The notes: a model not told the origin generated them from the sequence alone. Positions 1 through 64,000 are shown, counted from the first letter of the stretch. The stretch is 64,000 bases of DNA from Spirochaetaceae bacterium (GCA_046540995.1 JBKHED010000005.1:32052-96051), one strand, 5' to 3'. Program-made: numbers and translations.

Positions 1-48
1 AGGCGGAGAACGATTCCTCTGTTGATCTTTACGTCGGTTCTCATCTAT

Positions 49-66
49 TTGTACCAGCTTTCACAA
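49..66 (+). promoter_or_regulatory. Rex-like operator candidate TTGTACCAGCTTTCACAA overlapping the -35 of the hydrogenase promoter
   Basis: Matches 11 of 14 specified positions of the recalled Rex consensus TTGTGAA-N4-TTCACAA, with a perfect right half-site. It sits in the AT-rich region upstream of an NADH-linked hydrogenase operon. Confidence 0.3.
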
Positions 67-88
67 TAACGGATTTGAGTCTATAATA
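60..88 (+). promoter_or_regulatory. sigma70-type promoter P1 of the hydrogenase operon
   Basis: -35 TTCACA (60-65), 17-nt spacer, -10 TATAAT (83-88), in the only AT-rich stretch of the window. Confidence 0.45.
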
Positions 89-162
89 ATAAGCTATAGG
101 TTGCAACACAGAGTGCGTACTAGTCACTAAACAAACACGTATCGATAATTATATCCTAAGTG

Positions 163-191
163 TTGCAAAAATACGAGTGGCGGAATACAAT
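163..191 (+). promoter_or_regulatory. alternative promoter P2 upstream of hydC
   Basis: -35 TTGCAA (163-168), 17-nt spacer, -10 TACAAT (186-191). An AAGGAG SD follows at about 225. Confidence 0.3.
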
Positions 192-235
192 GACCGCACC
201 AATCCGGACATATCCATTAGTGTAAGGAGATCGCG

Positions 236-724
236 ATGGCAACCAGCGCCCCGGAACGCGTACAACTACCCCAGGAGCTTCTCGATTTCGTGGAGGAGTG
301 GAAGGATAAGCCGGGGAATCTCATAATGATTCTTCACCGGATGCAGCAGATTTACGGGTATATTCCCCGGGCGGAGGCTCTCGAGCTCGCTCATGTTCTT
401 GATATTCCCCTCGCTAAGATCTACGGCGTCATAACCTTCTACCACTTCTTTAAGCTCAATAAGCCCGGAAAGAACAAGGTTCAGGTCTGCATGGGCACCG
501 CCTGTTACCTCAAGGGCGGACAGGACCTCATTCAGGAGCTCGAGAACCTTCTCGGTATCGGGGTCAACCAGACTACTGCGGATCAGGAGTTTTCCATGGA
601 GGCTGTTCGCTGCGTCGGCTGTTGCGGTTTAGCGCCGGTGGTGGTTGTCAACGAAGAGGTCTACGGAAAGGTGAACAAGGAACGGTTGCCTGAAATCCTC
701 GCGGAGCACCGAGGAAAGAAGTAG
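236..724 (+). CDS. hydC: NuoE-like [2Fe-2S] subunit of NADH-dependent [FeFe]-hydrogenase (HydC)
   Basis: Motifs CMGTACYLKGG and CVGCCGLAP are typical of the 24-kDa NuoE family. SD AAGGAG lies upstream. It is first in the operon with NuoF-like and HydA genes. Confidence 0.9.
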   Translation: MATSAPERVQLPQELLDFVEEWKDKPGNLIMILHRMQQIYGYIPRAEALELAHVLDIPLAKIYGVITFYHFFKLNKPGKNKVQVCMGTACYLKGGQDLIQELENLLGIGVNQTTADQEFSMEAVRCVGCCGLAPVVVVNEEVYGKVNKERLPEILAEHRGKK

Positions 725-1296
725 TGCATTACACGGTGTGTGACCTGCTCCTCGATGTAGTTCAGAACTCCATCGAGGCAGAGGCGCGCAACGTTAGGGT
801 CTCTCTAGAAGAGAAGGACAATCGACTTCTTGTGGAAGTGGAGGATGACGGTCGAGGGATGGACGAAGAGACCCTTCGTCGCGCCCGCGATCCCTTTTAC
901 ACCGAGCCGGGCAAACACCCGGAGCGGCGAGTGGGGCTCGGGATTCCGTTTCTTATTCAGACCGTCGAGGCCTCCGGAGGGAACTATGAGATCAGCTCCG
1001 AGCCGAGTCGGGGTACGAGGCTCCGCTTCGACCTGGACCTCGGTAATGTCGATACCCCTCCCATGGGAGACCTTCCCGGGACTCTACGGCAGATGCTCTG
1101 CTATGACGGGTCCTATGAGATGGAAATTGTCCGACGGCGGGGTGAGCGCGGCTACGAGATAAAACGATCGGAGCTGATCGAAACCCTCGGAGAGTTGGAG
1201 CGTGTTGGAGTCCTCGGGCTCCTACAGGAGTTCCTGGAGTCTCAGGAAGCATGGATAAATGAGGAGGCTGAGCATGGCACGAATGACCCTCGCTGA
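724..1296 (+). CDS. small GHKL (histidine-kinase-like) ATPase domain protein embedded in the hydrogenase operon
   Basis: Contains the N-box-like QNSIEAEARN, the G1 DDGRGM and the G2 region GLGIPF. The GTG start overlaps the hydC stop. Confidence 0.75.
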   Translation: MHYTVCDLLLDVVQNSIEAEARNVRVSLEEKDNRLLVEVEDDGRGMDEETLRRARDPFYTEPGKHPERRVGLGIPFLIQTVEASGGNYEISSEPSRGTRLRFDLDLGNVDTPPMGDLPGTLRQMLCYDGSYEMEIVRRRGERGYEIKRSELIETLGELERVGVLGLLQEFLESQEAWINEEAEHGTNDPR

Positions 1297-1672
1297 GCTG
1301 CGCAAGCTGCGAGACCAGAAGCGCGGCGAGATGGATATGCGGGATAGCTCGAACAAGAACATTCAGATCATCGTTGGCATGGGCACGAGCGGTATCGCCA
1401 ACGGCGCAAAGGATACCCTCAACGCATTCGTGGAGATCCTTCGGAGAGAAGGGCTCACAAACGTGGCGGTTAAGCAGACCGGAGGTCTCGGCCTCGATCA
1501 CGCCGAGCCCACGGTGGAAGTCCGGATGCCGGAAATGCCCACCGTCATTTACGGCCGGGTTGACCGCAAAGTGGCGGAGCGTATCGTCAATGAGCACATC
1601 CAGGAGAAGAGGCTCGTGGATGAGCACGTCTATGATCGTCCGGCCCCGGATATTGTTGAAGAGCAGGAGTAA
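1274..1672 (+). CDS. thioredoxin-like [2Fe-2S]-ferredoxin-fold protein lacking all cysteines
   Basis: Aligns by eye to the N-terminal 2Fe-2S domain of HydB in this window (VGMGTSGIANG...TGGLGLDHAEP versus VCGGTACESS...TGCFGFCEQGP). SD GAGGAGG lies 6 nt before the ATG at 1274. The longest ORF starts at 1259. Confidence 0.7.
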   Translation: MARMTLAELRKLRDQKRGEMDMRDSSNKNIQIIVGMGTSGIANGAKDTLNAFVEILRREGLTNVAVKQTGGLGLDHAEPTVEVRMPEMPTVIYGRVDRKVAERIVNEHIQEKRLVDEHVYDRPAPDIVEEQE

Positions 1673-1675
1673 GGG

Positions 1676-3457
1676 ATGGCATTTAATCATTATTGCCTGG
1701 TCTGCGGTGGTACCGCATGTGAGTCGAGCAAATCGGATGAGATCTTTCAGAGTATTCGGCACGAGGTCCACGCCAAAGGCTTGAGCGAAGAGGTGCAGGT
1801 CGTAAAGACCGGCTGTTTCGGTTTCTGCGAGCAGGGTCCGATCGTCAAGATTCTCCCGGAGGACGCCTTCTACGTAGGGGTAAAGCCCGAGGACGCCGAG
1901 GAGCTTGTGGAAGAGCACCTGGTGAAGGGGCGACCGGTGGATCGGTTGCTCTATTCAGAGAGCAAAGAGCTCGCCCGGGTCGATGAGATCAGTTTCTACC
2001 AGAAGCAGTTCCGAATTGTCTTGCGGAACTGCGGCTTTATCAATCCTGAGAGTATCGACGAATATATCGCCCGGGACGGCTACGCCGCCCTGGAGAAGGC
2101 GCTCTTCGAGATGACCCCCGACGATATCCTCGCAGAGCTCGAGAAATCGGGCCTCCGAGGACGCGGGGGCGCGGGATTTCCTACCTGGAAGAAGTGGAAG
2201 TTTACGAAGGACGTAGAGGCGGACATAAAGTACGTTGTCTGTAACGCCGACGAGGGCGACCCCGGTGCGTATATGGACCGAAGCGTTCTCGAAGGCGACC
2301 CTCACTCGGTCCTCGAAGCGATGACGATTGCCGGCATTACCTGCGGTGCGAGCATGGGTTACATCTACATCCGCGCGGAGTATCCCTTGGCGATTCGACG
2401 ACTGAACAAGGCGATAGACCAGGCGAAGGAGATGGGCCTTCTAGGAGAGAAGATTCTCGGTTCCGATTTCTCCTTTGACATCGAGGTACGCCTCGGCGCG
2501 GGCGCCTTCGTCTGCGGTGAGGAGACCGCGCTGCTCGCCTCCATCGAGGGCGAGCGCGGTATGCCGCGACCTCGACCCCCCTTTCCAGCGGTCAAGGGGC
2601 TCTGGGATAAGCCGACAGTCATTAACAACGTGGAGACCTGGGCAAATATCCCGGTAATTATCACCCGTGGGGGTGACTGGTTCGCCAAGATCGGAACGGA
2701 GAAATCCAAGGGAACCAAGGTTTTCGCCCTCACCGGCAAAATCCGAAACAGCGGCCTCGTCGAGGTTCCCATGGGGACCCCGCTGCGGGACATCGTCTAC
2801 TCCATCGGCGGCGGTATCCCGAACGAGAAGAAGTTCAAAGCGGTGCAGACCGGTGGCCCTTCCGGGGGTACTATCACCCACGAGTACCTCGACACCCCGA
2901 TTGACTACGAGCACCTGCAGGAGCTCGGCTCGATTATGGGGTCCGGCGGAATGATCGTTATGGATGAGGACGACTGTATGGTGGACGTCGCCAAGTTCTA
3001 CCTGGAGTTTACCGTCGAGGAGTCCTGCGGCAAGTGCGCCCCCTGCAGAGTCGGTGGTCGGAAGCTGCACTCCATTCTCGATCGAATCACCAAGGGGAAG
3101 GGAGCGATGGAGGACTTGGAGAAGATCGAGGAGATCAGCCTGGCGATGCAGAAGGCGTCCCTCTGTGGTCTCGGGCAAACGGCGCCCAACCCGGTCATCT
3201 CCTCGATGCACTACTTTCGCGACGAGTATGAGGCGCACATCACCGACCATAGTTGTCCAGCGGGAGTGTGTAAGGATCTGGTCCGGTACTTCATCCTTCC
3301 GGACAAGTGTATCGGCTGTACCCTCTGCGCTCGGCGCTGCCCGGTAAACTGCATTTCCGGCGAACGTAAACAGGTGCACGAAATAGATCAGTCCCGCTGT
3401 ATCAAGTGCGGCGAGTGCTACAACGCCTGTAAATTCGGCGCCGTTGAACGGAAGTAG
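1676..3457 (+). CDS. hydB: NuoF-like NADH/FMN-binding subunit of [FeFe]-hydrogenase (HydB) with N-terminal 2Fe-2S and C-terminal 2x[4Fe-4S] domains
   Basis: Motifs GRGGAGFPTWKKW, ESCGKCAPCR, CIGCTLCARRCP and CIKCGECYNACK. Confidence 0.92.
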   Translation: MAFNHYCLVCGGTACESSKSDEIFQSIRHEVHAKGLSEEVQVVKTGCFGFCEQGPIVKILPEDAFYVGVKPEDAEELVEEHLVKGRPVDRLLYSESKELARVDEISFYQKQFRIVLRNCGFINPESIDEYIARDGYAALEKALFEMTPDDILAELEKSGLRGRGGAGFPTWKKWKFTKDVEADIKYVVCNADEGDPGAYMDRSVLEGDPHSVLEAMTIAGITCGASMGYIYIRAEYPLAIRRLNKAIDQAKEMGLLGEKILGSDFSFDIEVRLGAGAFVCGEETALLASIEGERGMPRPRPPFPAVKGLWDKPTVINNVETWANIPVIITRGGDWFAKIGTEKSKGTKVFALTGKIRNSGLVEVPMGTPLRDIVYSIGGGIPNEKKFKAVQTGGPSGGTITHEYLDTPIDYEHLQELGSIMGSGGMIVMDEDDCMVDVAKFYLEFTVEESCGKCAPCRVGGRKLHSILDRITKGKGAMEDLEKIEEISLAMQKASLCGLGQTAPNPVISSMHYFRDEYEAHITDHSCPAGVCKDLVRYFILPDKCIGCTLCARRCPVNCISGERKQVHEIDQSRCIKCGECYNACKFGAVERK

Positions 3458-3472
3458 GACAGGAGTTAAACG

Positions 3473-5224
3473 ATGAGCATGGTAACGCTGAAAATAAACG
3501 GAGAAGAGGTCAACGTTCCCGAGGGAACATCGATCTACAAAGCTGCGCTGCAGCTCAATACGAAGATCCCGGTGCTCTGTTACCACCCGGACCTGCCGGC
3601 CTGGGCGGCCTGCGGAATCTGTGTGGTTAAGATCGAGGGCTCCCCGAAGTTGGTCCGCGCCTGCGCCACCAGCGTGGAAGAAGGAATGAACGTCATTACC
3701 CACGATCCGGAGCTCCATCAGATTCGCAAGACCACGATCGAGCTCATTCTCTCGACCCATCCGAACTCCTGCCTCACCTGCCCGCGGAACCAGACCTGCG
3801 AGCTCCAGACGCTGGCGGCGGACTTCGGCATTAGGGAGATCCCCTTCGAGATGAACGTGGCGGAGATCGAGCGCGACGCCACGACGCCTTCCATCGTTCT
3901 CGATCCGGAAAAGTGCGTTAAGTGCGGCCGCTGCGTCGCCGTCTGCCAGGGGATGCAGGACGTCTACGCTCTGGAGTTCATCGGCCGGGGTGACGATGTG
4001 CGGATGGCTCCCGCCGGTGACATCGCGCTCAATGAGAGCCCCTGCATTAAGTGCGGTCAGTGCTCGGCGCACTGCCCGGTGGGTGCCATTTACGAGAAGG
4101 ACGACACGCGGGCGGTATTCCACGGACTGCGAGACAAGAGCAAGCACTCGGTAGTGCAGGTCGCCCCGGCTGTTCGCGTGGCGATCGGCGAGGCGTTCGA
4201 CTATGATCCCGGAGAAATCACCACCGGCAAGCTCTATGCGGCGCTTCGGAAGCTCGGATTCGACACCATCTTTGATACCAACTTTGCCGCGGACCTCACC
4301 ATTATGGAGGAGGCTACGGAGTTCGTTGAGCGCTTTGCCAAGGGTAAAGGGCCGATTCCGATGGTCACCACCTGCTGTCCCTCTTGGGTAGACTACATGG
4401 AGAAGTACTACCCGGAGATGATCCCCCACTTCTCCACGGCCAAGTCCCCTCAAATGATGCTTGCGGCGATGACCAAGAGCTACTACGCCGAGAAGATCGG
4501 CAAGAAGGCGGAGGAAATCTTTCACGTTTCCGTCATGCCCTGCACCTCAAAGAAGTACGAGATCTCCCGGGGTACGGACATGTATACCTCCGGGACCCAG
4601 GATATCGACGTTTCCATTACCACCCGGGAGCTCGCCAGAATGATTAAGTCCGCGGGCATCGACTTCCGGACCCTTCGCGAGGAAGAGGCGGATACCGCTC
4701 TCGGCATCTACTCCGGGGCAGGTACCATCTTCGGTGCCACCGGTGGCGTGATGGAGGCGGCCATTCGTTCCGCCCACTACTTTGTCACCGGTCGAAACAT
4801 GGAAAAGGTCGAATTCGAGCCGGTCCGAGGTCTCGAAGGGGTCAAAAAGGGCGTGGTCGATCTCGACGGTACTGAGGTGCGCGTAGCGGTGGCTCACTCT
4901 ATTAGCAACGTCCGCACCGTTATCGAGGAGGTCAAAGCGGCCCTGGAGCAGGGCGAGGAGCCACCCTACCACTTCGTAGAGGTGATGGCGTGCCGGGGTG
5001 GTTGTATCGGCGGCGGAGGACAACCCTACGGCGCCACCGATGCGATTCGCCGGAAGCGAATCGCCGGGATTTACAACGACGATACCGCCTCGAAGGTGCG
5101 CTGCTCTCACGACAATCCGCAGATCAAGGTGCTCTACGAGGAGTATCTCGGAGAGCCCTTGGGTGAAAAGAGTCACAAGTATCTGCACACCCATTACACG
5201 GCGCGAAAACTCTACCAACGGTAG
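3473..5224 (+). CDS. hydA: [FeFe]-hydrogenase catalytic subunit (HydA) with N-terminal ferredoxin-like cluster domains
   Basis: H-cluster motifs TTCCPSWV, MPCTSKKYE and EVMACRGGCIGGGGQP, plus several CxxCxxCxxxC clusters. Confidence 0.95.
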   Translation: MSMVTLKINGEEVNVPEGTSIYKAALQLNTKIPVLCYHPDLPAWAACGICVVKIEGSPKLVRACATSVEEGMNVITHDPELHQIRKTTIELILSTHPNSCLTCPRNQTCELQTLAADFGIREIPFEMNVAEIERDATTPSIVLDPEKCVKCGRCVAVCQGMQDVYALEFIGRGDDVRMAPAGDIALNESPCIKCGQCSAHCPVGAIYEKDDTRAVFHGLRDKSKHSVVQVAPAVRVAIGEAFDYDPGEITTGKLYAALRKLGFDTIFDTNFAADLTIMEEATEFVERFAKGKGPIPMVTTCCPSWVDYMEKYYPEMIPHFSTAKSPQMMLAAMTKSYYAEKIGKKAEEIFHVSVMPCTSKKYEISRGTDMYTSGTQDIDVSITTRELARMIKSAGIDFRTLREEEADTALGIYSGAGTIFGATGGVMEAAIRSAHYFVTGRNMEKVEFEPVRGLEGVKKGVVDLDGTEVRVAVAHSISNVRTVIEEVKAALEQGEEPPYHFVEVMACRGGCIGGGGQPYGATDAIRRKRIAGIYNDDTASKVRCSHDNPQIKVLYEEYLGEPLGEKSHKYLHTHYTARKLYQR

Positions 5225-5254
5225 ATTCGCATAGAGCCTCCTTCTACTATGGTT

Positions 5255-5287
5255 GGGCCGACTTCCTCCCGGGAGTCGGCCCTTTTT
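5255..5287 (+). terminator. rho-independent terminator after hydA
   Basis: Stem GGGCCGACT / AGTCGGCCC (extendable by 3 more pairs) followed by TTTTT (5283-5287). Confidence 0.75.
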
Positions 5288-5309
5288 CGCGACCATGGTG
5301 CAAACCCTC

Positions 5310-5338
5310 TTGTCGTCGGCGCGCGGCCATCGTAGCTT
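5310..5338 (+). promoter_or_regulatory. candidate promoter for the SBP lipoprotein / aroDE unit
   Basis: TTGTCG, 17 nt, TAGCTT, then 11 nt to the ATG at 5350. Confidence 0.3.
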
Positions 5339-5349
5339 TACAGCTACCC

Positions 5350-7179
5350 ATGGGACGTTTGAAGCCGCTCAGTGCCCTATTCCTCCTTCTTCTCGCGTTC
5401 TCCGGCTGCTCGAATGGGGGCGACCAGGGGGATGTCGACCCGGTCACCGGGGAGACACCGGCCGCCACCGGTTTCGTGGATAGCGGAGTCCTCCGAATGA
5501 CCCGCCTCCGGAGCCCGATTGAGACTCCGGAGCTCTCTCTGCTCCTCTTGGGGAGGGCGCCAGAAACTCTCAATCCCTGGCGGGATCCGAGCGACCTCGA
5601 GCTCCTGCTCTTTCCTCGCGCTATACGGAGGAACCCGGAAACTCTGGAGTGGGAGCCGTGGATGGCTGAGAGCTGGGAGGTCGGCGAGGAGCGGCGCAGC
5701 GTGGTGGTGACGATCCGAGACGGAGCGTTTTGGAGTGACGGGACGCCGGTGACCGCGGCGGATTGGGTTAGCCCGGCGAATCGGTACTTCACCGATAGGG
5801 CGCTTCGGACGCCGTACCGTGATCGACCGGAGCTCACCGGGCTCGCTCCGCGGTGGGAGTCCCTCGGAGAGCTGAGATTCCGCATTAGCGTCGGACACCC
5901 CGTCGATCGCAATACCCTTCTTTTCCTGCTCTATCTGCCCCCGCTCCCGTCCCGATTCTTGGAGGAGTCGGGGGGTGAACCGAGGGCGAGCCAGGAGCTC
6001 AACGAGCTATGGCGGTTGGACGCCGGCGCCGTCACGAGGGAGGAGATTACGCTTCCTCCCGCGGCGGGGCCCTACGAGCCGCGCTCGGTTAACCCCGCGC
6101 AGAATGGGGAGCTTGCGGTGAGCCTGGAGCGACGGAGTTCCTATCGCGATCCGCGGTACACCGCCTTCGGGGCGGAGCGTATCGTCTTTCGCTTCCAGTT
6201 CGGTCACTCCGGGGGGGAGGCAATCACGGAGAGCGGAGCGGCGAGCGACTTCGAGGAGTCTGGCGCGTTCGGAGAGGCCGATCTGATCTATGTTCCATCC
6301 CCTTCCCCTACCCTGAGTCCCGCCGAGGGGTATGAGCGAGTCTCCGTCGGCGCCGACATGACCCCGGCACTTTTGCTCTTTGCTCCCGCTCTGCCGAACG
6401 CCAGGGAGATCCGCGGGCTCGCCGCGGAGGCGAAGGAACGGTTCTTTCAGGCTATGGAGCGACCGGGAGTGGTTCGCCGGGACCTTCCTTCCCTGGGGAG
6501 TGGGCGCATTCTCTTCTCATCGCCGAGGGAGGGAGTTGAGGGAGAACCGCCCCCCCTCGGGGCGTCGGAGGGCGCCGGGGAGGGGGAGAGCTTGCGCTTG
6601 TTCGTGCTCGACCGGCCGCTCCACCGGGAGTATGTCGAGGGATTCCTGGGGCTCGCCGAGAGGGCGGGTATTCGTGTCGATCCGGAGTACCTGGGGGAGG
6701 AGGAGATCGCCGGCGCTCTCCTCTCATCCGAGAGCTGGGACCTGCTCCTGCTGGAGTTGCGGGAGCGGTTCGATCCGGTGGTGGGTGATCCGCTTCTCGG
6801 CAACGCCCTTCCTCTCACGGGGCAGTGGCGCCTTCTCGCCTCGGAGGCCCCGACCCGGAGCGTACTGAGCGAGCCCCTCTCCCCGACGGAGCTCTCGGAG
6901 CTTCGGGTCGGTGGGATCGAGGAGGCGGAGCTTCCCACCCTTCTTCCGCGTCTCTGGGCAAAGGTCGTCACCTCCCCTCGGGAGGCGGAACGGGAGCGGG
7001 CCCGGGACCTCCTCCAAACACTCTGGAAGCAGGAGGAGCCGTGGCTCTATCTCTATGACGAGGAGCGGCTGCACTACACCCGGAAGAGTCTCGGCAACCT
7101 GTTATTCCGGCATCTCCCGGGGGCCGAGCTCGGGACTCTGCTTCCTCTCATTTATGTCGACGCCGGAGGTGTTCGATGA
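5350..7179 (+). CDS. lipoprotein, family-5 ABC substrate-binding-protein-like (orphan, no permease nearby)
   Basis: Signal peptide with lipobox LLLAFSGC. The segment WMAESWEVGEERRSVVVTIRDGAFWSDGTPVTAADWV resembles the SBP_bac_5 core. Confidence 0.7.
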   Translation: MGRLKPLSALFLLLLAFSGCSNGGDQGDVDPVTGETPAATGFVDSGVLRMTRLRSPIETPELSLLLLGRAPETLNPWRDPSDLELLLFPRAIRRNPETLEWEPWMAESWEVGEERRSVVVTIRDGAFWSDGTPVTAADWVSPANRYFTDRALRTPYRDRPELTGLAPRWESLGELRFRISVGHPVDRNTLLFLLYLPPLPSRFLEESGGEPRASQELNELWRLDAGAVTREEITLPPAAGPYEPRSVNPAQNGELAVSLERRSSYRDPRYTAFGAERIVFRFQFGHSGGEAITESGAASDFEESGAFGEADLIYVPSPSPTLSPAEGYERVSVGADMTPALLLFAPALPNAREIRGLAAEAKERFFQAMERPGVVRRDLPSLGSGRILFSSPREGVEGEPPPLGASEGAGEGESLRLFVLDRPLHREYVEGFLGLAERAGIRVDPEYLGEEEIAGALLSSESWDLLLLELRERFDPVVGDPLLGNALPLTGQWRLLASEAPTRSVLSEPLSPTELSELRVGGIEEAELPTLLPRLWAKVVTSPREAERERARDLLQTLWKQEEPWLYLYDEERLHYTRKSLGNLLFRHLPGAELGTLLPLIYVDAGGVR

Positions 7180-8678
7180 TCTGTCTGACCGCTACCCAGA
7201 AGAGCCCCGCCGAGGCGGCGACGGCGATCGAGGCTAACCGTCCCTGGATCGACATGGTGGAGCTACGCCTCGATTTCTGGAATCTCCAGGACCCGAAGCT
7301 GTTCGAGGACGAGCTTCCCCGGGATCTTCCCCGGATTGTCACGCTCCGCAGGGTGAGCGATGGCGGGCGCTTCGCCCTGAGCGAGACGAAGCGTGCGGAT
7401 CTCCTCACGGTAGCTCTGGAGCGTCTCAGGCCGGAATACGTGGATTTGGAGGACGACTTCTGTAATACCCGGGAGGGCTCGGAGCTCCTCGCCTTTGCAC
7501 GCTCCCTCGGCTGCAGGATCGTTCGGTCGGTTCACGACTTCGAGGGAACCCCGGAAGAGTTGGCGGACCGAATACGCCGTCTCGATGCCGCCGAGGGAGA
7601 TGTGACGAAGTACGCCGTCACTACCGCCTCTACCGCGGATTTGCTTACCCTCCATAGGGCGGCGGAGGCGGTGTTCAGGGCGGAGCCCGGGCGAGAGCGG
7701 GTGCTTCTCGGCATGGGGACCTACGGCGTTCCCTCCCGGCTCCTTCCCAGTCGGTTCCACGCCGCGTGGACCTACTGCTCTGCCCCCGATCCCGGGACGA
7801 CTCCCGGGGCGCCGGGACATCTCTCCCCCCGGGAGCTGATCGAGCGTTTCGCTCACCGAGAGGCGGAGGCGGGAGAACCGCTCTTCGCGATTTTAGGGGA
7901 CCCGGTCCTCCACTCCGGATCGCCGAGTTACCACAACCGTCGCTTTCGGGAGAAGGGAGCGCCGGGAGCGTATATCGCCTTTCCAGCTGATCTGCTCGAC
8001 CCTACGATGGAGCTCCTCGATCGGCTCGGTTTTCGGGGCTTGTCGGTCACCATACCGCACAAGGAGGGGGTGATTCCCTTCCTCGAGAGAGCGGAAGAGT
8101 CCGTTCGTGCGATGGGGGCGTGCAACACGCTGCTGAGGAGCTCCGCCGGGGGGTGGCGCGGTCTCAACACCGACGTGCCGGGATTTCTCGGCCCCCTGAA
8201 GCGGGAGCTCCCGGAGTTGCGCGCTCTTCGGGCGCTGGTAATCGGCGCCGGCGGTGCGGCGAGGGCGGTGGTCTTCGCCCTTCTCCAGGAAGGGGTTGAG
8301 CTGACCGTGGCGAATCGCACGAGAATGAGGGGCGAGGCGCTCATCGAGGAACTGCTGGCCGGAGGCGGTGGCGCCGGGGGCGCCGGGGTTGCCCCCCGGG
8401 CGCTGAGTCTGAACGATCCGGTGCTACCGCGTACTCCTTTTGACATTATAGTGCAGACAACCAGCGTCGGCATGGATGGTCTCTCCGAACCGCTTCCGGA
8501 GCTTCCGATCGGACCGGGCCAGTTAGTCTACGATATCATCTACACCCCGCCGGAGACGCCGCTCATTCTCCGGGCCCGGGCCGCGGGGGCTCGGACCATC
8601 GCCGGCGGCAGGATGTTCGAGGCCCAAGCGGCGGCGCAGTTCGATGAGTTCCTCCGACTCGCTCGGGAGAGCGCATAG
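7176..8678 (+). CDS. aroDE: bifunctional type I 3-dehydroquinate dehydratase / shikimate dehydrogenase
   Basis: The N-terminal half is AroD-like (VHDFEGTP, TKYAVT). The C-terminal half is AroE-like (SVTIPHKE, NTDVPGF, GAGGAARAV). The ATGA start overlaps the upstream stop. Confidence 0.85.
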   Translation: MICLTATQKSPAEAATAIEANRPWIDMVELRLDFWNLQDPKLFEDELPRDLPRIVTLRRVSDGGRFALSETKRADLLTVALERLRPEYVDLEDDFCNTREGSELLAFARSLGCRIVRSVHDFEGTPEELADRIRRLDAAEGDVTKYAVTTASTADLLTLHRAAEAVFRAEPGRERVLLGMGTYGVPSRLLPSRFHAAWTYCSAPDPGTTPGAPGHLSPRELIERFAHREAEAGEPLFAILGDPVLHSGSPSYHNRRFREKGAPGAYIAFPADLLDPTMELLDRLGFRGLSVTIPHKEGVIPFLERAEESVRAMGACNTLLRSSAGGWRGLNTDVPGFLGPLKRELPELRALRALVIGAGGAARAVVFALLQEGVELTVANRTRMRGEALIEELLAGGGGAGGAGVAPRALSLNDPVLPRTPFDIIVQTTSVGMDGLSEPLPELPIGPGQLVYDIIYTPPETPLILRARAAGARTIAGGRMFEAQAAAQFDEFLRLARESA

Positions 8679-8703
8679 CGTGGGGGAGCGCATAGCGTGG
8701 GGG
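8670..8703. repeat. perfect 17-bp tandem duplication (AGCGCATAGCGTGGGGG x2) spanning the aroDE stop codon
   Basis: Direct reading: positions 8670-8686 and 8687-8703 are identical. Confidence 0.9.
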
Positions 8704-8710
8704 AGGGGGC

Positions 8711-10753
8711 TCAGAGTGTACGAATCAGCGTTCCGGTGAGCTTGCGTAGGAGAGCGATCTTTCGTACCTGTACCTTCACCGGTCTGTTCTCCGGCAGGGA
8801 GGTACCGTGCAGAATGACGTCATTACTCCCCTTTTCGAGGGAGCGGGGTCGAAGGAGCATTCGCTCCGGGTCCGCGCCGGGTTTTCGGGTAAGCACTTCC
8901 AGAAGATCCCCGGAGGCGGAGAGGGCAGCCTCGATAATTCTGATCTTGCCGAGGTAATCGAGCCCTCGAGCTTCCGCCGCGGCTCGACGGGCGGCCTCGT
9001 TTTCGAGCTGCTCCGAGTAGAGGAGTAGCTTCATATCCAATCGCCGGTTTAGCTCCTGCTTCACCTCTTCTCCGGTCCGTAACTCCCCGATCCGCCTGCG
9101 CAGGCGCTCGGTGAGCTGTTCAGCCTCTCGGGAGTCGCCGTCAGATGCTGTGCCGGGGCGGGTCAACTCCTCCGAGGTGGAGACGGCGAGGCGGTTTCGT
9201 TCCTGTGGGGGAGACTCGAACGGGTAGGACCCTGCGGCGCTCTCTCGCCGCTCCCGCTCCACCGGGGGAACCTGCTCGAATCCGATCTCCGCGAGAGCCC
9301 TTCGCCATTCCCGCTCCGGACCGCGCAGCAGGTAGACCCCGTCGGCCAGGCGCCGTCGAAGATAGGGCTGAATGGCCGGCGCGTGATCGAGGAGCGTGGC
9401 CTGCCGCCCATCGGCGACAAGGACGACCCCTTCCATGAGGCGAAAGGCTCCATACTCTGAGACCCAGGCGGCGAGGGTGGTGGCGATGTTCTGCGGGAGT
9501 TTCCCGGTGAGCCCCCGGAGCTCTTCGATTCGGTTTTCACCCTCCTCGCGACCCTCACACCCTTCGAGAAAGGAGTCCCGGGTAATCTCGTAGCGGCAGA
9601 ACCGGTCGTACCGGAGAATTCGGGCGAGCTTCGCGGCCCGGAGATGGGTCTCCATCGGCGCTTCCATGGGAAGGGTGATCTCGAAGTTCGGCGATAGGAG
9701 GCTACCCCCGACGGAGCGAGCCTCTCCTTCCCGGTTCTCCTCCCTCGGCGAGAGGGCGAGCTGCAGATATCCCTCCTCCCGAGCTTGGAGAAACCCCGCG
9801 TCGGTGAGGCTCTCGAGCAGCGCCTCCCCGCTCTCCGTTGCGCCCCCCTGGCCGGTTAAAATTATTCCCAGATATCGGCCGAGGCGCGTCGGCTCATAGG
9901 ATCGAGCCGGATCGAGGCGGCTGACGAGCTCCCGTATCCCGGCGACGCCGGCGTAGAGCTCTCGGGAGCCTCGGACCCCGGAAGCGGCGCAGATCCCCAG
10001 CAGCTCGATCCACTCCTCCGGGAACTCCGCAAGCCGCCGGATCCCTTCCTCCTCCAACTCCAGGGTGCCCGCCCCTTCTCGCAGGAGACCGAGATGGCGA
10101 AGGCCTCGGAGGAGGAAGGAGAGGCGAGGCGGCAGCCGCTCGCCTGCCGGGGCGAGTCCGGTCTCCTGCTCTTCTTCTGAGAGCAGAAGAGGAAAGCGCT
10201 GCGACAGCGCCTCCTCCGACTTCTTCTTGAGCTCACCGCTGCTCTTGAGGGGATCCGGAAACTCCCGTAGGAACGCCATAAACGCGGGTATCAGGGAGGG
10301 CCGAAACCACGGCTCCCGCCGCTTGTCGGCGTCCGCGGGGCGAGAGGGAACCAGGGAGGTCGCGGCCACGGCTTCCCGCAGATAGGGTTCCAGGAGCGGG
10401 TTCACTCGAAACCGGTGGGTGGCGCGGTTAGTTAGGAGAATGAGACGGTCTTGGAGATTCAGAAGCCGATTGTGAAGCTCCAGGTACCCGTGGGTATCCC
10501 CGAAGAAGAAGTGGAGATCGCGCTCGGTGGGTTCTCGAAAGTAGTGCACCGCCGCCAGGAGCTCCCGGTCCCGGAAGTCGAGAAACGCTTTGATCCGCCG
10601 AAGCGTCTCCTCCCGGGTGAGAAAGCGCTCGAGCCGTTGAATGAGGCTGTGCTTGTTGAAGGGGGTGGAGAGCGGGCCGAGGTAGTTGCGCATTACCGCG
10701 AAGAAATCCTCGTCTTCTAGAGAGAGGAGAAACTCCGAAAAGCCGTCATTCAC
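8711..10753 (-). CDS. XPB-helicase-associated protein containing an XPB-N-terminal-like domain (function unknown)
   Basis: Starts 5 nt after the XPB stop. Residues about 345-470 (SPNFEITLP...YEITRDSFL...LPQNIATTLAAWVSEYGAFRLMEG) align by eye to the N-terminal domain of the upstream helicase. Confidence 0.7.
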   Translation of the reverse strand: MNDGFSEFLLSLEDEDFFAVMRNYLGPLSTPFNKHSLIQRLERFLTREETLRRIKAFLDFRDRELLAAVHYFREPTERDLHFFFGDTHGYLELHNRLLNLQDRLILLTNRATHRFRVNPLLEPYLREAVAATSLVPSRPADADKRREPWFRPSLIPAFMAFLREFPDPLKSSGELKKKSEEALSQRFPLLLSEEEQETGLAPAGERLPPRLSFLLRGLRHLGLLREGAGTLELEEEGIRRLAEFPEEWIELLGICAASGVRGSRELYAGVAGIRELVSRLDPARSYEPTRLGRYLGIILTGQGGATESGEALLESLTDAGFLQAREEGYLQLALSPREENREGEARSVGGSLLSPNFEITLPMEAPMETHLRAAKLARILRYDRFCRYEITRDSFLEGCEGREEGENRIEELRGLTGKLPQNIATTLAAWVSEYGAFRLMEGVVLVADGRQATLLDHAPAIQPYLRRRLADGVYLLRGPEREWRRALAEIGFEQVPPVERERRESAAGSYPFESPPQERNRLAVSTSEELTRPGTASDGDSREAEQLTERLRRRIGELRTGEEVKQELNRRLDMKLLLYSEQLENEAARRAAAEARGLDYLGKIRIIEAALSASGDLLEVLTRKPGADPERMLLRPRSLEKGSNDVILHGTSLPENRPVKVQVRKIALLRKLTGTLIRTL

Positions 10754-10758
10754 CTGCC

Positions 10759-12435
10759 CTACTCCTGCCAGTACTCGATATGGTACTTGTACCCCTGTTC
10801 AGTGAGGAACTTCTGTCGATTTGCCGCGAAAGCTTCTTCTACACTCATCCTGGTGACGATTGTGTAGAAATAGGAGTTCCGGTTTTTCTTCGGACGAAGA
10901 ATGCGTCCAAGCCGTTGCGCCTCCTCCTGCCGTGAGCCGAAGGTGCCGGAGATCTGTATTGCCATGGAGGCGTCCGGGAGATCGATGGCAAAGTTGGCGA
11001 CCTTGGAGACGACGATGACCCGAAGCTCTCCCTTGCGAAAGGCGGCGTAGATCTCTTCCCGCCGCCTGTTCGGGGTCTTGCCGGTTATAATCGGCGCATT
11101 CAGGAGCTCGGCGATTTCGCTCAGTTGCTTGAGGTACTGGCCTATGACGAGAATTGCATCCTCTCGATGGTTCTCCACCAGCTGTCGGGCGACCTCGAGC
11201 TTCGTCGGGTTTTCGCTGGCGATGCGAAACTTTCCCCGCTTGTCCGCAACGGCGTACTCCACCCGCTTATCCTGGGGAAGCTCCAGTCTGATCTCGTAGC
11301 AGTTCGCCTCGGCGATCCACCCCTTCTTCTCGAGCTCCTTCCAGGGAACGTCGTACCGCTTAGGCCCCACCAGAGAGAAGACATCCTCCTCGTGACCATC
11401 CTCCCGGACCAGCGTAGCGGTGAGGCCGAGGCGCCGGACGGCCTGGAGTTCCGCGGTCACCCGAAACATCGGCGCCGGAACGAGATGCACTTCGTCGTAG
11501 ATAATGAGGCCCCAGTTACGGCTGCGAAAGAGATCGAAATGGGGGAAATCCTCCTCCCTGCTTGCCCGCCAGACGAGGATCTGGTAGGTCGCCACGGTGA
11601 TCGGCCTAATCTGCTTTCGATCCCCGGTGTACTCGCCGATCTCATCTTCCGTTAGGGTCGTCTTGTCCAGAAGCTCATCGATCCACTGGTGCACCGCCGC
11701 GACGTTGGTAGTGAGAATGAGAGTGTTGGTCTCCAGAAGCTCCATGGCGGCCATGCCGACGATCGTCTTTCCGGCGCCGCAGGGGAGGACTATGGTACCG
11801 AAGCCGTTGCCCCGGCGCCCCTCTCCGTAGAAGCTCTCGGCAGCCTCCCGCTGGTAGTCCCTGAGGATAAAGGTATCCCCGGAGCTCATCCTTTCGCGAA
11901 AGGTGAGGGGCTGATACTCCCCCTCTTCTAGCGGAGCGAGATCCTCCACCGGGTAGCCGATGCGGGTAAGCTCCTGTTTGAGGGTACCCCGGTCATAGAG
12001 GGAGACGAGAAAGCCCTCCGCCTCGCTCTCCGGCCTCAGGAGATTCGAAATCCGCTTCTGACTCAGTAGCTCCTGCCGCAGCTCCGGCTGGGAGAGTTCG
12101 AGACGGAGGGTGTGAGGGTCCCCGCTTTCGACCAGCTTCAGGATGCCGTATCGGGAAATGGTGTCTCGAACGGTGAAGGCGACGTTGTCCGGAACGGGAT
12201 ACCGGGCGTGGCGCTCCAGGGCGTCAATGACCTCCTCCGCGGTGGCGCCGGCGGAGGCGGCGTTCCAGAGTGAAAGGGGGGTCATTCGGTAGGTGTGCAT
12301 ATGCTCCGGAGACTTCTCGAGCTCCGCGAAGACTCCGATTTCCGCCCTGGCCTCCTCGGCTCCCGGGGCATGGACATCGAGAAGAAGAGAACCGTCGCTT
12401 TGTACGATGAGCGCGTCGCTGCGGGTTTGGGTCAT
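10759..12435 (-). CDS. xpb: XPB/ERCC3/Rad25-family SF2 DNA helicase
   Basis: Motifs VLPCGAGKT (I), IYDEVH (II) and GLTATLVRED (III). The N-terminal damage-recognition-like domain contains YRMTPLSLWNA. Confidence 0.9.
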   Translation of the reverse strand: MTQTRSDALIVQSDGSLLLDVHAPGAEEARAEIGVFAELEKSPEHMHTYRMTPLSLWNAASAGATAEEVIDALERHARYPVPDNVAFTVRDTISRYGILKLVESGDPHTLRLELSQPELRQELLSQKRISNLLRPESEAEGFLVSLYDRGTLKQELTRIGYPVEDLAPLEEGEYQPLTFRERMSSGDTFILRDYQREAAESFYGEGRRGNGFGTIVLPCGAGKTIVGMAAMELLETNTLILTTNVAAVHQWIDELLDKTTLTEDEIGEYTGDRKQIRPITVATYQILVWRASREEDFPHFDLFRSRNWGLIIYDEVHLVPAPMFRVTAELQAVRRLGLTATLVREDGHEEDVFSLVGPKRYDVPWKELEKKGWIAEANCYEIRLELPQDKRVEYAVADKRGKFRIASENPTKLEVARQLVENHREDAILVIGQYLKQLSEIAELLNAPIITGKTPNRRREEIYAAFRKGELRVIVVSKVANFAIDLPDASMAIQISGTFGSRQEEAQRLGRILRPKKNRNSYFYTIVTRMSVEEAFAANRQKFLTEQGYKYHIEYWQE

Positions 12436-12443
12436 GCTCGTGC

Positions 12444-12472
12444 AAGATAGCGATGGATTAACAAACTTTCAA
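12444..12472 (-). promoter_or_regulatory. promoter of the xpb operon (leaderless-type spacing)
   Basis: On the minus strand: TTGAAA, 17 nt, TATCTT, then 8 nt to the ATG at 12435. Confidence 0.45.
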
Positions 12473-12515
12473 CTGAGCGAGGAGTAGACTATGATTGGAG
12501 CGGGAGAGGAACGAA

Positions 12516-13817
12516 ATGCTTAACGGCAGCAAGATCTTCGTCATTGACACCAACGTTTTCATACACCGGCCGGAAGCGATCTTGAGCTTTAAGGACAACG
12601 AGGTGGTGGTCCCGCTCTGGGTCCTCGAGGAGTTGGACAAGCTCAAGACCTTCAGCGATGAGCGAGGAAGAAACGCCCGCCACGCCATCCGCTTTCTCGA
12701 CGAAGCCGGGCGCCATGGGGACTTGAGCAAAGGGGTCCGAATCGAGAATGGATCGGTGCTTCGTGTCGTGGCGAGTCAGCCCACCGACGTCCCTCACGAT
12801 ATGCTCCAGGAAAAGACGGACAACAAGATTATCCTTACCGCCTACCAACTACAGAAGGAAGGATGGCGGGTCTTCTTTGTTTCCAAAGATATTAACGCCC
12901 GGGTCAAGGCGACGGCGCTCGGTCTCAAGGCGGTGGACTACGAGAAGCAGAAAGTCAATATCGACAAACTCTACGCCGGCTATACCGCCATGGACACGAA
13001 GAGCGAGACCTATGAGGAGCTCAAGGAAGAGGGGGAGATACCCTGGCCCGAGGAGCTACCGCCGAACCACTTTCTCATTCTTCGGGAGAAGAACCGGGAA
13101 GAGCCGATTATCGGGCAGTACCACGCCGACAGCGGCTCCTTGCGCTACGTGAGCCACAAGTTTCCGTCGGTGGCCGGCGTGCGCCCCCTGAACGACGAGC
13201 AGCGAATGGCCTTCGAGCTACTGCTTGATGATTCGATTAACCTTGTCACCTTGCTGGGCAAGGCGGGCACGGGAAAGACCCTTCTCGCAATCGCCGCGGG
13301 GCTCAAAAAGGTGATGGAGGAGAAGAGCTACAGCCGGGTTCTGGTGAGCCGGCCGGTCATTCCCCTGGGCAAGGATATCGGCTACCTCCCGGGAGCAAAG
13401 AACGAGAAGCTCTCCCACTGGATGCAGCCGCTCTTCGACAACCTCGAGTTCATTCTCAGCGTCTATCAGCGTCCGAACATCCGCAACATGGAGCAGCTTC
13501 TCGGTTCCAATCACATCGAGCTCGAGGCGATTAGCTACATCAGAGGCCGCAGCCTGCCGAGCCAGTTTATTATTATCGATGAGGCGCAGAACCTCTCTCC
13601 CCACGAGATTAAGACCATCGTCTCCCGGGCGGGCACGGGGAGTAAGGTCGTACTCACCGGCGACCCCTATCAGATCGACAGTCCCTACCTTGACGCGAAC
13701 TCCAATGGGCTCTCCTACCTGGTCGAGGCGTTCAAGGGACAGCCGCTCTTTGGGCATGTAACTATGACCCGAAGCGAGAGGAGCCGCCTGGCGGAGCTTG
13801 CGGCGGAACTGCTCTGA
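12516..13817 (+). CDS. PIN-domain / PhoH-like ATPase fusion (PhoH2/YlaK type)
   Basis: PIN N-terminus IFVIDTNVFIH; Walker A LLGKAGTGKT; IIIDEAQN. The ATG at 12516 is preceded by GGAGAGGA. The longest ORF starts at a TTG at 12495. Confidence 0.85.
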   Translation: MLNGSKIFVIDTNVFIHRPEAILSFKDNEVVVPLWVLEELDKLKTFSDERGRNARHAIRFLDEAGRHGDLSKGVRIENGSVLRVVASQPTDVPHDMLQEKTDNKIILTAYQLQKEGWRVFFVSKDINARVKATALGLKAVDYEKQKVNIDKLYAGYTAMDTKSETYEELKEEGEIPWPEELPPNHFLILREKNREEPIIGQYHADSGSLRYVSHKFPSVAGVRPLNDEQRMAFELLLDDSINLVTLLGKAGTGKTLLAIAAGLKKVMEEKSYSRVLVSRPVIPLGKDIGYLPGAKNEKLSHWMQPLFDNLEFILSVYQRPNIRNMEQLLGSNHIELEAISYIRGRSLPSQFIIIDEAQNLSPHEIKTIVSRAGTGSKVVLTGDPYQIDSPYLDANSNGLSYLVEAFKGQPLFGHVTMTRSERSRLAELAAELL

Positions 13818-13863
13818 CGACGCCGGTCTCGGGCGGGAGATTGTGAAAAATCTCTTTCCGTCC

Positions 13864-13892
13864 TTGCGCGGGTAGTTGGACTATCCTATAGT
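13864..13892 (+). promoter_or_regulatory. candidate promoter for the 62-aa ORF / propeller-NodB / fliS unit
   Basis: TTGCGC, 17 nt, TATAGT, then 8 nt to the ATG at 13901. Confidence 0.35.
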
Positions 13893-13900
13893 GAGGCGTG

Positions 13901-14086
13901 ATGAGTGATCGCAGCGACGGCAGCTTTCACAGCCTCGATGAGCTCCTGGACTATCCCTTTGAGCGGATAGAGACGGAGCTAACCCCCACCCTCCTGGAGC
14001 GCCTGGAGCAACTCGAGCAGAGGCTGCAGGAGATGGATGACGAGCTAACGGAGTATCTCGACCGTTCCACCTGTACCATTCAGTAG
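13901..14086 (+). CDS. small acidic hypothetical protein
   Basis: ORF only. It is helical and acidic (LEQLEQRLQEMDDELTEY). A promoter-like element lies directly upstream. Confidence 0.4.
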   Translation: MSDRSDGSFHSLDELLDYPFERIETELTPTLLERLEQLEQRLQEMDDELTEYLDRSTCTIQ

Positions 14087-14139
14087 ATTCCCGGATTTCG
14101 TGTTAACATTTTCTCTGCGGTGCCGATTACCTACAGTAG

Positions 14140-16455
14140 ATGGGAAGATGGGGTAGTGTGTTGAAACGGGTTCTTTTTCTCTTCTTACTCGCGGCTCTGG
14201 TTCTCTTCTCCGTCAGCGGGGAAGTCACCTTTGGCGGGCTCGATCTCAATGGTAACAATCAGCTCGTTTTCTCGGCGATGGTCGACGCCCCGGAGTTCGG
14301 TGAGTACGCCACGCTCTTCGAGGCCGATCTGGTTCAGGGAAGAATGCGGCAACTCTCCTACTTTCCCGAGGAGATGATCTACCTCCGGGAGAGTGACCAG
14401 CTCCAGATTCAGAACCGCTTCGGGGTTTTTCGCTCCGCCGAGGGACTTACCGATTTCCAGCCACTCTCGGAGTTTCCTTCTTTCGTAACCGGAGACGAGG
14501 TGGCAACCGGAAAACTGCCACCGATCGCCTCTTCTCCCGACGGTTCGCATCTCGTCTTTATGGAAACGACTTCGGCGGCCTACGGAAACCTGATCCTCTA
14601 CAACATCGAGGAGGGGAGTCGACAGGTGCTCACCCGGGGGGTAGAGTTCGACGTGGAAAGCCCGCCGGTGCGCTGGGCCCCGGAGTCGGACTACCTGGTC
14701 TACGAGAAGGGCCGGGGACTCTACTACTATCCGCTGGAAGGTGAGGGCGGACGGGAGCTCGGTGAGGAGCAGCGACATATCGGCGAGGGCTCGATTAGAA
14801 ACGCCCGCTGGGGCCCGGACAACAACCTCTATTACATTCGCGGTTCCGTGGTATATCGCATTCTGAGCGTCGAGTTTTTCACCCGTTCCCTCTATCGGGA
14901 CCTGCTGCAGGTGGGCACCGTGGTTGGAAAGCTTCCCTACGATTTCGATCCGAACTTCGACGATTTCTGGATCGCTCCGGACGGCAGGAAGATTCTTCTG
15001 AGCAAGGAGGGGCGAAACGTTACCCTCTACTACCTACAGAACGACGACTTTCTCTCCACCGGAGAGACCGTATCACTTCCCTACCTCTTTCTTCCCAGGA
15101 ACAGCAGAGTTCTCGACGTTCTCTGGTCCCGGTCCGATGTCATTACGCTTATGGCCGGGAGCATCCGAAAAGGAGAGCGATCTCGAGCGCTCTATCGCCT
15201 CGACGCGCGGATCCCGGATCAGGCGACTCGGTTCCGCCGGGTGAGCGAAGAGCCGGTCCGGGGAGTGGTCCTCTCGCCGGATGAGCGGCAGGCGGCGGTG
15301 CTCACCAATGACCAGGTTATACTGCGGGACTACGAGAGCTGGAACCGGAGGCGGAGTTTTTCCTTTGTCTCTCCTCTCCACGCCGTCTGGACTCGGGAGA
15401 GTGACCTCGTTGTCGCCGGTGCCGACGCCACGGAGCTCATAGCGTTCTCCGAAGGCGTTCCGCAGCGCTCGATCCTTGCGTTCTCTCGGGTCGACGACTA
15501 CGCCCTCACCGAAGACGGCAGCGTCATCGCCCGCTCGGGTAGCGCAACTCGGAGCCATCTGGAGGGGTCTTGGAGCGAGGGCGGCGAGCTTCCCGAGGAG
15601 GAAGGCAACGTTGCCTCCGAAGAGTACCGGGTATACCTGCAGGATCTTCCCACCGGGAGCTATGAGAACATGGTCATGGTTCGCGATATTGAGGACCTGG
15701 GAACGGAGCCTCTCTTCTCCCGCCCGAGTCGTCGGTTCGAGCGCTTCCCAGACCGGGAGGAGCCGGTAGACCTGGACCATTTCAGCCACGGTTCGAGAAT
15801 TCGCCGTCGCGAGGTGGCGTTTGTCTTCAATGCCGTCGATTCCGTCGCCGGTCTCACGGAAATCTTAAACACCCTTGCTATATATGACGTCCGAGGGACC
15901 TTTTTCGTAAATGGGGAGTTTATTCGGCGCCATCCGGGGGCGGTGCGAGAGATTGCCGAGAGCGGGCAGGAAGTAGGATCTTTGTTCTACACCTATTTCA
16001 ATATGACCGATACTCGGTATAGAATAACTAACGACTTCATTAAGCAGGGACTCGCTCGCAACGAGGATGAGTACTTTCAGGTGACCGGGCAGGAACTTTC
16101 CCTGCTCTGGCACGCGCCTTACTATTTTGTGACTCCCGAGATAATCGAGGCGGCCGGAGAGATGAACTACGCCTATATCGGCCGAGACGTGGATAGCCTG
16201 GACTGGGTTCCTCAGCGGGACGAGAGAGGCATCTCCCGCCTCTACATGCCGACGGCGGAAATCATCGAGCGGGTTATGGAGGAGAAGAAGCCGGGCTCCA
16301 TAATCGCCATGACTGTAGGCAAACCCGGCGACGACACGCCCTACGGTGGGCGGGAAGACTACCTCTTTCAGAGGTTGGATGTGCTGTTGAACAACCTGAT
16401 CGAACGGGGCTACTCGGTGGTTCCGGTTTCGACACTAATGGACCGCGCGGAATAG
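14140..16455 (+). CDS. secreted beta-propeller (TolB-like) protein with a C-terminal NodB/polysaccharide-deacetylase-like domain that has degenerate catalytic motifs
   Basis: N-terminal signal/anchor LFLFLLAALVLFSV. The C-terminus VAFVFNAVDS...RGTFFVNGEFI...GQEVGSLFYTY matches the NodB fold pattern but lacks the TFDDG Asp pair and the H-x-x-x-H histidines. Confidence 0.7.
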   Translation: MGRWGSVLKRVLFLFLLAALVLFSVSGEVTFGGLDLNGNNQLVFSAMVDAPEFGEYATLFEADLVQGRMRQLSYFPEEMIYLRESDQLQIQNRFGVFRSAEGLTDFQPLSEFPSFVTGDEVATGKLPPIASSPDGSHLVFMETTSAAYGNLILYNIEEGSRQVLTRGVEFDVESPPVRWAPESDYLVYEKGRGLYYYPLEGEGGRELGEEQRHIGEGSIRNARWGPDNNLYYIRGSVVYRILSVEFFTRSLYRDLLQVGTVVGKLPYDFDPNFDDFWIAPDGRKILLSKEGRNVTLYYLQNDDFLSTGETVSLPYLFLPRNSRVLDVLWSRSDVITLMAGSIRKGERSRALYRLDARIPDQATRFRRVSEEPVRGVVLSPDERQAAVLTNDQVILRDYESWNRRRSFSFVSPLHAVWTRESDLVVAGADATELIAFSEGVPQRSILAFSRVDDYALTEDGSVIARSGSATRSHLEGSWSEGGELPEEEGNVASEEYRVYLQDLPTGSYENMVMVRDIEDLGTEPLFSRPSRRFERFPDREEPVDLDHFSHGSRIRRREVAFVFNAVDSVAGLTEILNTLAIYDVRGTFFVNGEFIRRHPGAVREIAESGQEVGSLFYTYFNMTDTRYRITNDFIKQGLARNEDEYFQVTGQELSLLWHAPYYFVTPEIIEAAGEMNYAYIGRDVDSLDWVPQRDERGISRLYMPTAEIIERVMEEKKPGSIIAMTVGKPGDDTPYGGREDYLFQRLDVLLNNLIERGYSVVPVSTLMDRAE

Positions 16456-16464
16456 GAGGGGACT

Positions 16465-16890
16465 ATGTCTTACTACGCTCATTCGGTGAACGCCTACAAG
16501 GAGACTCGGGTAAAGACCGCCGGGCGCGGGCGTATCATCGTCATGCTCTACGACGAAGCGATCAAGCAGCTGGACTCCGCCGTTGAGCTTCTGGAGCAGA
16601 AGACAAAGCAGCTCGATAAGGTCAACAACGCTATTACGAAGGCGCAGGACATAATTGCGGAGCTCATGGTTTCGCTGGACTTCGAGCAGGGCGGGGAGAT
16701 CGCCCGAAATCTCTTCCGCCTCTATCTCTACTTCAACGATGAGCTCATGGAGGCGAACATAAAGAAGGAAGTGGACCCGATCCGCGGGGTTCGGCGATAT
16801 CTCGCGGAGCTTAGAACCGCCTGGAAACAGATAGAGAGTCAAGCGTCCGGCCCCGCGGGCGGTGGGCAGGGCGTCAATATCGCCGGGTAG
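16465..16890 (+). CDS. fliS: flagellin-specific chaperone FliS
   Basis: Typical FliS sequence: AYKETRV...MLYDEAIKQL...AQDIIAELMVSLD...NLFRLYLYFNDEL. SD AGGAGG lies upstream. Confidence 0.9.
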   Translation: MSYYAHSVNAYKETRVKTAGRGRIIVMLYDEAIKQLDSAVELLEQKTKQLDKVNNAITKAQDIIAELMVSLDFEQGGEIARNLFRLYLYFNDELMEANIKKEVDPIRGVRRYLAELRTAWKQIESQASGPAGGGQGVNIAG

Positions 16891-16897
16891 GGGAATC

Positions 16898-17353
16898 ATG
16901 GTCGACGCCTACACCAAGCGAGAGCGCGTGGCGCTTCTCAATCGGCTGCGAGAGCAGTTAGTCGCGCAGCGAGAGAAGTTCGAAGAGTACCTGATCGTCC
17001 TGGAACAGCAGGAAGAGGCGATTTCCGAGGGAGACAGCGAAGGTCTCGCGCGCTACGTTGAGATGGAGACTCGGATTATCGGGGAGATCGAGGCGACACA
17101 ACGGGTGGTGGCTCCTCTATCGGCGGTCTATCGGGAAGTGACCGCCGAGCCGGACCCGGAAATCGTCGATCTTACGGAGAGCCTCGGCCGGCTCCATAAA
17201 GAGGCGAGTCAGCGCAATCGGCGTAATCAGGAACTCCTCCGAGGCGGCATCGAAACCCTGCGGCAGGAAATTGCGGCGGTTCGAAACTTTCAAAAGCCGC
17301 GCAACGTCTACTCGAGCCGGGACACCGCGACGGTTCTCGATATTTCTACCTGA
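16898..17353 (+). CDS. FlgN-like flagellar export chaperone candidate
   Basis: A 151-aa all-helical protein immediately after fliS, with an FlgN-like heptad pattern (LLNRLREQLVAQREKFEEYLIVLEQQEEAI). Confidence 0.5.
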   Translation: MVDAYTKRERVALLNRLREQLVAQREKFEEYLIVLEQQEEAISEGDSEGLARYVEMETRIIGEIEATQRVVAPLSAVYREVTAEPDPEIVDLTESLGRLHKEASQRNRRNQELLRGGIETLRQEIAAVRNFQKPRNVYSSRDTATVLDIST

Positions 17354-17379
17354 GCTTCCGAGAAAAGCGTACTACCTGT

Positions 17380-17910
17380 CTAGCTGCTCCGGCTCATGTA
17401 GACCTGGCTGGAGCGGTCGAATTTGGGGAAGGAGGCGATCTCCTCCGAGGAGTAGAGATTCGAGAGCGGCTCGGGCTCGGGTTTGTAGTCTCGAGAAATG
17501 CCCGGACTGAGCTCCTTTCGCCATCTGTAGTCCTCGTGGCTATCCTCGTACTGAATCCGCTTGCGAACGACGAGGCGCGTCTTTCCCCTGTCCTCTTCCT
17601 CGGCGACGATTCCGAACGCTCCTTTACCGAGATAGCAGATCCGCTCGTCCTCCTCGAGGGACTCTTGCTCCTCTAGTCGTTTGAGAACGCTCTCGAAATT
17701 GGCCGGTTTGCCGCTGTGGGGCTCGGCTATGGCGGAGTAGATATCCTCCACCGGTTCTCCGGTCAGAGGATCGGGCTCGTACTCCCGCTCCGGCACCGGA
17801 TCCGGCAGTTTGTGTTTCTCCGGATCAAAGGCGCGTTGCTGTTTGCGGCCCCGACGGCGCCCCCGCTTCGACCGCCCGCCGGAACCCTTTGAGGAAGAGT
17901 TCTTTCCCAT
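17380..17910 (-). CDS. hypothetical protein with a basic N-terminus
   Basis: ORF with MGKNSSSKGSGGRSKRGRRRGRK at the internal ATG 17910. A promoter-like element lies 9 nt upstream. Confidence 0.55.
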   Translation of the reverse strand: MGKNSSSKGSGGRSKRGRRRGRKQQRAFDPEKHKLPDPVPEREYEPDPLTGEPVEDIYSAIAEPHSGKPANFESVLKRLEEQESLEEDERICYLGKGAFGIVAEEEDRGKTRLVVRKRIQYEDSHEDYRWRKELSPGISRDYKPEPEPLSNLYSSEEIASFPKFDRSSQVYMSRSS

Positions 17911-17919
17911 TGCCCACCA

Positions 17920-17948
17920 AATATGCACCAAGAGGGCGCCTTTTTCAA
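17920..17948 (-). promoter_or_regulatory. candidate promoter for the 17380-17910 gene
   Basis: On the minus strand: TTGAAA, 17 nt, CATATT, then 9 nt to the ATG. Confidence 0.35.
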
Positions 17949-17953
17949 TAACC

Positions 17954-17983
17954 ATGACAGCCAAAATCAGGCCGTGGTATAAG
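17954..17983 (+). promoter_or_regulatory. candidate promoter for polA
   Basis: ATGACA, 18 nt, TGgTATAAG (extended -10), then 5 nt to the ATG at 17989. Confidence 0.3.
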
Positions 17984-17988
17984 AAGGT

Positions 17989-20793
17989 ATGAAAGAGCCC
18001 CTCTATCTTCTTGACGGTTACAGCGTCATTTACCGCTCATACTTCGCCTTTATTCGAAATCCTCTGCGGAATGGCCGGGGAGAAAACACCTCCGCGATTT
18101 TCGGCTTCCTCCGCACCCTCCTCAGTATTCTCAAGGAGTACGATCCAAAACGGTTCGCCGTAGTCCTCGACTCCATCGAGGAGACCTTTCGGCACACGCA
18201 GTACGAAGCGTATAAGGCGACGAGGGACAAGACTCCCGACGATCTGCACGCGCAGATACCCCGGATCGAGGCGATCCTCGAGGCGCTGAAGGTACCAAAG
18301 ATCCGGAGCGAAGGGTACGAAGCGGACGACGTGATGGCGACGTTTGCGCGGCGGTGTCGAGAAGAGGGAAGAGCGTGCTACGTAATATCCGGTGACAAAG
18401 ACCTGCTTCAGCTCGTCGACGGTCCCGTACGAATACTCAAGCCGACGCAGAAGGCGGGACTCGAGGAGCTCGACCGTGAGGGCGTGTACCATGAGTGGGG
18501 CGTATACCCGGAGCAGATTCTCGACTATCTCTCCCTGGTGGGGGACAGCTCGGACAACGTGCCCGGAGTCAGGGGAATCGGCGCCAAGACCGCGGCAAAA
18601 CTGCTCAACGACTTCGGCACCCTCGACAAGATCTACGAGAATCTCGATGCCCTCTCCTCCAAGAGTCAGCGAGAAAAGCTCGAGGAGGGACGAGAGAGCG
18701 CCTACATGAGCAAGGAGCTCATCACCCTCGCCTACGACGCCCCATTGAGTCTCTCCATCGATGAGCTCGAGCTCTCCAACCTAGAGGTCGAGGCGGCGGT
18801 ACCCCTGCTGCAGCAGGAGAATATGCAGAGCGTTATCGATGAGCTCCGGGAGGCTCTGGGAGGAGGACCCGCGTCACGGTCCGATGGAGAGCCGGGGAGC
18901 GAAGGGCACCCGACGCAGCCGGCGGCGAGAGGGGTCTCCGGGGCGGAGCCGGTCCCGGGATATGAGCCTCTCCGCACGCCGGAGCGGCTCTTGGGCAAGG
19001 GGAGCTACGAGACGGTTACCAGTATGGACCGAGCCCGGGAGCTGCTTCGGGAGGCGCGAGAGGCGGGGCGGTTTGCCTTCGACTCGGAGACCGACGCCTT
19101 GAGCGAGATGGTCGCTCGGCCGGTGGGATTTTCCATCTCTTGGGAGGCGAAGAGCGGCTTCTACTTTCCTCTCGTTGGCCCGGAGGGGCCGGTACTTCCG
19201 AGAGAGGAGATTCGCCCGTTGCTGAAGGAGCTCCTGGAAGATCCCAGGTGCGAGCTCGTGGGGCAGAATCTCAAGTACGACTACAAGGTTTTCTCCCGCT
19301 GGGGGATCGAAATGGCCTCCATCTACTTTGACACGATGATCGCCGCCTGGCTCATCGATAGCGCGGCGAACGGCTACGGTATGGATAGCCTCGCTCGGCG
19401 ATACCTCGGCTACGAGACGGTGCACTACGCCGAGCTCTTCGCGGGGAAGGGAGCGGGTGAAACACCCTTCTCGGAGGTGCCCCTGGAGACCGCGGGACAC
19501 TACGCGGCGGAGGATGCCGACATCACCTGGCGCCTCTACGAGCTCTTCGCCCCGGAAATCGAGCGTCGCGGTTATCAGAAGCTCTTCCACCAGGTCGAGA
19601 TGCCTCTGGTGGCCCTTCTCGGCCGAATGGAGCTCAGGGGCATTACCCTTCAGGTGGACGAGCTCGAGAGTTACAGTGCGGAGCTCGCCTCTGAACTCCG
19701 GGATCTAGAGAAGGCGATCTACGAGCTCTGCGGTCGGGAGTTCAATATCGGCTCCACCAAACAACTCCAGGAGGTGCTCTTCCAGGAGCGGAAGCTCCAG
19801 CCGGTAAAGAAGACGAAGACCGGATTCTCCACGGACAACGCCGTACTGCAGCAACTCGCCCGGGAGGATCCGGTGCCCGAGCGTATCCTCCGTCATCGAC
19901 AGCTGAGCAAGCTCAAGTCTACCTACGTCGACGCCCTGCCTAAGCTCGTGAATCCGGAGACCCGGCGACTTCATACCCACTATCAGCAGACCGGCACGGC
20001 AACCGGACGGCTCTCGAGTAAGGATCCAAACCTGCAGAACATCCCGATACGGGACGAAGAGGGAAGAAGGATCCGTCGAGCCTTCGTGGCGCCCCCGGAA
20101 TGGCGGATCGTAAGCGCCGACTATTCCCAGATAGAGCTCGTGGTTCTCGCGCACCTCTCCGACGATCCCGGCCTCAAGTCAGCCTTCTTTGAAGGAGTGG
20201 ATGTCCATCGAAGAACCGGGGCGCTCATATTCGGCGTGGAGACGGATCAGGTGACACCGGAGCAGCGGAGGATCGCCAAGACGATAAACTTCGGGGTGAT
20301 GTACGGCATGAGCAGTTTTCGCCTTTCCAACGAGCTTTCCATACCCCGACGGGAGGCGGAGGCGTTTATTCAAGCGTACTTCGCCACCTACTCCCGAATA
20401 CGGGAGTTTATCGACCACACCGTGGCGGAGGCTGAGAAGAGCGGCAGAGTTCGCACCCTCCTCGGTCGTGAGCGCCCTCTGCCGGACATCAATAGCAGGA
20501 ACCGGAACGTGAAAAGCGGGCAGGAACGCATCGCGGTGAACACGCCGATCCAGGGAACCGCCGCGGATATCGTGAAACTCGCCATGCTCAACGTCGATGA
20601 GCGGTTGACTCAGGAGAAAATGCGTAGTCGCATTCTGCTGCAGGTCCATGACGAGCTTATCCTCGAGGCGCCGGAGGCGGAGGTGGATCTGCTCACGGCG
20701 ATTCTCATGGAGGAGATGAGCACGGCTGTGGAGCTCTCAGTCCCCTTGCGGGTAAACGTGGAGAGCGGCACTAACTGGGGCGAGCTCCACTAA
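17989..20793 (+). CDS. polA: DNA polymerase I (5' nuclease, 3'-5' exonuclease and polymerase domains)
   Basis: Exo I FDSETD, LSSKDPNLQNIP, QVHDELILE, and an N-terminal FEN-like domain. Confidence 0.95.
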   Translation: MKEPLYLLDGYSVIYRSYFAFIRNPLRNGRGENTSAIFGFLRTLLSILKEYDPKRFAVVLDSIEETFRHTQYEAYKATRDKTPDDLHAQIPRIEAILEALKVPKIRSEGYEADDVMATFARRCREEGRACYVISGDKDLLQLVDGPVRILKPTQKAGLEELDREGVYHEWGVYPEQILDYLSLVGDSSDNVPGVRGIGAKTAAKLLNDFGTLDKIYENLDALSSKSQREKLEEGRESAYMSKELITLAYDAPLSLSIDELELSNLEVEAAVPLLQQENMQSVIDELREALGGGPASRSDGEPGSEGHPTQPAARGVSGAEPVPGYEPLRTPERLLGKGSYETVTSMDRARELLREAREAGRFAFDSETDALSEMVARPVGFSISWEAKSGFYFPLVGPEGPVLPREEIRPLLKELLEDPRCELVGQNLKYDYKVFSRWGIEMASIYFDTMIAAWLIDSAANGYGMDSLARRYLGYETVHYAELFAGKGAGETPFSEVPLETAGHYAAEDADITWRLYELFAPEIERRGYQKLFHQVEMPLVALLGRMELRGITLQVDELESYSAELASELRDLEKAIYELCGREFNIGSTKQLQEVLFQERKLQPVKKTKTGFSTDNAVLQQLAREDPVPERILRHRQLSKLKSTYVDALPKLVNPETRRLHTHYQQTGTATGRLSSKDPNLQNIPIRDEEGRRIRRAFVAPPEWRIVSADYSQIELVVLAHLSDDPGLKSAFFEGVDVHRRTGALIFGVETDQVTPEQRRIAKTINFGVMYGMSSFRLSNELSIPRREAEAFIQAYFATYSRIREFIDHTVAEAEKSGRVRTLLGRERPLPDINSRNRNVKSGQERIAVNTPIQGTAADIVKLAMLNVDERLTQEKMRSRILLQVHDELILEAPEAEVDLLTAILMEEMSTAVELSVPLRVNVESGTNWGELH

Positions 20794-21383
20794 TGGTCGT
20801 CGGCGTAAGTGGACGGTATTGCGCCGGAAAGAGCGAGGTGTCCCGGATGCTCGTGGAGGAAGGGTACGAGCGCCTCGACGTGGACCGGCAGGGTCATCAG
20901 GCGTTGGTGAGTGAGCGGGAGCGGGTGCTCGCGCTCTTCGGCGAGAGAATTATCGGCGAGAGCGGCGAGATCGACCGGCGTAAGCTAGGGGAGATCGTTT
21001 TTCGCGACGAGGAGGCTCGAACGCGGTTGGAGGAGATCGTTCACCCGGTGATGCGGGAGCGGGTGGGCGCCCGAGCGGAAGAGAGTCGGCGCCGGGAAGA
21101 GCGACTCGTCATCGACGCGGCGCTCCTTTTCTACATGGGGCTTCATACCGTCTGCGACAAGGTCCTCTGGGTCGACGCACCCGGTATCGTCCGGCTCTGG
21201 CGAGCGCTCAAACGGGATAAGTTGAGCCTCCCCCTGCTGCTCTCCCGCTTTAGGGCACAGCGCCAACTAACCCCTCAACCTTACATGCACGATGTCGATA
21301 TTAGAAGAGTGAACAATTGGGGTTCTCGCGCCCGGCTCTACAGGCAGGTCGCCGAGGTACCGGGAGTTTTACCTGAGAGATAG
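20793..21383 (+). CDS. coaE: dephospho-CoA kinase
   Basis: P-loop GVSGRYCAGKS and CoaE-like length. The start overlaps the polA stop in a TAATG junction. Confidence 0.85.
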   Translation: MVVGVSGRYCAGKSEVSRMLVEEGYERLDVDRQGHQALVSERERVLALFGERIIGESGEIDRRKLGEIVFRDEEARTRLEEIVHPVMRERVGARAEESRRREERLVIDAALLFYMGLHTVCDKVLWVDAPGIVRLWRALKRDKLSLPLLLSRFRAQRQLTPQPYMHDVDIRRVNNWGSRARLYRQVAEVPGVLPER

Positions 21384-21386
21384 CCT

Positions 21387-22148
21387 ATGGAACAGCAGAA
21401 GGTTCTAATAATCATAATCTCCGCGGCCCTCTTCATAGCCGCGGTTCTCGGTGTGGGCCTCGCGCTCTTCTACCCTGATGGCGAGCGGGGTGAGGTCGCA
21501 GCCTCAGCGCAGGAGTTCGATCCGATTGAGTATGCCCGACCGCCGGAGGCGGAGGAGGAGGAACCGCGGGAGGAGGAGTCGGTCATCGTCTATGGAGGCG
21601 ATGAGGAAGATACCTCCCCGAAGGAACGGGTCATTCTTCTTACCGAGGAGTTGGCGGAGGAGCATGAGCGGGAGCAGGAGAGGGAGCAGGAGAGTGAAAA
21701 GGAATCCTCCGAGCCCGATACCGCCGTCACAAGCCGCCGTGCCAGAGAACCGGCTACGCCCCGAGAGACAGCCCCTGAACCGGATAGAGTGGACGAACCC
21801 GTACCGACGGAGCGACCGGAACCACGAGAGTCCGCCACTGAGGCGAGCTACCGTACCGATCCGGAGCGCGAGCCTCGGCGAATCAGAGTGACCGAGCACT
21901 GGATACAGCTCATTTCCTCTCCTGCCAAGGAGCGGGTAGACCTGGTCCGGGAGCAACTGAGAGAAGAGTACAGCCTCGGCGCGCGGGTCACCACGAAAGA
22001 GGTGGACGACAGGACCTACTACCGCCTTCGCCTGGGCCCCTATGATGATCGAGGCGAAGCGGAGAAGTTTCTTTCCTGGATCCGGGAGATCGACGGCTTC
22101 GGCGAGGCGTACATCTCGGAAGAGTATCCGCTGCGGACGGTGCGGTAA
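21387..22148 (+). CDS. membrane-anchored SPOR-domain (peptidoglycan-binding) protein with an acidic low-complexity linker
   Basis: N-terminal TM IIIISAALFIAAVLGVGLALF. The C-terminus WIQLISSPAKERVDLVREQL...YYRLRLGPYDDRGEAEKFL is SPOR-like. Confidence 0.75.
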   Translation: MEQQKVLIIIISAALFIAAVLGVGLALFYPDGERGEVAASAQEFDPIEYARPPEAEEEEPREEESVIVYGGDEEDTSPKERVILLTEELAEEHEREQEREQESEKESSEPDTAVTSRRAREPATPRETAPEPDRVDEPVPTERPEPRESATEASYRTDPEREPRRIRVTEHWIQLISSPAKERVDLVREQLREEYSLGARVTTKEVDDRTYYRLRLGPYDDRGEAEKFLSWIREIDGFGEAYISEEYPLRTVR

Positions 22149-22207
22149 CCGAGGTCAGCGGCCCGCGCACTCCTGAGGGCTCACCATACCGCCGTCCCGA
22201 GACCCGC

Positions 22208-23122
22208 CTAAATCTGGTAATCCAGCCCCATCGTACGTTCTCGGCGCATTACGTAGTCCCCGGCCCGGGTGTAGATTCGGCTTCCGGGAGAGACTGACTC
22301 CGTGAGCCAGACGTTACCCCCAATGATCGAGTCGTGGCCAATAACAGTGTTGCCTCCGAGAATCGTCGCACCGGCGTAAATGGTGACGTTGTCCTCTATT
22401 GTCGGGTGTCGCTTCTGATCCACTTCGGACTTCTTTACGCTCAGGGCGCCGAGGGTGACCCCCTGGTAGATCTTGACGTGATCGCCGATTACCGTCGTCT
22501 CCCCGATAACAACCCCCGTGGCGTGGTCTATGAAGAAGTACTCCCCGATTTGGGCGGCGGGATGAATGTCGATTCCCGTTTTCCCGTGAATGACCTCACT
22601 CATTATGCGCGGGATGAGCGGTATCTCCCGAATCCAGATTTCGTGGGCGATACGGTGAACGATAATCGCCTCCACTCCGGGGTAGGCGAGGATTATCTCC
22701 TCCTCGGATCGAGCCGCGGGATCCCCGGCAAAAGCGGCTTCCACATCGAGCTTAACCGTCCGACGGATGTCCGGTATCATCCTGAGGATCTCCAGGGCAA
22801 GGCGCTTGGCTTCCTCCCGGCACCGGTCCATCGGCCTCCCTTCCTCGCAAAGGGACTCCTTGTAGCAAAGGCTCTTAAAGACTTCCGAGGATAGGGCGTT
22901 GAGGAGGCGGCTCGCCTTCTCGGAGACGACGTAGCGTACGGAGTCCTTCGTAACCGTGTCGTCGCTCTGGTAGCCCGGAAAGACGAGGGACTGCAGGTCG
23001 TTCAGAATCTTGACAATGCTCGGCCTAGAGGGGAGATTCGGGCCGTCGAGGTGGTTAATGCCACCGATTTGCTCATAGGAGTCGGCGATGTCGCCTACGA
23101 TGGTGGTCAGCTCTTCTACCAT
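22208..23122 (-). CDS. cysE: serine O-acetyltransferase (long N-terminal form)
   Basis: Left-handed beta-helix hexapeptide repeats (DHATGVVIGETTVIGDHVKIYQGVTLG...IGHDSIIGGNVWL) and a SATase N-domain. Confidence 0.85.
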   Translation of the reverse strand: MVEELTTIVGDIADSYEQIGGINHLDGPNLPSRPSIVKILNDLQSLVFPGYQSDDTVTKDSVRYVVSEKASRLLNALSSEVFKSLCYKESLCEEGRPMDRCREEAKRLALEILRMIPDIRRTVKLDVEAAFAGDPAARSEEEIILAYPGVEAIIVHRIAHEIWIREIPLIPRIMSEVIHGKTGIDIHPAAQIGEYFFIDHATGVVIGETTVIGDHVKIYQGVTLGALSVKKSEVDQKRHPTIEDNVTIYAGATILGGNTVIGHDSIIGGNVWLTESVSPGSRIYTRAGDYVMRRERTMGLDYQI

Positions 23123-23128
23123 TACTCA

Positions 23129-23157
23129 TCGATACACATCCGGAGACCCGGTGTCAA
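23129..23157 (-). promoter_or_regulatory. candidate promoter for cysE (leaderless-type spacing)
   Basis: On the minus strand: TTGACA, 17 nt, TATCGA, then 6 nt to the ATG at 23122. Confidence 0.4.
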
Positions 23158-23164
23158 CTGAAGC

Positions 23165-24658
23165 CTAGATCCGTTGGAACTGCTCGGAGGAGATTCCCGG
23201 TCGCATCGTCCGCGAGCCGGCGTAGTGCCAGGTGAAATCGAAGAGGTTCCCCGGGTTGAGCATCGGATACTCGTCTACGGTGAGTCCGTGAAGCCTGAGG
23301 TTACTCCGCCGTCGGAGCTCGGCGAGCTGCTCTTCCGTTGTCGGAGAGAGACGCGCCTCGCGGCTGTCGGTGACAAAGAGAATATCGCCCTCCTTCCACC
23401 CTTCCCGCTGCGCTTCCCGCAGTACCTCACGCAGGGCCGGTACCGCCGCCGCGCCGGAGCTGAACGCCTCGTCGAGGAACTCCGGCAGGGCTGCTACGTT
23501 CGGCGAGCCCGGTCGAAGCAGAAGTCGGCGAACGGAGGTCGAGAACACCGCCAACCTGAGCTCTCGACCACGGGTTACCGCGTGCCGCAGCAGGCCGAAG
23601 GCGACGGCGCGGGCCACCGACTCGCCCTCTCCGCGCATCGAACCGGTCGTGTCGAGGACCAGGGCTACCGGTGGCGTGTGCTTCGGTGGGGGTGGCTCTC
23701 TCCCGCTCATCTCTTCTCTCTGATCTGCTCGGTCATCCCGTTCGTCGGGGCGCCGTTCCGATTCCGCGAGAGAAAGACGTTGTGCCCGGCCTCTTCTTCT
23801 CAGAAGAAAGAGCTCTTCCGGTTCCAACTCGCCCCGAAGAGAGACCTCCGTCACGGGAATGCGCGGGCAGCGGGATTCGAAGCGGTTCGACGATCGTCGT
23901 CTCTTCTCCGGGTAAGCCGGCGCTTCGGAGCCTCCGTCGCCATCGGTGTCGCCGGCCCGCCGGATAGGTGCCAGCGCCACCGTCCGGGCGAGTCGTTCAA
24001 CCGTAGGTTCTCTCTCCAGAAGAGTGGCGAGCTCCTCGAGGCCGTTCCAGTCCGGGGGGGACCACCTTCCCTCGGAAGCGCTCCAGCCAAAGGAGCTCGC
24101 GGGCCAACTCATGCCGGAGCGGCGGAGGATGTGCAGATAGGCCGGTAGCTCCCGGGAGAGCATGTTCAGCGGGAGGCTCATTCGGTGGAAAGAGCGCCGC
24201 AGCGCCTCCTCTCTGGCGGCCTGCCGCATGAGGGGCGGAAGGAGCTCCCGAACTCTACTCTCCAAGGATGCTCCTCGGAGCGGGTCCCACCGTTCTCTCA
24301 GTAGCGCGATATCTCTAACGCACCCCTCTGCCCTAATGGAAGGGGGGAGTTCCCTAATGATCTCCTCCGCCTTTTCCAAGGCGGCATGGAGTTCAGGTTC
24401 CGACGGCTCCTTGCTCGAGAGCGGAGCGAGCGGCGCCAGACGAACCGCAATCTCCCGGCCGGCTTCCGGAAGCGATTCGTACCAAAGGCTTACCAGATAT
24501 TCTCCCAGAGCCTCGCCGACCTTCGAGACCGCAGGCTCTTCGGTCTCCTCGGTGATCGGCCTGGGCAAGCGGTGTAGCGCGAGCTCCAGAAGCCTGTTCG
24601 TCTCGTTCAGGGGAGGAAGGTAGCTCTTGAGTCTTTCTCGTAGCTCTTCCGCGATCAT
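23165..24658 (-). CDS. viaA: ViaA-like vWA-domain protein (partner of the RavA-like AAA+ ATPase)
   Basis: The C-terminal vWA VALVLDTTGSMRGEG...LAVFSTS...ILFVTDS aligns with my recollection of E. coli ViaA. The ATGA start overlaps the upstream stop. Confidence 0.75.
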   Translation of the reverse strand: MIAEELRERLKSYLPPLNETNRLLELALHRLPRPITEETEEPAVSKVGEALGEYLVSLWYESLPEAGREIAVRLAPLAPLSSKEPSEPELHAALEKAEEIIRELPPSIRAEGCVRDIALLRERWDPLRGASLESRVRELLPPLMRQAAREEALRRSFHRMSLPLNMLSRELPAYLHILRRSGMSWPASSFGWSASEGRWSPPDWNGLEELATLLEREPTVERLARTVALAPIRRAGDTDGDGGSEAPAYPEKRRRSSNRFESRCPRIPVTEVSLRGELEPEELFLLRRRGRAQRLSLAESERRPDERDDRADQREEMSGREPPPPKHTPPVALVLDTTGSMRGEGESVARAVAFGLLRHAVTRGRELRLAVFSTSVRRLLLRPGSPNVAALPEFLDEAFSSGAAAVPALREVLREAQREGWKEGDILFVTDSREARLSPTTEEQLAELRRRSNLRLHGLTVDEYPMLNPGNLFDFTWHYAGSRTMRPGISSEQFQRI

Positions 24659-26193
24659 TCTCGACTGAGGTCGAAGGCCTCCGCCTCATAGGCGCTCATT
24701 TCGCTCTCTAAGGCGATAAGAGCTTTCTCACTCTCCTTCAGCCCGTCGAGAAGCAACGTTGCGTACTCTCGCTTCACGAAAAGATGCTCAAAGGACTCGC
24801 TTTCTCCGGCGGCCCTCATGGCGCCGATCTCCTCGATTCGTTTTCGGCATATATCGACCAATCCCGAGAGCCGTTGTCGAAACTCCTTCGCCTCGCTACC
24901 GGAAAGCGGGCGGTGCTCTGCGACGCTGCGGCTCACGTCGGTACCTTTCAGGGGAAAGATATCGCCGTTTATTTCCACGCTCCCCTCTCCCTCGCGGCGA
25001 ACCATGAAGGTATCGGTGTGGGAGAGAACGTCATCCTCTCCGTAGAAGAAGAGCTCCACGGTCTTGGCGGTTTCGGTGGAGAGATTCTGGAAATCGTCGA
25101 TCCAGATGAGGGTGGTCAGGTCTTCTATAAACTCATCTATAACGAAGTACTCCCCCCGAAACCGCTCGAACTCTCGGACTTCCTCTTCGTGATAATCTAT
25201 CCGGTGGTTCTCGATCTCGTCCGAGAGGCGCCGAAACTCCAGGCGGAGCCGCTTGGTGTCGAAACGGTCCGACTGGGCGTGCTCCAGAATCGCTCTCCGA
25301 ATAATCGTGTTGACTTCGTCGATCTGTTCCGGCCGCTCCCAGAGACCGTGGCGGAGAAGCACGCAGTCCAGTGGATCAACATGGTTTCGGCCGTGAAAAA
25401 ACGCGGAGGCTTTGAGGAGCTTGGTGAGCTCATGCCACCGTCTGTCGGATACGTATATCGGGGGCTCGTTCCTTTCGCCGCGCTCCTGGTTGTGCTCGAT
25501 GAGCGCTTCTCTCACCCGACCGATGAGCCCCACGACTTCCTCGGTTAGCTCCACCGAGCTGATCCCCTCGCTCCAGCTTCGAAGCTCCTCGCTGGTGATC
25601 TTGAGCTCCTCCGGGATCTCTCCCGGCTCCTCCTTCAGGAGGAGCGCTCGAAAGCTCTCTGTCGAGCGTACCGGTTCGATGTCGACTCGAAAGAGAAATC
25701 GGTCCCAGAAGGGACGGCTCACCTCCTCGATCGGGGGCAGATAGTCCGCCGTCCCTACGAGGAGGTGCCAGGATACCTCCTCGACATCGGATCCGTTGCG
25801 CAGCTTACGGTCGGCGATGACCGGTAGGATTGCGTCACGCAGCGGCCGAGTGCCGTTCCAGATATTTTCGATGGCGATAAGCTCCGCCTCCGGGAGGTAG
25901 CCGGCGGTCTCCCGCGGGCGGGTCGCATTTCCCCTGAGAAACTCGAGGTTGACGGGACCGAAGAGCTCATCGGGAGTGGTAAAGCCGTCCAGGGCGGCCT
26001 CGAACCGCTTTGCGTCACGAAACGCACCCATTACCCGGCGGGATACGAGGCTCTTACCAACCCCGGCGGGTCCGAGAAGCGCGATACTCTCCCCGGTAAG
26101 GGCGGTAAGCAGGGCGAGACGAAGGGGTTCATCCCGTTCCACCAAGCCGGTGCGGAGGGATTCGACGAGGGAGCGAATGCGATCGTACACCAT
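24655..26193 (-). CDS. ravA: RavA-like MoxR-family AAA+ ATPase
   Basis: LLGPAGVGKS (Walker A), FTTPDELFGP, WDRFLFRV and YVSDRRWHELTKLLKASAFFHGR closely parallel E. coli RavA. The Walker B position reads IAIEN. Confidence 0.85.
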   Translation of the reverse strand: MVYDRIRSLVESLRTGLVERDEPLRLALLTALTGESIALLGPAGVGKSLVSRRVMGAFRDAKRFEAALDGFTTPDELFGPVNLEFLRGNATRPRETAGYLPEAELIAIENIWNGTRPLRDAILPVIADRKLRNGSDVEEVSWHLLVGTADYLPPIEEVSRPFWDRFLFRVDIEPVRSTESFRALLLKEEPGEIPEELKITSEELRSWSEGISSVELTEEVVGLIGRVREALIEHNQERGERNEPPIYVSDRRWHELTKLLKASAFFHGRNHVDPLDCVLLRHGLWERPEQIDEVNTIIRRAILEHAQSDRFDTKRLRLEFRRLSDEIENHRIDYHEEEVREFERFRGEYFVIDEFIEDLTTLIWIDDFQNLSTETAKTVELFFYGEDDVLSHTDTFMVRREGEGSVEINGDIFPLKGTDVSRSVAEHRPLSGSEAKEFRQRLSGLVDICRKRIEEIGAMRAAGESESFEHLFVKREYATLLLDGLKESEKALIALESEMSAYEAEAFDLSRE

Positions 26194-26199
26194 GGGCGC

Positions 26200-26228
26200 A
26201 TTCTTTCCCGATCCCAGGGGGGTGTCAA
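26200..26228 (-). promoter_or_regulatory. candidate promoter for ravA-viaA (leaderless-type spacing)
   Basis: On the minus strand: TTGACA, 17 nt, AAGAAT, then 6 nt to the ATG at 26193. Confidence 0.4.
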
Positions 26229-26236
26229 CACCTCAG

Positions 26237-26265
26237 TTGTAACCGGGCTCGGTTTCATCTACCCT
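26237..26265 (+). promoter_or_regulatory. candidate promoter for the Nudix gene
   Basis: TTGTAA, 17 nt, TACCCT, then 7 nt to the ATG at 26273. Confidence 0.3.
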
Positions 26266-26272
26266 GCGGACT

Positions 26273-26842
26273 ATGAGTCATCACCACCTACGTTGGAAGG
26301 AACGGCGACGAGAGCGGCTCTTGGACGCGGCGGTCTTTTCAGTGGACAAGAGCATTCAGGAGGGCCCCGAGGGGCGTTCGGCGGAGTACTTTCTCCTGAA
26401 CACCCCGGATTGGGGCAACGTGGTCGCCCTCACCACCGATGAGCAGGGGCGGGAGTGCTTCGTTATGGTCCGACAGTTCAGACACGGCAATATGAAGGTC
26501 TCCCTGGAGTTCCCCGGGGGCGTAATCGACCCTGGGGAGGATCCCAAGGAAGCCACCGCTCGCGAGCTTGCGGAGGAGACCGGCTATACTTCCGAGGAGT
26601 TCACCCTCATCGGGGAGATATACCCGAACCCCGCCTTTATGAACAACGTCTGCTACACCTACCTCGCTCGAGACCTTCGTCGCATACGGGACCAGAATCT
26701 CGATGAGAACGAGGTCATCGACGTGGAGCTCGTGCCGGTGGACTCCATTACCGTCGATCTACAGGGCTCCTTCTTTCACGCCATGATGGTGGTCGCCCTC
26801 CACTTCTATAACTGCTGGCGGGCGGATCACCCCACCCCCTGA
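26273..26842 (+). CDS. Nudix hydrolase (ADP-ribose pyrophosphatase-like)
   Basis: Nudix box GGVIDPGEDPKEATARELAEETGY. Confidence 0.85.
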   Translation: MSHHHLRWKERRRERLLDAAVFSVDKSIQEGPEGRSAEYFLLNTPDWGNVVALTTDEQGRECFVMVRQFRHGNMKVSLEFPGGVIDPGEDPKEATARELAEETGYTSEEFTLIGEIYPNPAFMNNVCYTYLARDLRRIRDQNLDENEVIDVELVPVDSITVDLQGSFFHAMMVVALHFYNCWRADHPTP

Positions 26843-26901
26843 GCAGAGAGGCGCCGACCGGAGGGCGCCACGCGCCCCCGGCTTGCAGATATGGCAAACG
26901 A

Positions 26902-26929
26902 AAACGGCCCACCGCTTGGTGGGCCGTTT
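26902..26929 (-). terminator. duplicated copy of the tRNA-Cys terminator hairpin (inside repeat copy 1)
   Basis: Stem AAACGGCCCACC / GGTGGGCCGTTT with a 4-nt loop. On the minus strand it is followed by TTTTCGTTT. Confidence 0.4.
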
Positions 26930-26996
26930 CTCAGTGAGCAGAGAGGCGCCGACCGGAGGGCGCCACGCGCCCCCGGCTTGCAGATATGGCAAACGA

Positions 26997-27024
26997 AAAC
27001 GGCCCACCGCTTGGTGGGCCGTTT
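26997..27024 (-). terminator. rho-independent terminator downstream of tRNA-Cys; possibly bidirectional for the Nudix gene
   Basis: 12-bp perfect stem and 4-nt loop. The T-rich tract on the minus strand lies 15 nt after the tRNA 3' end. Confidence 0.6.
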
Positions 27025-27038
27025 CTTAGTGAGCAGAG

Positions 27039-27111
27039 AGGCGCCGACCGGATTCGAACCGGTGAATGGAGGTTTTGCAGACCTCTCCCTTAGCCACTTG
27101 GGTACGGCGCC
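27039..27111 (-). tRNA. tRNA-Cys (anticodon GCA)
   Basis: Manual cloverleaf: acceptor GGCGCCG/CGGCGCC, anticodon stem GAGGT/ACCTC with loop CTGCAAA, T arm ACCGG-TTCGAAT-CCGGT, discriminator U. It is 73 nt and no CCA is encoded. Confidence 0.93.
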
Positions 27112-27191
27112 GTATGTGATGCAAGGTTACAAAAAAGCCGCGCCATTGTAAAGAGCGCGCCGCTGAAGGCGCGCCCGCGGGACGCGCCCCG

Positions 27192-28961
27192 CTATTCCAG
27201 CCTGGCCGCAACGGCCCGACGAAACCGCTCTTCGAAGCTCCTGATTAGGGAGATCCCGGAGCGCCAGAACTCCGGCGACTCGAGGTCGAAGCCGGCGCTT
27301 CTGGCCACCTCCTGCGCGGAGGCGGCGCCGGTAAGCTTGAGGAGCTCCCGGTACCTTCTGGGAAACCCCTTCGGATCCTCCAGATACTGCGCGTAGAGTC
27401 CCAGGCCGAAGAGCTGGCCGAAGGCGTAGGGAAAGTTGTAGAACCCGAGCTCCGGACGGTAGTAGTGACCCTTTACCGCCCACATGTACGGATGGCGGAG
27501 GTCCCGGTCCATTCCATCACCGTAGGTGCGCTCCTGGGCGTCGAGCATAAGCTCCTTGAGGCGCCCCGGGGAGACGAAGCCGCTCTCCCGCTCCGCGAAG
27601 AGCGACTTTTCGAAGTAGAATCGCGAGAGGATGTCCACGATCACCTGGGTGCTCTCCTGCAGAAAGTGCTCGAGAATCGGGAGGGGATTGTCCCCCTCCT
27701 CTTCGACCCGGGTGTAGAAGATGTGAGTCTCGCAGAAGATCGACGCCGTCTCCGCCAGCGTCATCGGGTACTCCCTGAGGAGCGCCGGCTCCTCCTTGAT
27801 CACCTCGAAGTGGTAGGCGTGGCCGAGCTCGTGGGCGAGAGTGGAGACGGCGGAGAAGCTCCCGTCGAAGTTCGCGAGAATCCGGCTCTCTCCGAAAGCG
27901 GGCAGAGAAGTGCAGTACGCGCCTCCCACCTTGCCTTGCCGTGGTTGGCCGTCAATCCACTCCTCGGTAAACGCCTTCTCTGCCAGCGCCGCGAGATCAG
28001 AGGAGAATCGTCCGAAGCGGTCGAGGATGAACGCCTTCGCTTCGTCCCAGCTCCAGGATTTCTCCTCACCTCCAACGGGGGCGAAGAGATCGAAAAAGGC
28101 GACGCGTTCGAGGCCGAGGAGTTTCGCCTTCTCCCGCAGGTAGCTTCTGAATAGCGGCAGAGACTCCTCCATAACGCCAATCATCGCGTCCAGGCCTTTC
28201 CGACTCAGTCGAGACTGCATGACCGCCCGCTCGAGATCGCTCCGGTGACCCCGCCGCTTGTTGATTGTCGCGGCGAACCCCTTTACTCCGTTTAGGGCGT
28301 GAGCGAGGGGTGTTTCCATGCTCTTCCAGAGCTTCAGCTCTTCCTGATAAGCGCGTTCACGAACCGCCCGGTCACGGTCGAAGGCGAGGGCCCGGAGTTC
28401 GGTAACGCTCTTTCGCTCGCCCCTCTCCCGATCCCAAAGAGTGGAGAGCTCCGAGGAAACGGACTCCTGGAGACGACTCCAGAGCTCTCCACCGGACCTA
28501 TTGAGGTCCGCCCCGAGGTTTTCCTCTTCAACCCCCATCTGATACCCGGCGAAGGTGATCTCCTCCTCGAGGATTTCGGCGTACGCTTCGAGCTCACCAC
28601 CGGAGTGCCAGAGCTTCCTGAGGGAGTCGGCCTCTCTTGCCAGGCGGCTCCGCAGCCGCACGCGACCATCCCGTAGCCCGACCATGAGTTCGTTGAGCTG
28701 GTCCAGCTCCTTGAGGGCTTGGCTCTCACCTGTGTCGGTGGAGTAGGTAGCATATGCAAAGGATTCGAGGGTCTCGGCGAGGGTGGTTGCGTCGTTTAGT
28801 CGTTCCAACGCGCGTTGAAGCCACGCCCCCTGGGAATCCACCGCTTCTCGGAGAGCGGTGATCTCCTCTCCGAGTGTCGAGATGGCGTTCCGATACCCTT
28901 CGGAATCGAAGCCGCGGTAGATGGTATCAAGTCTCCACCGCGGAGCGCCGGCTGCTCTCAT
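27192..28961 (-). CDS. pepF: oligoendopeptidase F family (M3B) metallopeptidase
   Basis: HELGHAYH zinc motif and M3B length. The ATG at 28961 shares one nt with the ndk stop (TAATG). The longest ORF starts at a GTG at 28973. Confidence 0.88.
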   Translation of the reverse strand: MRAAGAPRWRLDTIYRGFDSEGYRNAISTLGEEITALREAVDSQGAWLQRALERLNDATTLAETLESFAYATYSTDTGESQALKELDQLNELMVGLRDGRVRLRSRLAREADSLRKLWHSGGELEAYAEILEEEITFAGYQMGVEEENLGADLNRSGGELWSRLQESVSSELSTLWDRERGERKSVTELRALAFDRDRAVRERAYQEELKLWKSMETPLAHALNGVKGFAATINKRRGHRSDLERAVMQSRLSRKGLDAMIGVMEESLPLFRSYLREKAKLLGLERVAFFDLFAPVGGEEKSWSWDEAKAFILDRFGRFSSDLAALAEKAFTEEWIDGQPRQGKVGGAYCTSLPAFGESRILANFDGSFSAVSTLAHELGHAYHFEVIKEEPALLREYPMTLAETASIFCETHIFYTRVEEEGDNPLPILEHFLQESTQVIVDILSRFYFEKSLFAERESGFVSPGRLKELMLDAQERTYGDGMDRDLRHPYMWAVKGHYYRPELGFYNFPYAFGQLFGLGLYAQYLEDPKGFPRRYRELLKLTGAASAQEVARSAGFDLESPEFWRSGISLIRSFEERFRRAVAARLE

Positions 28962-29422
28962 TAGATAAACCACTCCTCATTCGGGTCCGTCCACTCGAGG
29001 ATCTCGTCCTCTTCGAACCAGAGGGAGATCTCTCGCTCCGCGCTCTCGGGGCTGTCTGAGGCGTGGATGATATTCTTCGTGGTTGCCGCGGCGAAATCTC
29101 CACGGAGCGTTCCCGGAACGGCTTGGTCTACCTTGGTAGCCCCGCAGAGAAGGCGAAGCATCGGAATGGCGTCCTCCCCGGCAACCACCATCGCGAGCAC
29201 CGGCGAGGAGGAGACGTAGGAAACGAGGTCCTCGAAAAAGGGTTTGCCCTGGTGTTCGGCGTAGTGTTCCTGAAGCAGTTTCTCCGAGGCCCTCATGAGC
29301 TTCATGCCCACAATTCTGAGCCCCTTTCGTTCCATTCGTGTAATGAGTTCTCCGACGATTCGACGCTGCAGAGCACCGGGTTTGAGCATTGCAAAGCTCT
29401 TCTGATATGCCACGTATTGCAC
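28961..29422 (-). CDS. ndk: nucleoside diphosphate kinase
   Basis: FAMLKPGALQRR, active-site NIIHASDS, and about 150 aa. Confidence 0.9.
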   Translation of the reverse strand: MQYVAYQKSFAMLKPGALQRRIVGELITRMERKGLRIVGMKLMRASEKLLQEHYAEHQGKPFFEDLVSYVSSSPVLAMVVAGEDAIPMLRLLCGATKVDQAVPGTLRGDFAAATTKNIIHASDSPESAEREISLWFEEDEILEWTDPNEEWFI

Positions 29423-29479
29423 CTCTTTGGTATGTGTTGCCCCGGAGTCTACTCAAGCAATCAGCTTTTGGAAAGGGCG

Positions 29480-29959
29480 TTACTCAGGTTCGGCGAGCTG
29501 CTCCTCTAACTGATACGGATAGATGAGCTCGCCGGACCAGACCCTCTCTCCGTTTCTCTCCATCGAGAGAAGCGTTAGGGTCGAAAGAACCATGGGCTCC
29601 CTGGGCAGGAATGGGAAGGGTGAGTCAAACGTTACCTCGACAACTCCCGTCCGGGGATCCAGAGCCGTTACCCTCCTCGTCGCCTTCCGCTTCGTCGATA
29701 GCTTCTCGACCTCTTCCTCATCCCGTTCCGCGGTGGCCGGGGAGCTTTCGATTTCGAAACGGAGGGAGACCTTCTCCGGAAGCGGCGTCTCCCGCATCCG
29801 GAGGTGGAGCTCTACCCGGTGTCGCTCCTCGGGATAGAGTCGTTCGAAGCTCGCTCCCAGGAGAATGCAGGGGGGCGCTTCGGGAGGCGAAAGCAGCTCA
29901 CAGGAGGCGCTCAACGAGAGAAGGAGGAGAGAAAGAAGCTCACACCAGGGGACTCTCAC
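29480..29959 (-). CDS. lipoprotein, last gene of the secretion-system operon
   Basis: Signal plus lipobox LLLLSLSASC. The GTGA start overlaps the upstream stop. Confidence 0.5.
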   Translation of the reverse strand: MRVPWCELLSLLLLSLSASCELLSPPEAPPCILLGASFERLYPEERHRVELHLRMRETPLPEKVSLRFEIESSPATAERDEEEVEKLSTKRKATRRVTALDPRTGVVEVTFDSPFPFLPREPMVLSTLTLLSMERNGERVWSGELIYPYQLEEQLAEPE

Positions 29960-30516
29960 CGGAGCGTCCCTTCGACGGCGCGCAGGAGATCCTCACTTCT
30001 GCGTCGGCCGAGCTTTCCGGAGAGCGAGGCGAGCTCATCCCTCCACCCCTCCTCCGCGGTGGCGGCCCTCAGGAGGGCGTGCACCAGGGATCGCTCCTCC
30101 CGGCTCGCCTTCGCCGCTTCGAGAAGAGTCAGAAGCTCCGCGAGAGCGGCGGTGTTCTTCTCCAGAAACGCCTCGGCGCAGACCGGACCGAGGGGGCGAA
30201 GAGTGACGTAGAGAATCTGCGTAGCGTTGCGGAAGCTGAAACCGACCAGCTCCGGCGCGAATCCCGGAGCGGAGACGAGGAGTTCATACTCCCCCGCCCG
30301 CAGCCCCGGCACTACCAACCGTCCGAAAGAGTCCGTACCGCCGAGGCTTCTTCGCCCGTCGCGAATAGTACCGTTGGTCACCGGCTCGTGATCAGTCGAG
30401 TAGACCATGAGGAGGAGATCCCCCTCAACAAAGTGATCCGGTCCTCCGGCGCAACTCAGCGAAATGATCAGAACCGCCGCCGGAAGGACGACGATTGCTC
30501 TTCCGGCCACTCTCAT
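29956..30516 (-). CDS. lipoprotein with a carboxypeptidase-regulatory-like (prealbumin-fold) domain
   Basis: Lipobox IISLSCAG. The segment VTNGTIRDGRRSLGGTDSFGRLVVPGLRAGEYELLVSAPGF is typical of CarboxypepD_reg-like domains. ATGA coupling. Confidence 0.55.
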   Translation of the reverse strand: MRVAGRAIVVLPAAVLIISLSCAGGPDHFVEGDLLLMVYSTDHEPVTNGTIRDGRRSLGGTDSFGRLVVPGLRAGEYELLVSAPGFAPELVGFSFRNATQILYVTLRPLGPVCAEAFLEKNTAALAELLTLLEAAKASREERSLVHALLRAATAEEGWRDELASLSGKLGRRRSEDLLRAVEGTLR

Positions 30517-30875
30517 CGTCTGCGCACAAAGATCATCGCTTTGCCTCCCGCAAGCCGTAGATAGCCCACCTCTCGTCCCTCCCGGCGGGACGTTTTTGCA
30601 TCCCTCATCGGCTCATCAACACCCATCCCTGAGTCCGCCGCCTCGGTCCGCTCCGGTTCCGGCGTCGGGGAGGGAAAGAGCCGTTCCATGTCGGTCGCCT
30701 CCGGAACTGAGGGCAGTGAACCGGCTACTCGTGCCGTTTCGGAGGGCGCCTTCAGCGAAGGCGCCCGGGCCCCCCTGGGAGGATCGGAAACCGCCGACCA
30801 CCGGCGAGCCACGAAGAGAGCGAGGGAAGTGAGAACGAGAAGGAGAGAGAGAAGCCGCAGGAGACGCTCATTCAT
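30513..30875 (-). CDS. bitopic membrane protein (possible GspC/PilP analogue)
   Basis: MNERLLRLLSLLLVLTSLALF TM followed by a Pro/Glu-rich periplasmic part. The start lies 4 nt upstream of the previous stop. Confidence 0.45.
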   Translation of the reverse strand: MNERLLRLLSLLLVLTSLALFVARRWSAVSDPPRGARAPSLKAPSETARVAGSLPSVPEATDMERLFPSPTPEPERTEAADSGMGVDEPMRDAKTSRREGREVGYLRLAGGKAMIFVRRR

Positions 30876-31293
30876 CCCTGAACCGCACCGAGAGGCGATA
30901 CCGTCCATCCTCGCGATGGAGGTGGAAACTGAGCAGTTCTCGAGCTGCCGCCAGCGCGTAGAGTGCAAGCACGAGCTCCGCCGGCTCTCCCCAGCTCTCC
31001 ACGGCTACCGAGGTTTCTCCTCCCGCTGAGGTACTCCGATAGGTTGCTCCATCGACTCCGCCAAAGGCGGCTCGTAGCGCCGCTGGTCCTTCCCACTCGC
31101 AGCGGCGTTCCGTTTCTTCCGGGAGCTCCTCCCTACGCCCCGCCGCTTCCGAGCCCGGCGCCTCATCGCCGCCTTCGGAGGGAACCTTCGGTGGGGTGAG
31201 GAGCAGGGCGGCCGAGAGCAGGGCAGCCGCCGAGAGAATGAGGAGCACCCAGCCCAGGAGCGTAGCCGCTCCCTGTGAAGCTTCTTTCTTCAT
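30868..31293 (-). CDS. bitopic membrane protein (possible GspM/PilO analogue)
   Basis: One TM (LLGWVLLILSAAALLSAALLL) plus a roughly 90-aa periplasmic domain. ATGA coupling. Confidence 0.45.
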   Translation of the reverse strand: MKKEASQGAATLLGWVLLILSAAALLSAALLLTPPKVPSEGGDEAPGSEAAGRREELPEETERRCEWEGPAALRAAFGGVDGATYRSTSAGGETSVAVESWGEPAELVLALYALAAARELLSFHLHREDGRYRLSVRFRDE

Positions 31294-32213
31294 TGCAGTT
31301 CTATAGTACAGAGAATGGTTCCTGCCGCTTCAGCTAAGAGCCAGTTGGAGCTCCGGATCTCCAACATCGCCGACTGATACCGCTTTTCCAGTAGTGTCTT
31401 AACTCCATCGACGTCGGTTACCCGCAGCGACAGGCGCAGCGCATCGCTACTTCCCTCGATCACCTCGACGGTAACCTCCCCGGGCGCTCGGAAGAGGAGG
31501 GTAAGAAGCTCGGTGAGCTCCGGCAGAGCACGGCTTGCCTCGGTCGGTGCGAGCGCCGGTTCCGGGACCGGCGGCTCAGGGCGCTCCGTAGAGGAGGGTT
31601 GCGATCGCATGGCCGCCGGTGTGGTGAGAAGCAGAAGCAGTGCCGAAAGGAGAGCCAAACCCGCATAGAGGTTGAAGGAGCCGTGCCGAGGCTTCCGCAC
31701 GGAGAGCAGCAGAACCGGGAGGAGCCGGAGGTGGCAGAGCAGCAGGAGCAGCAGCCTCAGCGGCCGACGTCGAGCGAGAGCTAGAAGCGCGGTGGCCCGC
31801 AGAACCCGCGGGCGAGACGCGTGAGGATCCTCGTCCGGTACGACGGCCGCTCCCGGAAGGGGCTCCCGATGCGTGCCCCACTCCACCTGAACCGGCCGAT
31901 TACCGCGGCGGAGGAGGAGGGCGAAGAGAAGGGGGTGGAGAAAGATCCGGCCCTTACCGGGGGCGCTCTCCGAGCTTCCGGACGGTGGAGCCTGCTCCGC
32001 GGCGGCCGCCGGCGCTTCGGGGCGGAGAATGAGGTATGGAGTCCGGTGAAGCGGATCGCCCGGTAGGGAGCGATACGCCCTGCGGACCGTGCACCCCTGG
32101 AGCCGGAAGGGGACTCGCTGCCGCAGATACTCGCTCTCTCCCTTCGGTCGTACTCCCCTGGGCAGCAGGAGGAGGGTCGCCGCCTCCGGGGCGAGAAGCC
32201 TCAGCTCATTCAT
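31290..32213 (-). CDS. membrane protein with a cytoplasmic N-domain, central TM and periplasmic alpha/beta domain (possible GspL/PilMN analogue)
   Basis: Assigned from architecture and operon position only. No confident motif. Confidence 0.45.
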   Translation of the reverse strand: MNELRLLAPEAATLLLLPRGVRPKGESEYLRQRVPFRLQGCTVRRAYRSLPGDPLHRTPYLILRPEAPAAAAEQAPPSGSSESAPGKGRIFLHPLLFALLLRRGNRPVQVEWGTHREPLPGAAVVPDEDPHASRPRVLRATALLALARRRPLRLLLLLLCHLRLLPVLLLSVRKPRHGSFNLYAGLALLSALLLLLTTPAAMRSQPSSTERPEPPVPEPALAPTEASRALPELTELLTLLFRAPGEVTVEVIEGSSDALRLSLRVTDVDGVKTLLEKRYQSAMLEIRSSNWLLAEAAGTILCTIELQ

Positions 32214-32370
32214 CGAGAGGCTCCAGACGTGATTCGATCCGCTCCATTAGTAGCTCCGCGGCGGTGATGCCGCGGAGGAGCGAGCCGATTTGCAGGCTCA
32301 GAACGGTCAACGCCGCAACCGTCAGGATGAGTGCGGCGGTTACGAATCCTCCCGATGAGTTACCGCTCAC
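32206..32370 (-). CDS. unlisted 54-aa ORF, possible minor pseudopilin-like peptide
   Basis: My translation is VSGNSSGGFVTAALILTVAALTVLSLQIGSLLRGITAAELLMERIESRLEPLDE. The GTGA start overlaps the upstream stop, and its own stop overlaps the next ATG. Confidence 0.35.
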   Translation of the reverse strand: MSGNSSGGFVTAALILTVAALTVLSLQIGSLLRGITAAELLMERIESRLEPLDE

Positions 32371-32795
32371 CGCGACTCCTTCCGGGGGACCCTCAGGTAG
32401 AAGGTTATCCGCGCTCTCCCCGCTCGGCCCGGCGGGAACGGAACCAGCAGAGTGACCTCATACCGTTCATCCGTGAGCCGCCTGAGTCGCAGATCCGCAC
32501 CCCCCGGCACCCTCCGGCTGCCCCTAAACTCGAGCGCCTCTTCGGTGAGCGCGGCAAGCTGCCCGACCGCTCGGAGCAGTCGGAGACTCTCCTCGAGCCG
32601 GCCGGCGCTCTGCCTCAGCTCGGCCATCAGGGAAGCCACCGGTAGAAACAGCTCGCCGGCTGCAAGAATCGCAACCGACAGGAGGAGTCCTCCCAGAGGG
32701 GAGAGAAACCCGTGATTATCGGGGAATCTCAAGAGTCCTTCCCTGGAGCTCCGTGAGAAACTCCTCCACGCCGATAAGACGTGAGCGAGCCTCAC
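32367..32795 (-). CDS. hypothetical membrane protein, possible non-canonical pseudopilin (start uncertain)
   Basis: NHGFLSPLGGLLLSVAILAAGE resembles a prepilin N-terminus without Glu+5. An alternative TTG start lies near 32732. Confidence 0.45.
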   Translation of the reverse strand: MRLAHVLSAWRSFSRSSREGLLRFPDNHGFLSPLGGLLLSVAILAAGELFLPVASLMAELRQSAGRLEESLRLLRAVGQLAALTEEALEFRGSRRVPGGADLRLRRLTDERYEVTLLVPFPPGRAGRARITFYLRVPRKESR

Positions 32796-32874
32796 TCAGG
32801 GCGGTTGAAATCCGAATCGCCGCCCCGTGTAAGATGAGCAGCAGCAGCAGGAGCAACGCCGCCCTCGGTATCAT
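32716..32874 (-). CDS. unlisted 52-aa ORF with an N-terminal hydrophobic helix
   Basis: My translation is MIPRAALLLLLLLILHGAAIRISTALSEARSRLIGVEEFLTELQGRTLEIPR. The ATGA start overlaps the gspG stop. It conflicts with the 5' end of the 32367-32795 ORF. Confidence 0.3.
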   Translation of the reverse strand: MIPRAALLLLLLLILHGAAIRISTALSEARSRLIGVEEFLTELQGRTLEIPR

Positions 32875-33302
32875 CGGGGAGCCTCGTAGAGGTACACGCT
32901 CTCTTCCTCCCCGGGAGGGCCCAGGGAGTAGAGCTCGTACGGAAGTCCGTCTCGCTCCCTCCTTCGATAGACGTAGGGTCGCCCCCAGGGGTCCTCGCTG
33001 GCCGGACCGTTGAGGTAGGGGCCGTTCCAGCTCTCCGGGACGGGATGAAGATAGGGCGGCTCATAGAGGGCGATCAGACCCTGCTCGGTTGTGGGATACT
33101 CCCCGCAGTCGAAGGCGTAGGAGTCGAGGGCCACGGCGAGGGCCGTGAGCTCCCCCTTGGCGGCGGCGCGACGGGCGTCGTCGATATATCGGTACGCCGC
33201 GACCCCGGTTGTGCTCGAGAGAACGAGGATAATCCCGACGGTGATAACCGTTTCGACGAAGGTCCAGCCGCCGTCGTCACTCAGGACTCGTAGAATATTC
33301 AT
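32871..33302 (-). CDS. gspG: GspG-type major pseudopilin
   Basis: Prepilin signal ...SDDGG/WTFVETVITVGIILVLS (Glu+5) and a GspG-like C-terminus DPWGRPYVY...YELYSLGPPG. SD GAAGGAG lies upstream. Confidence 0.85.
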   Translation of the reverse strand: MNILRVLSDDGGWTFVETVITVGIILVLSSTTGVAAYRYIDDARRAAAKGELTALAVALDSYAFDCGEYPTTEQGLIALYEPPYLHPVPESWNGPYLNGPASEDPWGRPYVYRRRERDGLPYELYSLGPPGEEESVYLYEAPR

Positions 33303-33350
33303 AACGCGCTCCTTCTATGAGAAGAGGTAGCCCGAAAGGGAGCTGCTGCT

Positions 33351-34376
33351 TCAGCCAAGAAGCATAAAACCTTCCATGAGCGGAATTACGACCAGGAGTC
33401 CCGCCAGAAGTAGGAGCACGCCGACGAGGAAAAGGGCGACTGTCGGAAGGAGCTGAGCTGCTCGCTCCTCCCGGCGCTTCTCGCAAAGCTCACCGTGGCG
33501 AATGAGAGCGTTCAGGAGGGCCGCCGCGGCGCTCCGTTCAGGATGGGTCTCGATGAGTCGAAGGTCCTCTCTGGTCAGTGGCGGTAGCAGGTATTCGAGA
33601 GCGAAGGAGAGGGAGCGCCCTTCTTCCAGACGCCCTTCCGCCGCTTCCAAGGGCGCCCAGTGGAGTCCCCGGGAGGCGAGGGACTTTCGCAGCGTACGAA
33701 GCGAAGCCGCCAGGGAGGGAGAAAGAAGCAGCGATTCCCGGAACAGGAGGAGGAACTCCATTCTGCCGGGGAGCTCCCGCTTTCGGGTGGAGATGAACAC
33801 CCCCAGGGGCAACGCGGCGGATAAGAGGACGCCGGAGAGGATGTGAAGCGGGATCAGATGCGCGGGAAGGGGCGGTCCTTCCCCGGGGAGAGCAAGGGCG
33901 CCGGAGAAGAGCGAGAACTGCAGGGCGGCTAGAGCAGCGGAGAGAAAGAGCGATAGGAGTACCGGGTAGACTATTCCCTGAAGCAGGTTCTCTCTCCGCC
34001 GTCGGAAGCTTCTCCCTTCGGAGGCGGTAGTGCGCAATGCTTCAACCGTTCCTCTCGCCTCGAGCCGGAGCTCGAAGAGGGCGAGCTCCCGAGCCTTCCA
34101 CCCCCTCTCCTCGAGAACAGTCAGGACCTGCTCTTCCGACCTCGCTGAGAAGGCGCCATGGAGCTTGCCGAACCGGCGGCGCGGCCGCTCCTCCGGGATC
34201 GCTTTGAGCCCCGACTCCTCGACGTCCGCGAGTTCCTCCAGGAGCTCGGGAATGGAGCGGCTAGGCAAAGCGATACCCCCGGGCCGCCGCCTCCCGTCGG
34301 TAGCTTCCGAACGTGCGGTACCGGTTGCGACTGAGGTAGCGGCGCCACCACGCCCCGGTGAGCTCGTTTCCATCAA
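33351..34376 (-). CDS. gspF: divergent GspF/PilC-type platform protein (true start probably the TTG near 34268)
   Basis: Three hydrophobic helices separated by helical cytoplasmic domains. It sits between the ATPase and the pseudopilin. The long form would overlap gspE by 116 nt. Confidence 0.65.
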   Translation of the reverse strand: MMETSSPGRGGAATSVATGTARSEATDGRRRPGGIALPSRSIPELLEELADVEESGLKAIPEERPRRRFGKLHGAFSARSEEQVLTVLEERGWKARELALFELRLEARGTVEALRTTASEGRSFRRRRENLLQGIVYPVLLSLFLSAALAALQFSLFSGALALPGEGPPLPAHLIPLHILSGVLLSAALPLGVFISTRKRELPGRMEFLLLFRESLLLSPSLAASLRTLRKSLASRGLHWAPLEAAEGRLEEGRSLSFALEYLLPPLTREDLRLIETHPERSAAAALLNALIRHGELCEKRREERAAQLLPTVALFLVGVLLLLAGLLVVIPLMEGFMLLG

Positions 34377-35526
34377 AGGGTGCGCTCGCCAGGTTGACGA
34401 TCTCGAAGAGCACTACCCGCCTCGGGAGCTCTCCCCCCGGCGGTACCGCCGAGACCAGCCGCTGGCTTATCACCCCTCCTAGGGCGTGCTCCAGAGCGCA
34501 GGGGTCCGCCTCGAGCTCGAGGAGCCGTTCCACCGCCCCCGCCGCGGAGGGTGCGTGGAGGGTGGTTAGAACGAGATGCCCCGTGAGAGCCGCTTCGATC
34601 GCATACCGGGTGGTCTCGGGACTGCGAACTTCTCCCAGGACGATAATGTCCGGGTCCTGCCGCAAGGCGGCTTCCAGCAGCACCCGCCCCTCCGTCACCT
34701 TTCGCAGATTCAGCTGGAGAAAACGCTCCTCTTCCTGTTCCACCGGGTCCTCGATTGTGACGACCCGCCTCCCCCGGTCGGCCTCGGGCCGCAGCATGGC
34801 GTGGAGGGTGGTGCTCTTTCCGGAACCGGTGGGGCCGCAGAGGAGTATCAATCCGTCATCGCGAGAAGCGAGAAAGGCGAGTTCCTCTCGAGCTTCCGGG
34901 AGGAGGGCGATCTCATCGAGGGAGAGGCGCTTTTCACTGGGTGGGAAGAGGCGGAGGGCAACGGAAAGGTTCTCCCGCCGCCGCCTCAGGAGCGAGAGGC
35001 GTGCGTCGTAGGTACCCGCGGCTCCCTGGAAGCTGAAGCTTCCCTCCTGAGCCGCTTCGCCGGAGTAGGGGTCGAGGTCGGCGAGAGAGAGAAGCCGCCG
35101 AATCACCGCGGTTCCCAGGGGCTCGGCGAAACGCAAGTGCTCCTCCAATCGTCCCTCCCGTCGAAGGGCCGTCATCAGGGATCCTTCCATGAGACGAAGG
35201 TGGAGATCCGAAGCCCCGAGGGCCGCTGCCTCGCCGAGGAGACCGTTTACCACCACCACCGCCGGCGCCTCCGGGGAGGCGAGCTCCTCCGCCCCGGCGG
35301 GGCCTTCGGATTCGGGCTTCCGGGGACCGGAGAGCATTCGAGCGTGCTGCGCGAGAAACTCCTCCCGGCTGATACGCTTTACCGCTACCGGGGCACCAAA
35401 GGCGGCCCGTAGGCGAAGCCGCTCCTCCTCGGGAAGCTCCTCGGTTGCTCCGAGGAGGACCTGGTGGGAACCGCGTTGCAAAACGACCACCCCCCAGTGG
35501 AGGGAGTACGCCCGGCTCAGCTCCAT
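34261..35526 (-). CDS. gspE: GspE/PilB-family secretion ATPase
   Basis: Walker A CGPTGSGKSTT, VTIEDPVE, Walker B DPDIIVLGEVRSPET, His box TGHLVLTTLHA. TAATG junction with the upstream gene. Confidence 0.9.
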   Translation of the reverse strand: MELSRAYSLHWGVVVLQRGSHQVLLGATEELPEEERLRLRAAFGAPVAVKRISREEFLAQHARMLSGPRKPESEGPAGAEELASPEAPAVVVVNGLLGEAAALGASDLHLRLMEGSLMTALRREGRLEEHLRFAEPLGTAVIRRLLSLADLDPYSGEAAQEGSFSFQGAAGTYDARLSLLRRRRENLSVALRLFPPSEKRLSLDEIALLPEAREELAFLASRDDGLILLCGPTGSGKSTTLHAMLRPEADRGRRVVTIEDPVEQEEERFLQLNLRKVTEGRVLLEAALRQDPDIIVLGEVRSPETTRYAIEAALTGHLVLTTLHAPSAAGAVERLLELEADPCALEHALGGVISQRLVSAVPPGGELPRRVVLFEIVNLASAPFDGNELTGAWWRRYLSRNRYRTFGSYRREAAARGYRFA

Positions 35527-38240
35527 TATCGTGCCCCTCTCTCTCCGAGGGATTCGACCAGCTCCTCCACCGTGGCGGCGAATCCCACGGTTTCGCTGCG
35601 CTCGATGTGGGGAACCAGGTAGATTACCAGCTCCGTTACCTCCTCGTCCTTCCTCCCCGGGCGAAGGAGTTCCTTGAAGAGGGGAATGCGGTGGAGAAGG
35701 GGAAGGGGGCGTCGCTCTTCCTCCCTCTCCCGCTGGAGAAGACCCGCAAGAATGATCGGCTCCCCCGCTTCGGTCCGCACCGTTGTCTCTACCCGCTTCT
35801 CCGAGGTCGGGGGAGGGTCGTCGCCCTCGGCGAGCTCTACGCCCTGCTTCGAGTACTCCGCGGTTATTCTCATGCGCACCTGCTCCTGCTCCACCACCTC
35901 TCCGAGGACCCTGAGGCGAATGCCCGAGGTAATCTCCCTGGTCACCCCGGTGGGCAGAATCTTCGCCTCTTCCTCGTTGTAGGCGAGATCCCGGTAGCGG
36001 AACGTTTGGGTGTTGGTGAAGGCGACCTCCGTGCCGTCCAAGCCGTAGAGTGTCGTATCAGCGAGGAGGCGCGCGGACTGTTCCGAGAGTCCCCGACTTA
36101 TGGTTGCCGCGAGACGATGGCCTAGGAGGGCGATGGCGTCGAAGCGGAGGGTGAGAAGCTGATCGAACATGCCACTAAGGGCGACCGCCCCGCCTCGGGC
36201 CCTGTCGTCCAGCTCGCCGGCCAGGTCATAGGAGGAACCCTCCCGGTGCTGCCGCTGGAGAATGAGAAGGTCGTAGCGAATCTGTCTGGCCGGTCGGTCA
36301 ATCGTGAGGAGCAGCTCCCGGAGAGTGGCGATCTCTCCCTCTTTGCCCCAGGCGACCAGCCCTCGGCCACCGGGGGCGCTCCGGAGGCTCGGCATGCCCG
36401 CTTCACCACCGAAACGCTCCACGAACTCTTCACCACGGAGCGCGGTCAGGCGGAAAAAGCGAGTGCTCTCTTCCCGGTCGAAGAGTGCGACGAACTCTCT
36501 CAGCTCCGAGAGCGCCCTTTCCGGCAGCGCTGCGAGAATGGCCGAGTCGTCCGGGGTGGAGCTCATATGAAACCCCTCGAAGCGGCTCGGCAGGGCGAGA
36601 AGGAGCTCCGAGGCGGAGGTATGCCGGAGCTCCAGGAGCTCAAAGGGTGTGCCTTCGAGCTCTCGTCGGTCCACCGCGGAGAGGAGGGTTGCCGCCCGCG
36701 CAACCTCAGCGGGCGCTCCGGAAAGTAGGACACGGTTGCGTCCCGGATCCGGAAGCGCCCGTAGCCGTCCGGAGAGCTCCGGGCCGAGTAGCGTGAGCAA
36801 GGGTGAAGGGGCCCAGTGGTGAAGCGGAACCGATAGCTCCAACGGATGCGCCCCGGCACCGGTGGTCGGAACTATCTCGGTGTATCCGGAGCGCTCTCGC
36901 GCCACAGCCTTCACGGAGTCGAGGAGGACGGCAAGGATTTCCTCGAAGGTACGGTCCCGGAGAACCAGCTCCTCCACCGGTAGCTCCTCCCTGGGCGAGT
37001 AGAGGTAACTCCGGCTCTCCGCCGCGAAGAGACGATCGAGAACCTCCCGAAGGGAGGTTTGGTGGACAAAGAGGGAGTACCGACCCTCATCCTCCGCCCG
37101 CAGCTCCACAGCGGAGCCGTGCCGCCGGTGGGCGGCGAAGGAGGAGCGCTCCGCCGGGAGCTCCGAGAACCCCCCGGGCCGCTGGTCGGAAGAGGCGAGG
37201 AGTATGTGCGTCCTCCTCGATTCCACTCGGAGCCTCGGCTCTTCCGCCAGCAGCGCCGTTAGCAGCTCCTCCAACGGCATGGGGCCGCCATGAAAGCTCA
37301 CGGCGCGATCCTGTAGATCTACGGCACGAATCGGCGTGTTCGCCACGTGAGAGAGCCGTTGGAGCACCGTGGCGAGGGGCGCCTCCACGGCGTCGAGGCT
37401 GTACGACTCCTCCCCAACTTTCCGGACCCGGATCCTGGAGACCAGGGTGACCCCGTTTCCCCGGGGCAGAAGATAGAGATCGAAGGCGTCACAGAACGCT
37501 TCCAGGGCCCCCTGAAGCGGTATGGAGGAGAAGAAGTAGGAGGCTCTGCCGCTCACCGTCTGATCCGGGATTATCGTTCTTTCCGTGGCGGCGGCGAGGA
37601 GCAGGAGAATCTCCCGAATCGGCTGATCCCGAAACTCCATTTCCACGATCTGCGGCTCCTCGGCGGAGGCGGAGGTTTCGGAATCGGAGGTTTGGGAGCC
37701 GGGGGATTCCGGAAAGAGCTCCAACGCCGGGAGAAGGAGCATGCTGAGGCCGAACATGAGCACCGCTGCCTCCCGCAGCGCCTCCCGGAAGGAGGCGAAC
37801 CCGCGGAGCGCCGAGGCGGCAACGAGAAACGGAGCGAAGGGATAGCGTCGCGGTACCCCGGGGAGCTCCTCACCACGCCGGAGCCGGTTCACGAGGAGCA
37901 ACAGGAGCGCGGAGAGAACCAGGGCGTCGCACCAGCCGGGGCCGCCGAGATAGGCGGCGAGCATGAGGGAGAGGGCGAGGTCGCCGCCTCCGACAGCGTG
38001 GGGCATGGTGAGGCGGAAAGGTCCGAGGGCGAACAGGGGCCAGAGGAGCGCCGGGAGTTGCGAACCCCGGGGACCAATCAGAAGAAGGGCGACAAGACCG
38101 CCCAAGGAGATCCAGTGCGGTACTCGCAGCGTTCTCTGATCCCAGAACGCCGCCAAGAGGCCGAAGAGGAGAAACAGCAGGGCACGAAACAGTGGAAGCA
38201 TTATTGAGAAGAGACAGCGGCCGCGACGTTCCCGCTTCAA
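35526..38240 (-). CDS. in-frame fusion of an A24-type prepilin peptidase core (aa ~1-160) with a PilQ/GspD-type secretin (aa ~200-904)
   Basis: The peptidase part has WDQRTLRVP and GGGDLAL in a polytopic hydrophobic N-terminus. The secretin part has an N0-like IVEMEFRDQPIREILLLLAAATERTIIPDQ and a C-terminal secretin domain (ITSGIRLRVLGEVV...VRTEAGEPIILAGLL...HRIPLFKELL). Confidence 0.8.
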   Translation of the reverse strand: MKRERRGRCLFSIMLPLFRALLFLLFGLLAAFWDQRTLRVPHWISLGGLVALLLIGPRGSQLPALLWPLFALGPFRLTMPHAVGGGDLALSLMLAAYLGGPGWCDALVLSALLLLLVNRLRRGEELPGVPRRYPFAPFLVAASALRGFASFREALREAAVLMFGLSMLLLPALELFPESPGSQTSDSETSASAEEPQIVEMEFRDQPIREILLLLAAATERTIIPDQTVSGRASYFFSSIPLQGALEAFCDAFDLYLLPRGNGVTLVSRIRVRKVGEESYSLDAVEAPLATVLQRLSHVANTPIRAVDLQDRAVSFHGGPMPLEELLTALLAEEPRLRVESRRTHILLASSDQRPGGFSELPAERSSFAAHRRHGSAVELRAEDEGRYSLFVHQTSLREVLDRLFAAESRSYLYSPREELPVEELVLRDRTFEEILAVLLDSVKAVARERSGYTEIVPTTGAGAHPLELSVPLHHWAPSPLLTLLGPELSGRLRALPDPGRNRVLLSGAPAEVARAATLLSAVDRRELEGTPFELLELRHTSASELLLALPSRFEGFHMSSTPDDSAILAALPERALSELREFVALFDREESTRFFRLTALRGEEFVERFGGEAGMPSLRSAPGGRGLVAWGKEGEIATLRELLLTIDRPARQIRYDLLILQRQHREGSSYDLAGELDDRARGGAVALSGMFDQLLTLRFDAIALLGHRLAATISRGLSEQSARLLADTTLYGLDGTEVAFTNTQTFRYRDLAYNEEEAKILPTGVTREITSGIRLRVLGEVVEQEQVRMRITAEYSKQGVELAEGDDPPPTSEKRVETTVRTEAGEPIILAGLLQREREEERRPLPLLHRIPLFKELLRPGRKDEEVTELVIYLVPHIERSETVGFAATVEELVESLGERGAR

Positions 38241-38262
38241 TTAGGCGAAGGATCCCTCTTTT

Positions 38263-38271
38263 TGGTATACT
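38263..38271 (+). promoter_or_regulatory. extended -10 element TGgTATACT 6 nt upstream of the pncB ATG
   Basis: Direct reading. No SD lies between the element and the ATG at 38278. Confidence 0.35.
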
Positions 38272-38277
38272 GCCGGT

Positions 38278-39726
38278 ATGATACCTCGCTACCACGCGAC
38301 GAGTGGGCTCCTAACGGATCTCTACGAGCTCACGATGATGCAGGGCTATTACCAGTACAAGATGAACGAGTGCGCCGTCTTTGACATGTTCTTTCGGCGG
38401 CAACCCTTTGACGGAGGGTTTTCCATCTTCGCGGGTTTGGAAGACCTGGTGGAGACTCTGGAAAACCTCAGTTTCGAGGAGGAGGAGATCGAATACCTCC
38501 GTTCCACGGGGTACTTCAACGAGGAGTTCCTCGGGTTCCTCCGGAAGTTTCGGTTCCAGGGGGAGCTCTGGTCCGTCTCGGAGGGTTCGGTTGTCTTTCC
38601 CGGGGAGCCTCTTATCCGGGTCCACGCCACCCTTATGGAGGCGCAGCTCATAGAGAGCCTCCTGCTCAATATCATTAACTATCAAACCCTCGTCGCCACT
38701 AAGACCGCCCGAGTCTACCTCGCCTCGAACGAGGGAAAGATCCTGGAGTTTGGTCTGCGCCGCGCTCAGGGGTGGAACGGCGCTCTCCAGGCGAGCCGGG
38801 CAGCGTACGTCGGCGGCGCCTCGGCGACTTCAAACACCCTGGCGGGCAAGCTCTTCGGTATTCCCGTAAGCGGCACTATGGCCCACAGCTGGGTTATGGC
38901 CTTTGGGGACGAGGAGGAGTCCTTTCGTCGCTACGCCGATCTCTACCCGACCTCCACGATTCTTCTCATAGATACCTTCGAGACCCTTGGTAGCGGGCTT
39001 CGCCACGCCATAGCCATCGGAAAGGAGCTCCAGCGCAAAGGCCACCAGTTCGGTGTCCGCCTCGACAGCGGCGACATTCAGTATCTCAGCAAGGAGGTTC
39101 GCAAGGCGCTGGACGCGGAGGGGCTCTCGGATGCGAAGATCGCGGTGAGCAATGAGCTCAACGAGGAGATTATTCATCAGCTTGTTACCGCCAACAGCCC
39201 CATAGATCTCTGGGGCGTCGGTACCCAGCTCGTTACCGGAGGTGACGAATCCTCCCTCGCGGGGGTGTACAAGCTCGCGGCGATATTCCGGAACGGCAGT
39301 TGCGAGCCTACGATGAAGATCTCGGACAATCCGGAGAAATCCACGAACCCCGGCATCAAGCAGCTGCACCGCTTCTACGACAAGAACGGACAGCCCGTGG
39401 CGGACCTCGTCTCCCTGGAAGAGGAGGAGATCGTCAAAGGCGGAAGTTACACCTTCTACCACCCCGCCATTGACTACCGGCACTTCCGAATCGAGAACGC
39501 CCGGAATATCGAGCCCCTGATTCACCGAGTTATGAAGGAGGGAAAGCGGTGCCGGGAGCTCCCCGCGCTGCAGGAGATACAGGATCGGACCAAGTCCCAG
39601 CTCAGCTCTCTCGATGAGACGTATAAGCGAATAATCAATCCGCACATCTACAAGGTCTCCATCTCTTCGAAGCTCAAAGGGCTGAAGCAGGATATTCTCC
39701 AGCGAGTCTTTGAGGAGGAGGAGTAG
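38278..39726 (+). CDS. pncB: nicotinate phosphoribosyltransferase
   Basis: LLTDLYELTMMQGY N-terminus, SGTMAHSWVM, and about 480 aa. Confidence 0.9.
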   Translation: MIPRYHATSGLLTDLYELTMMQGYYQYKMNECAVFDMFFRRQPFDGGFSIFAGLEDLVETLENLSFEEEEIEYLRSTGYFNEEFLGFLRKFRFQGELWSVSEGSVVFPGEPLIRVHATLMEAQLIESLLLNIINYQTLVATKTARVYLASNEGKILEFGLRRAQGWNGALQASRAAYVGGASATSNTLAGKLFGIPVSGTMAHSWVMAFGDEEESFRRYADLYPTSTILLIDTFETLGSGLRHAIAIGKELQRKGHQFGVRLDSGDIQYLSKEVRKALDAEGLSDAKIAVSNELNEEIIHQLVTANSPIDLWGVGTQLVTGGDESSLAGVYKLAAIFRNGSCEPTMKISDNPEKSTNPGIKQLHRFYDKNGQPVADLVSLEEEEIVKGGSYTFYHPAIDYRHFRIENARNIEPLIHRVMKEGKRCRELPALQEIQDRTKSQLSSLDETYKRIINPHIYKVSISSKLKGLKQDILQRVFEEEE

Positions 39727-39733
39727 TAGGGCA

Positions 39734-40537
39734 ATGAGCTGGTTCGGAAAGATCCTCGGAGGCACCTTCGGTCTCTTCCTCGGCGGGCCTCTCGGCGCCG
39801 TCGCAGGAGCTGCGCTGGGACACCTCTTCTTCGACTCAGCCCAGGAGCAGCTCCGGGAGGAAGAGCAGGGGCGACCCCGTTTCACCGCCTCCGCGGAGCG
39901 CATCCAAGCCGCATATTTTATCGCGCTCTTTTCGCTCCTCGGTAAAATCGCCAAGGCCGACGGCAGGGTGACTAAGGATGAAGGAGACCTGGTGGTTCGC
40001 TTCCTCGACCAGATGCGGGTGACCGGGCGACAGCGGGAGTTTGCCATACAGGTTTTCAACGAAGCGAAGGGAATCCACTACTCCGTGGAGGAGCTCGCCC
40101 AGCAGTTTCGCCAGGTTACCGGCGGGCGCCGGGACCTCGCCTTCGGCCTTATGGAGATGCTCTTTCAGGTGGCCATGGCGGACGGCACCTTTCACCCTCA
40201 GGAGGAGGAGCGGATTCGCCGGGTCGCCGGGATCGTCGGTCTCGGGCAGTACGAGTGGAACACGCTCTACCATCGCTACGTAGCGGGTCCGGGGGGCGCA
40301 GAAGGATACGGCGGTGCCCGGCGCCCCTCCCTAGAGGAGCATTACGAGACCCTCGGGGTCTCCGAGAACGCCTCGGATGATGAGGTGCGAAAGGCGTACC
40401 GAAGGCTCGCCAAGGAGAACCACCCCGATACTCTTATCGCCAAGGGGCTGCCGGAGGAGTTCGTGGAGTACGCCACCGAGCGCTTTCAGCGGATTCAGAA
40501 CGCCTGGGATGAGATAAAGAAAGAGCGGGGGATCTGA
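39734..40537 (+). CDS. djlA: DjlA-type co-chaperone (TM, TerB-like domain, C-terminal J domain)
   Basis: N-terminal Gly-rich TM FGLFLGGPLGAVAGAALG. J domain HYETLGVSENASDDEVRKAYRRLAKENHPD. Confidence 0.8.
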   Translation: MSWFGKILGGTFGLFLGGPLGAVAGAALGHLFFDSAQEQLREEEQGRPRFTASAERIQAAYFIALFSLLGKIAKADGRVTKDEGDLVVRFLDQMRVTGRQREFAIQVFNEAKGIHYSVEELAQQFRQVTGGRRDLAFGLMEMLFQVAMADGTFHPQEEERIRRVAGIVGLGQYEWNTLYHRYVAGPGGAEGYGGARRPSLEEHYETLGVSENASDDEVRKAYRRLAKENHPDTLIAKGLPEEFVEYATERFQRIQNAWDEIKKERGI

Positions 40538-40582
40538 TTCCGAAACCGGCTCCTCCGTCGCCGTGGCGGTCGGCCGGACCGG

Positions 40583-41890
40583 TTATCCGCTGTTTCCCAG
40601 AACCGGAAAGGCGGTCGTTCCGAGAGGACGGATACCGGTTAGGGTGACGCACCCGTTGCCGAAGAGTCGCTCCATCTGCTCTACAAAGGACTCCTCCATC
40701 TGAGTCGGTAGGAAGACCTGCATGGTTCCCGCGAAGCCGCCCCCGTGTACTCTGGCGACCCCTCGGCCGCGGAGGATCGTCTCCGCCACGGCCAAACCGG
40801 TGGCCAGGGGCTGGTCCGCCGGATCTCCGGGGCTCACGCAGTTCTGGAGAAAGCGCCAGGATGAGAGTCCGGACTCCCGGGCGAGGGTGAGAAAGCGTTC
40901 CAGATCGCCTGCGGCCAGCGCCTCCCGTTGCTCCTGGGCGCGCCGGTTCTCCGAGACGAAGTGAAGGGCCCGGAGGAGCGCCCGGTCTCCCACGCTCTCG
41001 CGGAGATCCGGCCCTCTCTCAATGATCTCCTCCTCCGTAACTCCCCGGAGGTACTCCTTGCCGAAGACGCGAGCCACCGCCCGCATCTCCCTTGGAACCG
41101 CGGCGTATGCGTCGGTGAGCTCCGCGTGGCTTCCTCCGGTGTCGACAATGGCGAGGCGGTATCCCCGGGCGAGCAGATCCACCTCCATGCCCGTCACTTC
41201 TGGATCGTCGGCGCGCTCGAAGTCTATGCCTACCACTCCGCCGTGGGCACACGCTATTTGGTCCATGAGGCCGCACGGTTTGCCCATGTAGTTGTTTTCG
41301 GCGTACTGACCGATCTTGGCGAGCTCAATCGGCCCGATGGCGGCGTCGTTGTAGAGTTGGGAAAGAATGGTTCCGAGGAGTACTTCGATCGCCGCGGAGG
41401 AGCTCATGCCGGAACCCGGCAGGACCCGGCTCTCCAGGTAGGCGGCGAACCCGCCGATCTGGTGGCCGAGCTCCTCGAACCGTGCGGCCACCCCCCGAAT
41501 GAGGGCCTGAGTTCCGCTCTCTCCGGATTGTGGTTCCGCCTTGGACAGATCGACGTCGAAGAGGGCGTCGAACCCCTTCGAGCGGAGCCGCACCCGGTTA
41601 TCTCCGGTGGGAACCACCGCGGCGAGGGCGTCGAGCTCGATACTGCCGGCAACGACGCAGCCGAGATTGTGGTCCGTGTGGTTTCCGCCGAGCTCGCTCC
41701 GGCCGGGGGTCGAGACGAAGCGGAGCTTCTCCGGTTCCGCCTCCGGAAACTCCCGCAGGAGCGCTTCGGCAGCCGAGGCGAAGCGGTTGAGGATCGCTTG
41801 TCGGGAGGTGCCGGCGTAACAGCCTGAAAGGAGAGGCTTGATCCTCTGATCGTTCAGGTAGGAGTCGATTCGCTCTCTGAGGTTTGACAC
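40583..41890 (-). CDS. galK: galactokinase-family GHMP kinase
   Basis: PGRSELGGNHTDHN (galactokinase signature variant) and the GHMP motif LPGSGMSSSAA. Confidence 0.8.
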   Translation of the reverse strand: MSNLRERIDSYLNDQRIKPLLSGCYAGTSRQAILNRFASAAEALLREFPEAEPEKLRFVSTPGRSELGGNHTDHNLGCVVAGSIELDALAAVVPTGDNRVRLRSKGFDALFDVDLSKAEPQSGESGTQALIRGVAARFEELGHQIGGFAAYLESRVLPGSGMSSSAAIEVLLGTILSQLYNDAAIGPIELAKIGQYAENNYMGKPCGLMDQIACAHGGVVGIDFERADDPEVTGMEVDLLARGYRLAIVDTGGSHAELTDAYAAVPREMRAVARVFGKEYLRGVTEEEIIERGPDLRESVGDRALLRALHFVSENRRAQEQREALAAGDLERFLTLARESGLSSWRFLQNCVSPGDPADQPLATGLAVAETILRGRGVARVHGGGFAGTMQVFLPTQMEESFVEQMERLFGNGCVTLTGIRPLGTTAFPVLGNSG

Positions 41891-41896
41891 GGCGAT

Positions 41897-41925
41897 ACGG
41901 TAGAACGGCGTCGGGACGCTGTCAA
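41897..41925 (-). promoter_or_regulatory. candidate promoter for galK
   Basis: On the minus strand: TTGACA, 17 nt, TACCGT, then 6 nt to the GTG at 41890. Confidence 0.3.
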
Positions 41926-41967
41926 CCTACGGTGCGGTTGGCGCGGTAGAGACTCAGCCGAAAAACA

Positions 41968-42456
41968 TCAGCTCTCCGACTCTTCCTCGCTCTCCCGGTC
42001 GGTGCGCTCTTCTCTCCCTTCCGGAGTGATCTGCTCCAACAGCCCCTCTTCCTGTTCGGCGATACGTTCATTCACCGTGCTCAGAATCTTTTCGGAGAGG
42101 ATTTCAACCCAGGGGGGTAGAGTATCGTCCTCATCCTCCTCATACTTCAGAAGCAGTTCCTCGAAGAGCTCCCGGGAGGTGCGATACTCCTCCATCTTGT
42201 AATGGATAAAGGCTATCTCATACTCCGCGGCGGCTATGTTCGCCTCGTCATCGGGGTATCGCTCGATAAAGGTCTCGTAGTAGTGAAGGGCGACCTCCCA
42301 CTCGTTGTCGTCCGCCGCATCCTGGGCGCGCTGAAAGAACTCCGCCTGGGAGAGGTCTTCGGGTATTTCCGGTAGCTCGGTCTGACAAGCGGAAAGGAGG
42401 AGCAGCAGTAGAAGTGCCGCTCCAAGCCCGCCACGTCGTTCTAAATGACTTTTCAT
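41968..42456 (-). CDS. TPR-like lipoprotein
   Basis: Internal ATG followed by LLLLLLLSAC (lipobox). Helical repeats FFQRAQDAADDNEWEVALHYYETFIERYPDD. Confidence 0.6.
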   Translation of the reverse strand: MKSHLERRGGLGAALLLLLLLSACQTELPEIPEDLSQAEFFQRAQDAADDNEWEVALHYYETFIERYPDDEANIAAAEYEIAFIHYKMEEYRTSRELFEELLLKYEEDEDDTLPPWVEILSEKILSTVNERIAEQEEGLLEQITPEGREERTDRESEEESES

Positions 42457-42499
42457 GGTACTCCTGCCGATAGTAGCAGCGGCTTTCGTCGCGGTCAAC

Positions 42500-45043
42500 C
42501 TAATCCGCCCAGACCACGTAACCCGGTACAAAGCGGTGGACCAAGTCCGGATGATTGGGAAGGACGCGAATTGCCAGGCCCTGCCGGCCCGCCTGCCGAC
42601 ACGGTATGCGAGCCTTAAACAGCTGCATGCCATTCTCGGCGCTCGCCGCTTTTAGGGTAAGCCGTTCGGGGTCTTCCAGGGAGCCGTCCGCAGCGACCCG
42701 TCCGAAGAGCGCCTCCACGGTTACCTGCTCCGGGGTGAGGGACCCGAGAGCGATATGGGCGGAGACCGAAACGGTGTCGCCCACATTGAGCTCCCGCTTC
42801 TGTCCACCGTCGATCTTGGCCACCTCTATCTCTTGCCACGCCGTTTCGAGTTTGTGGACGTACTCCGCCACGGACTTCGCCCGGGCGTGCTCATCCTTCC
42901 CGAAGCGGTCGGCGTTTCTGAGGGCGGGGAGGTAGAACTGGTTCGAGTAGTCCATGAGCATTCGGTGGGTGGAGAACTCCTTGCCCACGGTGCTCATTGA
43001 GTTCTTCATCATGGTGATCCAGTCCCTCGGAAGGCCGTCGTGGCCGCGTTCGAAAAAGGTAGGAATGATCTCCCGCTCCAGGAGGTCGTAGAGGGCGGTG
43101 CTCTCGATCTCGTCCTGCAGCTCCTCGTCTTCGTACTCCTCACCGTGGCCAATGGCGAACCCGTTGTTTCCGTCATACCCCTCGGCCCACCATCCGTCGA
43201 GGACCGAGCAGTTGAGCACGCCGTTGAGGCCTGCCTTCATGCCACTGGTGCCGCTCGCCTCCAGGGGGCGCCTCGGCGTGTTGAGCCAGAGGTCGCTTCC
43301 GGAAACCATCTGTTTGGCGATGGTCATATCGTAGTTTTCGAGAAACACGATCTTGCTTCGGAGCTCCGGATCACTGGCGAAGTGGACTATGTCCTTAATG
43401 AGGTTTTTGCCCGGAATATCGTGGGGATGCGCTTTGCCGGCGAAAATCAGCTGCACCGGGTACTCCGTATTCGAGAGGAGCCGCTTGAGGCGCTCGGGAT
43501 CCCGAAAGAGCAGGGTCGCTCGCTTATAGGTGGCGAATCGTCGGGCAAAGCTTATGGTGAAGGCGTAGGGAGAGAGCACCTCCTCGGCGTGAAGAAGTTG
43601 GGAGTGTGATCCCCCGCGGCTCTCCAGCTGCTCCCTGAGTCGCTTCCGTGCGAAGGCGACAAGGCGGTTCTTCCGCGCCTCATGGGTACGCCAGAGCTCC
43701 TCGTCGGAGATGCGGTCGATGCGGTCCCAGATCTCGAGATAGGTGGGGTCGTCGTAGAACCGGGGCCCGAAGTACCGGTCCAGGAGGTCGGTCATCTCCT
43801 CGGAAAGGAAATTCCTCGGATGAACGCCGTTGGTGATGTGGCCGATGGGCACCTCCTCCACCGGGAGCCCGCCCCAGACGTTTTTCCACATATCTCGGGA
43901 GATATCGCCGTGGAGCTCACTGACGCCGTTGTTGTACGCCGAAAGCTTGAGGGCGAGGACGGTCATGCAGAAGTGCTCTAGGGGGTCTTCCGGGTTCTCC
44001 CGGCCGAGGGCCATGAACGCTTCCCAGCTCAAACCGGTACCGTCGGTGACGTTATGAAAGTACTTCTGCATCAGCTCCACCGGAAAACGCTCGTTTCCAG
44101 CGGGCACCGGCGTGTGGGTGGTAAAGATGTTGGTCGGCCAAACCGCCTGTCGCGCCTGATCGAAGGAGAGTCCCTCATCCTGCATGTAATTCCGGATTCG
44201 CTCTATACCGAGAAAGGCGGAGTGCCCCTCGTTCATGTGGGTTACCGCGGGCTCGATGCCGAGCGCCTTCAGGGCGCGGATACCGCCGATACCGAGGAGG
44301 ATCTCCTGCCGCATTCTGGTTTCCCGGTCCCCCCCATAGAGCTGGGCGGTAATCGAGCGGAACTCTTCCCGGTTCTCGTCAATGTTGGTGTCGAGCAAGT
44401 AGAGGCTGTTACGCCCTACCTTTACTTCCCAGATCCGCGCGACGACGACGCTGTCGAGGATCTTGACGGTAATCTTTACATCCTCTCCCGATTTATCGGT
44501 ACACCGGTTAACCGGCATGTTGTACCAGTCGTTCTCCGGGTACCGTTCCTGCTGAAAGCCGTCGGCGTTGAGGTACTGCTGAAAGTATCCCTGCTGGTAG
44601 AGGAGTCCGACGCCGACCAGGGGGAGGCCGAGGTCCGAGGCGGTCTTCATGTGGTCACCTGAGAGGACCCCGAGGCCTCCGGAGTAGATCGGGAGGCTCA
44701 CGTCGAGGCCGTACTCCATGGAGAAGTAGGCGATGGTCTTGTTCCTGCTTCCGGTGTACCAGGTATCCTTACTCTGCTTGTACCGCTGGAACTTCTCGTT
44801 CACCTCGTGGAGGGAGGCGAGATAACTGTCGTCCCGGGCGAGTTGTTCGTACCGTTCCTGGGGAATCATGCCCAGCATGCGCACCGGGTTCTGGTGCGAG
44901 GCGATCCAGGCGTCGAAGTCGAGTCTGGTGAAGAGAGTAACCGCATCGTGATTCCAGCTGAGCCACACATTGTGGGCGATTTCCTGCAACGGCTTGAGAG
45001 GCTTTGGAATCTGGGGACTGACGGTGTACTTAATAATCTGCAT
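42500..45043 (-). CDS. glgP: alpha-glucan phosphorylase (GT35, GlgP family)
   Basis: PLP-lysine motif EASGTSGMKAGLNG, about 850 aa, and typical N-terminal FSMEYGL. Confidence 0.92.
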   Translation of the reverse strand: MQIIKYTVSPQIPKPLKPLQEIAHNVWLSWNHDAVTLFTRLDFDAWIASHQNPVRMLGMIPQERYEQLARDDSYLASLHEVNEKFQRYKQSKDTWYTGSRNKTIAYFSMEYGLDVSLPIYSGGLGVLSGDHMKTASDLGLPLVGVGLLYQQGYFQQYLNADGFQQERYPENDWYNMPVNRCTDKSGEDVKITVKILDSVVVARIWEVKVGRNSLYLLDTNIDENREEFRSITAQLYGGDRETRMRQEILLGIGGIRALKALGIEPAVTHMNEGHSAFLGIERIRNYMQDEGLSFDQARQAVWPTNIFTTHTPVPAGNERFPVELMQKYFHNVTDGTGLSWEAFMALGRENPEDPLEHFCMTVLALKLSAYNNGVSELHGDISRDMWKNVWGGLPVEEVPIGHITNGVHPRNFLSEEMTDLLDRYFGPRFYDDPTYLEIWDRIDRISDEELWRTHEARKNRLVAFARKRLREQLESRGGSHSQLLHAEEVLSPYAFTISFARRFATYKRATLLFRDPERLKRLLSNTEYPVQLIFAGKAHPHDIPGKNLIKDIVHFASDPELRSKIVFLENYDMTIAKQMVSGSDLWLNTPRRPLEASGTSGMKAGLNGVLNCSVLDGWWAEGYDGNNGFAIGHGEEYEDEELQDEIESTALYDLLEREIIPTFFERGHDGLPRDWITMMKNSMSTVGKEFSTHRMLMDYSNQFYLPALRNADRFGKDEHARAKSVAEYVHKLETAWQEIEVAKIDGGQKRELNVGDTVSVSAHIALGSLTPEQVTVEALFGRVAADGSLEDPERLTLKAASAENGMQLFKARIPCRQAGRQGLAIRVLPNHPDLVHRFVPGYVVWAD

Positions 45044-45128
45044 AACGTTCTTCCTTTACACTATCGACACTACGCAGTGCGGTGCACAGATGTCAACGCG
45101 AGGGCCCCCATAGCATGCGGTGGTGAGC

Positions 45129-46451
45129 TCAGACGAGCTCCTCCGGGTGCTCGTCGAGAATGGGAATAACCGTGCTCCTCGATCCCGTTCCGGGGAGCGC
45201 ATCAATCAGGGCAACCGCCTCTCTCACGCTGCGTTCCTGGGCACGGTGCGTGGTGATCACAACGGGGACTAAGGTGCCGCTCTGGGGCGCTTCTTCGGGC
45301 AGCTCGTTTTGGAGGACGCTGGCGATACTAATGGCGTGCTCCGCGAATATGGAAGAGAGCTTGGCGAGCATCCCCGGGGAGTCGGTTACCATGGTGCGAA
45401 TGTAGAAGCGTCCCGCGGTCTCTTCTACGTGGACCTGTCTGGAGAGGGTGTTGATGTCCTGCCACTGCCCCGCGGCCTGAAAGACCTTCTCGAAGGTACC
45501 GAGACCGAGACTTACCACATCGGAGACCACGGCGCTCGCCGTCGGTTGGCCTCCCGCACCCCGGCCGTAGTAGAGGGTGTGCCCCGTGGCGTGACCGTAT
45601 ACGCTCACGGCGTTAAAGGGTCCCTTTACCCAGGCAAGGGGATGCTCCCGGGATATGAACGCCGGCCGTACCCAGAGGGTAACGCCGTCGGTGGTACGGT
45701 AGGAGACTGCGAGGAGCTTTACCATGTAGCCGAGGGTGCTCCCGAAGGCGACGTCCACCTCCGAAAGGCCGTCTATGCCCTCAACCGGGATCGCGTCGAA
45801 GTCGACCTTGAGGCCGAAGGCGAGGGCGCTCATAATGGCGATCTTGTGGGCCGAGTCCATTCCGCCGACATCGAGGGCCGGATCCGCCTCGGCGAGCCCC
45901 CTCGCCTGGGCATCCGCCAGTGCCGCCTCATAGCTCTTGCCTTCCTCGATCATCTCGGTGAGTATAAAGTTGCAGGTACCGTTGACGATGCCGTAGAGCG
46001 CGTCCACCTCGTTCGCCACGAGCCCCTCCACGAGGGAGCGGATAATCGGGATTCCCCCGCCGCAGCTCGCCTCGAAGGCGATCGCCCTTCCCCGGGTCCG
46101 TGCGAGGGCCCAGAGCTCCTCCCCGTGATGCGCGAGGAGCGCCTTGTTCGCCGTGACCACATGCTTCCCCGCTTCCAGGGCGCTCTCGATGAGCTCCTTG
46201 GCAAATCCAGTTCCGCCGACCAGCTCGATGACAATCTCCACCTCCGGATCGGCGAGGGCCTTCTCCAGCTCCTCGGTAAAGGTTTCTTCCGGAAGCCCGA
46301 GCGAACGGGCCACGTCGAAGTTCTTGTCCACGATGTAGCGAAGCTCCAGGTCGAGCCCGCTCTTTCGGCGGAGGAGCTCCCGGTCCCGGGTGAGCAGCTG
46401 TGCCGTGGCGCCTCCAACGGTGCCGCAGCCGACAAGGGCGATTCCAACCAT
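45129..46451 (-). CDS. hom: homoserine dehydrogenase with a C-terminal ACT domain
   Basis: NAD motif LVGCGTVGG and the Hom catalytic-domain pattern. The start at 46451 is supported by a promoter 7 nt upstream. Confidence 0.9.
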   Translation of the reverse strand: MVGIALVGCGTVGGATAQLLTRDRELLRRKSGLDLELRYIVDKNFDVARSLGLPEETFTEELEKALADPEVEIVIELVGGTGFAKELIESALEAGKHVVTANKALLAHHGEELWALARTRGRAIAFEASCGGGIPIIRSLVEGLVANEVDALYGIVNGTCNFILTEMIEEGKSYEAALADAQARGLAEADPALDVGGMDSAHKIAIMSALAFGLKVDFDAIPVEGIDGLSEVDVAFGSTLGYMVKLLAVSYRTTDGVTLWVRPAFISREHPLAWVKGPFNAVSVYGHATGHTLYYGRGAGGQPTASAVVSDVVSLGLGTFEKVFQAAGQWQDINTLSRQVHVEETAGRFYIRTMVTDSPGMLAKLSSIFAEHAISIASVLQNELPEEAPQSGTLVPVVITTHRAQERSVREAVALIDALPGTGSRSTVIPILDEHPEELV

Positions 46452-46458
46452 GGCGCAC

Positions 46459-46487
46459 ATCGTATGTGGCGGTCTATGCCATGTCAA
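46459..46487 (-). promoter_or_regulatory. promoter of hom (leaderless-type spacing)
   Basis: On the minus strand: TTGACA, 17 nt, TACGAT, then 7 nt to the ATG at 46451. Confidence 0.5.
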
Positions 46488-46545
46488 CTGAGGCGGCAGC
46501 TCGTCGCCGGCCCCTCCTACCAGGTTCCCCGGAACCGTCTTGATC

Positions 46546-46554
46546 TGATACTAT
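46546..46554 (+). promoter_or_regulatory. extended -10 element TGaTACTAT 6 nt upstream of the ParB-like gene ATG
   Basis: Direct reading. No SD lies before the ATG at 46561. Confidence 0.35.
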
Positions 46555-46560
46555 GAGCGT

Positions 46561-47448
46561 ATGCGTCACATTTCGGTTGCCGAACTCCTTCGGCTCCCCC
46601 GGCCTTTTGCGTTTCTCCGGGAGAAAGCGGTCCCCACCCCGGTGGCCGTGGAGCGGGAGCTCTACCAGCCGCCGGTGGTGGCGGTGGTGGAGGAAGGGCG
46701 TTCCCTCCTCTGGGGAAGGGAGACGGTGCGAGTGGCCCGAGAAGCGGGAAGGAGAGAGCTCTGGTGCCGGGAGCTAAAAGGGACGGAACCCCTCGAAGCT
46801 GCAAAGGCGGCCCTGGCGGCGGAGAACCGGCCCGGAGAGTGGGAGCTCGATGAGCTCGTGGCGCTCCTTGCCTTTATCGAGGGGAGGGGGGCTGCGCCCG
46901 ACGAGCCCCTGCGGGAGCTCATCGACGGCTCAAAGCGGGGGCTTCTAGAGCAGGCGCGCAAAGCCGCATCTCTGCCGAAACAGGTTCGGGAGCTGGTGCT
47001 CCGAGGAGCCCTGACGCTTCGGCACGGCGAGGAGCTGGCGCAGCTGCCGGCTCCGCTGGCGGAGGCGGTGGTAGCGGCCCTGGGGGAGGGGAGCTTCAGC
47101 ACCAGGAGAGAGCTGGTGCAGATGAGCGTGGAGCTCTTTAAGCGGTATCAGGAGGAGGATCCGGGAATCGAAGCACGGCTAATCGAAGCGCTCGGGAGCG
47201 CAGACCCCCGACGGACGCTCTACGCGTTGCGATACCCGAGCTACAGCGGCGCCCGGGAAACCCTCGACTCCTTTCGTAGCCGTTTCCTCAAAGGAACCGG
47301 GGTACGCCTCGAGGAGCCGCCGTACCTCGAGGGCGATAGCTTCTCCCTGGTTATTCCTTTTTCCACGCCCCGGGAGCTGGAGAAACGACTCGATGCGGTC
47401 CGGCGAGCGGCGAAAGAGATTGAAGCGGTTACGGAGCTACTCGGATGA
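46561..47448 (+). CDS. ParB/Srx-fold N-terminal domain protein with a degenerate arginine patch
   Basis: PPVVAVVEEGRSLLWGRETVRVAREAGRRELWCREL...ALAAENRPGEWEL parallels the ParB pattern (GERRxRAA...ENxxRxxL). GERR is replaced by GRET. Confidence 0.6.
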   Translation: MRHISVAELLRLPRPFAFLREKAVPTPVAVERELYQPPVVAVVEEGRSLLWGRETVRVAREAGRRELWCRELKGTEPLEAAKAALAAENRPGEWELDELVALLAFIEGRGAAPDEPLRELIDGSKRGLLEQARKAASLPKQVRELVLRGALTLRHGEELAQLPAPLAEAVVAALGEGSFSTRRELVQMSVELFKRYQEEDPGIEARLIEALGSADPRRTLYALRYPSYSGARETLDSFRSRFLKGTGVRLEEPPYLEGDSFSLVIPFSTPRELEKRLDAVRRAAKEIEAVTELLG

Positions 47449-48539
47449 TCTCCTACGGCGCGCATACGCGGTTTGCCCGAGCCTACGTGGAAGAGGCGGT
47501 AGTCCACACCCTTGCCGCGGAACGGGCCAGGGAGTTTCTCGGGGAGCGCGTTCCCCTCACGGTGATTGCGAACCGGGAGGAGATTCCCGAGGAGGATCGG
47601 AACCAGCACACGCTCTTCGTGGCGCGCTCGCCCTCGGGGATGTTCAAGCGATGCCCCGGCAGCCGGGGGCATCTCTGCTGCAACTACCTCACTATCGACC
47701 TCTACGCGGGGTGCACCCTCGGCTGTAGCTACTGCATTATGAAAAGCTATCTCTCCTTCTCCCCGATCACCGTCTACGCCGATCTCTCTCCGGCCATTGC
47801 GGGGCTCAGAGAGGTGGCGCGGCGCAATCCGGATAAGGAGATCAGGGTGGGAACCGGAGAGGTGGGGGACTCCCTTCTCTACGACCCGATCTTTCGGCTC
47901 TCCGAGGAGCTCATTAAGGGTGTGGCGGACCTACCGAATGTACGCCTCGAACTCAAGACAAAGAGTGACTTCGTCGATCACCTCCTCGATCTCGAACCGA
48001 AGGGGCGGAGCGTGATAGGCTTCTCCCTGAATCCTCAGGAGATCATCGATCGGGAAGAGGGGTGGGCGGCCTCCCTAACGGCCCGGCTCGATGCGGCGCG
48101 GCGGGTCGCCGAAGCGGGGTACGCGGTGGCCTTCCACTTCGATCCGATTATTCGCCTGAGTAACTGGCGGGAGCTCTATGAGCAGGTGGTACGGGAGCTC
48201 GAGCCATTTCGTTCTCGGGAGGTCGCCTGGGTAAGCCTCGGCACCGTGCGCTTTACCCGGGCTCTCCGGGAGAAGATAGAGGAGCGCCCCTATCTCTACG
48301 ATGAGTTTTATCCCTCCCGGGACGGCAAGCTGCGCTATCTTCAGAAGGAGCGGGTAGAGGTGTACCGTGCCATGAGTCGGTGGCTCGAGGAGAGCGTGGG
48401 AGCCCGGGTCTATCTCTGCATGGAGTCCGCCGCGGTCTGGCGGCGCGCCTTCGGCGGTGAGCCGAGCACCCTCTCCCGAGGGGTTGCGGAGCTCTTCCGC
48501 TGGCCTCTGGGGATGCCGGAGGAGGAGAAGAAGGAATGA
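47445..48539 (+). CDS. splB: spore-photoproduct-lyase-like radical SAM protein
   Basis: CPGSRGHLCCNYLTIDLYAGCTLGCSYCIM carries the CxxxCxxC radical-SAM triad in an SPL-like context. ATGA coupling to the ParB-like gene. Confidence 0.75.
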   Translation: MISYGAHTRFARAYVEEAVVHTLAAERAREFLGERVPLTVIANREEIPEEDRNQHTLFVARSPSGMFKRCPGSRGHLCCNYLTIDLYAGCTLGCSYCIMKSYLSFSPITVYADLSPAIAGLREVARRNPDKEIRVGTGEVGDSLLYDPIFRLSEELIKGVADLPNVRLELKTKSDFVDHLLDLEPKGRSVIGFSLNPQEIIDREEGWAASLTARLDAARRVAEAGYAVAFHFDPIIRLSNWRELYEQVVRELEPFRSREVAWVSLGTVRFTRALREKIEERPYLYDEFYPSRDGKLRYLQKERVEVYRAMSRWLEESVGARVYLCMESAAVWRRAFGGEPSTLSRGVAELFRWPLGMPEEEKKE

Positions 48540-49495
48540 TACGAGAACGGAGACGACGAGTAAGCACGCTCTTTCTGGCTCTGCTCTTCCTCGCGGCGGT
48601 CCTGCAGGGAGAGGAAATCGGCCGGGTGGCGGCTCTGGCGGATTCAGTCTCGATTGTCCGGGCCGGGGAGCCGATTCCGGGGGCCGTGGAGGGTGGAACG
48701 GCTCTGAAGGCGGAGGACCTGCTCCTAACCGGAGAGGGTTACGGAGAGGTGATTCTCGACGGCCTCGGAAGGCTCCGGCTCTGGCCGGAAACGGTCGTCC
48801 ATCTGCGCGGAAGCGTGGAAATCGAGTTGCTCACGGGGACGGTACAGTTTCGACGGCTCGGCGGAAGCGGCCCGGTACCGATTCTCTCGGGAGCGGTCAC
48901 GGTCCGGATACGATCCGGAGAGGCGACGGTGAGTGCAGGCGCCGGCGACCTCCGTCTCGTCCTATCGGAGTCGGGGCGCCAGCCGGTACTGAGTGAGACC
49001 GGGGTGCGCCGTTTTGCGGAGCCCGGCCGGCCGGTGGGGTTCTACCGGCGCCTCTCGAACATCGAGGGCGCCCCGCTGGAGTGGAGGGAAGCCGCCCTCA
49101 AGACCTTCGCCACCCGGGGTCCTGGGGAGATGGCCGATCGCTTTCAAGAGTACCGGGAGCTCCGGGAACGATTCGATACGGCCTATGAGGAACTTCTCCG
49201 TTATCGAAGCACGCTGAACCGTTGGAGAAGCGAGTTCCGACGTGGCCTCGACCCGAAGGTGGAAGAGACCCTAACCGGAGAACCTGAGCTCTCCGCTGCT
49301 CTGGATGGGGTGCTCGGGGTGAGTGAGGAGATGGAGAGGCGCTACTATCAACTCCGTCTCGACGCCCCTTACCTTCGAGAGGAGTTCCGGGAGTATTTGC
49401 GGCAGGAGGATGCGTACCTAACCGATCGGCTCCATTTCGTTCGCTTTCTGCGCGCCCTTCTGCCCGCCGGCGCGCTCGACCAGGAGAGTGCTTAG
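48536..49495 (+). CDS. secreted FecR-domain-like protein
   Basis: Signal peptide RRRRVSTLFLALLFLAAVLQG. FecR-like VSIVRAGEPIPGAVEGGTALKAEDLLLTGEGYGEVILDGLGRLRLWPETVV. ATGA coupling. Confidence 0.55.
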   Translation: MIRERRRRVSTLFLALLFLAAVLQGEEIGRVAALADSVSIVRAGEPIPGAVEGGTALKAEDLLLTGEGYGEVILDGLGRLRLWPETVVHLRGSVEIELLTGTVQFRRLGGSGPVPILSGAVTVRIRSGEATVSAGAGDLRLVLSESGRQPVLSETGVRRFAEPGRPVGFYRRLSNIEGAPLEWREAALKTFATRGPGEMADRFQEYRELRERFDTAYEELLRYRSTLNRWRSEFRRGLDPKVEETLTGEPELSAALDGVLGVSEEMERRYYQLRLDAPYLREEFREYLRQEDAYLTDRLHFVRFLRALLPAGALDQESA

Positions 49496-50082
49496 AAGAG
49501 GGTGACCTCTCCGCGCTTTTTCTTGTTCCGCTCTTCCCGGAGCTTCTTGAGGTACTCCGTTTCTTCCTCTTCCACCTCATGGACCGTGGTGGTGGCGGTA
49601 ATTCTCTTGAGGAGAACCTTTGCGGTGGTGGGGTAGAAAAAGAGCTTTCGCGCCTGGATTCCTCCGACGTCCGATGCGCTGATCGGTATACCTTCGGTCT
49701 TGAGAAACTCCATGGCAAACTCTACGTTGCTCCGGGGTACATTGCCGGCGGTGGAAGCATGGAGGACGTGGCCCCCGCCGAAGACCTTGGCGACCATCCT
49801 CTGTTTACTTCCGCCGAGCTTGAATAGCTCGTTTATGAGAACCTCCATGGCGTAGAGGCCATACTTGGCGCTCTCCTGGTTAAATCCTCGGTGCGCCTCC
49901 AGGGAGCCGGGAAGCATAAAGTGGTTCAGGCCGCCTACCTTGGCGTTGTCGTCATAGAGCGCTACTGCCACGCAGGAACCGAGGATGGTCGAAATGATCG
50001 TCTCTTCCCCGGTGGCGTAGTACTCACCGGGATGGATAATGATCACATCAGACTGGAACTTGCTGTTGAAATGCCGGTACAT
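49492..50082 (-). CDS. cheD: chemoreceptor glutamine deamidase CheD with a ~35-aa C-terminal extension
   Basis: LGSCVAVALYD, GGLNHFMLP, KVFGGGHV. The tail ends ...KKKRGEVTLF. Confidence 0.85.
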   Translation of the reverse strand: MYRHFNSKFQSDVIIIHPGEYYATGEETIISTILGSCVAVALYDDNAKVGGLNHFMLPGSLEAHRGFNQESAKYGLYAMEVLINELFKLGGSKQRMVAKVFGGGHVLHASTAGNVPRSNVEFAMEFLKTEGIPISASDVGGIQARKLFFYPTTAKVLLKRITATTTVHEVEEEETEYLKKLREERNKKKRGEVTLF

Positions 50083-50096
50083 TCAGTTTACTTTTC

Positions 50097-51872
50097 TCAA
50101 AAGAGTGTCAGCTCGCCGGAGGTTGCTCCGGTCTCGACTTCAATTCCCGCCAGGGCTCCCGCCCGTTGCTTATGGGTAAATATCGTGAATCTATCGATCA
50201 TTGACTGCAGGCGCTCGCTCTGGATCTCCCAGCTCTCGAGACCGACTTCCTCAAGCAGTGGCTCCATCTGGTTGCGAGCGCTCTCCTCGACTCTCGAGAG
50301 CTCGTCTTCGATCTCTTCGATCTGCCGACCAAGATCTTCCAGGCGGGAGAGCTCCTCTTCGGACTGCCCGAAGAGATCAAAGAATCGGTTCGTGAAGAGG
50401 GAGAACCCCTGGACGAAGGAGGCGATCTCCTCGAACTCCCTGTTGAGCCGGTCGTACCGGTTCTGGATCTCCCCTCGAAAGGAGAGAACCAGCGCTTCCT
50501 CCTGATTAAAGAGTCCCCGAAAGTGCTCCACAGCGCTGGACACCTTCTCAATGAACGCCTGGGTGGAGGTAAGGGAGGTCTCCACGTCGTGTTCGATCTT
50601 TCTGGTGAGTTGGGTCATCTCGCCGACGGTGTCGGACATCTGCCGTAGTACTTCCTGCTTTGCTACTTCGATGCGAGAGGCGATATCGATGGAGTGAAAC
50701 CTATTTATGAGGGTCGAAAAGGACTTGAAGTCTCCCTCCAGCTGGTTGATGTCCCGCATGAGCTGTACCGACCGCCGAGAGATGCGCTCTTTGAGCTCCA
50801 TCATCCGGTCCACGTCCGCGAGAACTCGTTCCAAGAGATGGAGCGCCCCCTGTCGCTGCGCGGCCATGCTACCGGTGATTTCGGGGTTCTCCGTCAGTTG
50901 GAGGTACTCCTGCCGCTCCCTCTCGAAGGTGTCGGTAAGCTCCCTTGCCTCACCTATGTGTCCCCGCAACTGCTGGAGGCTCTCCTGGAGCTGCCTCTTA
51001 ACGTCCGCAAGAACCTCCTTGCCGAGGTTCGGTACAAGGGCGACAAAGGAGAGCTCGTCGAGGCGCTGCTCCGTGGAACCAACCTCGCCGGTCTCCTGGA
51101 GCCCCTCGAGGGAGATAATCACGTGGTCCACGGATTGTCTGATAATATCCTGGAGCTGAACGCTCTCCATAATGGAGCGAACGGGGTTCCGAATCGAGCT
51201 GGACCGGTCCTGAAGCCCCTTCATTCCGTTCGTTAGCTCTCGGGTGGCGTTCTGCAGCTTTTCGAAACTGCCAAAAAGCTCCTTCCGAAGCCGGTTAAAG
51301 AGCTCTTCCTCGAAGGATCGGACCTCGTCAATGGTAGAGCGGAACTCCTGGAAGTCCTCCAGGAGCTGCTGCCCTCGCCGGGTGATCTCATCGGAGAGCT
51401 CTATGGTTCTCGCCGAGAGCCGTTTGAGCTCCTCGGTTATGTAGGAAAAGGCCCGACCCGCGGAGCCCGCCTTGAGAGCGACGGTCATAGCGTTGAGTGA
51501 GATGAGCTCCATATCCTCCGAGTCGTGTCTAATAGCGGCGATGAGCTCCTCCAGAGAGGAGAGATTCTCAATCGCCTCCCGGAGCTGCTGGTAAAACGCC
51601 TCGTCCTCCTCGTGCATCGCCGAAAGCTTAGCCGTAGATTCCTCGAGAGCGTGTCTGGTCTCTTCCAAGAGTGCTCCAAGGGCGGCTTCGCCGCTCTCCG
51701 TGGCGGCGAGACCGGCGATTGTCGACTCCGAGCGGTTGAGGGAGTGCTCCATCTCCTGCATGAGCTTCGGAAAGGTCTCTCCCAGTCTGAGAAAGACCCG
51801 CTCCGTCTCGGAGACAAAGCCCTTTAGGGTGTCAATAATCCGGTCTCGGAGCTCGACGGTCTGCCTATCCAT
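50097..51872 (-). CDS. soluble methyl-accepting-chemotaxis-like protein with a divergent signalling tip
   Basis: ISLNAMTVALKAGSAGRAFSYITEELKRLSARTIE parallels the MCP hairpin consensus LALNAAIEAARAGExGRGFAVVAxEVRxLAERS. It has no hydrophobic helices and is coiled-coil throughout. Confidence 0.7.
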   Translation of the reverse strand: MDRQTVELRDRIIDTLKGFVSETERVFLRLGETFPKLMQEMEHSLNRSESTIAGLAATESGEAALGALLEETRHALEESTAKLSAMHEEDEAFYQQLREAIENLSSLEELIAAIRHDSEDMELISLNAMTVALKAGSAGRAFSYITEELKRLSARTIELSDEITRRGQQLLEDFQEFRSTIDEVRSFEEELFNRLRKELFGSFEKLQNATRELTNGMKGLQDRSSSIRNPVRSIMESVQLQDIIRQSVDHVIISLEGLQETGEVGSTEQRLDELSFVALVPNLGKEVLADVKRQLQESLQQLRGHIGEARELTDTFERERQEYLQLTENPEITGSMAAQRQGALHLLERVLADVDRMMELKERISRRSVQLMRDINQLEGDFKSFSTLINRFHSIDIASRIEVAKQEVLRQMSDTVGEMTQLTRKIEHDVETSLTSTQAFIEKVSSAVEHFRGLFNQEEALVLSFRGEIQNRYDRLNREFEEIASFVQGFSLFTNRFFDLFGQSEEELSRLEDLGRQIEEIEDELSRVEESARNQMEPLLEEVGLESWEIQSERLQSMIDRFTIFTHKQRAGALAGIEVETGATSGELTLF

Positions 51873-51878
51873 TGCTCA

Positions 51879-51907
51879 AGTATACCTGTACTTCCGCCTT
51901 CTTCCAA
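51879..51907 (-). promoter_or_regulatory. promoter of the MCP-like / cheD unit (leaderless-type spacing)
   Basis: On the minus strand: TTGGAA, 17 nt, TATACT, then 6 nt to the ATG at 51872. Confidence 0.45.
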
Positions 51908-51921
51908 GTTCTCCGATTCGC

Positions 51922-51952
51922 ACAATAAAAAGGCCGTCCGAGCGGACGGCCT
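51922..51952 (-). terminator. rho-independent terminator after the ABC ATPase gene
   Basis: Stem AGGCCGTCC / GGACGGCCT with a 4-nt loop. On the minus strand it is followed by TTTTTATTGTG. Confidence 0.7.
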
Positions 51953-51991
51953 TGGTCATTTCTGCACACGGCACTGAGCACGCCCGTGTTC

Positions 51992-53116
51992 TTAGACGGG
52001 ATCAGCGGCACGAACACCTTCGACGTTCAGGGCTTCTTCAGTCTCCAGGTCAAAGAGGATCGCTCGCTCCATGTGAGGTACGAACTTCGCCTTGTCACCA
52101 ACGCTGAGGTGAACGTCCGGTTGGGTTCGAACGATTATCTGGTGGCTTCCGGTATTCACGTAGTGGTGGATTTCGGCTCCCAGGGGTTCGACAACCTCCA
52201 CGGTTACCGGCACGAAGGAGTGCTCCTTCGGGTTCTCCTCGTAGGAGAGGTCCTCGGGACGGATGCCGAAGGTGAGCTTCTTGCCTACTCTGCTCTTGGC
52301 GACTTCCGCGGCCTTGCCGGTGAGCTCGATGGTAAAGTTGCCCTCATCGGCGAGGTATTTGCCGTTCTCCTCCCTGACATCCACGACCATGAAGTTCATC
52401 GGGGGAGAGCCGATAAAGCCCGCCACGAAGCGGTTAATCGGCTTGTTGTAGAGGGTCAGGGGGTCACCAATCTGCTGAATAAAACCGTCCTTCATGACAA
52501 CGATCTTGTCGCCCATGGTCATGGCCTCTACCTGGTCATGGGTAACATAAACCATCGTTGCCTGAAGGCGGTTGTGCAACGCGGAAATCTCGGCCCGCAT
52601 CTGCACTCGTAGCTTGGCGTCCAGGTTGGAAAGGGGCTCGTCAAAGAGGAATACCTTTGGCTGTCGCACTATGGCGCGACCGACGGCGACACGCTGCCGC
52701 TGTCCACCCGAAAGCGCCTTGGGCTTACGCTCGAGAAGCATCCCGATATCGAGGATCTTCGCCGCCTCGTCGACCCGTTTTTTAATTTCCTCCTTATCGA
52801 ACTTGCGGATCTTGAGACCGAAGGCCATGTTGTCGTAGACACTCATGTGCGGGTATAGAGCGTAGTTCTGAAAGACCATCGCGATGTCCCGGTCCTTCGG
52901 GGGTACGTCGTTAACCCGTTTGCCATCGATAATCAGGTCACCGCCGGAAATATCTTCGAGACCTGCGATCATTCGGAGGGTGGTGGTCTTTCCACAGCCC
53001 GAGGGGCCGACCAGTACCACAAACTCCTTGTCTGCAATCTCAATGTTCGCGTCTTTGACCGCGGTAACATTGCCCTCATAAACCTTTGTCAGGTTTTTCA
53101 ACTGAACATTTGCCAT
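51992..53116 (-). CDS. sugar-type ABC transporter ATP-binding protein (MalK/UgpC/MsmK-like), orphan
   Basis: [34 protein letters not shown], and a C-terminal TOBE-like regulatory domain. Confidence 0.92.
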
Positions 53117-53154
53117 CTGAGGTCCTCCGTTGGCAATTATTTTATTGTCTGCCT

Positions 53155-53183
53155 AGTGTACGGGGAGATTCACGACCTGTCAA
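53155..53183 (-). promoter_or_regulatory. promoter of the ABC ATPase gene
   Basis: On the minus strand: TTGACA, 17 nt, TACACT, followed by a ~30-nt leader with GGAGGA before the ATG at 53116. Confidence 0.5.
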
Positions 53184-53246
53184 ATCGAATTTCCTGCGGA
53201 ATTGTGGAGAATTTGGAGTAGGCGCTTCTGCGAAAGGGCGGCGGCC

Positions 53247-54494
53247 TCAGAGCCCCCGGGCGCGGTACCACTGATCGATCGCTTCTCCTAGGTCGGTGTC
53301 GGGCGCCCGAGGCTCCTCACCGGAGTGAAGACGTATAGACTCTCTAAGCCAAGGGCCCACAACGTCCTCCTCCACTACGCTCCAGTTGAGAGGCGTCCGG
53401 CGGGGAAAGGCGAGGCGCTCCGTCGGGGGGATGCTTCCGAGGAGAGCGGGATGGATCTCGGTGATGATTGTACGATTCACCTCGGGAAGGGAGGAGAGTC
53501 CTCGGAGAAATCCGAAGCTGTCGATCTGCCGGTCCGTACTGGTTTCCATGAGTCGCTGCTGGACCGCGGGATCGAGCAACCAGCGGAGAAAGTCCACACC
53601 CTGTCGCCGATTCTGGGCTCGGTTTGGAATAGCGGCGTAGACGATTTCCGGGAGAACCGGTATCGCCTCGTCGCCACTGAGCCAGCGAATCGACATGTCC
53701 CGGGTCTCCCGGTCCGGTCGGGAGAGAAACTCTCCGGCGGTAGTATAGTAGAAGCCGATTCGCCCGCGACGAAGGAGCTTCTCCGCCGGGTCGTATAGGT
53801 AGCGCTCCGAGAACGCCTCGGCGGCGTCGTTTCCTCCGTTTACCTCTTGTCGCCAGCTGACGCCTGACTCGAGCAGCTGCTCCAAGGCACTCTGATCCCA
53901 AGCGACCCTGAGCTCCGCGATTTCGGTAAATGCGGTTCCCTGGAGTTGCGCCCAGGCGAGGAGAAAGCGCTCGTCCCAGAGCGGGGAGAAACCCATCCTC
54001 ACGTATCGTTCCGATTCCAGTTCGTTAAACGCCTCTGCTCGGGTTCTCAACTCATCGATGGTAATCCTCCGCGTCGACTGTTCCGGAAGGGTGACATCGA
54101 GAAACTGGACCGCCGGAAGGTCGAAGGAGAGTGGAAGAAAGCGAAGAGCGTCGCGATAGCGGCCCAGGGCGAGCAAATCAGGGTAGATCCTCTCGGCAGC
54201 GTCGTCCGCCGTTGACGGGAGCTCCTGCATGTACTCGGCGAGGTTCCGGTTGGCCAGACCCCGACCAATGATTACGTCCGGTTCCCCACCCTCGGTAAGG
54301 ACCGCTTCCGCCACGTCAGTTCGGAAGACGACCTTGACCTTTGTCTGCTCCCGTTCGGCGTTGTAGAGCTCCGCGTAGAGAGCCATCAGGGGCTGATCTG
54401 TCCAGAGCTCTACGAACTCCGTGGTTTCGTGCCGATCGCAGCCGGACAACAGCATGGCGGCGACGAGGGGCAAAAGAAGAAGTCGCGGTTTCAT
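53247..54494 (-). CDS. lipoprotein, extracellular solute-binding-protein-like
   Basis: Internal ATG followed by LLLLPLVAAMLLSGC (lipobox). The size and alpha/beta pattern fit SBP family 1. No strong motif. Confidence 0.55.
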   Translation of the reverse strand: MKPRLLLLPLVAAMLLSGCDRHETTEFVELWTDQPLMALYAELYNAEREQTKVKVVFRTDVAEAVLTEGGEPDVIIGRGLANRNLAEYMQELPSTADDAAERIYPDLLALGRYRDALRFLPLSFDLPAVQFLDVTLPEQSTRRITIDELRTRAEAFNELESERYVRMGFSPLWDERFLLAWAQLQGTAFTEIAELRVAWDQSALEQLLESGVSWRQEVNGGNDAAEAFSERYLYDPAEKLLRRGRIGFYYTTAGEFLSRPDRETRDMSIRWLSGDEAIPVLPEIVYAAIPNRAQNRRQGVDFLRWLLDPAVQQRLMETSTDRQIDSFGFLRGLSSLPEVNRTIITEIHPALLGSIPPTERLAFPRRTPLNWSVVEEDVVGPWLRESIRLHSGEEPRAPDTDLGEAIDQWYRARGL

Positions 54495-54519
54495 GATCGG
54501 GAGGAGCTCCTGGCGGTTG

Positions 54520-55827
54520 TCACGGCTGGGCAAGCTCCTCCGCGGCGGCGTATATCTCGTCATAGAGCTCAGGGAGGGAGTCCGCATCAACGCTGGCGAA
54601 GGCGACCCTGAGGTAGCTTCCGTCTATTGAGATGGTCCCGATGCCTCGGTCGAGAAGTAAGAGTCGTAGCTCTTCGGCGTCGATGCCGCGGCAGCGAAAG
54701 CTCATAAAGTAGCCCGAGTTGAACGGGAGCGGCTCGAGAGGGGAAGCGTGATGAAGGGGCGCCTTTTCTGCGAGCCAGCGCTTAATGATTCCGTACCGCT
54801 CTCTTAGCACTTCTCGCGCTTTCTCCTTCTGCTCGTAGTAACTCGGGTCGTTCATCACCTTGAGAAGCAGATGCTGTGAGAGGTTGCTAGTGTTGGAGAC
54901 GATCGCCCGAAGAGAGCCGACAAACTTCTGTTCCAAGGCGTCGATCGCCTCACGCCCCAGTGCCGGATTTCCGAAGGTGAGAAAGCCGACTCGCAGCCCC
55001 CAGGCAAAGTCCTCCTTCGTCGCCCCGTCGATTTTGATCGCCAGGATCCGCTCGTGGACGTCCACGAGGGAGGCGAAAATCGACTCCTCGGCGAGTTCGG
55101 GCTCGAAGAAGAGGCCGAAATAGGCGTCGTCGGAGATTACGAGGATGTCCACCCCGCTGTCCGCGAGCTTCGTTAACCGCTCCACGATGCCCCGCACCTC
55201 CGCCGTCGAAGGCGAGTATCCGGTGGGGTTGTTGGGAAAATTGAGAAGCAGCACGACTTTCCTTCGTTCCGCGGCGGCAGCCTCCAGGGAGACCGAGAAA
55301 CCCTCGAGGTTAAAGCCTCCCTCCTCGGAGAAGAAGGGAAAGGTCTCTATTCGCGCCTCTTTGCGATGCTCGAAGATGAGCCGGTAGTTGCCCCAGAACA
55401 TATCTGGCATAACCACCGGGTCGCCCGTATTCACAAAGAGCTCCGCCACATGAACGATACCGTTGGTCAGGCCCGAGGTGACCATGGGTGTCGAGGTGGT
55501 CTTCCCGCGCAAGGAGGGGTTTTTCGCGATCATTTCCTCTTTCCACCGCTTCCTAAGCTCCGCCACTCCCGGAGTGGGGGCGTAGGCGACGCTTTCGGAA
55601 GGGTGAAAGTGATGGGTCAGCGCCGCGGCGCTCGGCAGGATCAGCGGGACCCCTTCCTTATACGCCATGCCGGCAGTGGCGTTAAAACGGTGCGCTCTGC
55701 TCTTCGCCTCCGCGGACTGCGCCACGATCCCCTTCGGAAAGAAGAGGCGTCTTCCTGTTTCCGAGAGGAGGCGGCCAACAACGGTCGGTTCGAGGCTTTT
55801 GTTGAGCTTCTCAGCCAGAGAGTTCAT
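54520..55827 (-). CDS. class I/II PLP-dependent aminotransferase
   Basis: NFPNNPTGY and the PLP-lysine context DGATKEDFAWGLRVGF. The start at 55827 is supported by a promoter 7 nt upstream. Confidence 0.8.
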   Translation of the reverse strand: MNSLAEKLNKSLEPTVVGRLLSETGRRLFFPKGIVAQSAEAKSRAHRFNATAGMAYKEGVPLILPSAAALTHHFHPSESVAYAPTPGVAELRKRWKEEMIAKNPSLRGKTTSTPMVTSGLTNGIVHVAELFVNTGDPVVMPDMFWGNYRLIFEHRKEARIETFPFFSEEGGFNLEGFSVSLEAAAAERRKVVLLLNFPNNPTGYSPSTAEVRGIVERLTKLADSGVDILVISDDAYFGLFFEPELAEESIFASLVDVHERILAIKIDGATKEDFAWGLRVGFLTFGNPALGREAIDALEQKFVGSLRAIVSNTSNLSQHLLLKVMNDPSYYEQKEKAREVLRERYGIIKRWLAEKAPLHHASPLEPLPFNSGYFMSFRCRGIDAEELRLLLLDRGIGTISIDGSYLRVAFASVDADSLPELYDEIYAAAEELAQP

Positions 55828-55834
55828 AAGGCCC

Positions 55835-55863
55835 ACTATACAAAGCGCTCCAGCTCTGTGCAA
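55835..55863 (-). promoter_or_regulatory. promoter of the aminotransferase gene (leaderless-type spacing)
   Basis: On the minus strand: TTGCAC, 17 nt, TATAGT, then 7 nt to the ATG at 55827. Confidence 0.45.
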
Positions 55864-55874
55864 TCACGGGGAGA

Positions 55875-55903
55875 TTGACCCCGGCGGGGTAACAAAGTAT
55901 GGT
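55875..55903 (+). promoter_or_regulatory. promoter of the 525-aa hypothetical gene (leaderless-type spacing)
   Basis: TTGACC, 17 nt, TATGGT, then 6 nt to the ATG at 55910. Confidence 0.45.
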
Positions 55904-55909
55904 AGCACC

Positions 55910-57487
55910 ATGGCTAAGGGCGATGTGGAGGAGCCGAGAGGCGCACCCCCATCGGAAGAAACCGACGGCTTGGGGTTCGTCGAAAAGATCATCGCAATTC
56001 TTTTCGGAGGCAACGATCCCGAGCGGCAAAAGCGTAGGCTCCTCAAACAGGTTGCGAAAGACCTGAACAAGTCCAAATACAACTTCTACAAGCCTCGAAG
56101 CAAGGAAGCTCTGCCCGGCTTTGCCAAGTTCTTCTACGCCCATTACAGGGTGGTTGGTCCGGCGCAACAGCTCCTGCAGAACGCCGCCGGCTCCAAGAGC
56201 CTCAAATCACTCGTTATCGACTCCTACCTCACGGAGAAACAGCGGGAGCTACGGGACCAGTTCGATGAGGAGTCCATCCGAGAGCGGGCGAAGGAGATCG
56301 ACACCAAGCAGCTCGCCGAGGAGCTCAAGGACGGGATGATCAACTTTTACGGCTCCTTCGACGCGGAGCTCGTAAAGCGGATTAACAACGCCTACAACCT
56401 GGCGCAGCTCTTTCTTCGATTCGTCAATTTCGACTACTACTTCGCCCTTCGCAAGTTCGACTCCGCCATTACGGAGAACAACTTCACCTATAAGCCGAGC
56501 TTCGACGCAATAAGCGCGGAGTACGTGGTCGACGATATTCGCGACTTTCTAGAGACCGCTCTGGTACTCGACCCGAAGGCTGCCTGGGACCCGGTAATCG
56601 ACATACTCAAAGAGTACCGCGCCGTGGAAGTGGTTGACCGCGATGCCTTCAAGAAGAGTATAAAGGATGTTGCCGCAGTGGTGCGCGACAACGTCCTGGA
56701 GCTCATGGTACGGCACATTACCGATGATCCCTTCTGGAAGGCGAAAGGGGTCGGTTCTAACGAGCGAATCGTGGAGCCCTATCTCAACGCCCTCAAGACA
56801 ACCACCGAGGCGAATGTACAGAAGCTCCTGAACGAGCGTCGGGAGAAGAAGATCGACGCCCTGGTGCAGCAGGTGTTCGGCACAACCGTCGTTGCCCGTA
56901 CCAAGAACTACACCGAAAAGGGCAACCTCATGTTCGCCAAGCGGGCGATGGCAGGGTTCACGCACACTCAGGCGCTCAATTTTCTCAAAGCGTATCTCCT
57001 CGACTACTTCAAGAAGGATGTCCGGGAGCTGGTGCAGGACATGCTCCTGGTTCGAGGAAAATGGGTCACCAACATCCAGTCCCAGCAACTATCCGACGCC
57101 TACCATCAGGTAATGCAGATCTCCGAGAGCCTGGTCTCCTTTGATGAGAGTCTCGGGGAAGAGGGTGAACGGGGCATGAAGCTCAAGAAAGCCGCGGGGC
57201 GAGTCGTTGAGCGAGACCCTGCCACCGCGAAGCTCTTAAAGGAACAGCTCAATAGCATTAACAAGGAGGCGCAGCGGCTCATTTCCGAAGCCTCCAGCAA
57301 CCTGGTGACAATCGGTAAATTCCTCAAAATGTTGGTAGCGGACTACGATCAGACCGAGCACGACCTGGTGAACAACTGGAAGGAGCTGGACGGGATGATC
57401 GAGGAGCCGATCCGGGAGAGAATGGTGGAGACCTACAAACAGCTCTACCGTTTTTTGCAGCTCATGCAGGTTCTTGCCAAGCGGTAG
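55910..57487 (+). CDS. all-helical hypothetical protein (525 aa)
   Basis: Long ORF with coding-like composition. The start is chosen from the promoter geometry. No recognisable motif. Confidence 0.6.
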   Translation: MAKGDVEEPRGAPPSEETDGLGFVEKIIAILFGGNDPERQKRRLLKQVAKDLNKSKYNFYKPRSKEALPGFAKFFYAHYRVVGPAQQLLQNAAGSKSLKSLVIDSYLTEKQRELRDQFDEESIRERAKEIDTKQLAEELKDGMINFYGSFDAELVKRINNAYNLAQLFLRFVNFDYYFALRKFDSAITENNFTYKPSFDAISAEYVVDDIRDFLETALVLDPKAAWDPVIDILKEYRAVEVVDRDAFKKSIKDVAAVVRDNVLELMVRHITDDPFWKAKGVGSNERIVEPYLNALKTTTEANVQKLLNERREKKIDALVQQVFGTTVVARTKNYTEKGNLMFAKRAMAGFTHTQALNFLKAYLLDYFKKDVRELVQDMLLVRGKWVTNIQSQQLSDAYHQVMQISESLVSFDESLGEEGERGMKLKKAAGRVVERDPATAKLLKEQLNSINKEAQRLISEASSNLVTIGKFLKMLVADYDQTEHDLVNNWKELDGMIEEPIRERMVETYKQLYRFLQLMQVLAKR

Positions 57488-57498
57488 AGCCGCTACGT

Positions 57499-58035
57499 TC
57501 AGATTGCCCCTTCCAATTTGAGCAGAAACCGCTTCATGCGACTGCCGCGCTCCTCCGGTAACGCTCGTCGGGCGTAGCTGCCGACGTCCCCGGAGGCGGG
57601 GATCACCCGGTGGCACGGTATGACAATTGCGATCGGGTTGGCGGCGACGGCGTTTCCCACCGCCTGTGCGGCGTCCCGACGGCCGATTTTCTGGGCCAGG
57701 AGCCCGTAGGTTATCGTTGTGCCGTACTCCACCTTCCGCAACCGCCCCCAGACGGCGCGCTGAAAGCCCGTTCCATCGTACTCCACTGCGATGTCGAACT
57801 GTCTGAGCTCTCCGGCAAAGTAGCGGTCCAGCTGCCACTCCACCTCACCGCAGGCGTACTTGTTCTCCTCTATCTCTTCGTTCTGCGGGAGGTCGGTGAT
57901 AGGAGCGTAGCTGAGCCGCACCACGGCGCCTCGGCGATTTACGGCCAGGTGGATGGGTCCGGCCGGCGAACGGTACGTATGGGTGTAAATCACAATCCTA
58001 CATGGGAGTGTAACGGCGTTACCTCCGCCGGGCAA
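57499..58035 (-). CDS. ogt: methylated-DNA-protein-cysteine methyltransferase
   Basis: Active site IPCHRVI and the upstream helix-turn-helix TYGLLAQKIG. Confidence 0.85.
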   Translation of the reverse strand: MPGGGNAVTLPCRIVIYTHTYRSPAGPIHLAVNRRGAVVRLSYAPITDLPQNEEIEENKYACGEVEWQLDRYFAGELRQFDIAVEYDGTGFQRAVWGRLRKVEYGTTITYGLLAQKIGRRDAAQAVGNAVAANPIAIVIPCHRVIPASGDVGSYARRALPEERGSRMKRFLLKLEGAI

Positions 58036-58078
58036 GGGTCCGTGGGCCGGTGCGTCCCGGCACGGCGCTTTCGCTGCC

Positions 58079-59347
58079 CTATTCGGTCTCGACCTCGAAC
58101 TCCGCCAGTCGATGTTCCAGGGCTCCGGGAACTCTGGCCCTGAGGGTTACGCTATCGCCGTTATACTCCTCCTTTTCCACCCGGCCGTGCTCGTAGACTC
58201 GGGCGACTAGATCATACCGATTTAGGGGCAGTCGATAGCTGCGAGGTGCCATCAGAGTGTCTACAGAGTTCTGGACCTCGGAGACGAGTTCCGTAAGGCC
58301 CTCTCCGCTGGTGGCGGAGGTAAAGATCACTGGGACCGAGGGCTCGATACGGCTGATGTCCGCCAGGAGCGTACCACGATCGTGAGGGCGGTCGGCTTTG
58401 TTGACCACCACGAGTCGCGGTTTCTGCTCGGCGCCTAGTTTCTTGAGAACCTCTTCCGTCGTCTTGAGCTGTTCCGCCCGTTCCGGATCCGAGGCGTCCA
58501 CAATTAGAAGCAGAATATCCGCCTCCAGCGTTTCCTCCAGGGTGGAGGCGAAGGCGTCTACCAGATGGTGTGGGAGCTTTCGGACGAAGCCGACGGTGTC
58601 GGTGAGGAGGCAGTCGGTGCCGTTGGGTAGGTGGAGTCGCCGGGTAGTCGGATCCAGAGTGGCAAAGAGCTGGTCCTCTACCAACACCTTTGCCCTGGTG
58701 AGGGCGTTGAGGAGGGAAGACTTGCCGGCGTTGGTGTAGCCCACTAGGCTCACCGAGGGAACCGGCACCGACCGGCGTCTATCGCGGCGGGTCCGTCGCT
58801 GCCGTTCCAGGGAGCGGAGCTCCCGACGGATCTGGGCGATTCGGTCCACCACCATGCGTCGGTCCATTTCGAGCTGTTTCTCTCCCTCGCCTCGGGTGCC
58901 TCTCGCTCCTCCGCGCTGCCGCGAGAGGTGAGTCCATGCGTTTCTCAGCCGGGGGAGGGCGTACTCCAGACGAGCGAGCTCCACTTGCAGGGCGGACTCC
59001 TTGCTCTCGGCGTGCTCGGCGAAAATGTCGATTATCACACCCTCTCGATCAAGGGTGGTGGCGCCGGTGAGGCGATCCCAGTTTCGCTGCTGCGCCGGCG
59101 TGAGGTCAACGTCGAAGACGACGATGTCGTACTGCTCTTCTTCCACCCGAGCGGCGATCTCATCAGCCTTGCCCCGGCCGATGTAGTAGGCTGGATGAAT
59201 ATCTCCAACTCGAACCACGAGCTCTTCGGAGACGTCGATGCCGAGGGTATCGCAGAGCCGTCGGAGCTCCCGGCCGTAGGCGCGGGCCTGCTCTTCGCTC
59301 TCGTCGCTATGTCTGGGAATTACCAGAAGGGTGCTGTTGCTGCTCAT
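58079..59347 (-). CDS. hflX: GTPase HflX
   Basis: G1 GYTNAGKSSLLNAL, G3 DTVGF, G4 NKAD, and an HflX N-domain with a coiled linker. Confidence 0.9.
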   Translation of the reverse strand: MSSNSTLLVIPRHSDESEEQARAYGRELRRLCDTLGIDVSEELVVRVGDIHPAYYIGRGKADEIAARVEEEQYDIVVFDVDLTPAQQRNWDRLTGATTLDREGVIIDIFAEHAESKESALQVELARLEYALPRLRNAWTHLSRQRGGARGTRGEGEKQLEMDRRMVVDRIAQIRRELRSLERQRRTRRDRRRSVPVPSVSLVGYTNAGKSSLLNALTRAKVLVEDQLFATLDPTTRRLHLPNGTDCLLTDTVGFVRKLPHHLVDAFASTLEETLEADILLLIVDASDPERAEQLKTTEEVLKKLGAEQKPRLVVVNKADRPHDRGTLLADISRIEPSVPVIFTSATSGEGLTELVSEVQNSVDTLMAPRSYRLPLNRYDLVARVYEHGRVEKEEYNGDSVTLRARVPGALEHRLAEFEVETE

Positions 59348-59412
59348 AGTGGAGTGGTGCCGGCGCCGAGGGGCCACGGGCCGAAGGCGTTCTGCACCGT
59401 TACTTTTCTCCC

Positions 59413-60330
59413 TCAGTCCACAAAGGGCTGAATGCTCGGCTCCGGGGTCGCCACGCCGACATAGAAGCTGATCTGTTGAACGCGAGAGCTATTACCTACT
59501 CGATCCGTGGCGCGACCGCGAATCGAGTAGAAACCGGACTCCGAGACCTGAATCGGCGCCGTATAGCTCTGGAAAGGACGGCCGTTCAGGGAGACTTCGA
59601 TGCTCTCCACTCCGGATAGGCGATCATTTGCCCGTAGGAGGATCTCGCTCCCAGCGGCTAGGTAGCGTTCCCCCCCGAAGGTGCGGAAGGGACGGCTCGG
59701 CAACAGCGACACCGACGGAGGCGTGTTGTCAACAACACCGTTGGCCTGAAAGGTCTCGGTCCGATTGCCGACGTTGTCAACGGCGTAAGCGTAACCGGTC
59801 AGCTCTCCCTCCTCCTCGAACCGCGTGGGCCCGGTGTAGGGTACAAACTCCTCGTTATCCATGCTGACGTAGATACGGCGAACGCCGGACAGACGATCCG
59901 CAGCTTCGAGAACCACTGCACTCTCGCTCGTAAGATAGGCGGTTCCTTCCTCGTCTACGTACGCGGGGCCCACCGCACCGGCGGAAACGAAAGGCGGAGT
60001 GGTGTCGATCACCACGGTGTACACCTTTTCCCGGGAGACGTTACCGGTGATGTCGACCGCACGATAGGTGATGAAGTGGCGCCCCTCCTCCTCGATGCGA
60101 ATCGGCTCCTCGTAGCGCGCCAGTTCTCCGCCGTCTACGCTGTACTCGATATAGTCGAGGTTCTCCGTCAGATCGCCGGCTTCAAGCACGAACCGCGCCT
60201 CTTTGGGGGCATAGTCGATGCCGTCGGAGCTGTAGATCCGCCTCTCCTGAGCCGACAGGGCAGAGGCGAGGAGAAAGAAGGAGAGCCCGAGGGCCGCTGC
60301 CTTTGCTGTCCAAGAAGGGTGATAGTTCAT
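59413..60330 (-). CDS. secreted protein with three tandem Ig-like (OmpL47/Big-type) repeats
   Basis: Signal peptide AAALGLSFFLLASALSAQ. Three ~85-aa repeats with the pattern Y..PI...EG....YRA.D..GN.S......V.D.TPP. Confidence 0.65.
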   Translation of the reverse strand: MNYHPSWTAKAAALGLSFFLLASALSAQERRIYSSDGIDYAPKEARFVLEAGDLTENLDYIEYSVDGGELARYEEPIRIEEEGRHFITYRAVDITGNVSREKVYTVVIDTTPPFVSAGAVGPAYVDEEGTAYLTSESAVVLEAADRLSGVRRIYVSMDNEEFVPYTGPTRFEEEGELTGYAYAVDNVGNRTETFQANGVVDNTPPSVSLLPSRPFRTFGGERYLAAGSEILLRANDRLSGVESIEVSLNGRPFQSYTAPIQVSESGFYSIRGRATDRVGNSSRVQQISFYVGVATPEPSIQPFVD

Positions 60331-60343
60331 GCTACTCGGTTGC

Positions 60344-60371
60344 AGTATACGGTGCTCCCGGCCAAAGTCAA
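60344..60371 (-). promoter_or_regulatory. candidate promoter of the Ig-like repeat gene
   Basis: On the minus strand: TTGACT, 16 nt, TATACT, then 13 nt to the ATG at 60330. Confidence 0.35.
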
Positions 60372-60397
60372 GGATCGGCTCTTGAGTGAGCCGATCC
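60372..60397 (-). terminator. hairpin downstream of the 253-aa gene (possible terminator)
   Basis: 10-bp perfect stem GGATCGGCTC / GAGCCGATCC with a 6-nt loop. The T tract after it on the minus strand (TTGACTTTGG) is weak. Confidence 0.4.
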
Positions 60398-60433
60398 CGA
60401 GTTCGTACTCGTTCCGAACGGCCTGCTCCGGCG

Positions 60434-61195
60434 TTAGAGAACCATCGCCGACCGGCCCCAGTGGAAATGATTCTGCCGGATCTCCTCAACACTGGGCATC
60501 TTATACTCCACCAGAATGTCGCCGGCGCCAACGTAAATCCCATGATCTATGATCTGGTAGGAGAAGGAGGCGATAGAACGTTCCACATTCTTGTTCGGCT
60601 TTTCTGGATTGGTAAGGACGTCTTTGACGCAGTCCTTTAGGTGCTCGAGGTTGCGGTCGTAGGCGCCGCCGATGTTGCCGGAGTCTTCAGGATTGTTGAA
60701 GTCGATCACCTTCAGGTCCGCAAAGACAACCTTTGGGACGGTCACCTTGTTCGTCGGGTCCGTCATGTAGGCGGCGAACTTCCTCGGATCGTAAACGCTT
60801 GCCACCAGCGGCGTGAGGGGGCAGAGTTCCTGGTAAACGTAATACTCTTTCTTCTTGCCGGAATACTCGCCCTTTTCCAGAGCGAGGCTGCGGCCGTCCT
60901 TGGTGGTGAGATAGAGATTGCCGAGGGCTTTCTCGGGCACGTGCTCGAGGACACGGTAGACCGACATCCAGACGGAGTGCTTCGGCTCACCGCTCTCGTG
61001 CTGGACGCACCGCTCTTTGGCGTAGTCCCAGTCGAAGTAGTCGCCAAAACCGCCTTCTACTTCGAAGAACATGATCATCTCATAGGACCCGTTCTTTGAG
61101 CCGATCGCCATGTACTGGCCGAACTGCTCCGGCTCCAACTGTGATGCGATAAGAGCTTCGATCGGGAAAACTGAAAGGTAGTAGTGTGTCTGCAT
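60434..61195 (-). CDS. conserved-looking hypothetical cytoplasmic protein (253 aa)
   Basis: ORF from an internal ATG with an upstream AGAGAGGGG SD. No recognisable motif. Confidence 0.6.
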   Translation of the reverse strand: MQTHYYLSVFPIEALIASQLEPEQFGQYMAIGSKNGSYEMIMFFEVEGGFGDYFDWDYAKERCVQHESGEPKHSVWMSVYRVLEHVPEKALGNLYLTTKDGRSLALEKGEYSGKKKEYYVYQELCPLTPLVASVYDPRKFAAYMTDPTNKVTVPKVVFADLKVIDFNNPEDSGNIGGAYDRNLEHLKDCVKDVLTNPEKPNKNVERSIASFSYQIIDHGIYVGAGDILVEYKMPSVEEIRQNHFHWGRSAMVL

Positions 61196-61285
61196 AAGCC
61201 CCTCTCTGTTGATTAGTCCTGGCTTAATCGTAAGACTTGCGGGTAACGGTTGTAAAGCGAATTTTGGGGATACCGAGGCTCGAGC

Positions 61286-61492
61286 ATGGAAAAGAGAGAA
61301 CGGCCGCCGGACTGCCTGAGCTGCGTCCACTTTTACGTTACCTGGAACCCCTCTTTCCCCCGGGGGTGCCGTGTTTTCGGATTACAGTCGAGGGAGCTCC
61401 CGAGCCGGGTGGTCTATCGAAACACCGGTCACCACTGTCCGAGCTACCGGCGCCGCCCGGAGAAACGACGTCCCTCGGGACAAGACTCTTAG
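61286..61492 (+). CDS. small Cys-rich basic protein (68 aa)
   Basis: CLSC...FPRGCRVFG...HHC pattern with four Cys plus His. I recall similar small CxxC...FPxGC proteins in other bacteria but cannot verify this. Confidence 0.45.
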   Translation: MEKRERPPDCLSCVHFYVTWNPSFPRGCRVFGLQSRELPSRVVYRNTGHHCPSYRRRPEKRRPSGQDS

Positions 61493-62460
61493 CCGGGACG
61501 GTACGCCTTCCAGCTCGTGGAAACTAGAGTCTCCACGTCGCTGTAGTGCGCCTCCCAGCTGAGCAGTTCTCGGGCGAGTCCAGCGGAGGCGACCAGTCGC
61601 GCAGGGTCTCCCGGACGGCGGGAGACCACCTTCGCCGGGATCGGCTCGCCGGTTACTCGCCGCGCAACCTCCACCATCTCCCGTACGGATATTCCGTTCT
61701 CGCTGCCGAGATTTACGACGAGATCCTTCTCCTCTCGATCGATGTACTCCATCGCCGACACGTGGGCCTCGGCGAGGTCCGTTACGTGGATGTAATCCCG
61801 TATTCCCGTACCGTCCTCCGTGGCGTAGTCCTCTCCGAAGATTTGCAGCGTCTTGCGCTTGCCCACGGCGACTTCCATGATCACCGGCAGGAGGTTCGCC
61901 GGGTTCTGCTCCAGGCCGGTGATCTCCCCTTCCGGATCGTAGCCGGCGGCGTTGAAGTAGCGCAGGGCGGCGTAACGCAGACCTCTCAGCTTCGAGTACC
62001 AGTACAAGAGGCGCTCGATTTCGAGCTTGGTGAAACCGTAGAAGTTCTCAGGCTTCGTAGGATGCGCCTCGTCCACCGGAAGGTACTCCGGCTCACCGTA
62101 GACCGCCGCGGAGGAGGAGAAGACGATCCGCGCCACTCCCGTGTGGGTCATTGCGTTCAGGAGTGCCACGGTGCCACCAATGTTGTTTCGGCTGTACTTC
62201 TCGGGAATGATCATAGACTCCCCGGCGGCCTTGAAGGCGGCGAGGTGGACCACCGCCTCGATCCCGGAGGAAGCGATGAGATCTCGCAGCTTGAGCTCGT
62301 CGGCGATCTCTCCGTGGACGAACTCGCTCTTTGGGAGGAGGTTCTCACGGAGCCCGCTGGAGAGGTTATCGTAGACGGTTACCTCGTGCCCGCGGCTGAG
62401 AAACGCCTTGGCAACGTGACTCCCGATGTAGCCGGCTCCGCCGACGATTAGAACGCGCAT
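61489..62460 (-). CDS. galE: UDP-glucose 4-epimerase
   Basis: GGAGYIGSH Rossmann motif, catalytic YGFTK, and SDR extended-family length. Confidence 0.92.
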
Positions 62461-62575
62461 AGTACTGCCCCCGGGTCAGTCGGTATGCTGCAGAGTAAAT
62501 CGCCCCCGGCCCTTGGTCAATGGAGGCCACTCTAACTCGGTTCACGGGGGGACTTGGCCAACCGGCGAAGGAGCG

Positions 62576-62584
62576 TGCTATCTT
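62576..62584 (+). promoter_or_regulatory. extended -10 element TGcTATCTT 6 nt upstream of the pfk ATG
   Basis: Direct reading. No SD lies before the ATG at 62591. Confidence 0.35.
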
Positions 62585-62590
62585 TACCCC

Positions 62591-63949
62591 ATGAGGTACG
62601 ATTTTCAGATTCCCAGGCTCGGGGAACCGAAGGCCCCTTCTCCTATTCAGTACTCCCGGGTGCAGGGCGATGCGCTGGCAAACTACGTTAAGGATGAGGA
62701 GAGGATCGTCTTTGATATCGAGGCGAGTAACCGGGAGGGCGACTGTTATGAAGAGGGCAATCTACTGGAGAAGGCTGGGCCCAGGGAGAAGATCTACTTC
62801 ACCCCGCAGCACGTCCACGCGGGGATTGTGACCTGCGGTGGGCTCTGTCCGGGACTAAACGACGTGATTCGGGCGATCACCCGCTGTCTCTGGTACCGGT
62901 ACGGGGTGCAGCGCATCTCCGGTATTCGCTTCGGCTATCAGGGTCTCCTGCCGGACAACAACTTGGCCACCGTACCCCTCGACCCGGATAAGGTGGACGA
63001 TATTCATCGGATCGGCGGCTCGGTCCTCGGCTCCTCCCGGGGCGGTGGTGACCGCACGGAGGATATCGTCGATACCCTGGAGCGGCTCAACCTCACCATG
63101 CTCTTTACCATCGGGGGAGACGGTACCCAGAAGGGAGCGCTCAAGATCGCCGAGGAGATAGAACGAAGGGGGCTGAAGATCGCAGTCGTCGGCATACCCA
63201 AGACCATCGACAACGACCTCAGCTTTATTCAGAAGTCCTTCGGCTTCGAGACCGCCGTGGCCCAGGCCACCGGTGCGGTCTACAGCGCCCATACCGAGGC
63301 GCACTCGGCGATTAACGGCGTGGGGCTGGTAAAGGTCATGGGTCGGGCGTCGGGGTTTATCGCGGCGCACACAGCTCTGGCCAGTCACGAGGTGAACTTC
63401 GTCCTCATTCCAGAGGTTCCCTTCGAGCTCCATGGGGAAAATGGGCTTCTCCGCCATCTCAAGAAGCGGCTCGAGCGACGCAACCACGCCGTAATAGTCG
63501 TGGCCGAAGGGGCGGGGCAGGTTCTCCTCGAAGCGTCGAACGAGAAAGCCACCGATGCCTCCGGAAACGTGAAGCTCGGCGATATCGGTGTCTACCTAAA
63601 GAAGGAGATCGAGCGGCAGTTCAAGCAGCAGGGGTGGCCGATCAATCTCAAGTACATCGATCCGAGCTACATCGTCCGGAGTGCACCGGCTGCGCCGACG
63701 GACTCCGTGTACTGCTCCCGTCTCGGAAACAACGCGGTCCACGCCGCCATGGCTGGAAAGACCAAGATCCTCATAAGCCTGGTCAATAACACCTTCGTGC
63801 ACATTCCGATCAAGGTCGCCGTTTCCGAGCGTAACTTCGTGGAGCCCGAAGGACCTCTTTGGCGAGATGTGATAGAGGCAACCCATCAGCCCCTTCGGAT
63901 GGTGAACAACGAGGAGGGCGCCGACGGTCAACGCCGTGGCTCCCCCTGA
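62591..63949 (+). CDS. pfk: 6-phosphofructokinase of the long PPi-PFK-like lineage (phosphoryl donor uncertain)
   Basis: [40 protein letters not shown]. About 450 aa from the ATG at 62591. Confidence 0.9.
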
Positions 63950-64000
63950 GGACCCTCCCGGGAGCGTTATCCGTTTTTCTTCGCGAAATCTCTCATGTAA

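Follow-up and report, generated by a model that had tools for sequence, protein, structure and literature searches.

A conserved C-terminal peptide shared by an atypical MCP-like protein and the adjacent CheD is a candidate docking motif

Why would two unrelated proteins encoded side by side, an atypical chemoreceptor-like protein and the receptor deamidase CheD, end in nearly the same six residues? The pair lies in a 64,000-nucleotide stretch of DNA from a Spirochaetaceae bacterium, analysed as a whole and here called the window. The sequence-only reading had proposed that the tails mark a common docking partner or clustering signal. This is still the best reading, because the tail is conserved, confined to the pair and predicted to be disordered, and we put at roughly 0.55 the probability that both tails are copies of one docking motif recognised by a single site on a third component of the chemotaxis machinery.

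Two neighbouring genes encode the same terminal peptide

50097..51872, minus strand: MCP-like gene, 591 aa, BB0569 / McpA-like type, with twin helical hairpins in one chain (ORF, Pfam, AF2, hhalign)
49492..50082, minus strand: cheD, chemoreceptor glutamine deamidase, 196 aa (Pfam, 2f9z match, conserved residues)
50100..50117, minus strand: terminal motif GELTLF of the MCP-like protein (translation; stop codon 50097-50099)
49495..49512, minus strand: terminal motif GEVTLF of CheD (translation and homologues; stop codon 49492-49494)
51879..51907, minus strand: promoter-like site TTGGAA-17-TATACT, just 5′ of the MCP-like start codon (consensus scan only)
51930..51953, minus strand: terminator-like hairpin, 10-bp stem with seven G-C pairs, T-rich tail (consensus scan only)

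Translation of the two minus-strand ORFs confirmed the earlier placement of both tails and their differing codons: the MCP-like protein terminates in SGELTLF (its end reads ETGATSGELTLF-stop; codons ggc gag ctg aca ctc ttt tga), and CheD in ...NKKKRGEVTLF-stop (gga gag gtc acc ctc ttc taa). A genome-wide check for further E[VL]TLF C-termini, covering 14,704 six-frame ORFs of at least 60 aa in the whole 3.1-Mb genome, returned this pair and no other ORF, and the much looser pattern [VILPFAM][TEDVISKL][LFIMVW]F-COOH has 14 matches among the 4,607 ORFs that reach 150 aa or more. When [DE][VI]T[LF]F-stop was back-translated and searched in the DNA of 12 related genomes, 13 of 14 matches fell at the MCP-like/CheD locus, against five matches in total for a reversed-pattern control. 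The tail is thus essentially limited to the MCP-like/CheD pair within the genomes examined.

The MCP-like gene lies outside any che cluster, its only neighbours being an ABC ATPase gene and cheD, which begins 14 nt downstream of its ORF. The terminator-like hairpin separates the MCP-like gene from the ABC ATPase gene that lies upstream, which suggests that MCP-like–cheD may form a two-gene transcription unit of its own. The same genome also carries a cheA-cheW/CheR-like-cheX-cheY operon, which includes a dedicated phosphatase.

The carriers of the tail

51417..51512, minus strand: receptor-type tip of hairpin 1, MELISLNAMTVALKAGSAGRAFSYITEELKRL, aa 121-152 (conservation and alignment)
51123..51158, minus strand: QLQDIIRQSVDH, aa 239-250, conserved block at the end of hairpin 1 away from its tip (Q[FL]QDxxxQ motif)
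50244..51074, minus strand: helical hairpin 2, aa 267-543; its tip, RFHSIDIASRIEVAKQ at about aa 391-406, is degenerate (AF2 secondary structure)
50100..50174, minus strand: C-terminal region HKQRAGALAGIEVETGATSGELTLF, aa 567-591, predicted disordered and conserved in sequence (pLDDT 27-40, after the last helix)
49495..49599, minus strand: 35-aa C-terminal extension of CheD, TATTTVHEVEEEETEYLKKLREERNKKKRGEVTLF, comprising an acidic helix, a basic linker and the tail (beyond the 2f9z alignment)

Pfam finds in the MCP-like protein only a weak MCPsignal match (aa 93-239, 35.8 bits against a cut-off of 34.6) and neither a HAMP nor a sensor domain. Its AF2 model (mean pLDDT 80) is all helical except for short loops and the disordered tail, with helices at 3-134/136-256 and 267-405/413-543, and its profile matches the soluble Thermotoga maritima receptor 3g6b (E 4.9e-12) and an alphaproteobacterial McpA-like protein (hhalign probability 94.5%, E 7.6e-8). 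The tip of hairpin 1, in which most residues are invariant across 81 homologues, aligns to the NATIEAARAGEAGKGF tip of MCPs. At the other end of that hairpin lies the block 239-250, in which Q239, Q246, S247 and H250 are invariant in the family and Q241, D242 and D249 at least 90% conserved; Q[LFVIM]QDxxxQ occurs once in the genome, in this block, and is absent from 30 ordinary MCP loci in which it was sought. The second hairpin has a conserved block of its own (F385...K405). Two receptor-type hairpins per chain are also found in DosM-type double-signalling-domain receptors (V. cholerae VC1403); in the MCP-like protein, the second hairpin has only a degenerate tip. The receptor tail is preceded by ...RFTIF, which seems to resemble the hydrophobic residues, ...F-x-[IV], that close MCP signalling domains, so that the layout mirrors that of known receptor tethers.

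By its full-length match to Borrelia-like proteins (residues 10-591, E 4e-35 to 4e-36), the MCP-like protein is distantly orthologous to the product of the gene at the Borrelia bb0569 position; BB0569 is the atypical cytoplasmic MCP of Borrelia burgdorferi. The matched proteins are 590-597 aa long and their genes lie between cheB and cheY (cheA-cheB-X-cheY, flanked by CheA, CheB and REC), as in the published operon cheW2-bb0566-cheA1-cheB2-bb0569-cheY2 (PMC10703414). They share an LQFQDRLTQ motif and an RFT[IL]F..HK segment, and their C-terminus, ...GSVILF, is likewise hydrophobic, but identity is only 21-24%, Ile replaces Thr at −3, the gene lies in a che operon rather than adjoining cheD, and the Borrelia-like CheD is short, without extension or tail. 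BB0569 is reported to be polar and required for chemotaxis in B. burgdorferi (PMC5318424, PMC10703414); we found no published mention of a BB0569-type tail or of its sharing with CheD.

CheD is assigned by Pfam PF03975 (102.1 bits against a cut-off of 25) and by its match to 2f9z chain C (E 4e-20). T32, C37 (in LGSCVAV) and H54 (in NHFMLP) are invariant in 82 sequences, and C37 and H54, which occupy the same columns in 2f9z, we take from the T. maritima structure literature to be the catalytic Cys and His of the deamidase. The earlier remark that typical CheDs lack the extension of about 35 residues holds for the solved T. maritima CheD, whose alignment stops at query residue 162, but not for CheD proteins at large, in which the extension is widespread: 92 of 150 cluster representatives (50% identity) have a [VI]x[LF]F tail that is C-terminal or nearly so. 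Within the extension, AF2 predicts a helix at 166-189 (pLDDT 57-72), and E171, E173, E174, Y177, L178 and F196 are at least 90% conserved.

Conservation and parallel change of the tail

The sequence-only reading had staked its proposal on conservation in orthologues, and the tail is indeed kept in MCP-like/CheD pairs across Spirochaetota. It is terminal in 116 of 120 MCP-like homologues, down to 38% identity, and in 83 of 120 CheD homologues, with 32 more CheDs (115/120 in total) having it 1-12 residues from the end; since about a quarter of CheD homologues thus continue for 1-12 residues past the motif, a free carboxylate is not essential there. Thr occupies −3 in all 116 terminal MCP-like tails and in 82 of the 83 terminal CheD tails (198/199 together). 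The MCP-like family consensus is G-[ED]-[VI]-T-[LFM]-F, in which G586, T589 and F591 are invariant in 81 of 81 proteins that share only about 38-48% overall identity, so that in these alignments tail conservation is far above that of the neighbouring sequence. Position 2 of the last five residues is V, I, L or F in the receptor (F in 3/81) and V, I or P in CheD.

Gene order is conserved as well: the MCP-like gene lies immediately 5′ of cheD at 30 of 30 loci from relatives of the same order, and almost without exception at the 80 named Spirochaetota loci that have sufficient flank. The two tails are not strictly interdependent, as some lineages keep the receptor tail while the CheD tail is lost (Borrelia-like genomes and two of three Treponema-like genomes) and at four Spirochaetales loci the CheD tail has changed to E[AM]ELL, and within Spirochaetota we detected no fine-scale co-variation of L versus F at −2 between the MCP-like and CheD tails.

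The same pairing recurs in four proteobacterial F7-type clusters, whose McpA-like receptors (ancestral F7 clusters, P. aeruginosa McpA/PA0180 type) resemble the MCP-like protein in having a hairpin with a conserved tip, Q[FL]QDxxxQ about 105 residues past it (D242 lies 107 past), and a flexible segment leading to x-[VI]-x-L-F at the C-terminus; by hhalign, the MCP-like block aligns in register with their VQFQDRNSQ. The co-encoded CheD bears the same tail, x[IV][ED]LF (CheD EIELF/NIELF/DVELF/NIELF versus McpA-like DIELF/NIDLF/DIELF/NVELF), which is found on no other Che protein in the four clusters. These receptors differ in being 354-394 aa long with one hairpin (four proteins read), against 591 aa and two hairpins in the spirochete, in being encoded within the F7 che cluster rather than in a two-gene unit with cheD, and in the residue at −3, which is Glu or Asp in both of their tail-bearing proteins and Thr in the spirochete. 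Such a parallel, phylum-specific −3 residue in two unrelated proteins is what co-evolution with one shared site predicts. The McpA-like C-terminus has been described as strikingly conserved, with Val at position 2 and an unclear role (PMC7184735).

A proposed shared docking motif and its alternatives

We therefore favour a model in which G-[D/E]-[V/I/L]-T-[L/F]-F-COOH would be a short linear docking motif, present as one copy on each of two flexible C-terminal extensions. One carrier is an atypical, putatively soluble, twin-hairpin protein of the BB0569 family, whose hairpin 1 is homologous to proteobacterial McpA-like receptors, and the other is the product of the next gene downstream, the receptor deamidase CheD. 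The motif would most likely insert, probably as a short β-strand, into one site on a third chemotaxis component, so that both carriers could be held together, either at the chemoreceptor array or on a soluble client of the array, and CheD would be concentrated beside the atypical receptor. That the motif binds at all, and what it binds, is inferred. In AF2 models built with deep alignments, the folded parts are confident and both tails are undocked at low confidence (pLDDT below 50 for CheD 194-196 and 27-40 for MCP-like 567-591). Motifs binding in trans usually appear in this way, as an undocked, low-confidence tail beside a confident fold.

The bundle-end block invites a different explanation, possible though unlikely and statistically unsupported, in which the MCP-like protein may be a CheZ-like phosphatase: Q-x-Q-D-x-x-x-Q would form a putative CheY~P catalytic site, and the tail would tether the REC domain of CheY or of CheB, in the manner of the C-terminal peptide of CheZ, the same tether bringing CheD to the same CheY. 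Borrelia CheD is reported to stimulate the phosphatase CheX, and a natural REC-CheD fusion exists. Like CheZ (PF04344), the MCP-like protein has D-x-x-x-Q on a long helical bundle and a flexibly linked peptide at its C-terminus; D242 and Q246, with the conservation given above, belong to a motif that ordinary MCPs lack, and the sole hhalign local alignment with E. coli CheZ sets them on D143 and Q147, and IM on IM. That alignment (to DFQDLTGQ) is, however, non-significant (probability 0.1%, E 0.55), and a five-residue helix motif is weak evidence for the putative catalysis. Sub-threshold Pfam CheZ matches occur in 14 of 81 family members (best E 2.9e-4), and the one member inspected, P0166, matches CheZ over the return helix up to the motif (14.3 bits, cut-off 30.7), but the MCP-like protein of the window has no Pfam CheZ match even at E 10 and retrieved no CheZ structure in a PDB profile search. 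Significant sequence or profile similarity is absent beyond about 12 residues, the motif lies at the end of the bundle rather than in its middle, and the tail resembles neither the ...DDLLDSLGF end of CheZ nor the helical CheY-binding peptides of CheZ or FliM. Gene order is suggestive, with the Borrelia-like orthologue between cheB and cheY and the McpA-like genes overlapping cheB by 4 nt in the four proteobacterial clusters, but the spirochete genome already has its dedicated phosphatase. A bb0569 mutant described by Zhang et al. in 2016 reportedly runs constantly, a low-CheY~P phenotype opposite to that of phosphatase loss.

Receptor tethers of the NWETF type act by raising the local concentration of their partner, and the sequence-only reading had drawn the analogy with such a tether for CheR/CheB, which our results disfavour. 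We consider it quite unlikely that the tail is a degenerate version of this tether, recruiting CheR and/or CheB, or the CheR-like domain of a CheW-CheR-like fusion that the genome encodes and that is anchored in spirochete arrays (PMC10653840), to both carriers. The layout is that of Tar and Tsr: a Phe-ending terminal peptide with a hydrophobic position 2, at the extreme C-terminus in 116 of 120 homologues, on a segment predicted to be unstructured after the last helix of the signalling domain. CheR-CheD fusions exist, and the cheB gene lies immediately upstream and overlapping in the Borrelia-like and proteobacterial clusters. The pentapeptide is, however, defined as xZxxZ, that is x-[FWY]-x-x-[FWY], and CheR binding relies centrally on the aromatics at positions 2 and 5 (PMC7390727); the tail fails this pattern because its position 2 is V, I or L (L in ELTLF, V in EVTLF). 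None of four CheRs from P. aeruginosa bound the related McpA tail, with its Val at position 2 (PMC7184735, citing Garcia-Fontana 2014). Canonical tails moreover coexist on other receptors, namely EFTEY and DFETY on two ordinary MCPs of the spirochete genome and GWEEF, SWQEF and DWKEF on Aer2-like receptors in the proteobacterial clusters, and a second motif beside them implies a distinct site; the present tail also differs in being carried by an enzyme, CheD, and not by receptors alone. The putative binding site is probably distinct from the CheR pentapeptide pocket.

Very unlikely, in our estimate, is reciprocal or competitive binding within the pair, in which the site for the tail would lie on the pair itself, either in the core of CheD or at the conserved QLQD/LDELxF end of the bundle, with one copy recruiting in trans and the other competing or auto-inhibiting in cis. 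Confinement of the tail to exactly these two proteins, the tight linkage of their genes, the strongly conserved surface block at the tip-distal bundle end and the recognition of receptor-like helices by CheD, as in the CheC-CheD complex 2f9z, are in keeping with this, but AF2 docks neither tail onto its own body, and Borrelia-like genomes retain the receptor tail though their cheD is unlinked and tail-less.

We regard as highly improbable a C-terminal degron or stability signal for coordinated turnover of the two proteins: a hydrophobic end on a disordered tail is typical of protease-adaptor tags, a basic cluster (NKKKRG) precedes the tail in CheD, and BB0569 levels are said (Zhang et al. in 2016) to be set by turnover when mcp2 or mcp3 is inactivated, but the invariant G, T and F at fixed positions and the parallel −3 switch between phyla look more like specific recognition than like a generic hydrophobic tag, many CheDs accept residues past the motif, and the motif follows acidic sequence in the receptor but basic sequence in CheD.

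Returning to the proposed docking motif, its receptor copy may not stand alone: H567, K568, A571, G576, V579, E580, G582, G586, T589 and F591 are each conserved in 70-81 of 81 sequences, and since conservation also covers the 25 residues leading into that tail, the unit that functions may be longer than a pentapeptide.

Locus organization and a shared C-terminal tail

The MCP-like gene and cheD lie on the minus strand with cheD 14 nt downstream, and their products end in variants of a single hexapeptide, G-[D/E]-[V/I/L]-T-[L/F]-F (hereafter the tail), the MCP-like protein as ...ETGATSGELTLF and CheD as ...NKKKRGEVTLF. The sequence-only reading had reported this shared tail and its encoding by different codons, and both observations proved robust when the ends of the two ORFs were read: wobble differences among the six tail codons (ggc gag ctg aca ctc ttt in the MCP-like gene, gga gag gtc acc ctc ttc in cheD) rule out a recent DNA duplication as the origin of the tail.

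Features of the locus and its flanks (window coordinates)
55667-57487, plus strand: DUF5312 protein, 606 aa, flanking and unrelated to the tail
53247-54590, minus strand: lipoprotein-like gene, ~430 aa, further upstream than the ABC ATPase gene
51992-53116, minus strand: MalK/UgpC-like ABC ATPase, ~372 aa, directly upstream of the MCP-like gene
51930-51953: terminator-like hairpin between the ABC ATPase and MCP-like genes (consensus scan)
51879-51907: promoter-like site in the same interval (consensus scan)
50097-51872, minus strand: MCP-like gene, ORF of 591 aa ending ...IEVETGATSGELTLF
49492-50082, minus strand: cheD, ORF of 196 aa ending ...EERNKKKRGEVTLF
48536-49495, plus strand: convergent ORF of 319 aa without a Pfam match, ending 4 nt inside the cheD stop region
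47445-48539, plus strand: spore-photoproduct-lyase-like radical SAM protein, 364 aa, flanking and unrelated to the tail

Pfam identifies CheD clearly (PF03975, 102 bits) and finds a marginal MCP signalling domain in its neighbor (aa 93-239, 35.8 bits vs a cut-off of 34.6). With the hairpin and promoter-like site upstream and the convergent gene 3′ of cheD, the pair look like a separate transcription unit, as judged from a consensus scan only. The MCP-like gene lies immediately 5′ of cheD in 30/30 loci from same-order relatives and in nearly all of the 80 named Spirochaetota loci with enough flank (L053-L132, including Alkalispirochaeta, Sediminispirochaeta, Treponemataceae and Breznakiellaceae). 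Around the pair, 71 of these 80 loci have the ABC ATPase gene directly 5′ of the MCP-like gene and in the same orientation, the lipoprotein-like gene upstream of it is retained in 43, and a homologue of the convergent ORF is present in 29 of 80 related loci.

Conservation and loss of the tail

Among the 14,704 six-frame ORFs of at least 60 aa in the 3.14-Mb assembly, only the MCP-like protein and CheD end in E[VL]TLF, and a looser version of the pattern ends 14 of the 4,607 ORFs of at least 150 aa. Conservation is a stronger argument against chance than this rarity within the genome, and orthologues keep the tail, as the sequence-only reading required. It is terminal in 116 of 120 MCP-like homologues (down to 38% identity) and 1-12 residues from the end in 2 others, with Thr at -3, counted back from the C-terminus, in 116/116 terminal tails; for CheD (120 homologues, down to ~52% identity) the corresponding numbers are 83 terminal and 32 at 1-12 residues from the end, with Thr in 82/83. 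Across 81 aligned members of the MCP-like family (mean column identity 48%), G586, T589 and F591 never vary. At the DNA level, the pattern [DE][VI]T[LF]F-stop matched 14 times in 12 related genomes, 13 times at the MCP-like/CheD locus, while the reversed pattern, used as a control, matched 5 times; the lone extra match (locus L147) lies outside every ORF of at least 100 aa and is probably due to chance. Neither the ORFs of the genome nor the 12-genome scan revealed a third tail-bearing protein family.

Two loci whose MCP-like genes lack the tail (L079 and L092) likewise lack an adjacent cheD. A phylum-wide search added more distant family members, labelled here from genome features, gene order and kinship.

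Tails in distant family members
Treponema-like: MCP-like tail GEITFF or GDITFF; cheD adjacent; CheD tail lost in 2/3
Brachyspira-like: MCP-like tail SGDFTLF; cheD 4-5 kb away; CheD tail KSDITLF
Borrelia-like: MCP-like tail EGSVILF; cheD unlinked; short CheD with no tail

In Spirochaetales loci L097, L100, L107 and L122 (and in L018) CheD ends instead in ...[SE]-[AM]-E-L-L, with the neighboring MCP-like protein still ending in GEVTLF or GDVTLF. Because the CheD tail is lost or altered in some lineages, as by E[AM]ELL in these four loci, the two tails are not strictly interdependent, and within Spirochaetota we found no clear association between their residues at -2 (L/F/M).

An atypical receptor of the BB0569 family

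The AF2 model of the MCP-like protein, built from the family alignment (mean pLDDT 80), is almost wholly helical and forms two antiparallel hairpins, the first from helices 3-134 and 136-256 with an invariant tip (SLNAMTVALKAGSAGRAFSYITEELKRL) and the second from helices 267-405 and 413-543 with a degenerate tip (IDIASRIEVAKQ). With both hairpins in one chain, the modelled protein seems to imitate the bundle of a receptor dimer. Second in conservation is a block at the tip-distal end of hairpin 1, Q239-L-Q-D242-I-I-R-Q246-S-V-D-H250; its motif, Q[FL]QDxxxQ, has no other copy in the genome and is missing from the ordinary MCPs at 30 loci of relatives. Although predicted to be disordered (pLDDT 27-40), the C-terminal 25 residues (HKQRAGALAGIEVETGATSGELTLF) show conservation at many positions (HK..AG.L.GF.VE.G..SG[ED][VI]T[LF]F). 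No methylation or deamidation site is recognisable in the protein, since the sole conserved Glx-Glx pair, E147-E148, is at the tip. A fold search against the PDB was uninformative, returning just generic coiled-coils and MCP hairpins.

In Borrelia-like genomes the orthologue of the MCP-like protein occupies position X of cheA-cheB-X-cheY, just where bb0569 has been reported in cheW2-bb0566-cheA1-cheB2-bb0569-cheY2 (PMC10703414), and the window protein is thus a distant member of the BB0569 family. BB0569 has been described as an atypical cytoplasmic MCP that is polar and needed for chemotaxis (PMC10703414, PMC5318424).

The CheD extension

The CheD core is modelled confidently by AF2, with T32, C37 and H54 invariant, and its alignment to T. 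maritima CheD (2f9z) stops at residue 162. The last 35 residues are predicted to form an acidic helix (EEExYL, pLDDT 57-72) followed by a basic linker and the tail (pLDDT <50). The sequence-only reading was wrong to call this extension of ~35 aa atypical: extension and tail are common among 150 CheD representatives (50% identity clusters), in which an x-[VI]-x-[LF]-F end is terminal in 57 and near-terminal in 35, and the -3 residue is T in 22, E in 17 and D in 9. Docking of either tail in cis was not favored, as AF2 with alignments of 81-82 sequences left both undocked at low confidence. CheD also occurs as the C-terminal part of natural fusions (proteins P0343, P0345, P0349 and P0355), as REC-CheD (380 aa) or CheR-CheD (496-541 aa); two CheR-CheD fusions retain VTLF or VELF ends, and one of the four proteins ends in ...FEEFEN, resembling a near-terminal aromatic pentapeptide.

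A proteobacterial counterpart

An [IV][ED]LF end is found in 113/119 members of an alphaproteobacterial CheD clade. We examined four proteobacterial clusters (L133, L194, L195, L196) with the gene order STAS-cheY-cheA-cheW-(Aer2-like)-cheR-cheD-cheB-mcpA-like, L195 being without the Aer2-like gene, an order that matches the ancestral F7 layout (PMC7184735).

C-terminal ends in the proteobacterial clusters
CheD, four clusters: EIELF, NIELF, DVELF, NIELF
McpA-like receptor, four clusters: DIELF, NIDLF, DIELF, NVELF
Aer2-like receptor, three clusters: GWEEF, SWQEF, DWKEF (canonical pentapeptide)

CheA, CheW, CheY, CheR, CheB and STAS proteins of the four clusters carry no such tail. The McpA-like proteins contain LQFQD[KR]NTQ ~105 residues past the tip, and an hhalign comparison of one of these proteins with the spirochete family profile brings the two copies of the motif into register (probability 94.5%, E 7.6e-8). 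The C-terminal region of McpA has been described as strikingly conserved and of unclear role; it is no pentapeptide, having Val at position 2, and for that reason none of the four P. aeruginosa CheRs binds it (PMC7184735). The spirochete tail is a variant of a motif previously noted on McpA-like receptors. Its presence on CheD and its connection to BB0569 are the new elements, and our literature search found no publication noting a McpA-type tail on CheD. In 4/4 clusters the last 4 nt of cheB are shared with the McpA-like gene (L133 10692-10695, L194 9688-9691, L195 9705-9708, L196 9710-9713), and the Borrelia-like orthologue of bb0569 has a 1-nt overlap with cheB (L149, 2890), which suggests that translation of the atypical receptor is coupled to that of CheB in both phyla.

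A candidate docking motif and its possible partners

The tail is predicted to be disordered, is terminal, is conserved far above its surroundings and is limited to two functionally linked proteins, as expected of a short linear docking motif displayed on a flexible tether. That both copies would dock on a common partner is argued mainly from the residue at -3: the two proteins share Thr there in Spirochaetota, whereas in Proteobacteria both have Glu/Asp. Co-evolution with one shared binding site would predict such matched switching in unrelated proteins. Together with the predicted disorder, the conservation and the restriction to the pair, this switch makes the shared docking or clustering signal proposed in the sequence-only reading the best explanation of the tail. 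Candidate partners are a REC domain (CheY/CheB), the CheA/CheW baseplate, which includes a spirochete CheW-CheR-like protein (PMC10653840), or one of the pair itself. The REC candidates are suggested by the overlap of McpA-like and Borrelia-like genes with cheB, by the cheY that follows the latter and by the REC-CheD fusion.

We put at roughly one in five the probability of a broader reading, in which the tail would be a phylum-spanning docking code that marks a hitherto unrecognised accessory array module. CheD would be paired there with an atypical receptor, which is BB0569 in spirochetes and McpA-like in Proteobacteria, both pegged at the same site on a REC protein (CheY/CheB) or the CheA/CheW baseplate. 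The client held by the tether would be acted upon by the invariant Q-x-Q-D-x-x-x-Q block of the receptor, which could be, for instance, a CheZ-like CheY~P phosphatase modulated by CheD, much as CheC/CheX and CheD work together.

That the block is itself a putative CheZ-type D-x3-Q catalytic site, with the tail as a CheY tether, we consider improbable. A single hhalign local alignment of the family profile to E. coli CheZ does set D242/Q246 on D143/Q147, but the match is non-significant (probability 0.1%, E 0.55); Pfam CheZ at E <= 10 is sub-threshold in 14/81 family members and absent for the window protein, and the PDB profile search has no CheZ structure among its matches, so that CheZ membership comes down to a non-significant motif-level match. 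The genome, moreover, already has a dedicated phosphatase in a standard cheA-cheW/CheR-like-cheX-cheY operon, and the bb0569 mutant reportedly runs constantly, a low-CheY~P phenotype that argues against a primary phosphatase role. This spirochete flagellar chemotaxis operon lies on contig C19 (~2185-6815, minus strand) and encodes CheA (778 aa), a CheW-CheR-like fusion (456 aa), CheX (158 aa) and CheY (144 aa); elsewhere the genome has two further CheA, three single CheW, two classical CheR and a 1,203-aa CheR-containing multidomain protein.

The analogy with the NWETF tether of CheR/CheB drawn in the sequence-only reading is disfavored, and the partner is probably not the pentapeptide pocket of CheR: the tail fails the xZxxZ definition of the pentapeptide (PMC7390727), the related McpA tail is unbound by CheR, and two ordinary receptors of the genome have separate canonical tails, EFTEY and DFETY. 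The ABC ATPase is an unlikely partner, given the hairpin and promoter-like site that lie between it and the pair and the lack of such a gene in the proteobacterial clusters with the same tails.

[quoted passage not shown] The locus ties the two to each other and to CheD, as all three have a conserved peptide whose sequence shifts in parallel between phyla. A synthetic peptide of six to twenty-five tail residues could serve as bait for the partner, and tail deletion offers a clean genetic test. A partner, if found, would set a second code of receptor tails next to the NWETF-CheR/CheB tether and explain how CheD is positioned in many organisms without CheC.

In ordinary pentapeptide MCPs of the clade (L164-L193) the disordered C-terminal linker contains one or two conserved internal motifs, [KE]-T-G-I-[TA]-L-A and often G-I-S-L-D-L, before the canonical x-F-x-x-[YF] end. 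Examples in the source genome are ...EKGITLAMNEGSDALDEDFETY and ...ETGITLADDDDGNGISLDLDSRGGDDLDGDFEEY, on contigs C46 (~14987-15844, minus strand) and C11 (22945-23934, plus strand), and the [IV]-T-L core of these motifs resembles the GE[VI]TLF tail.
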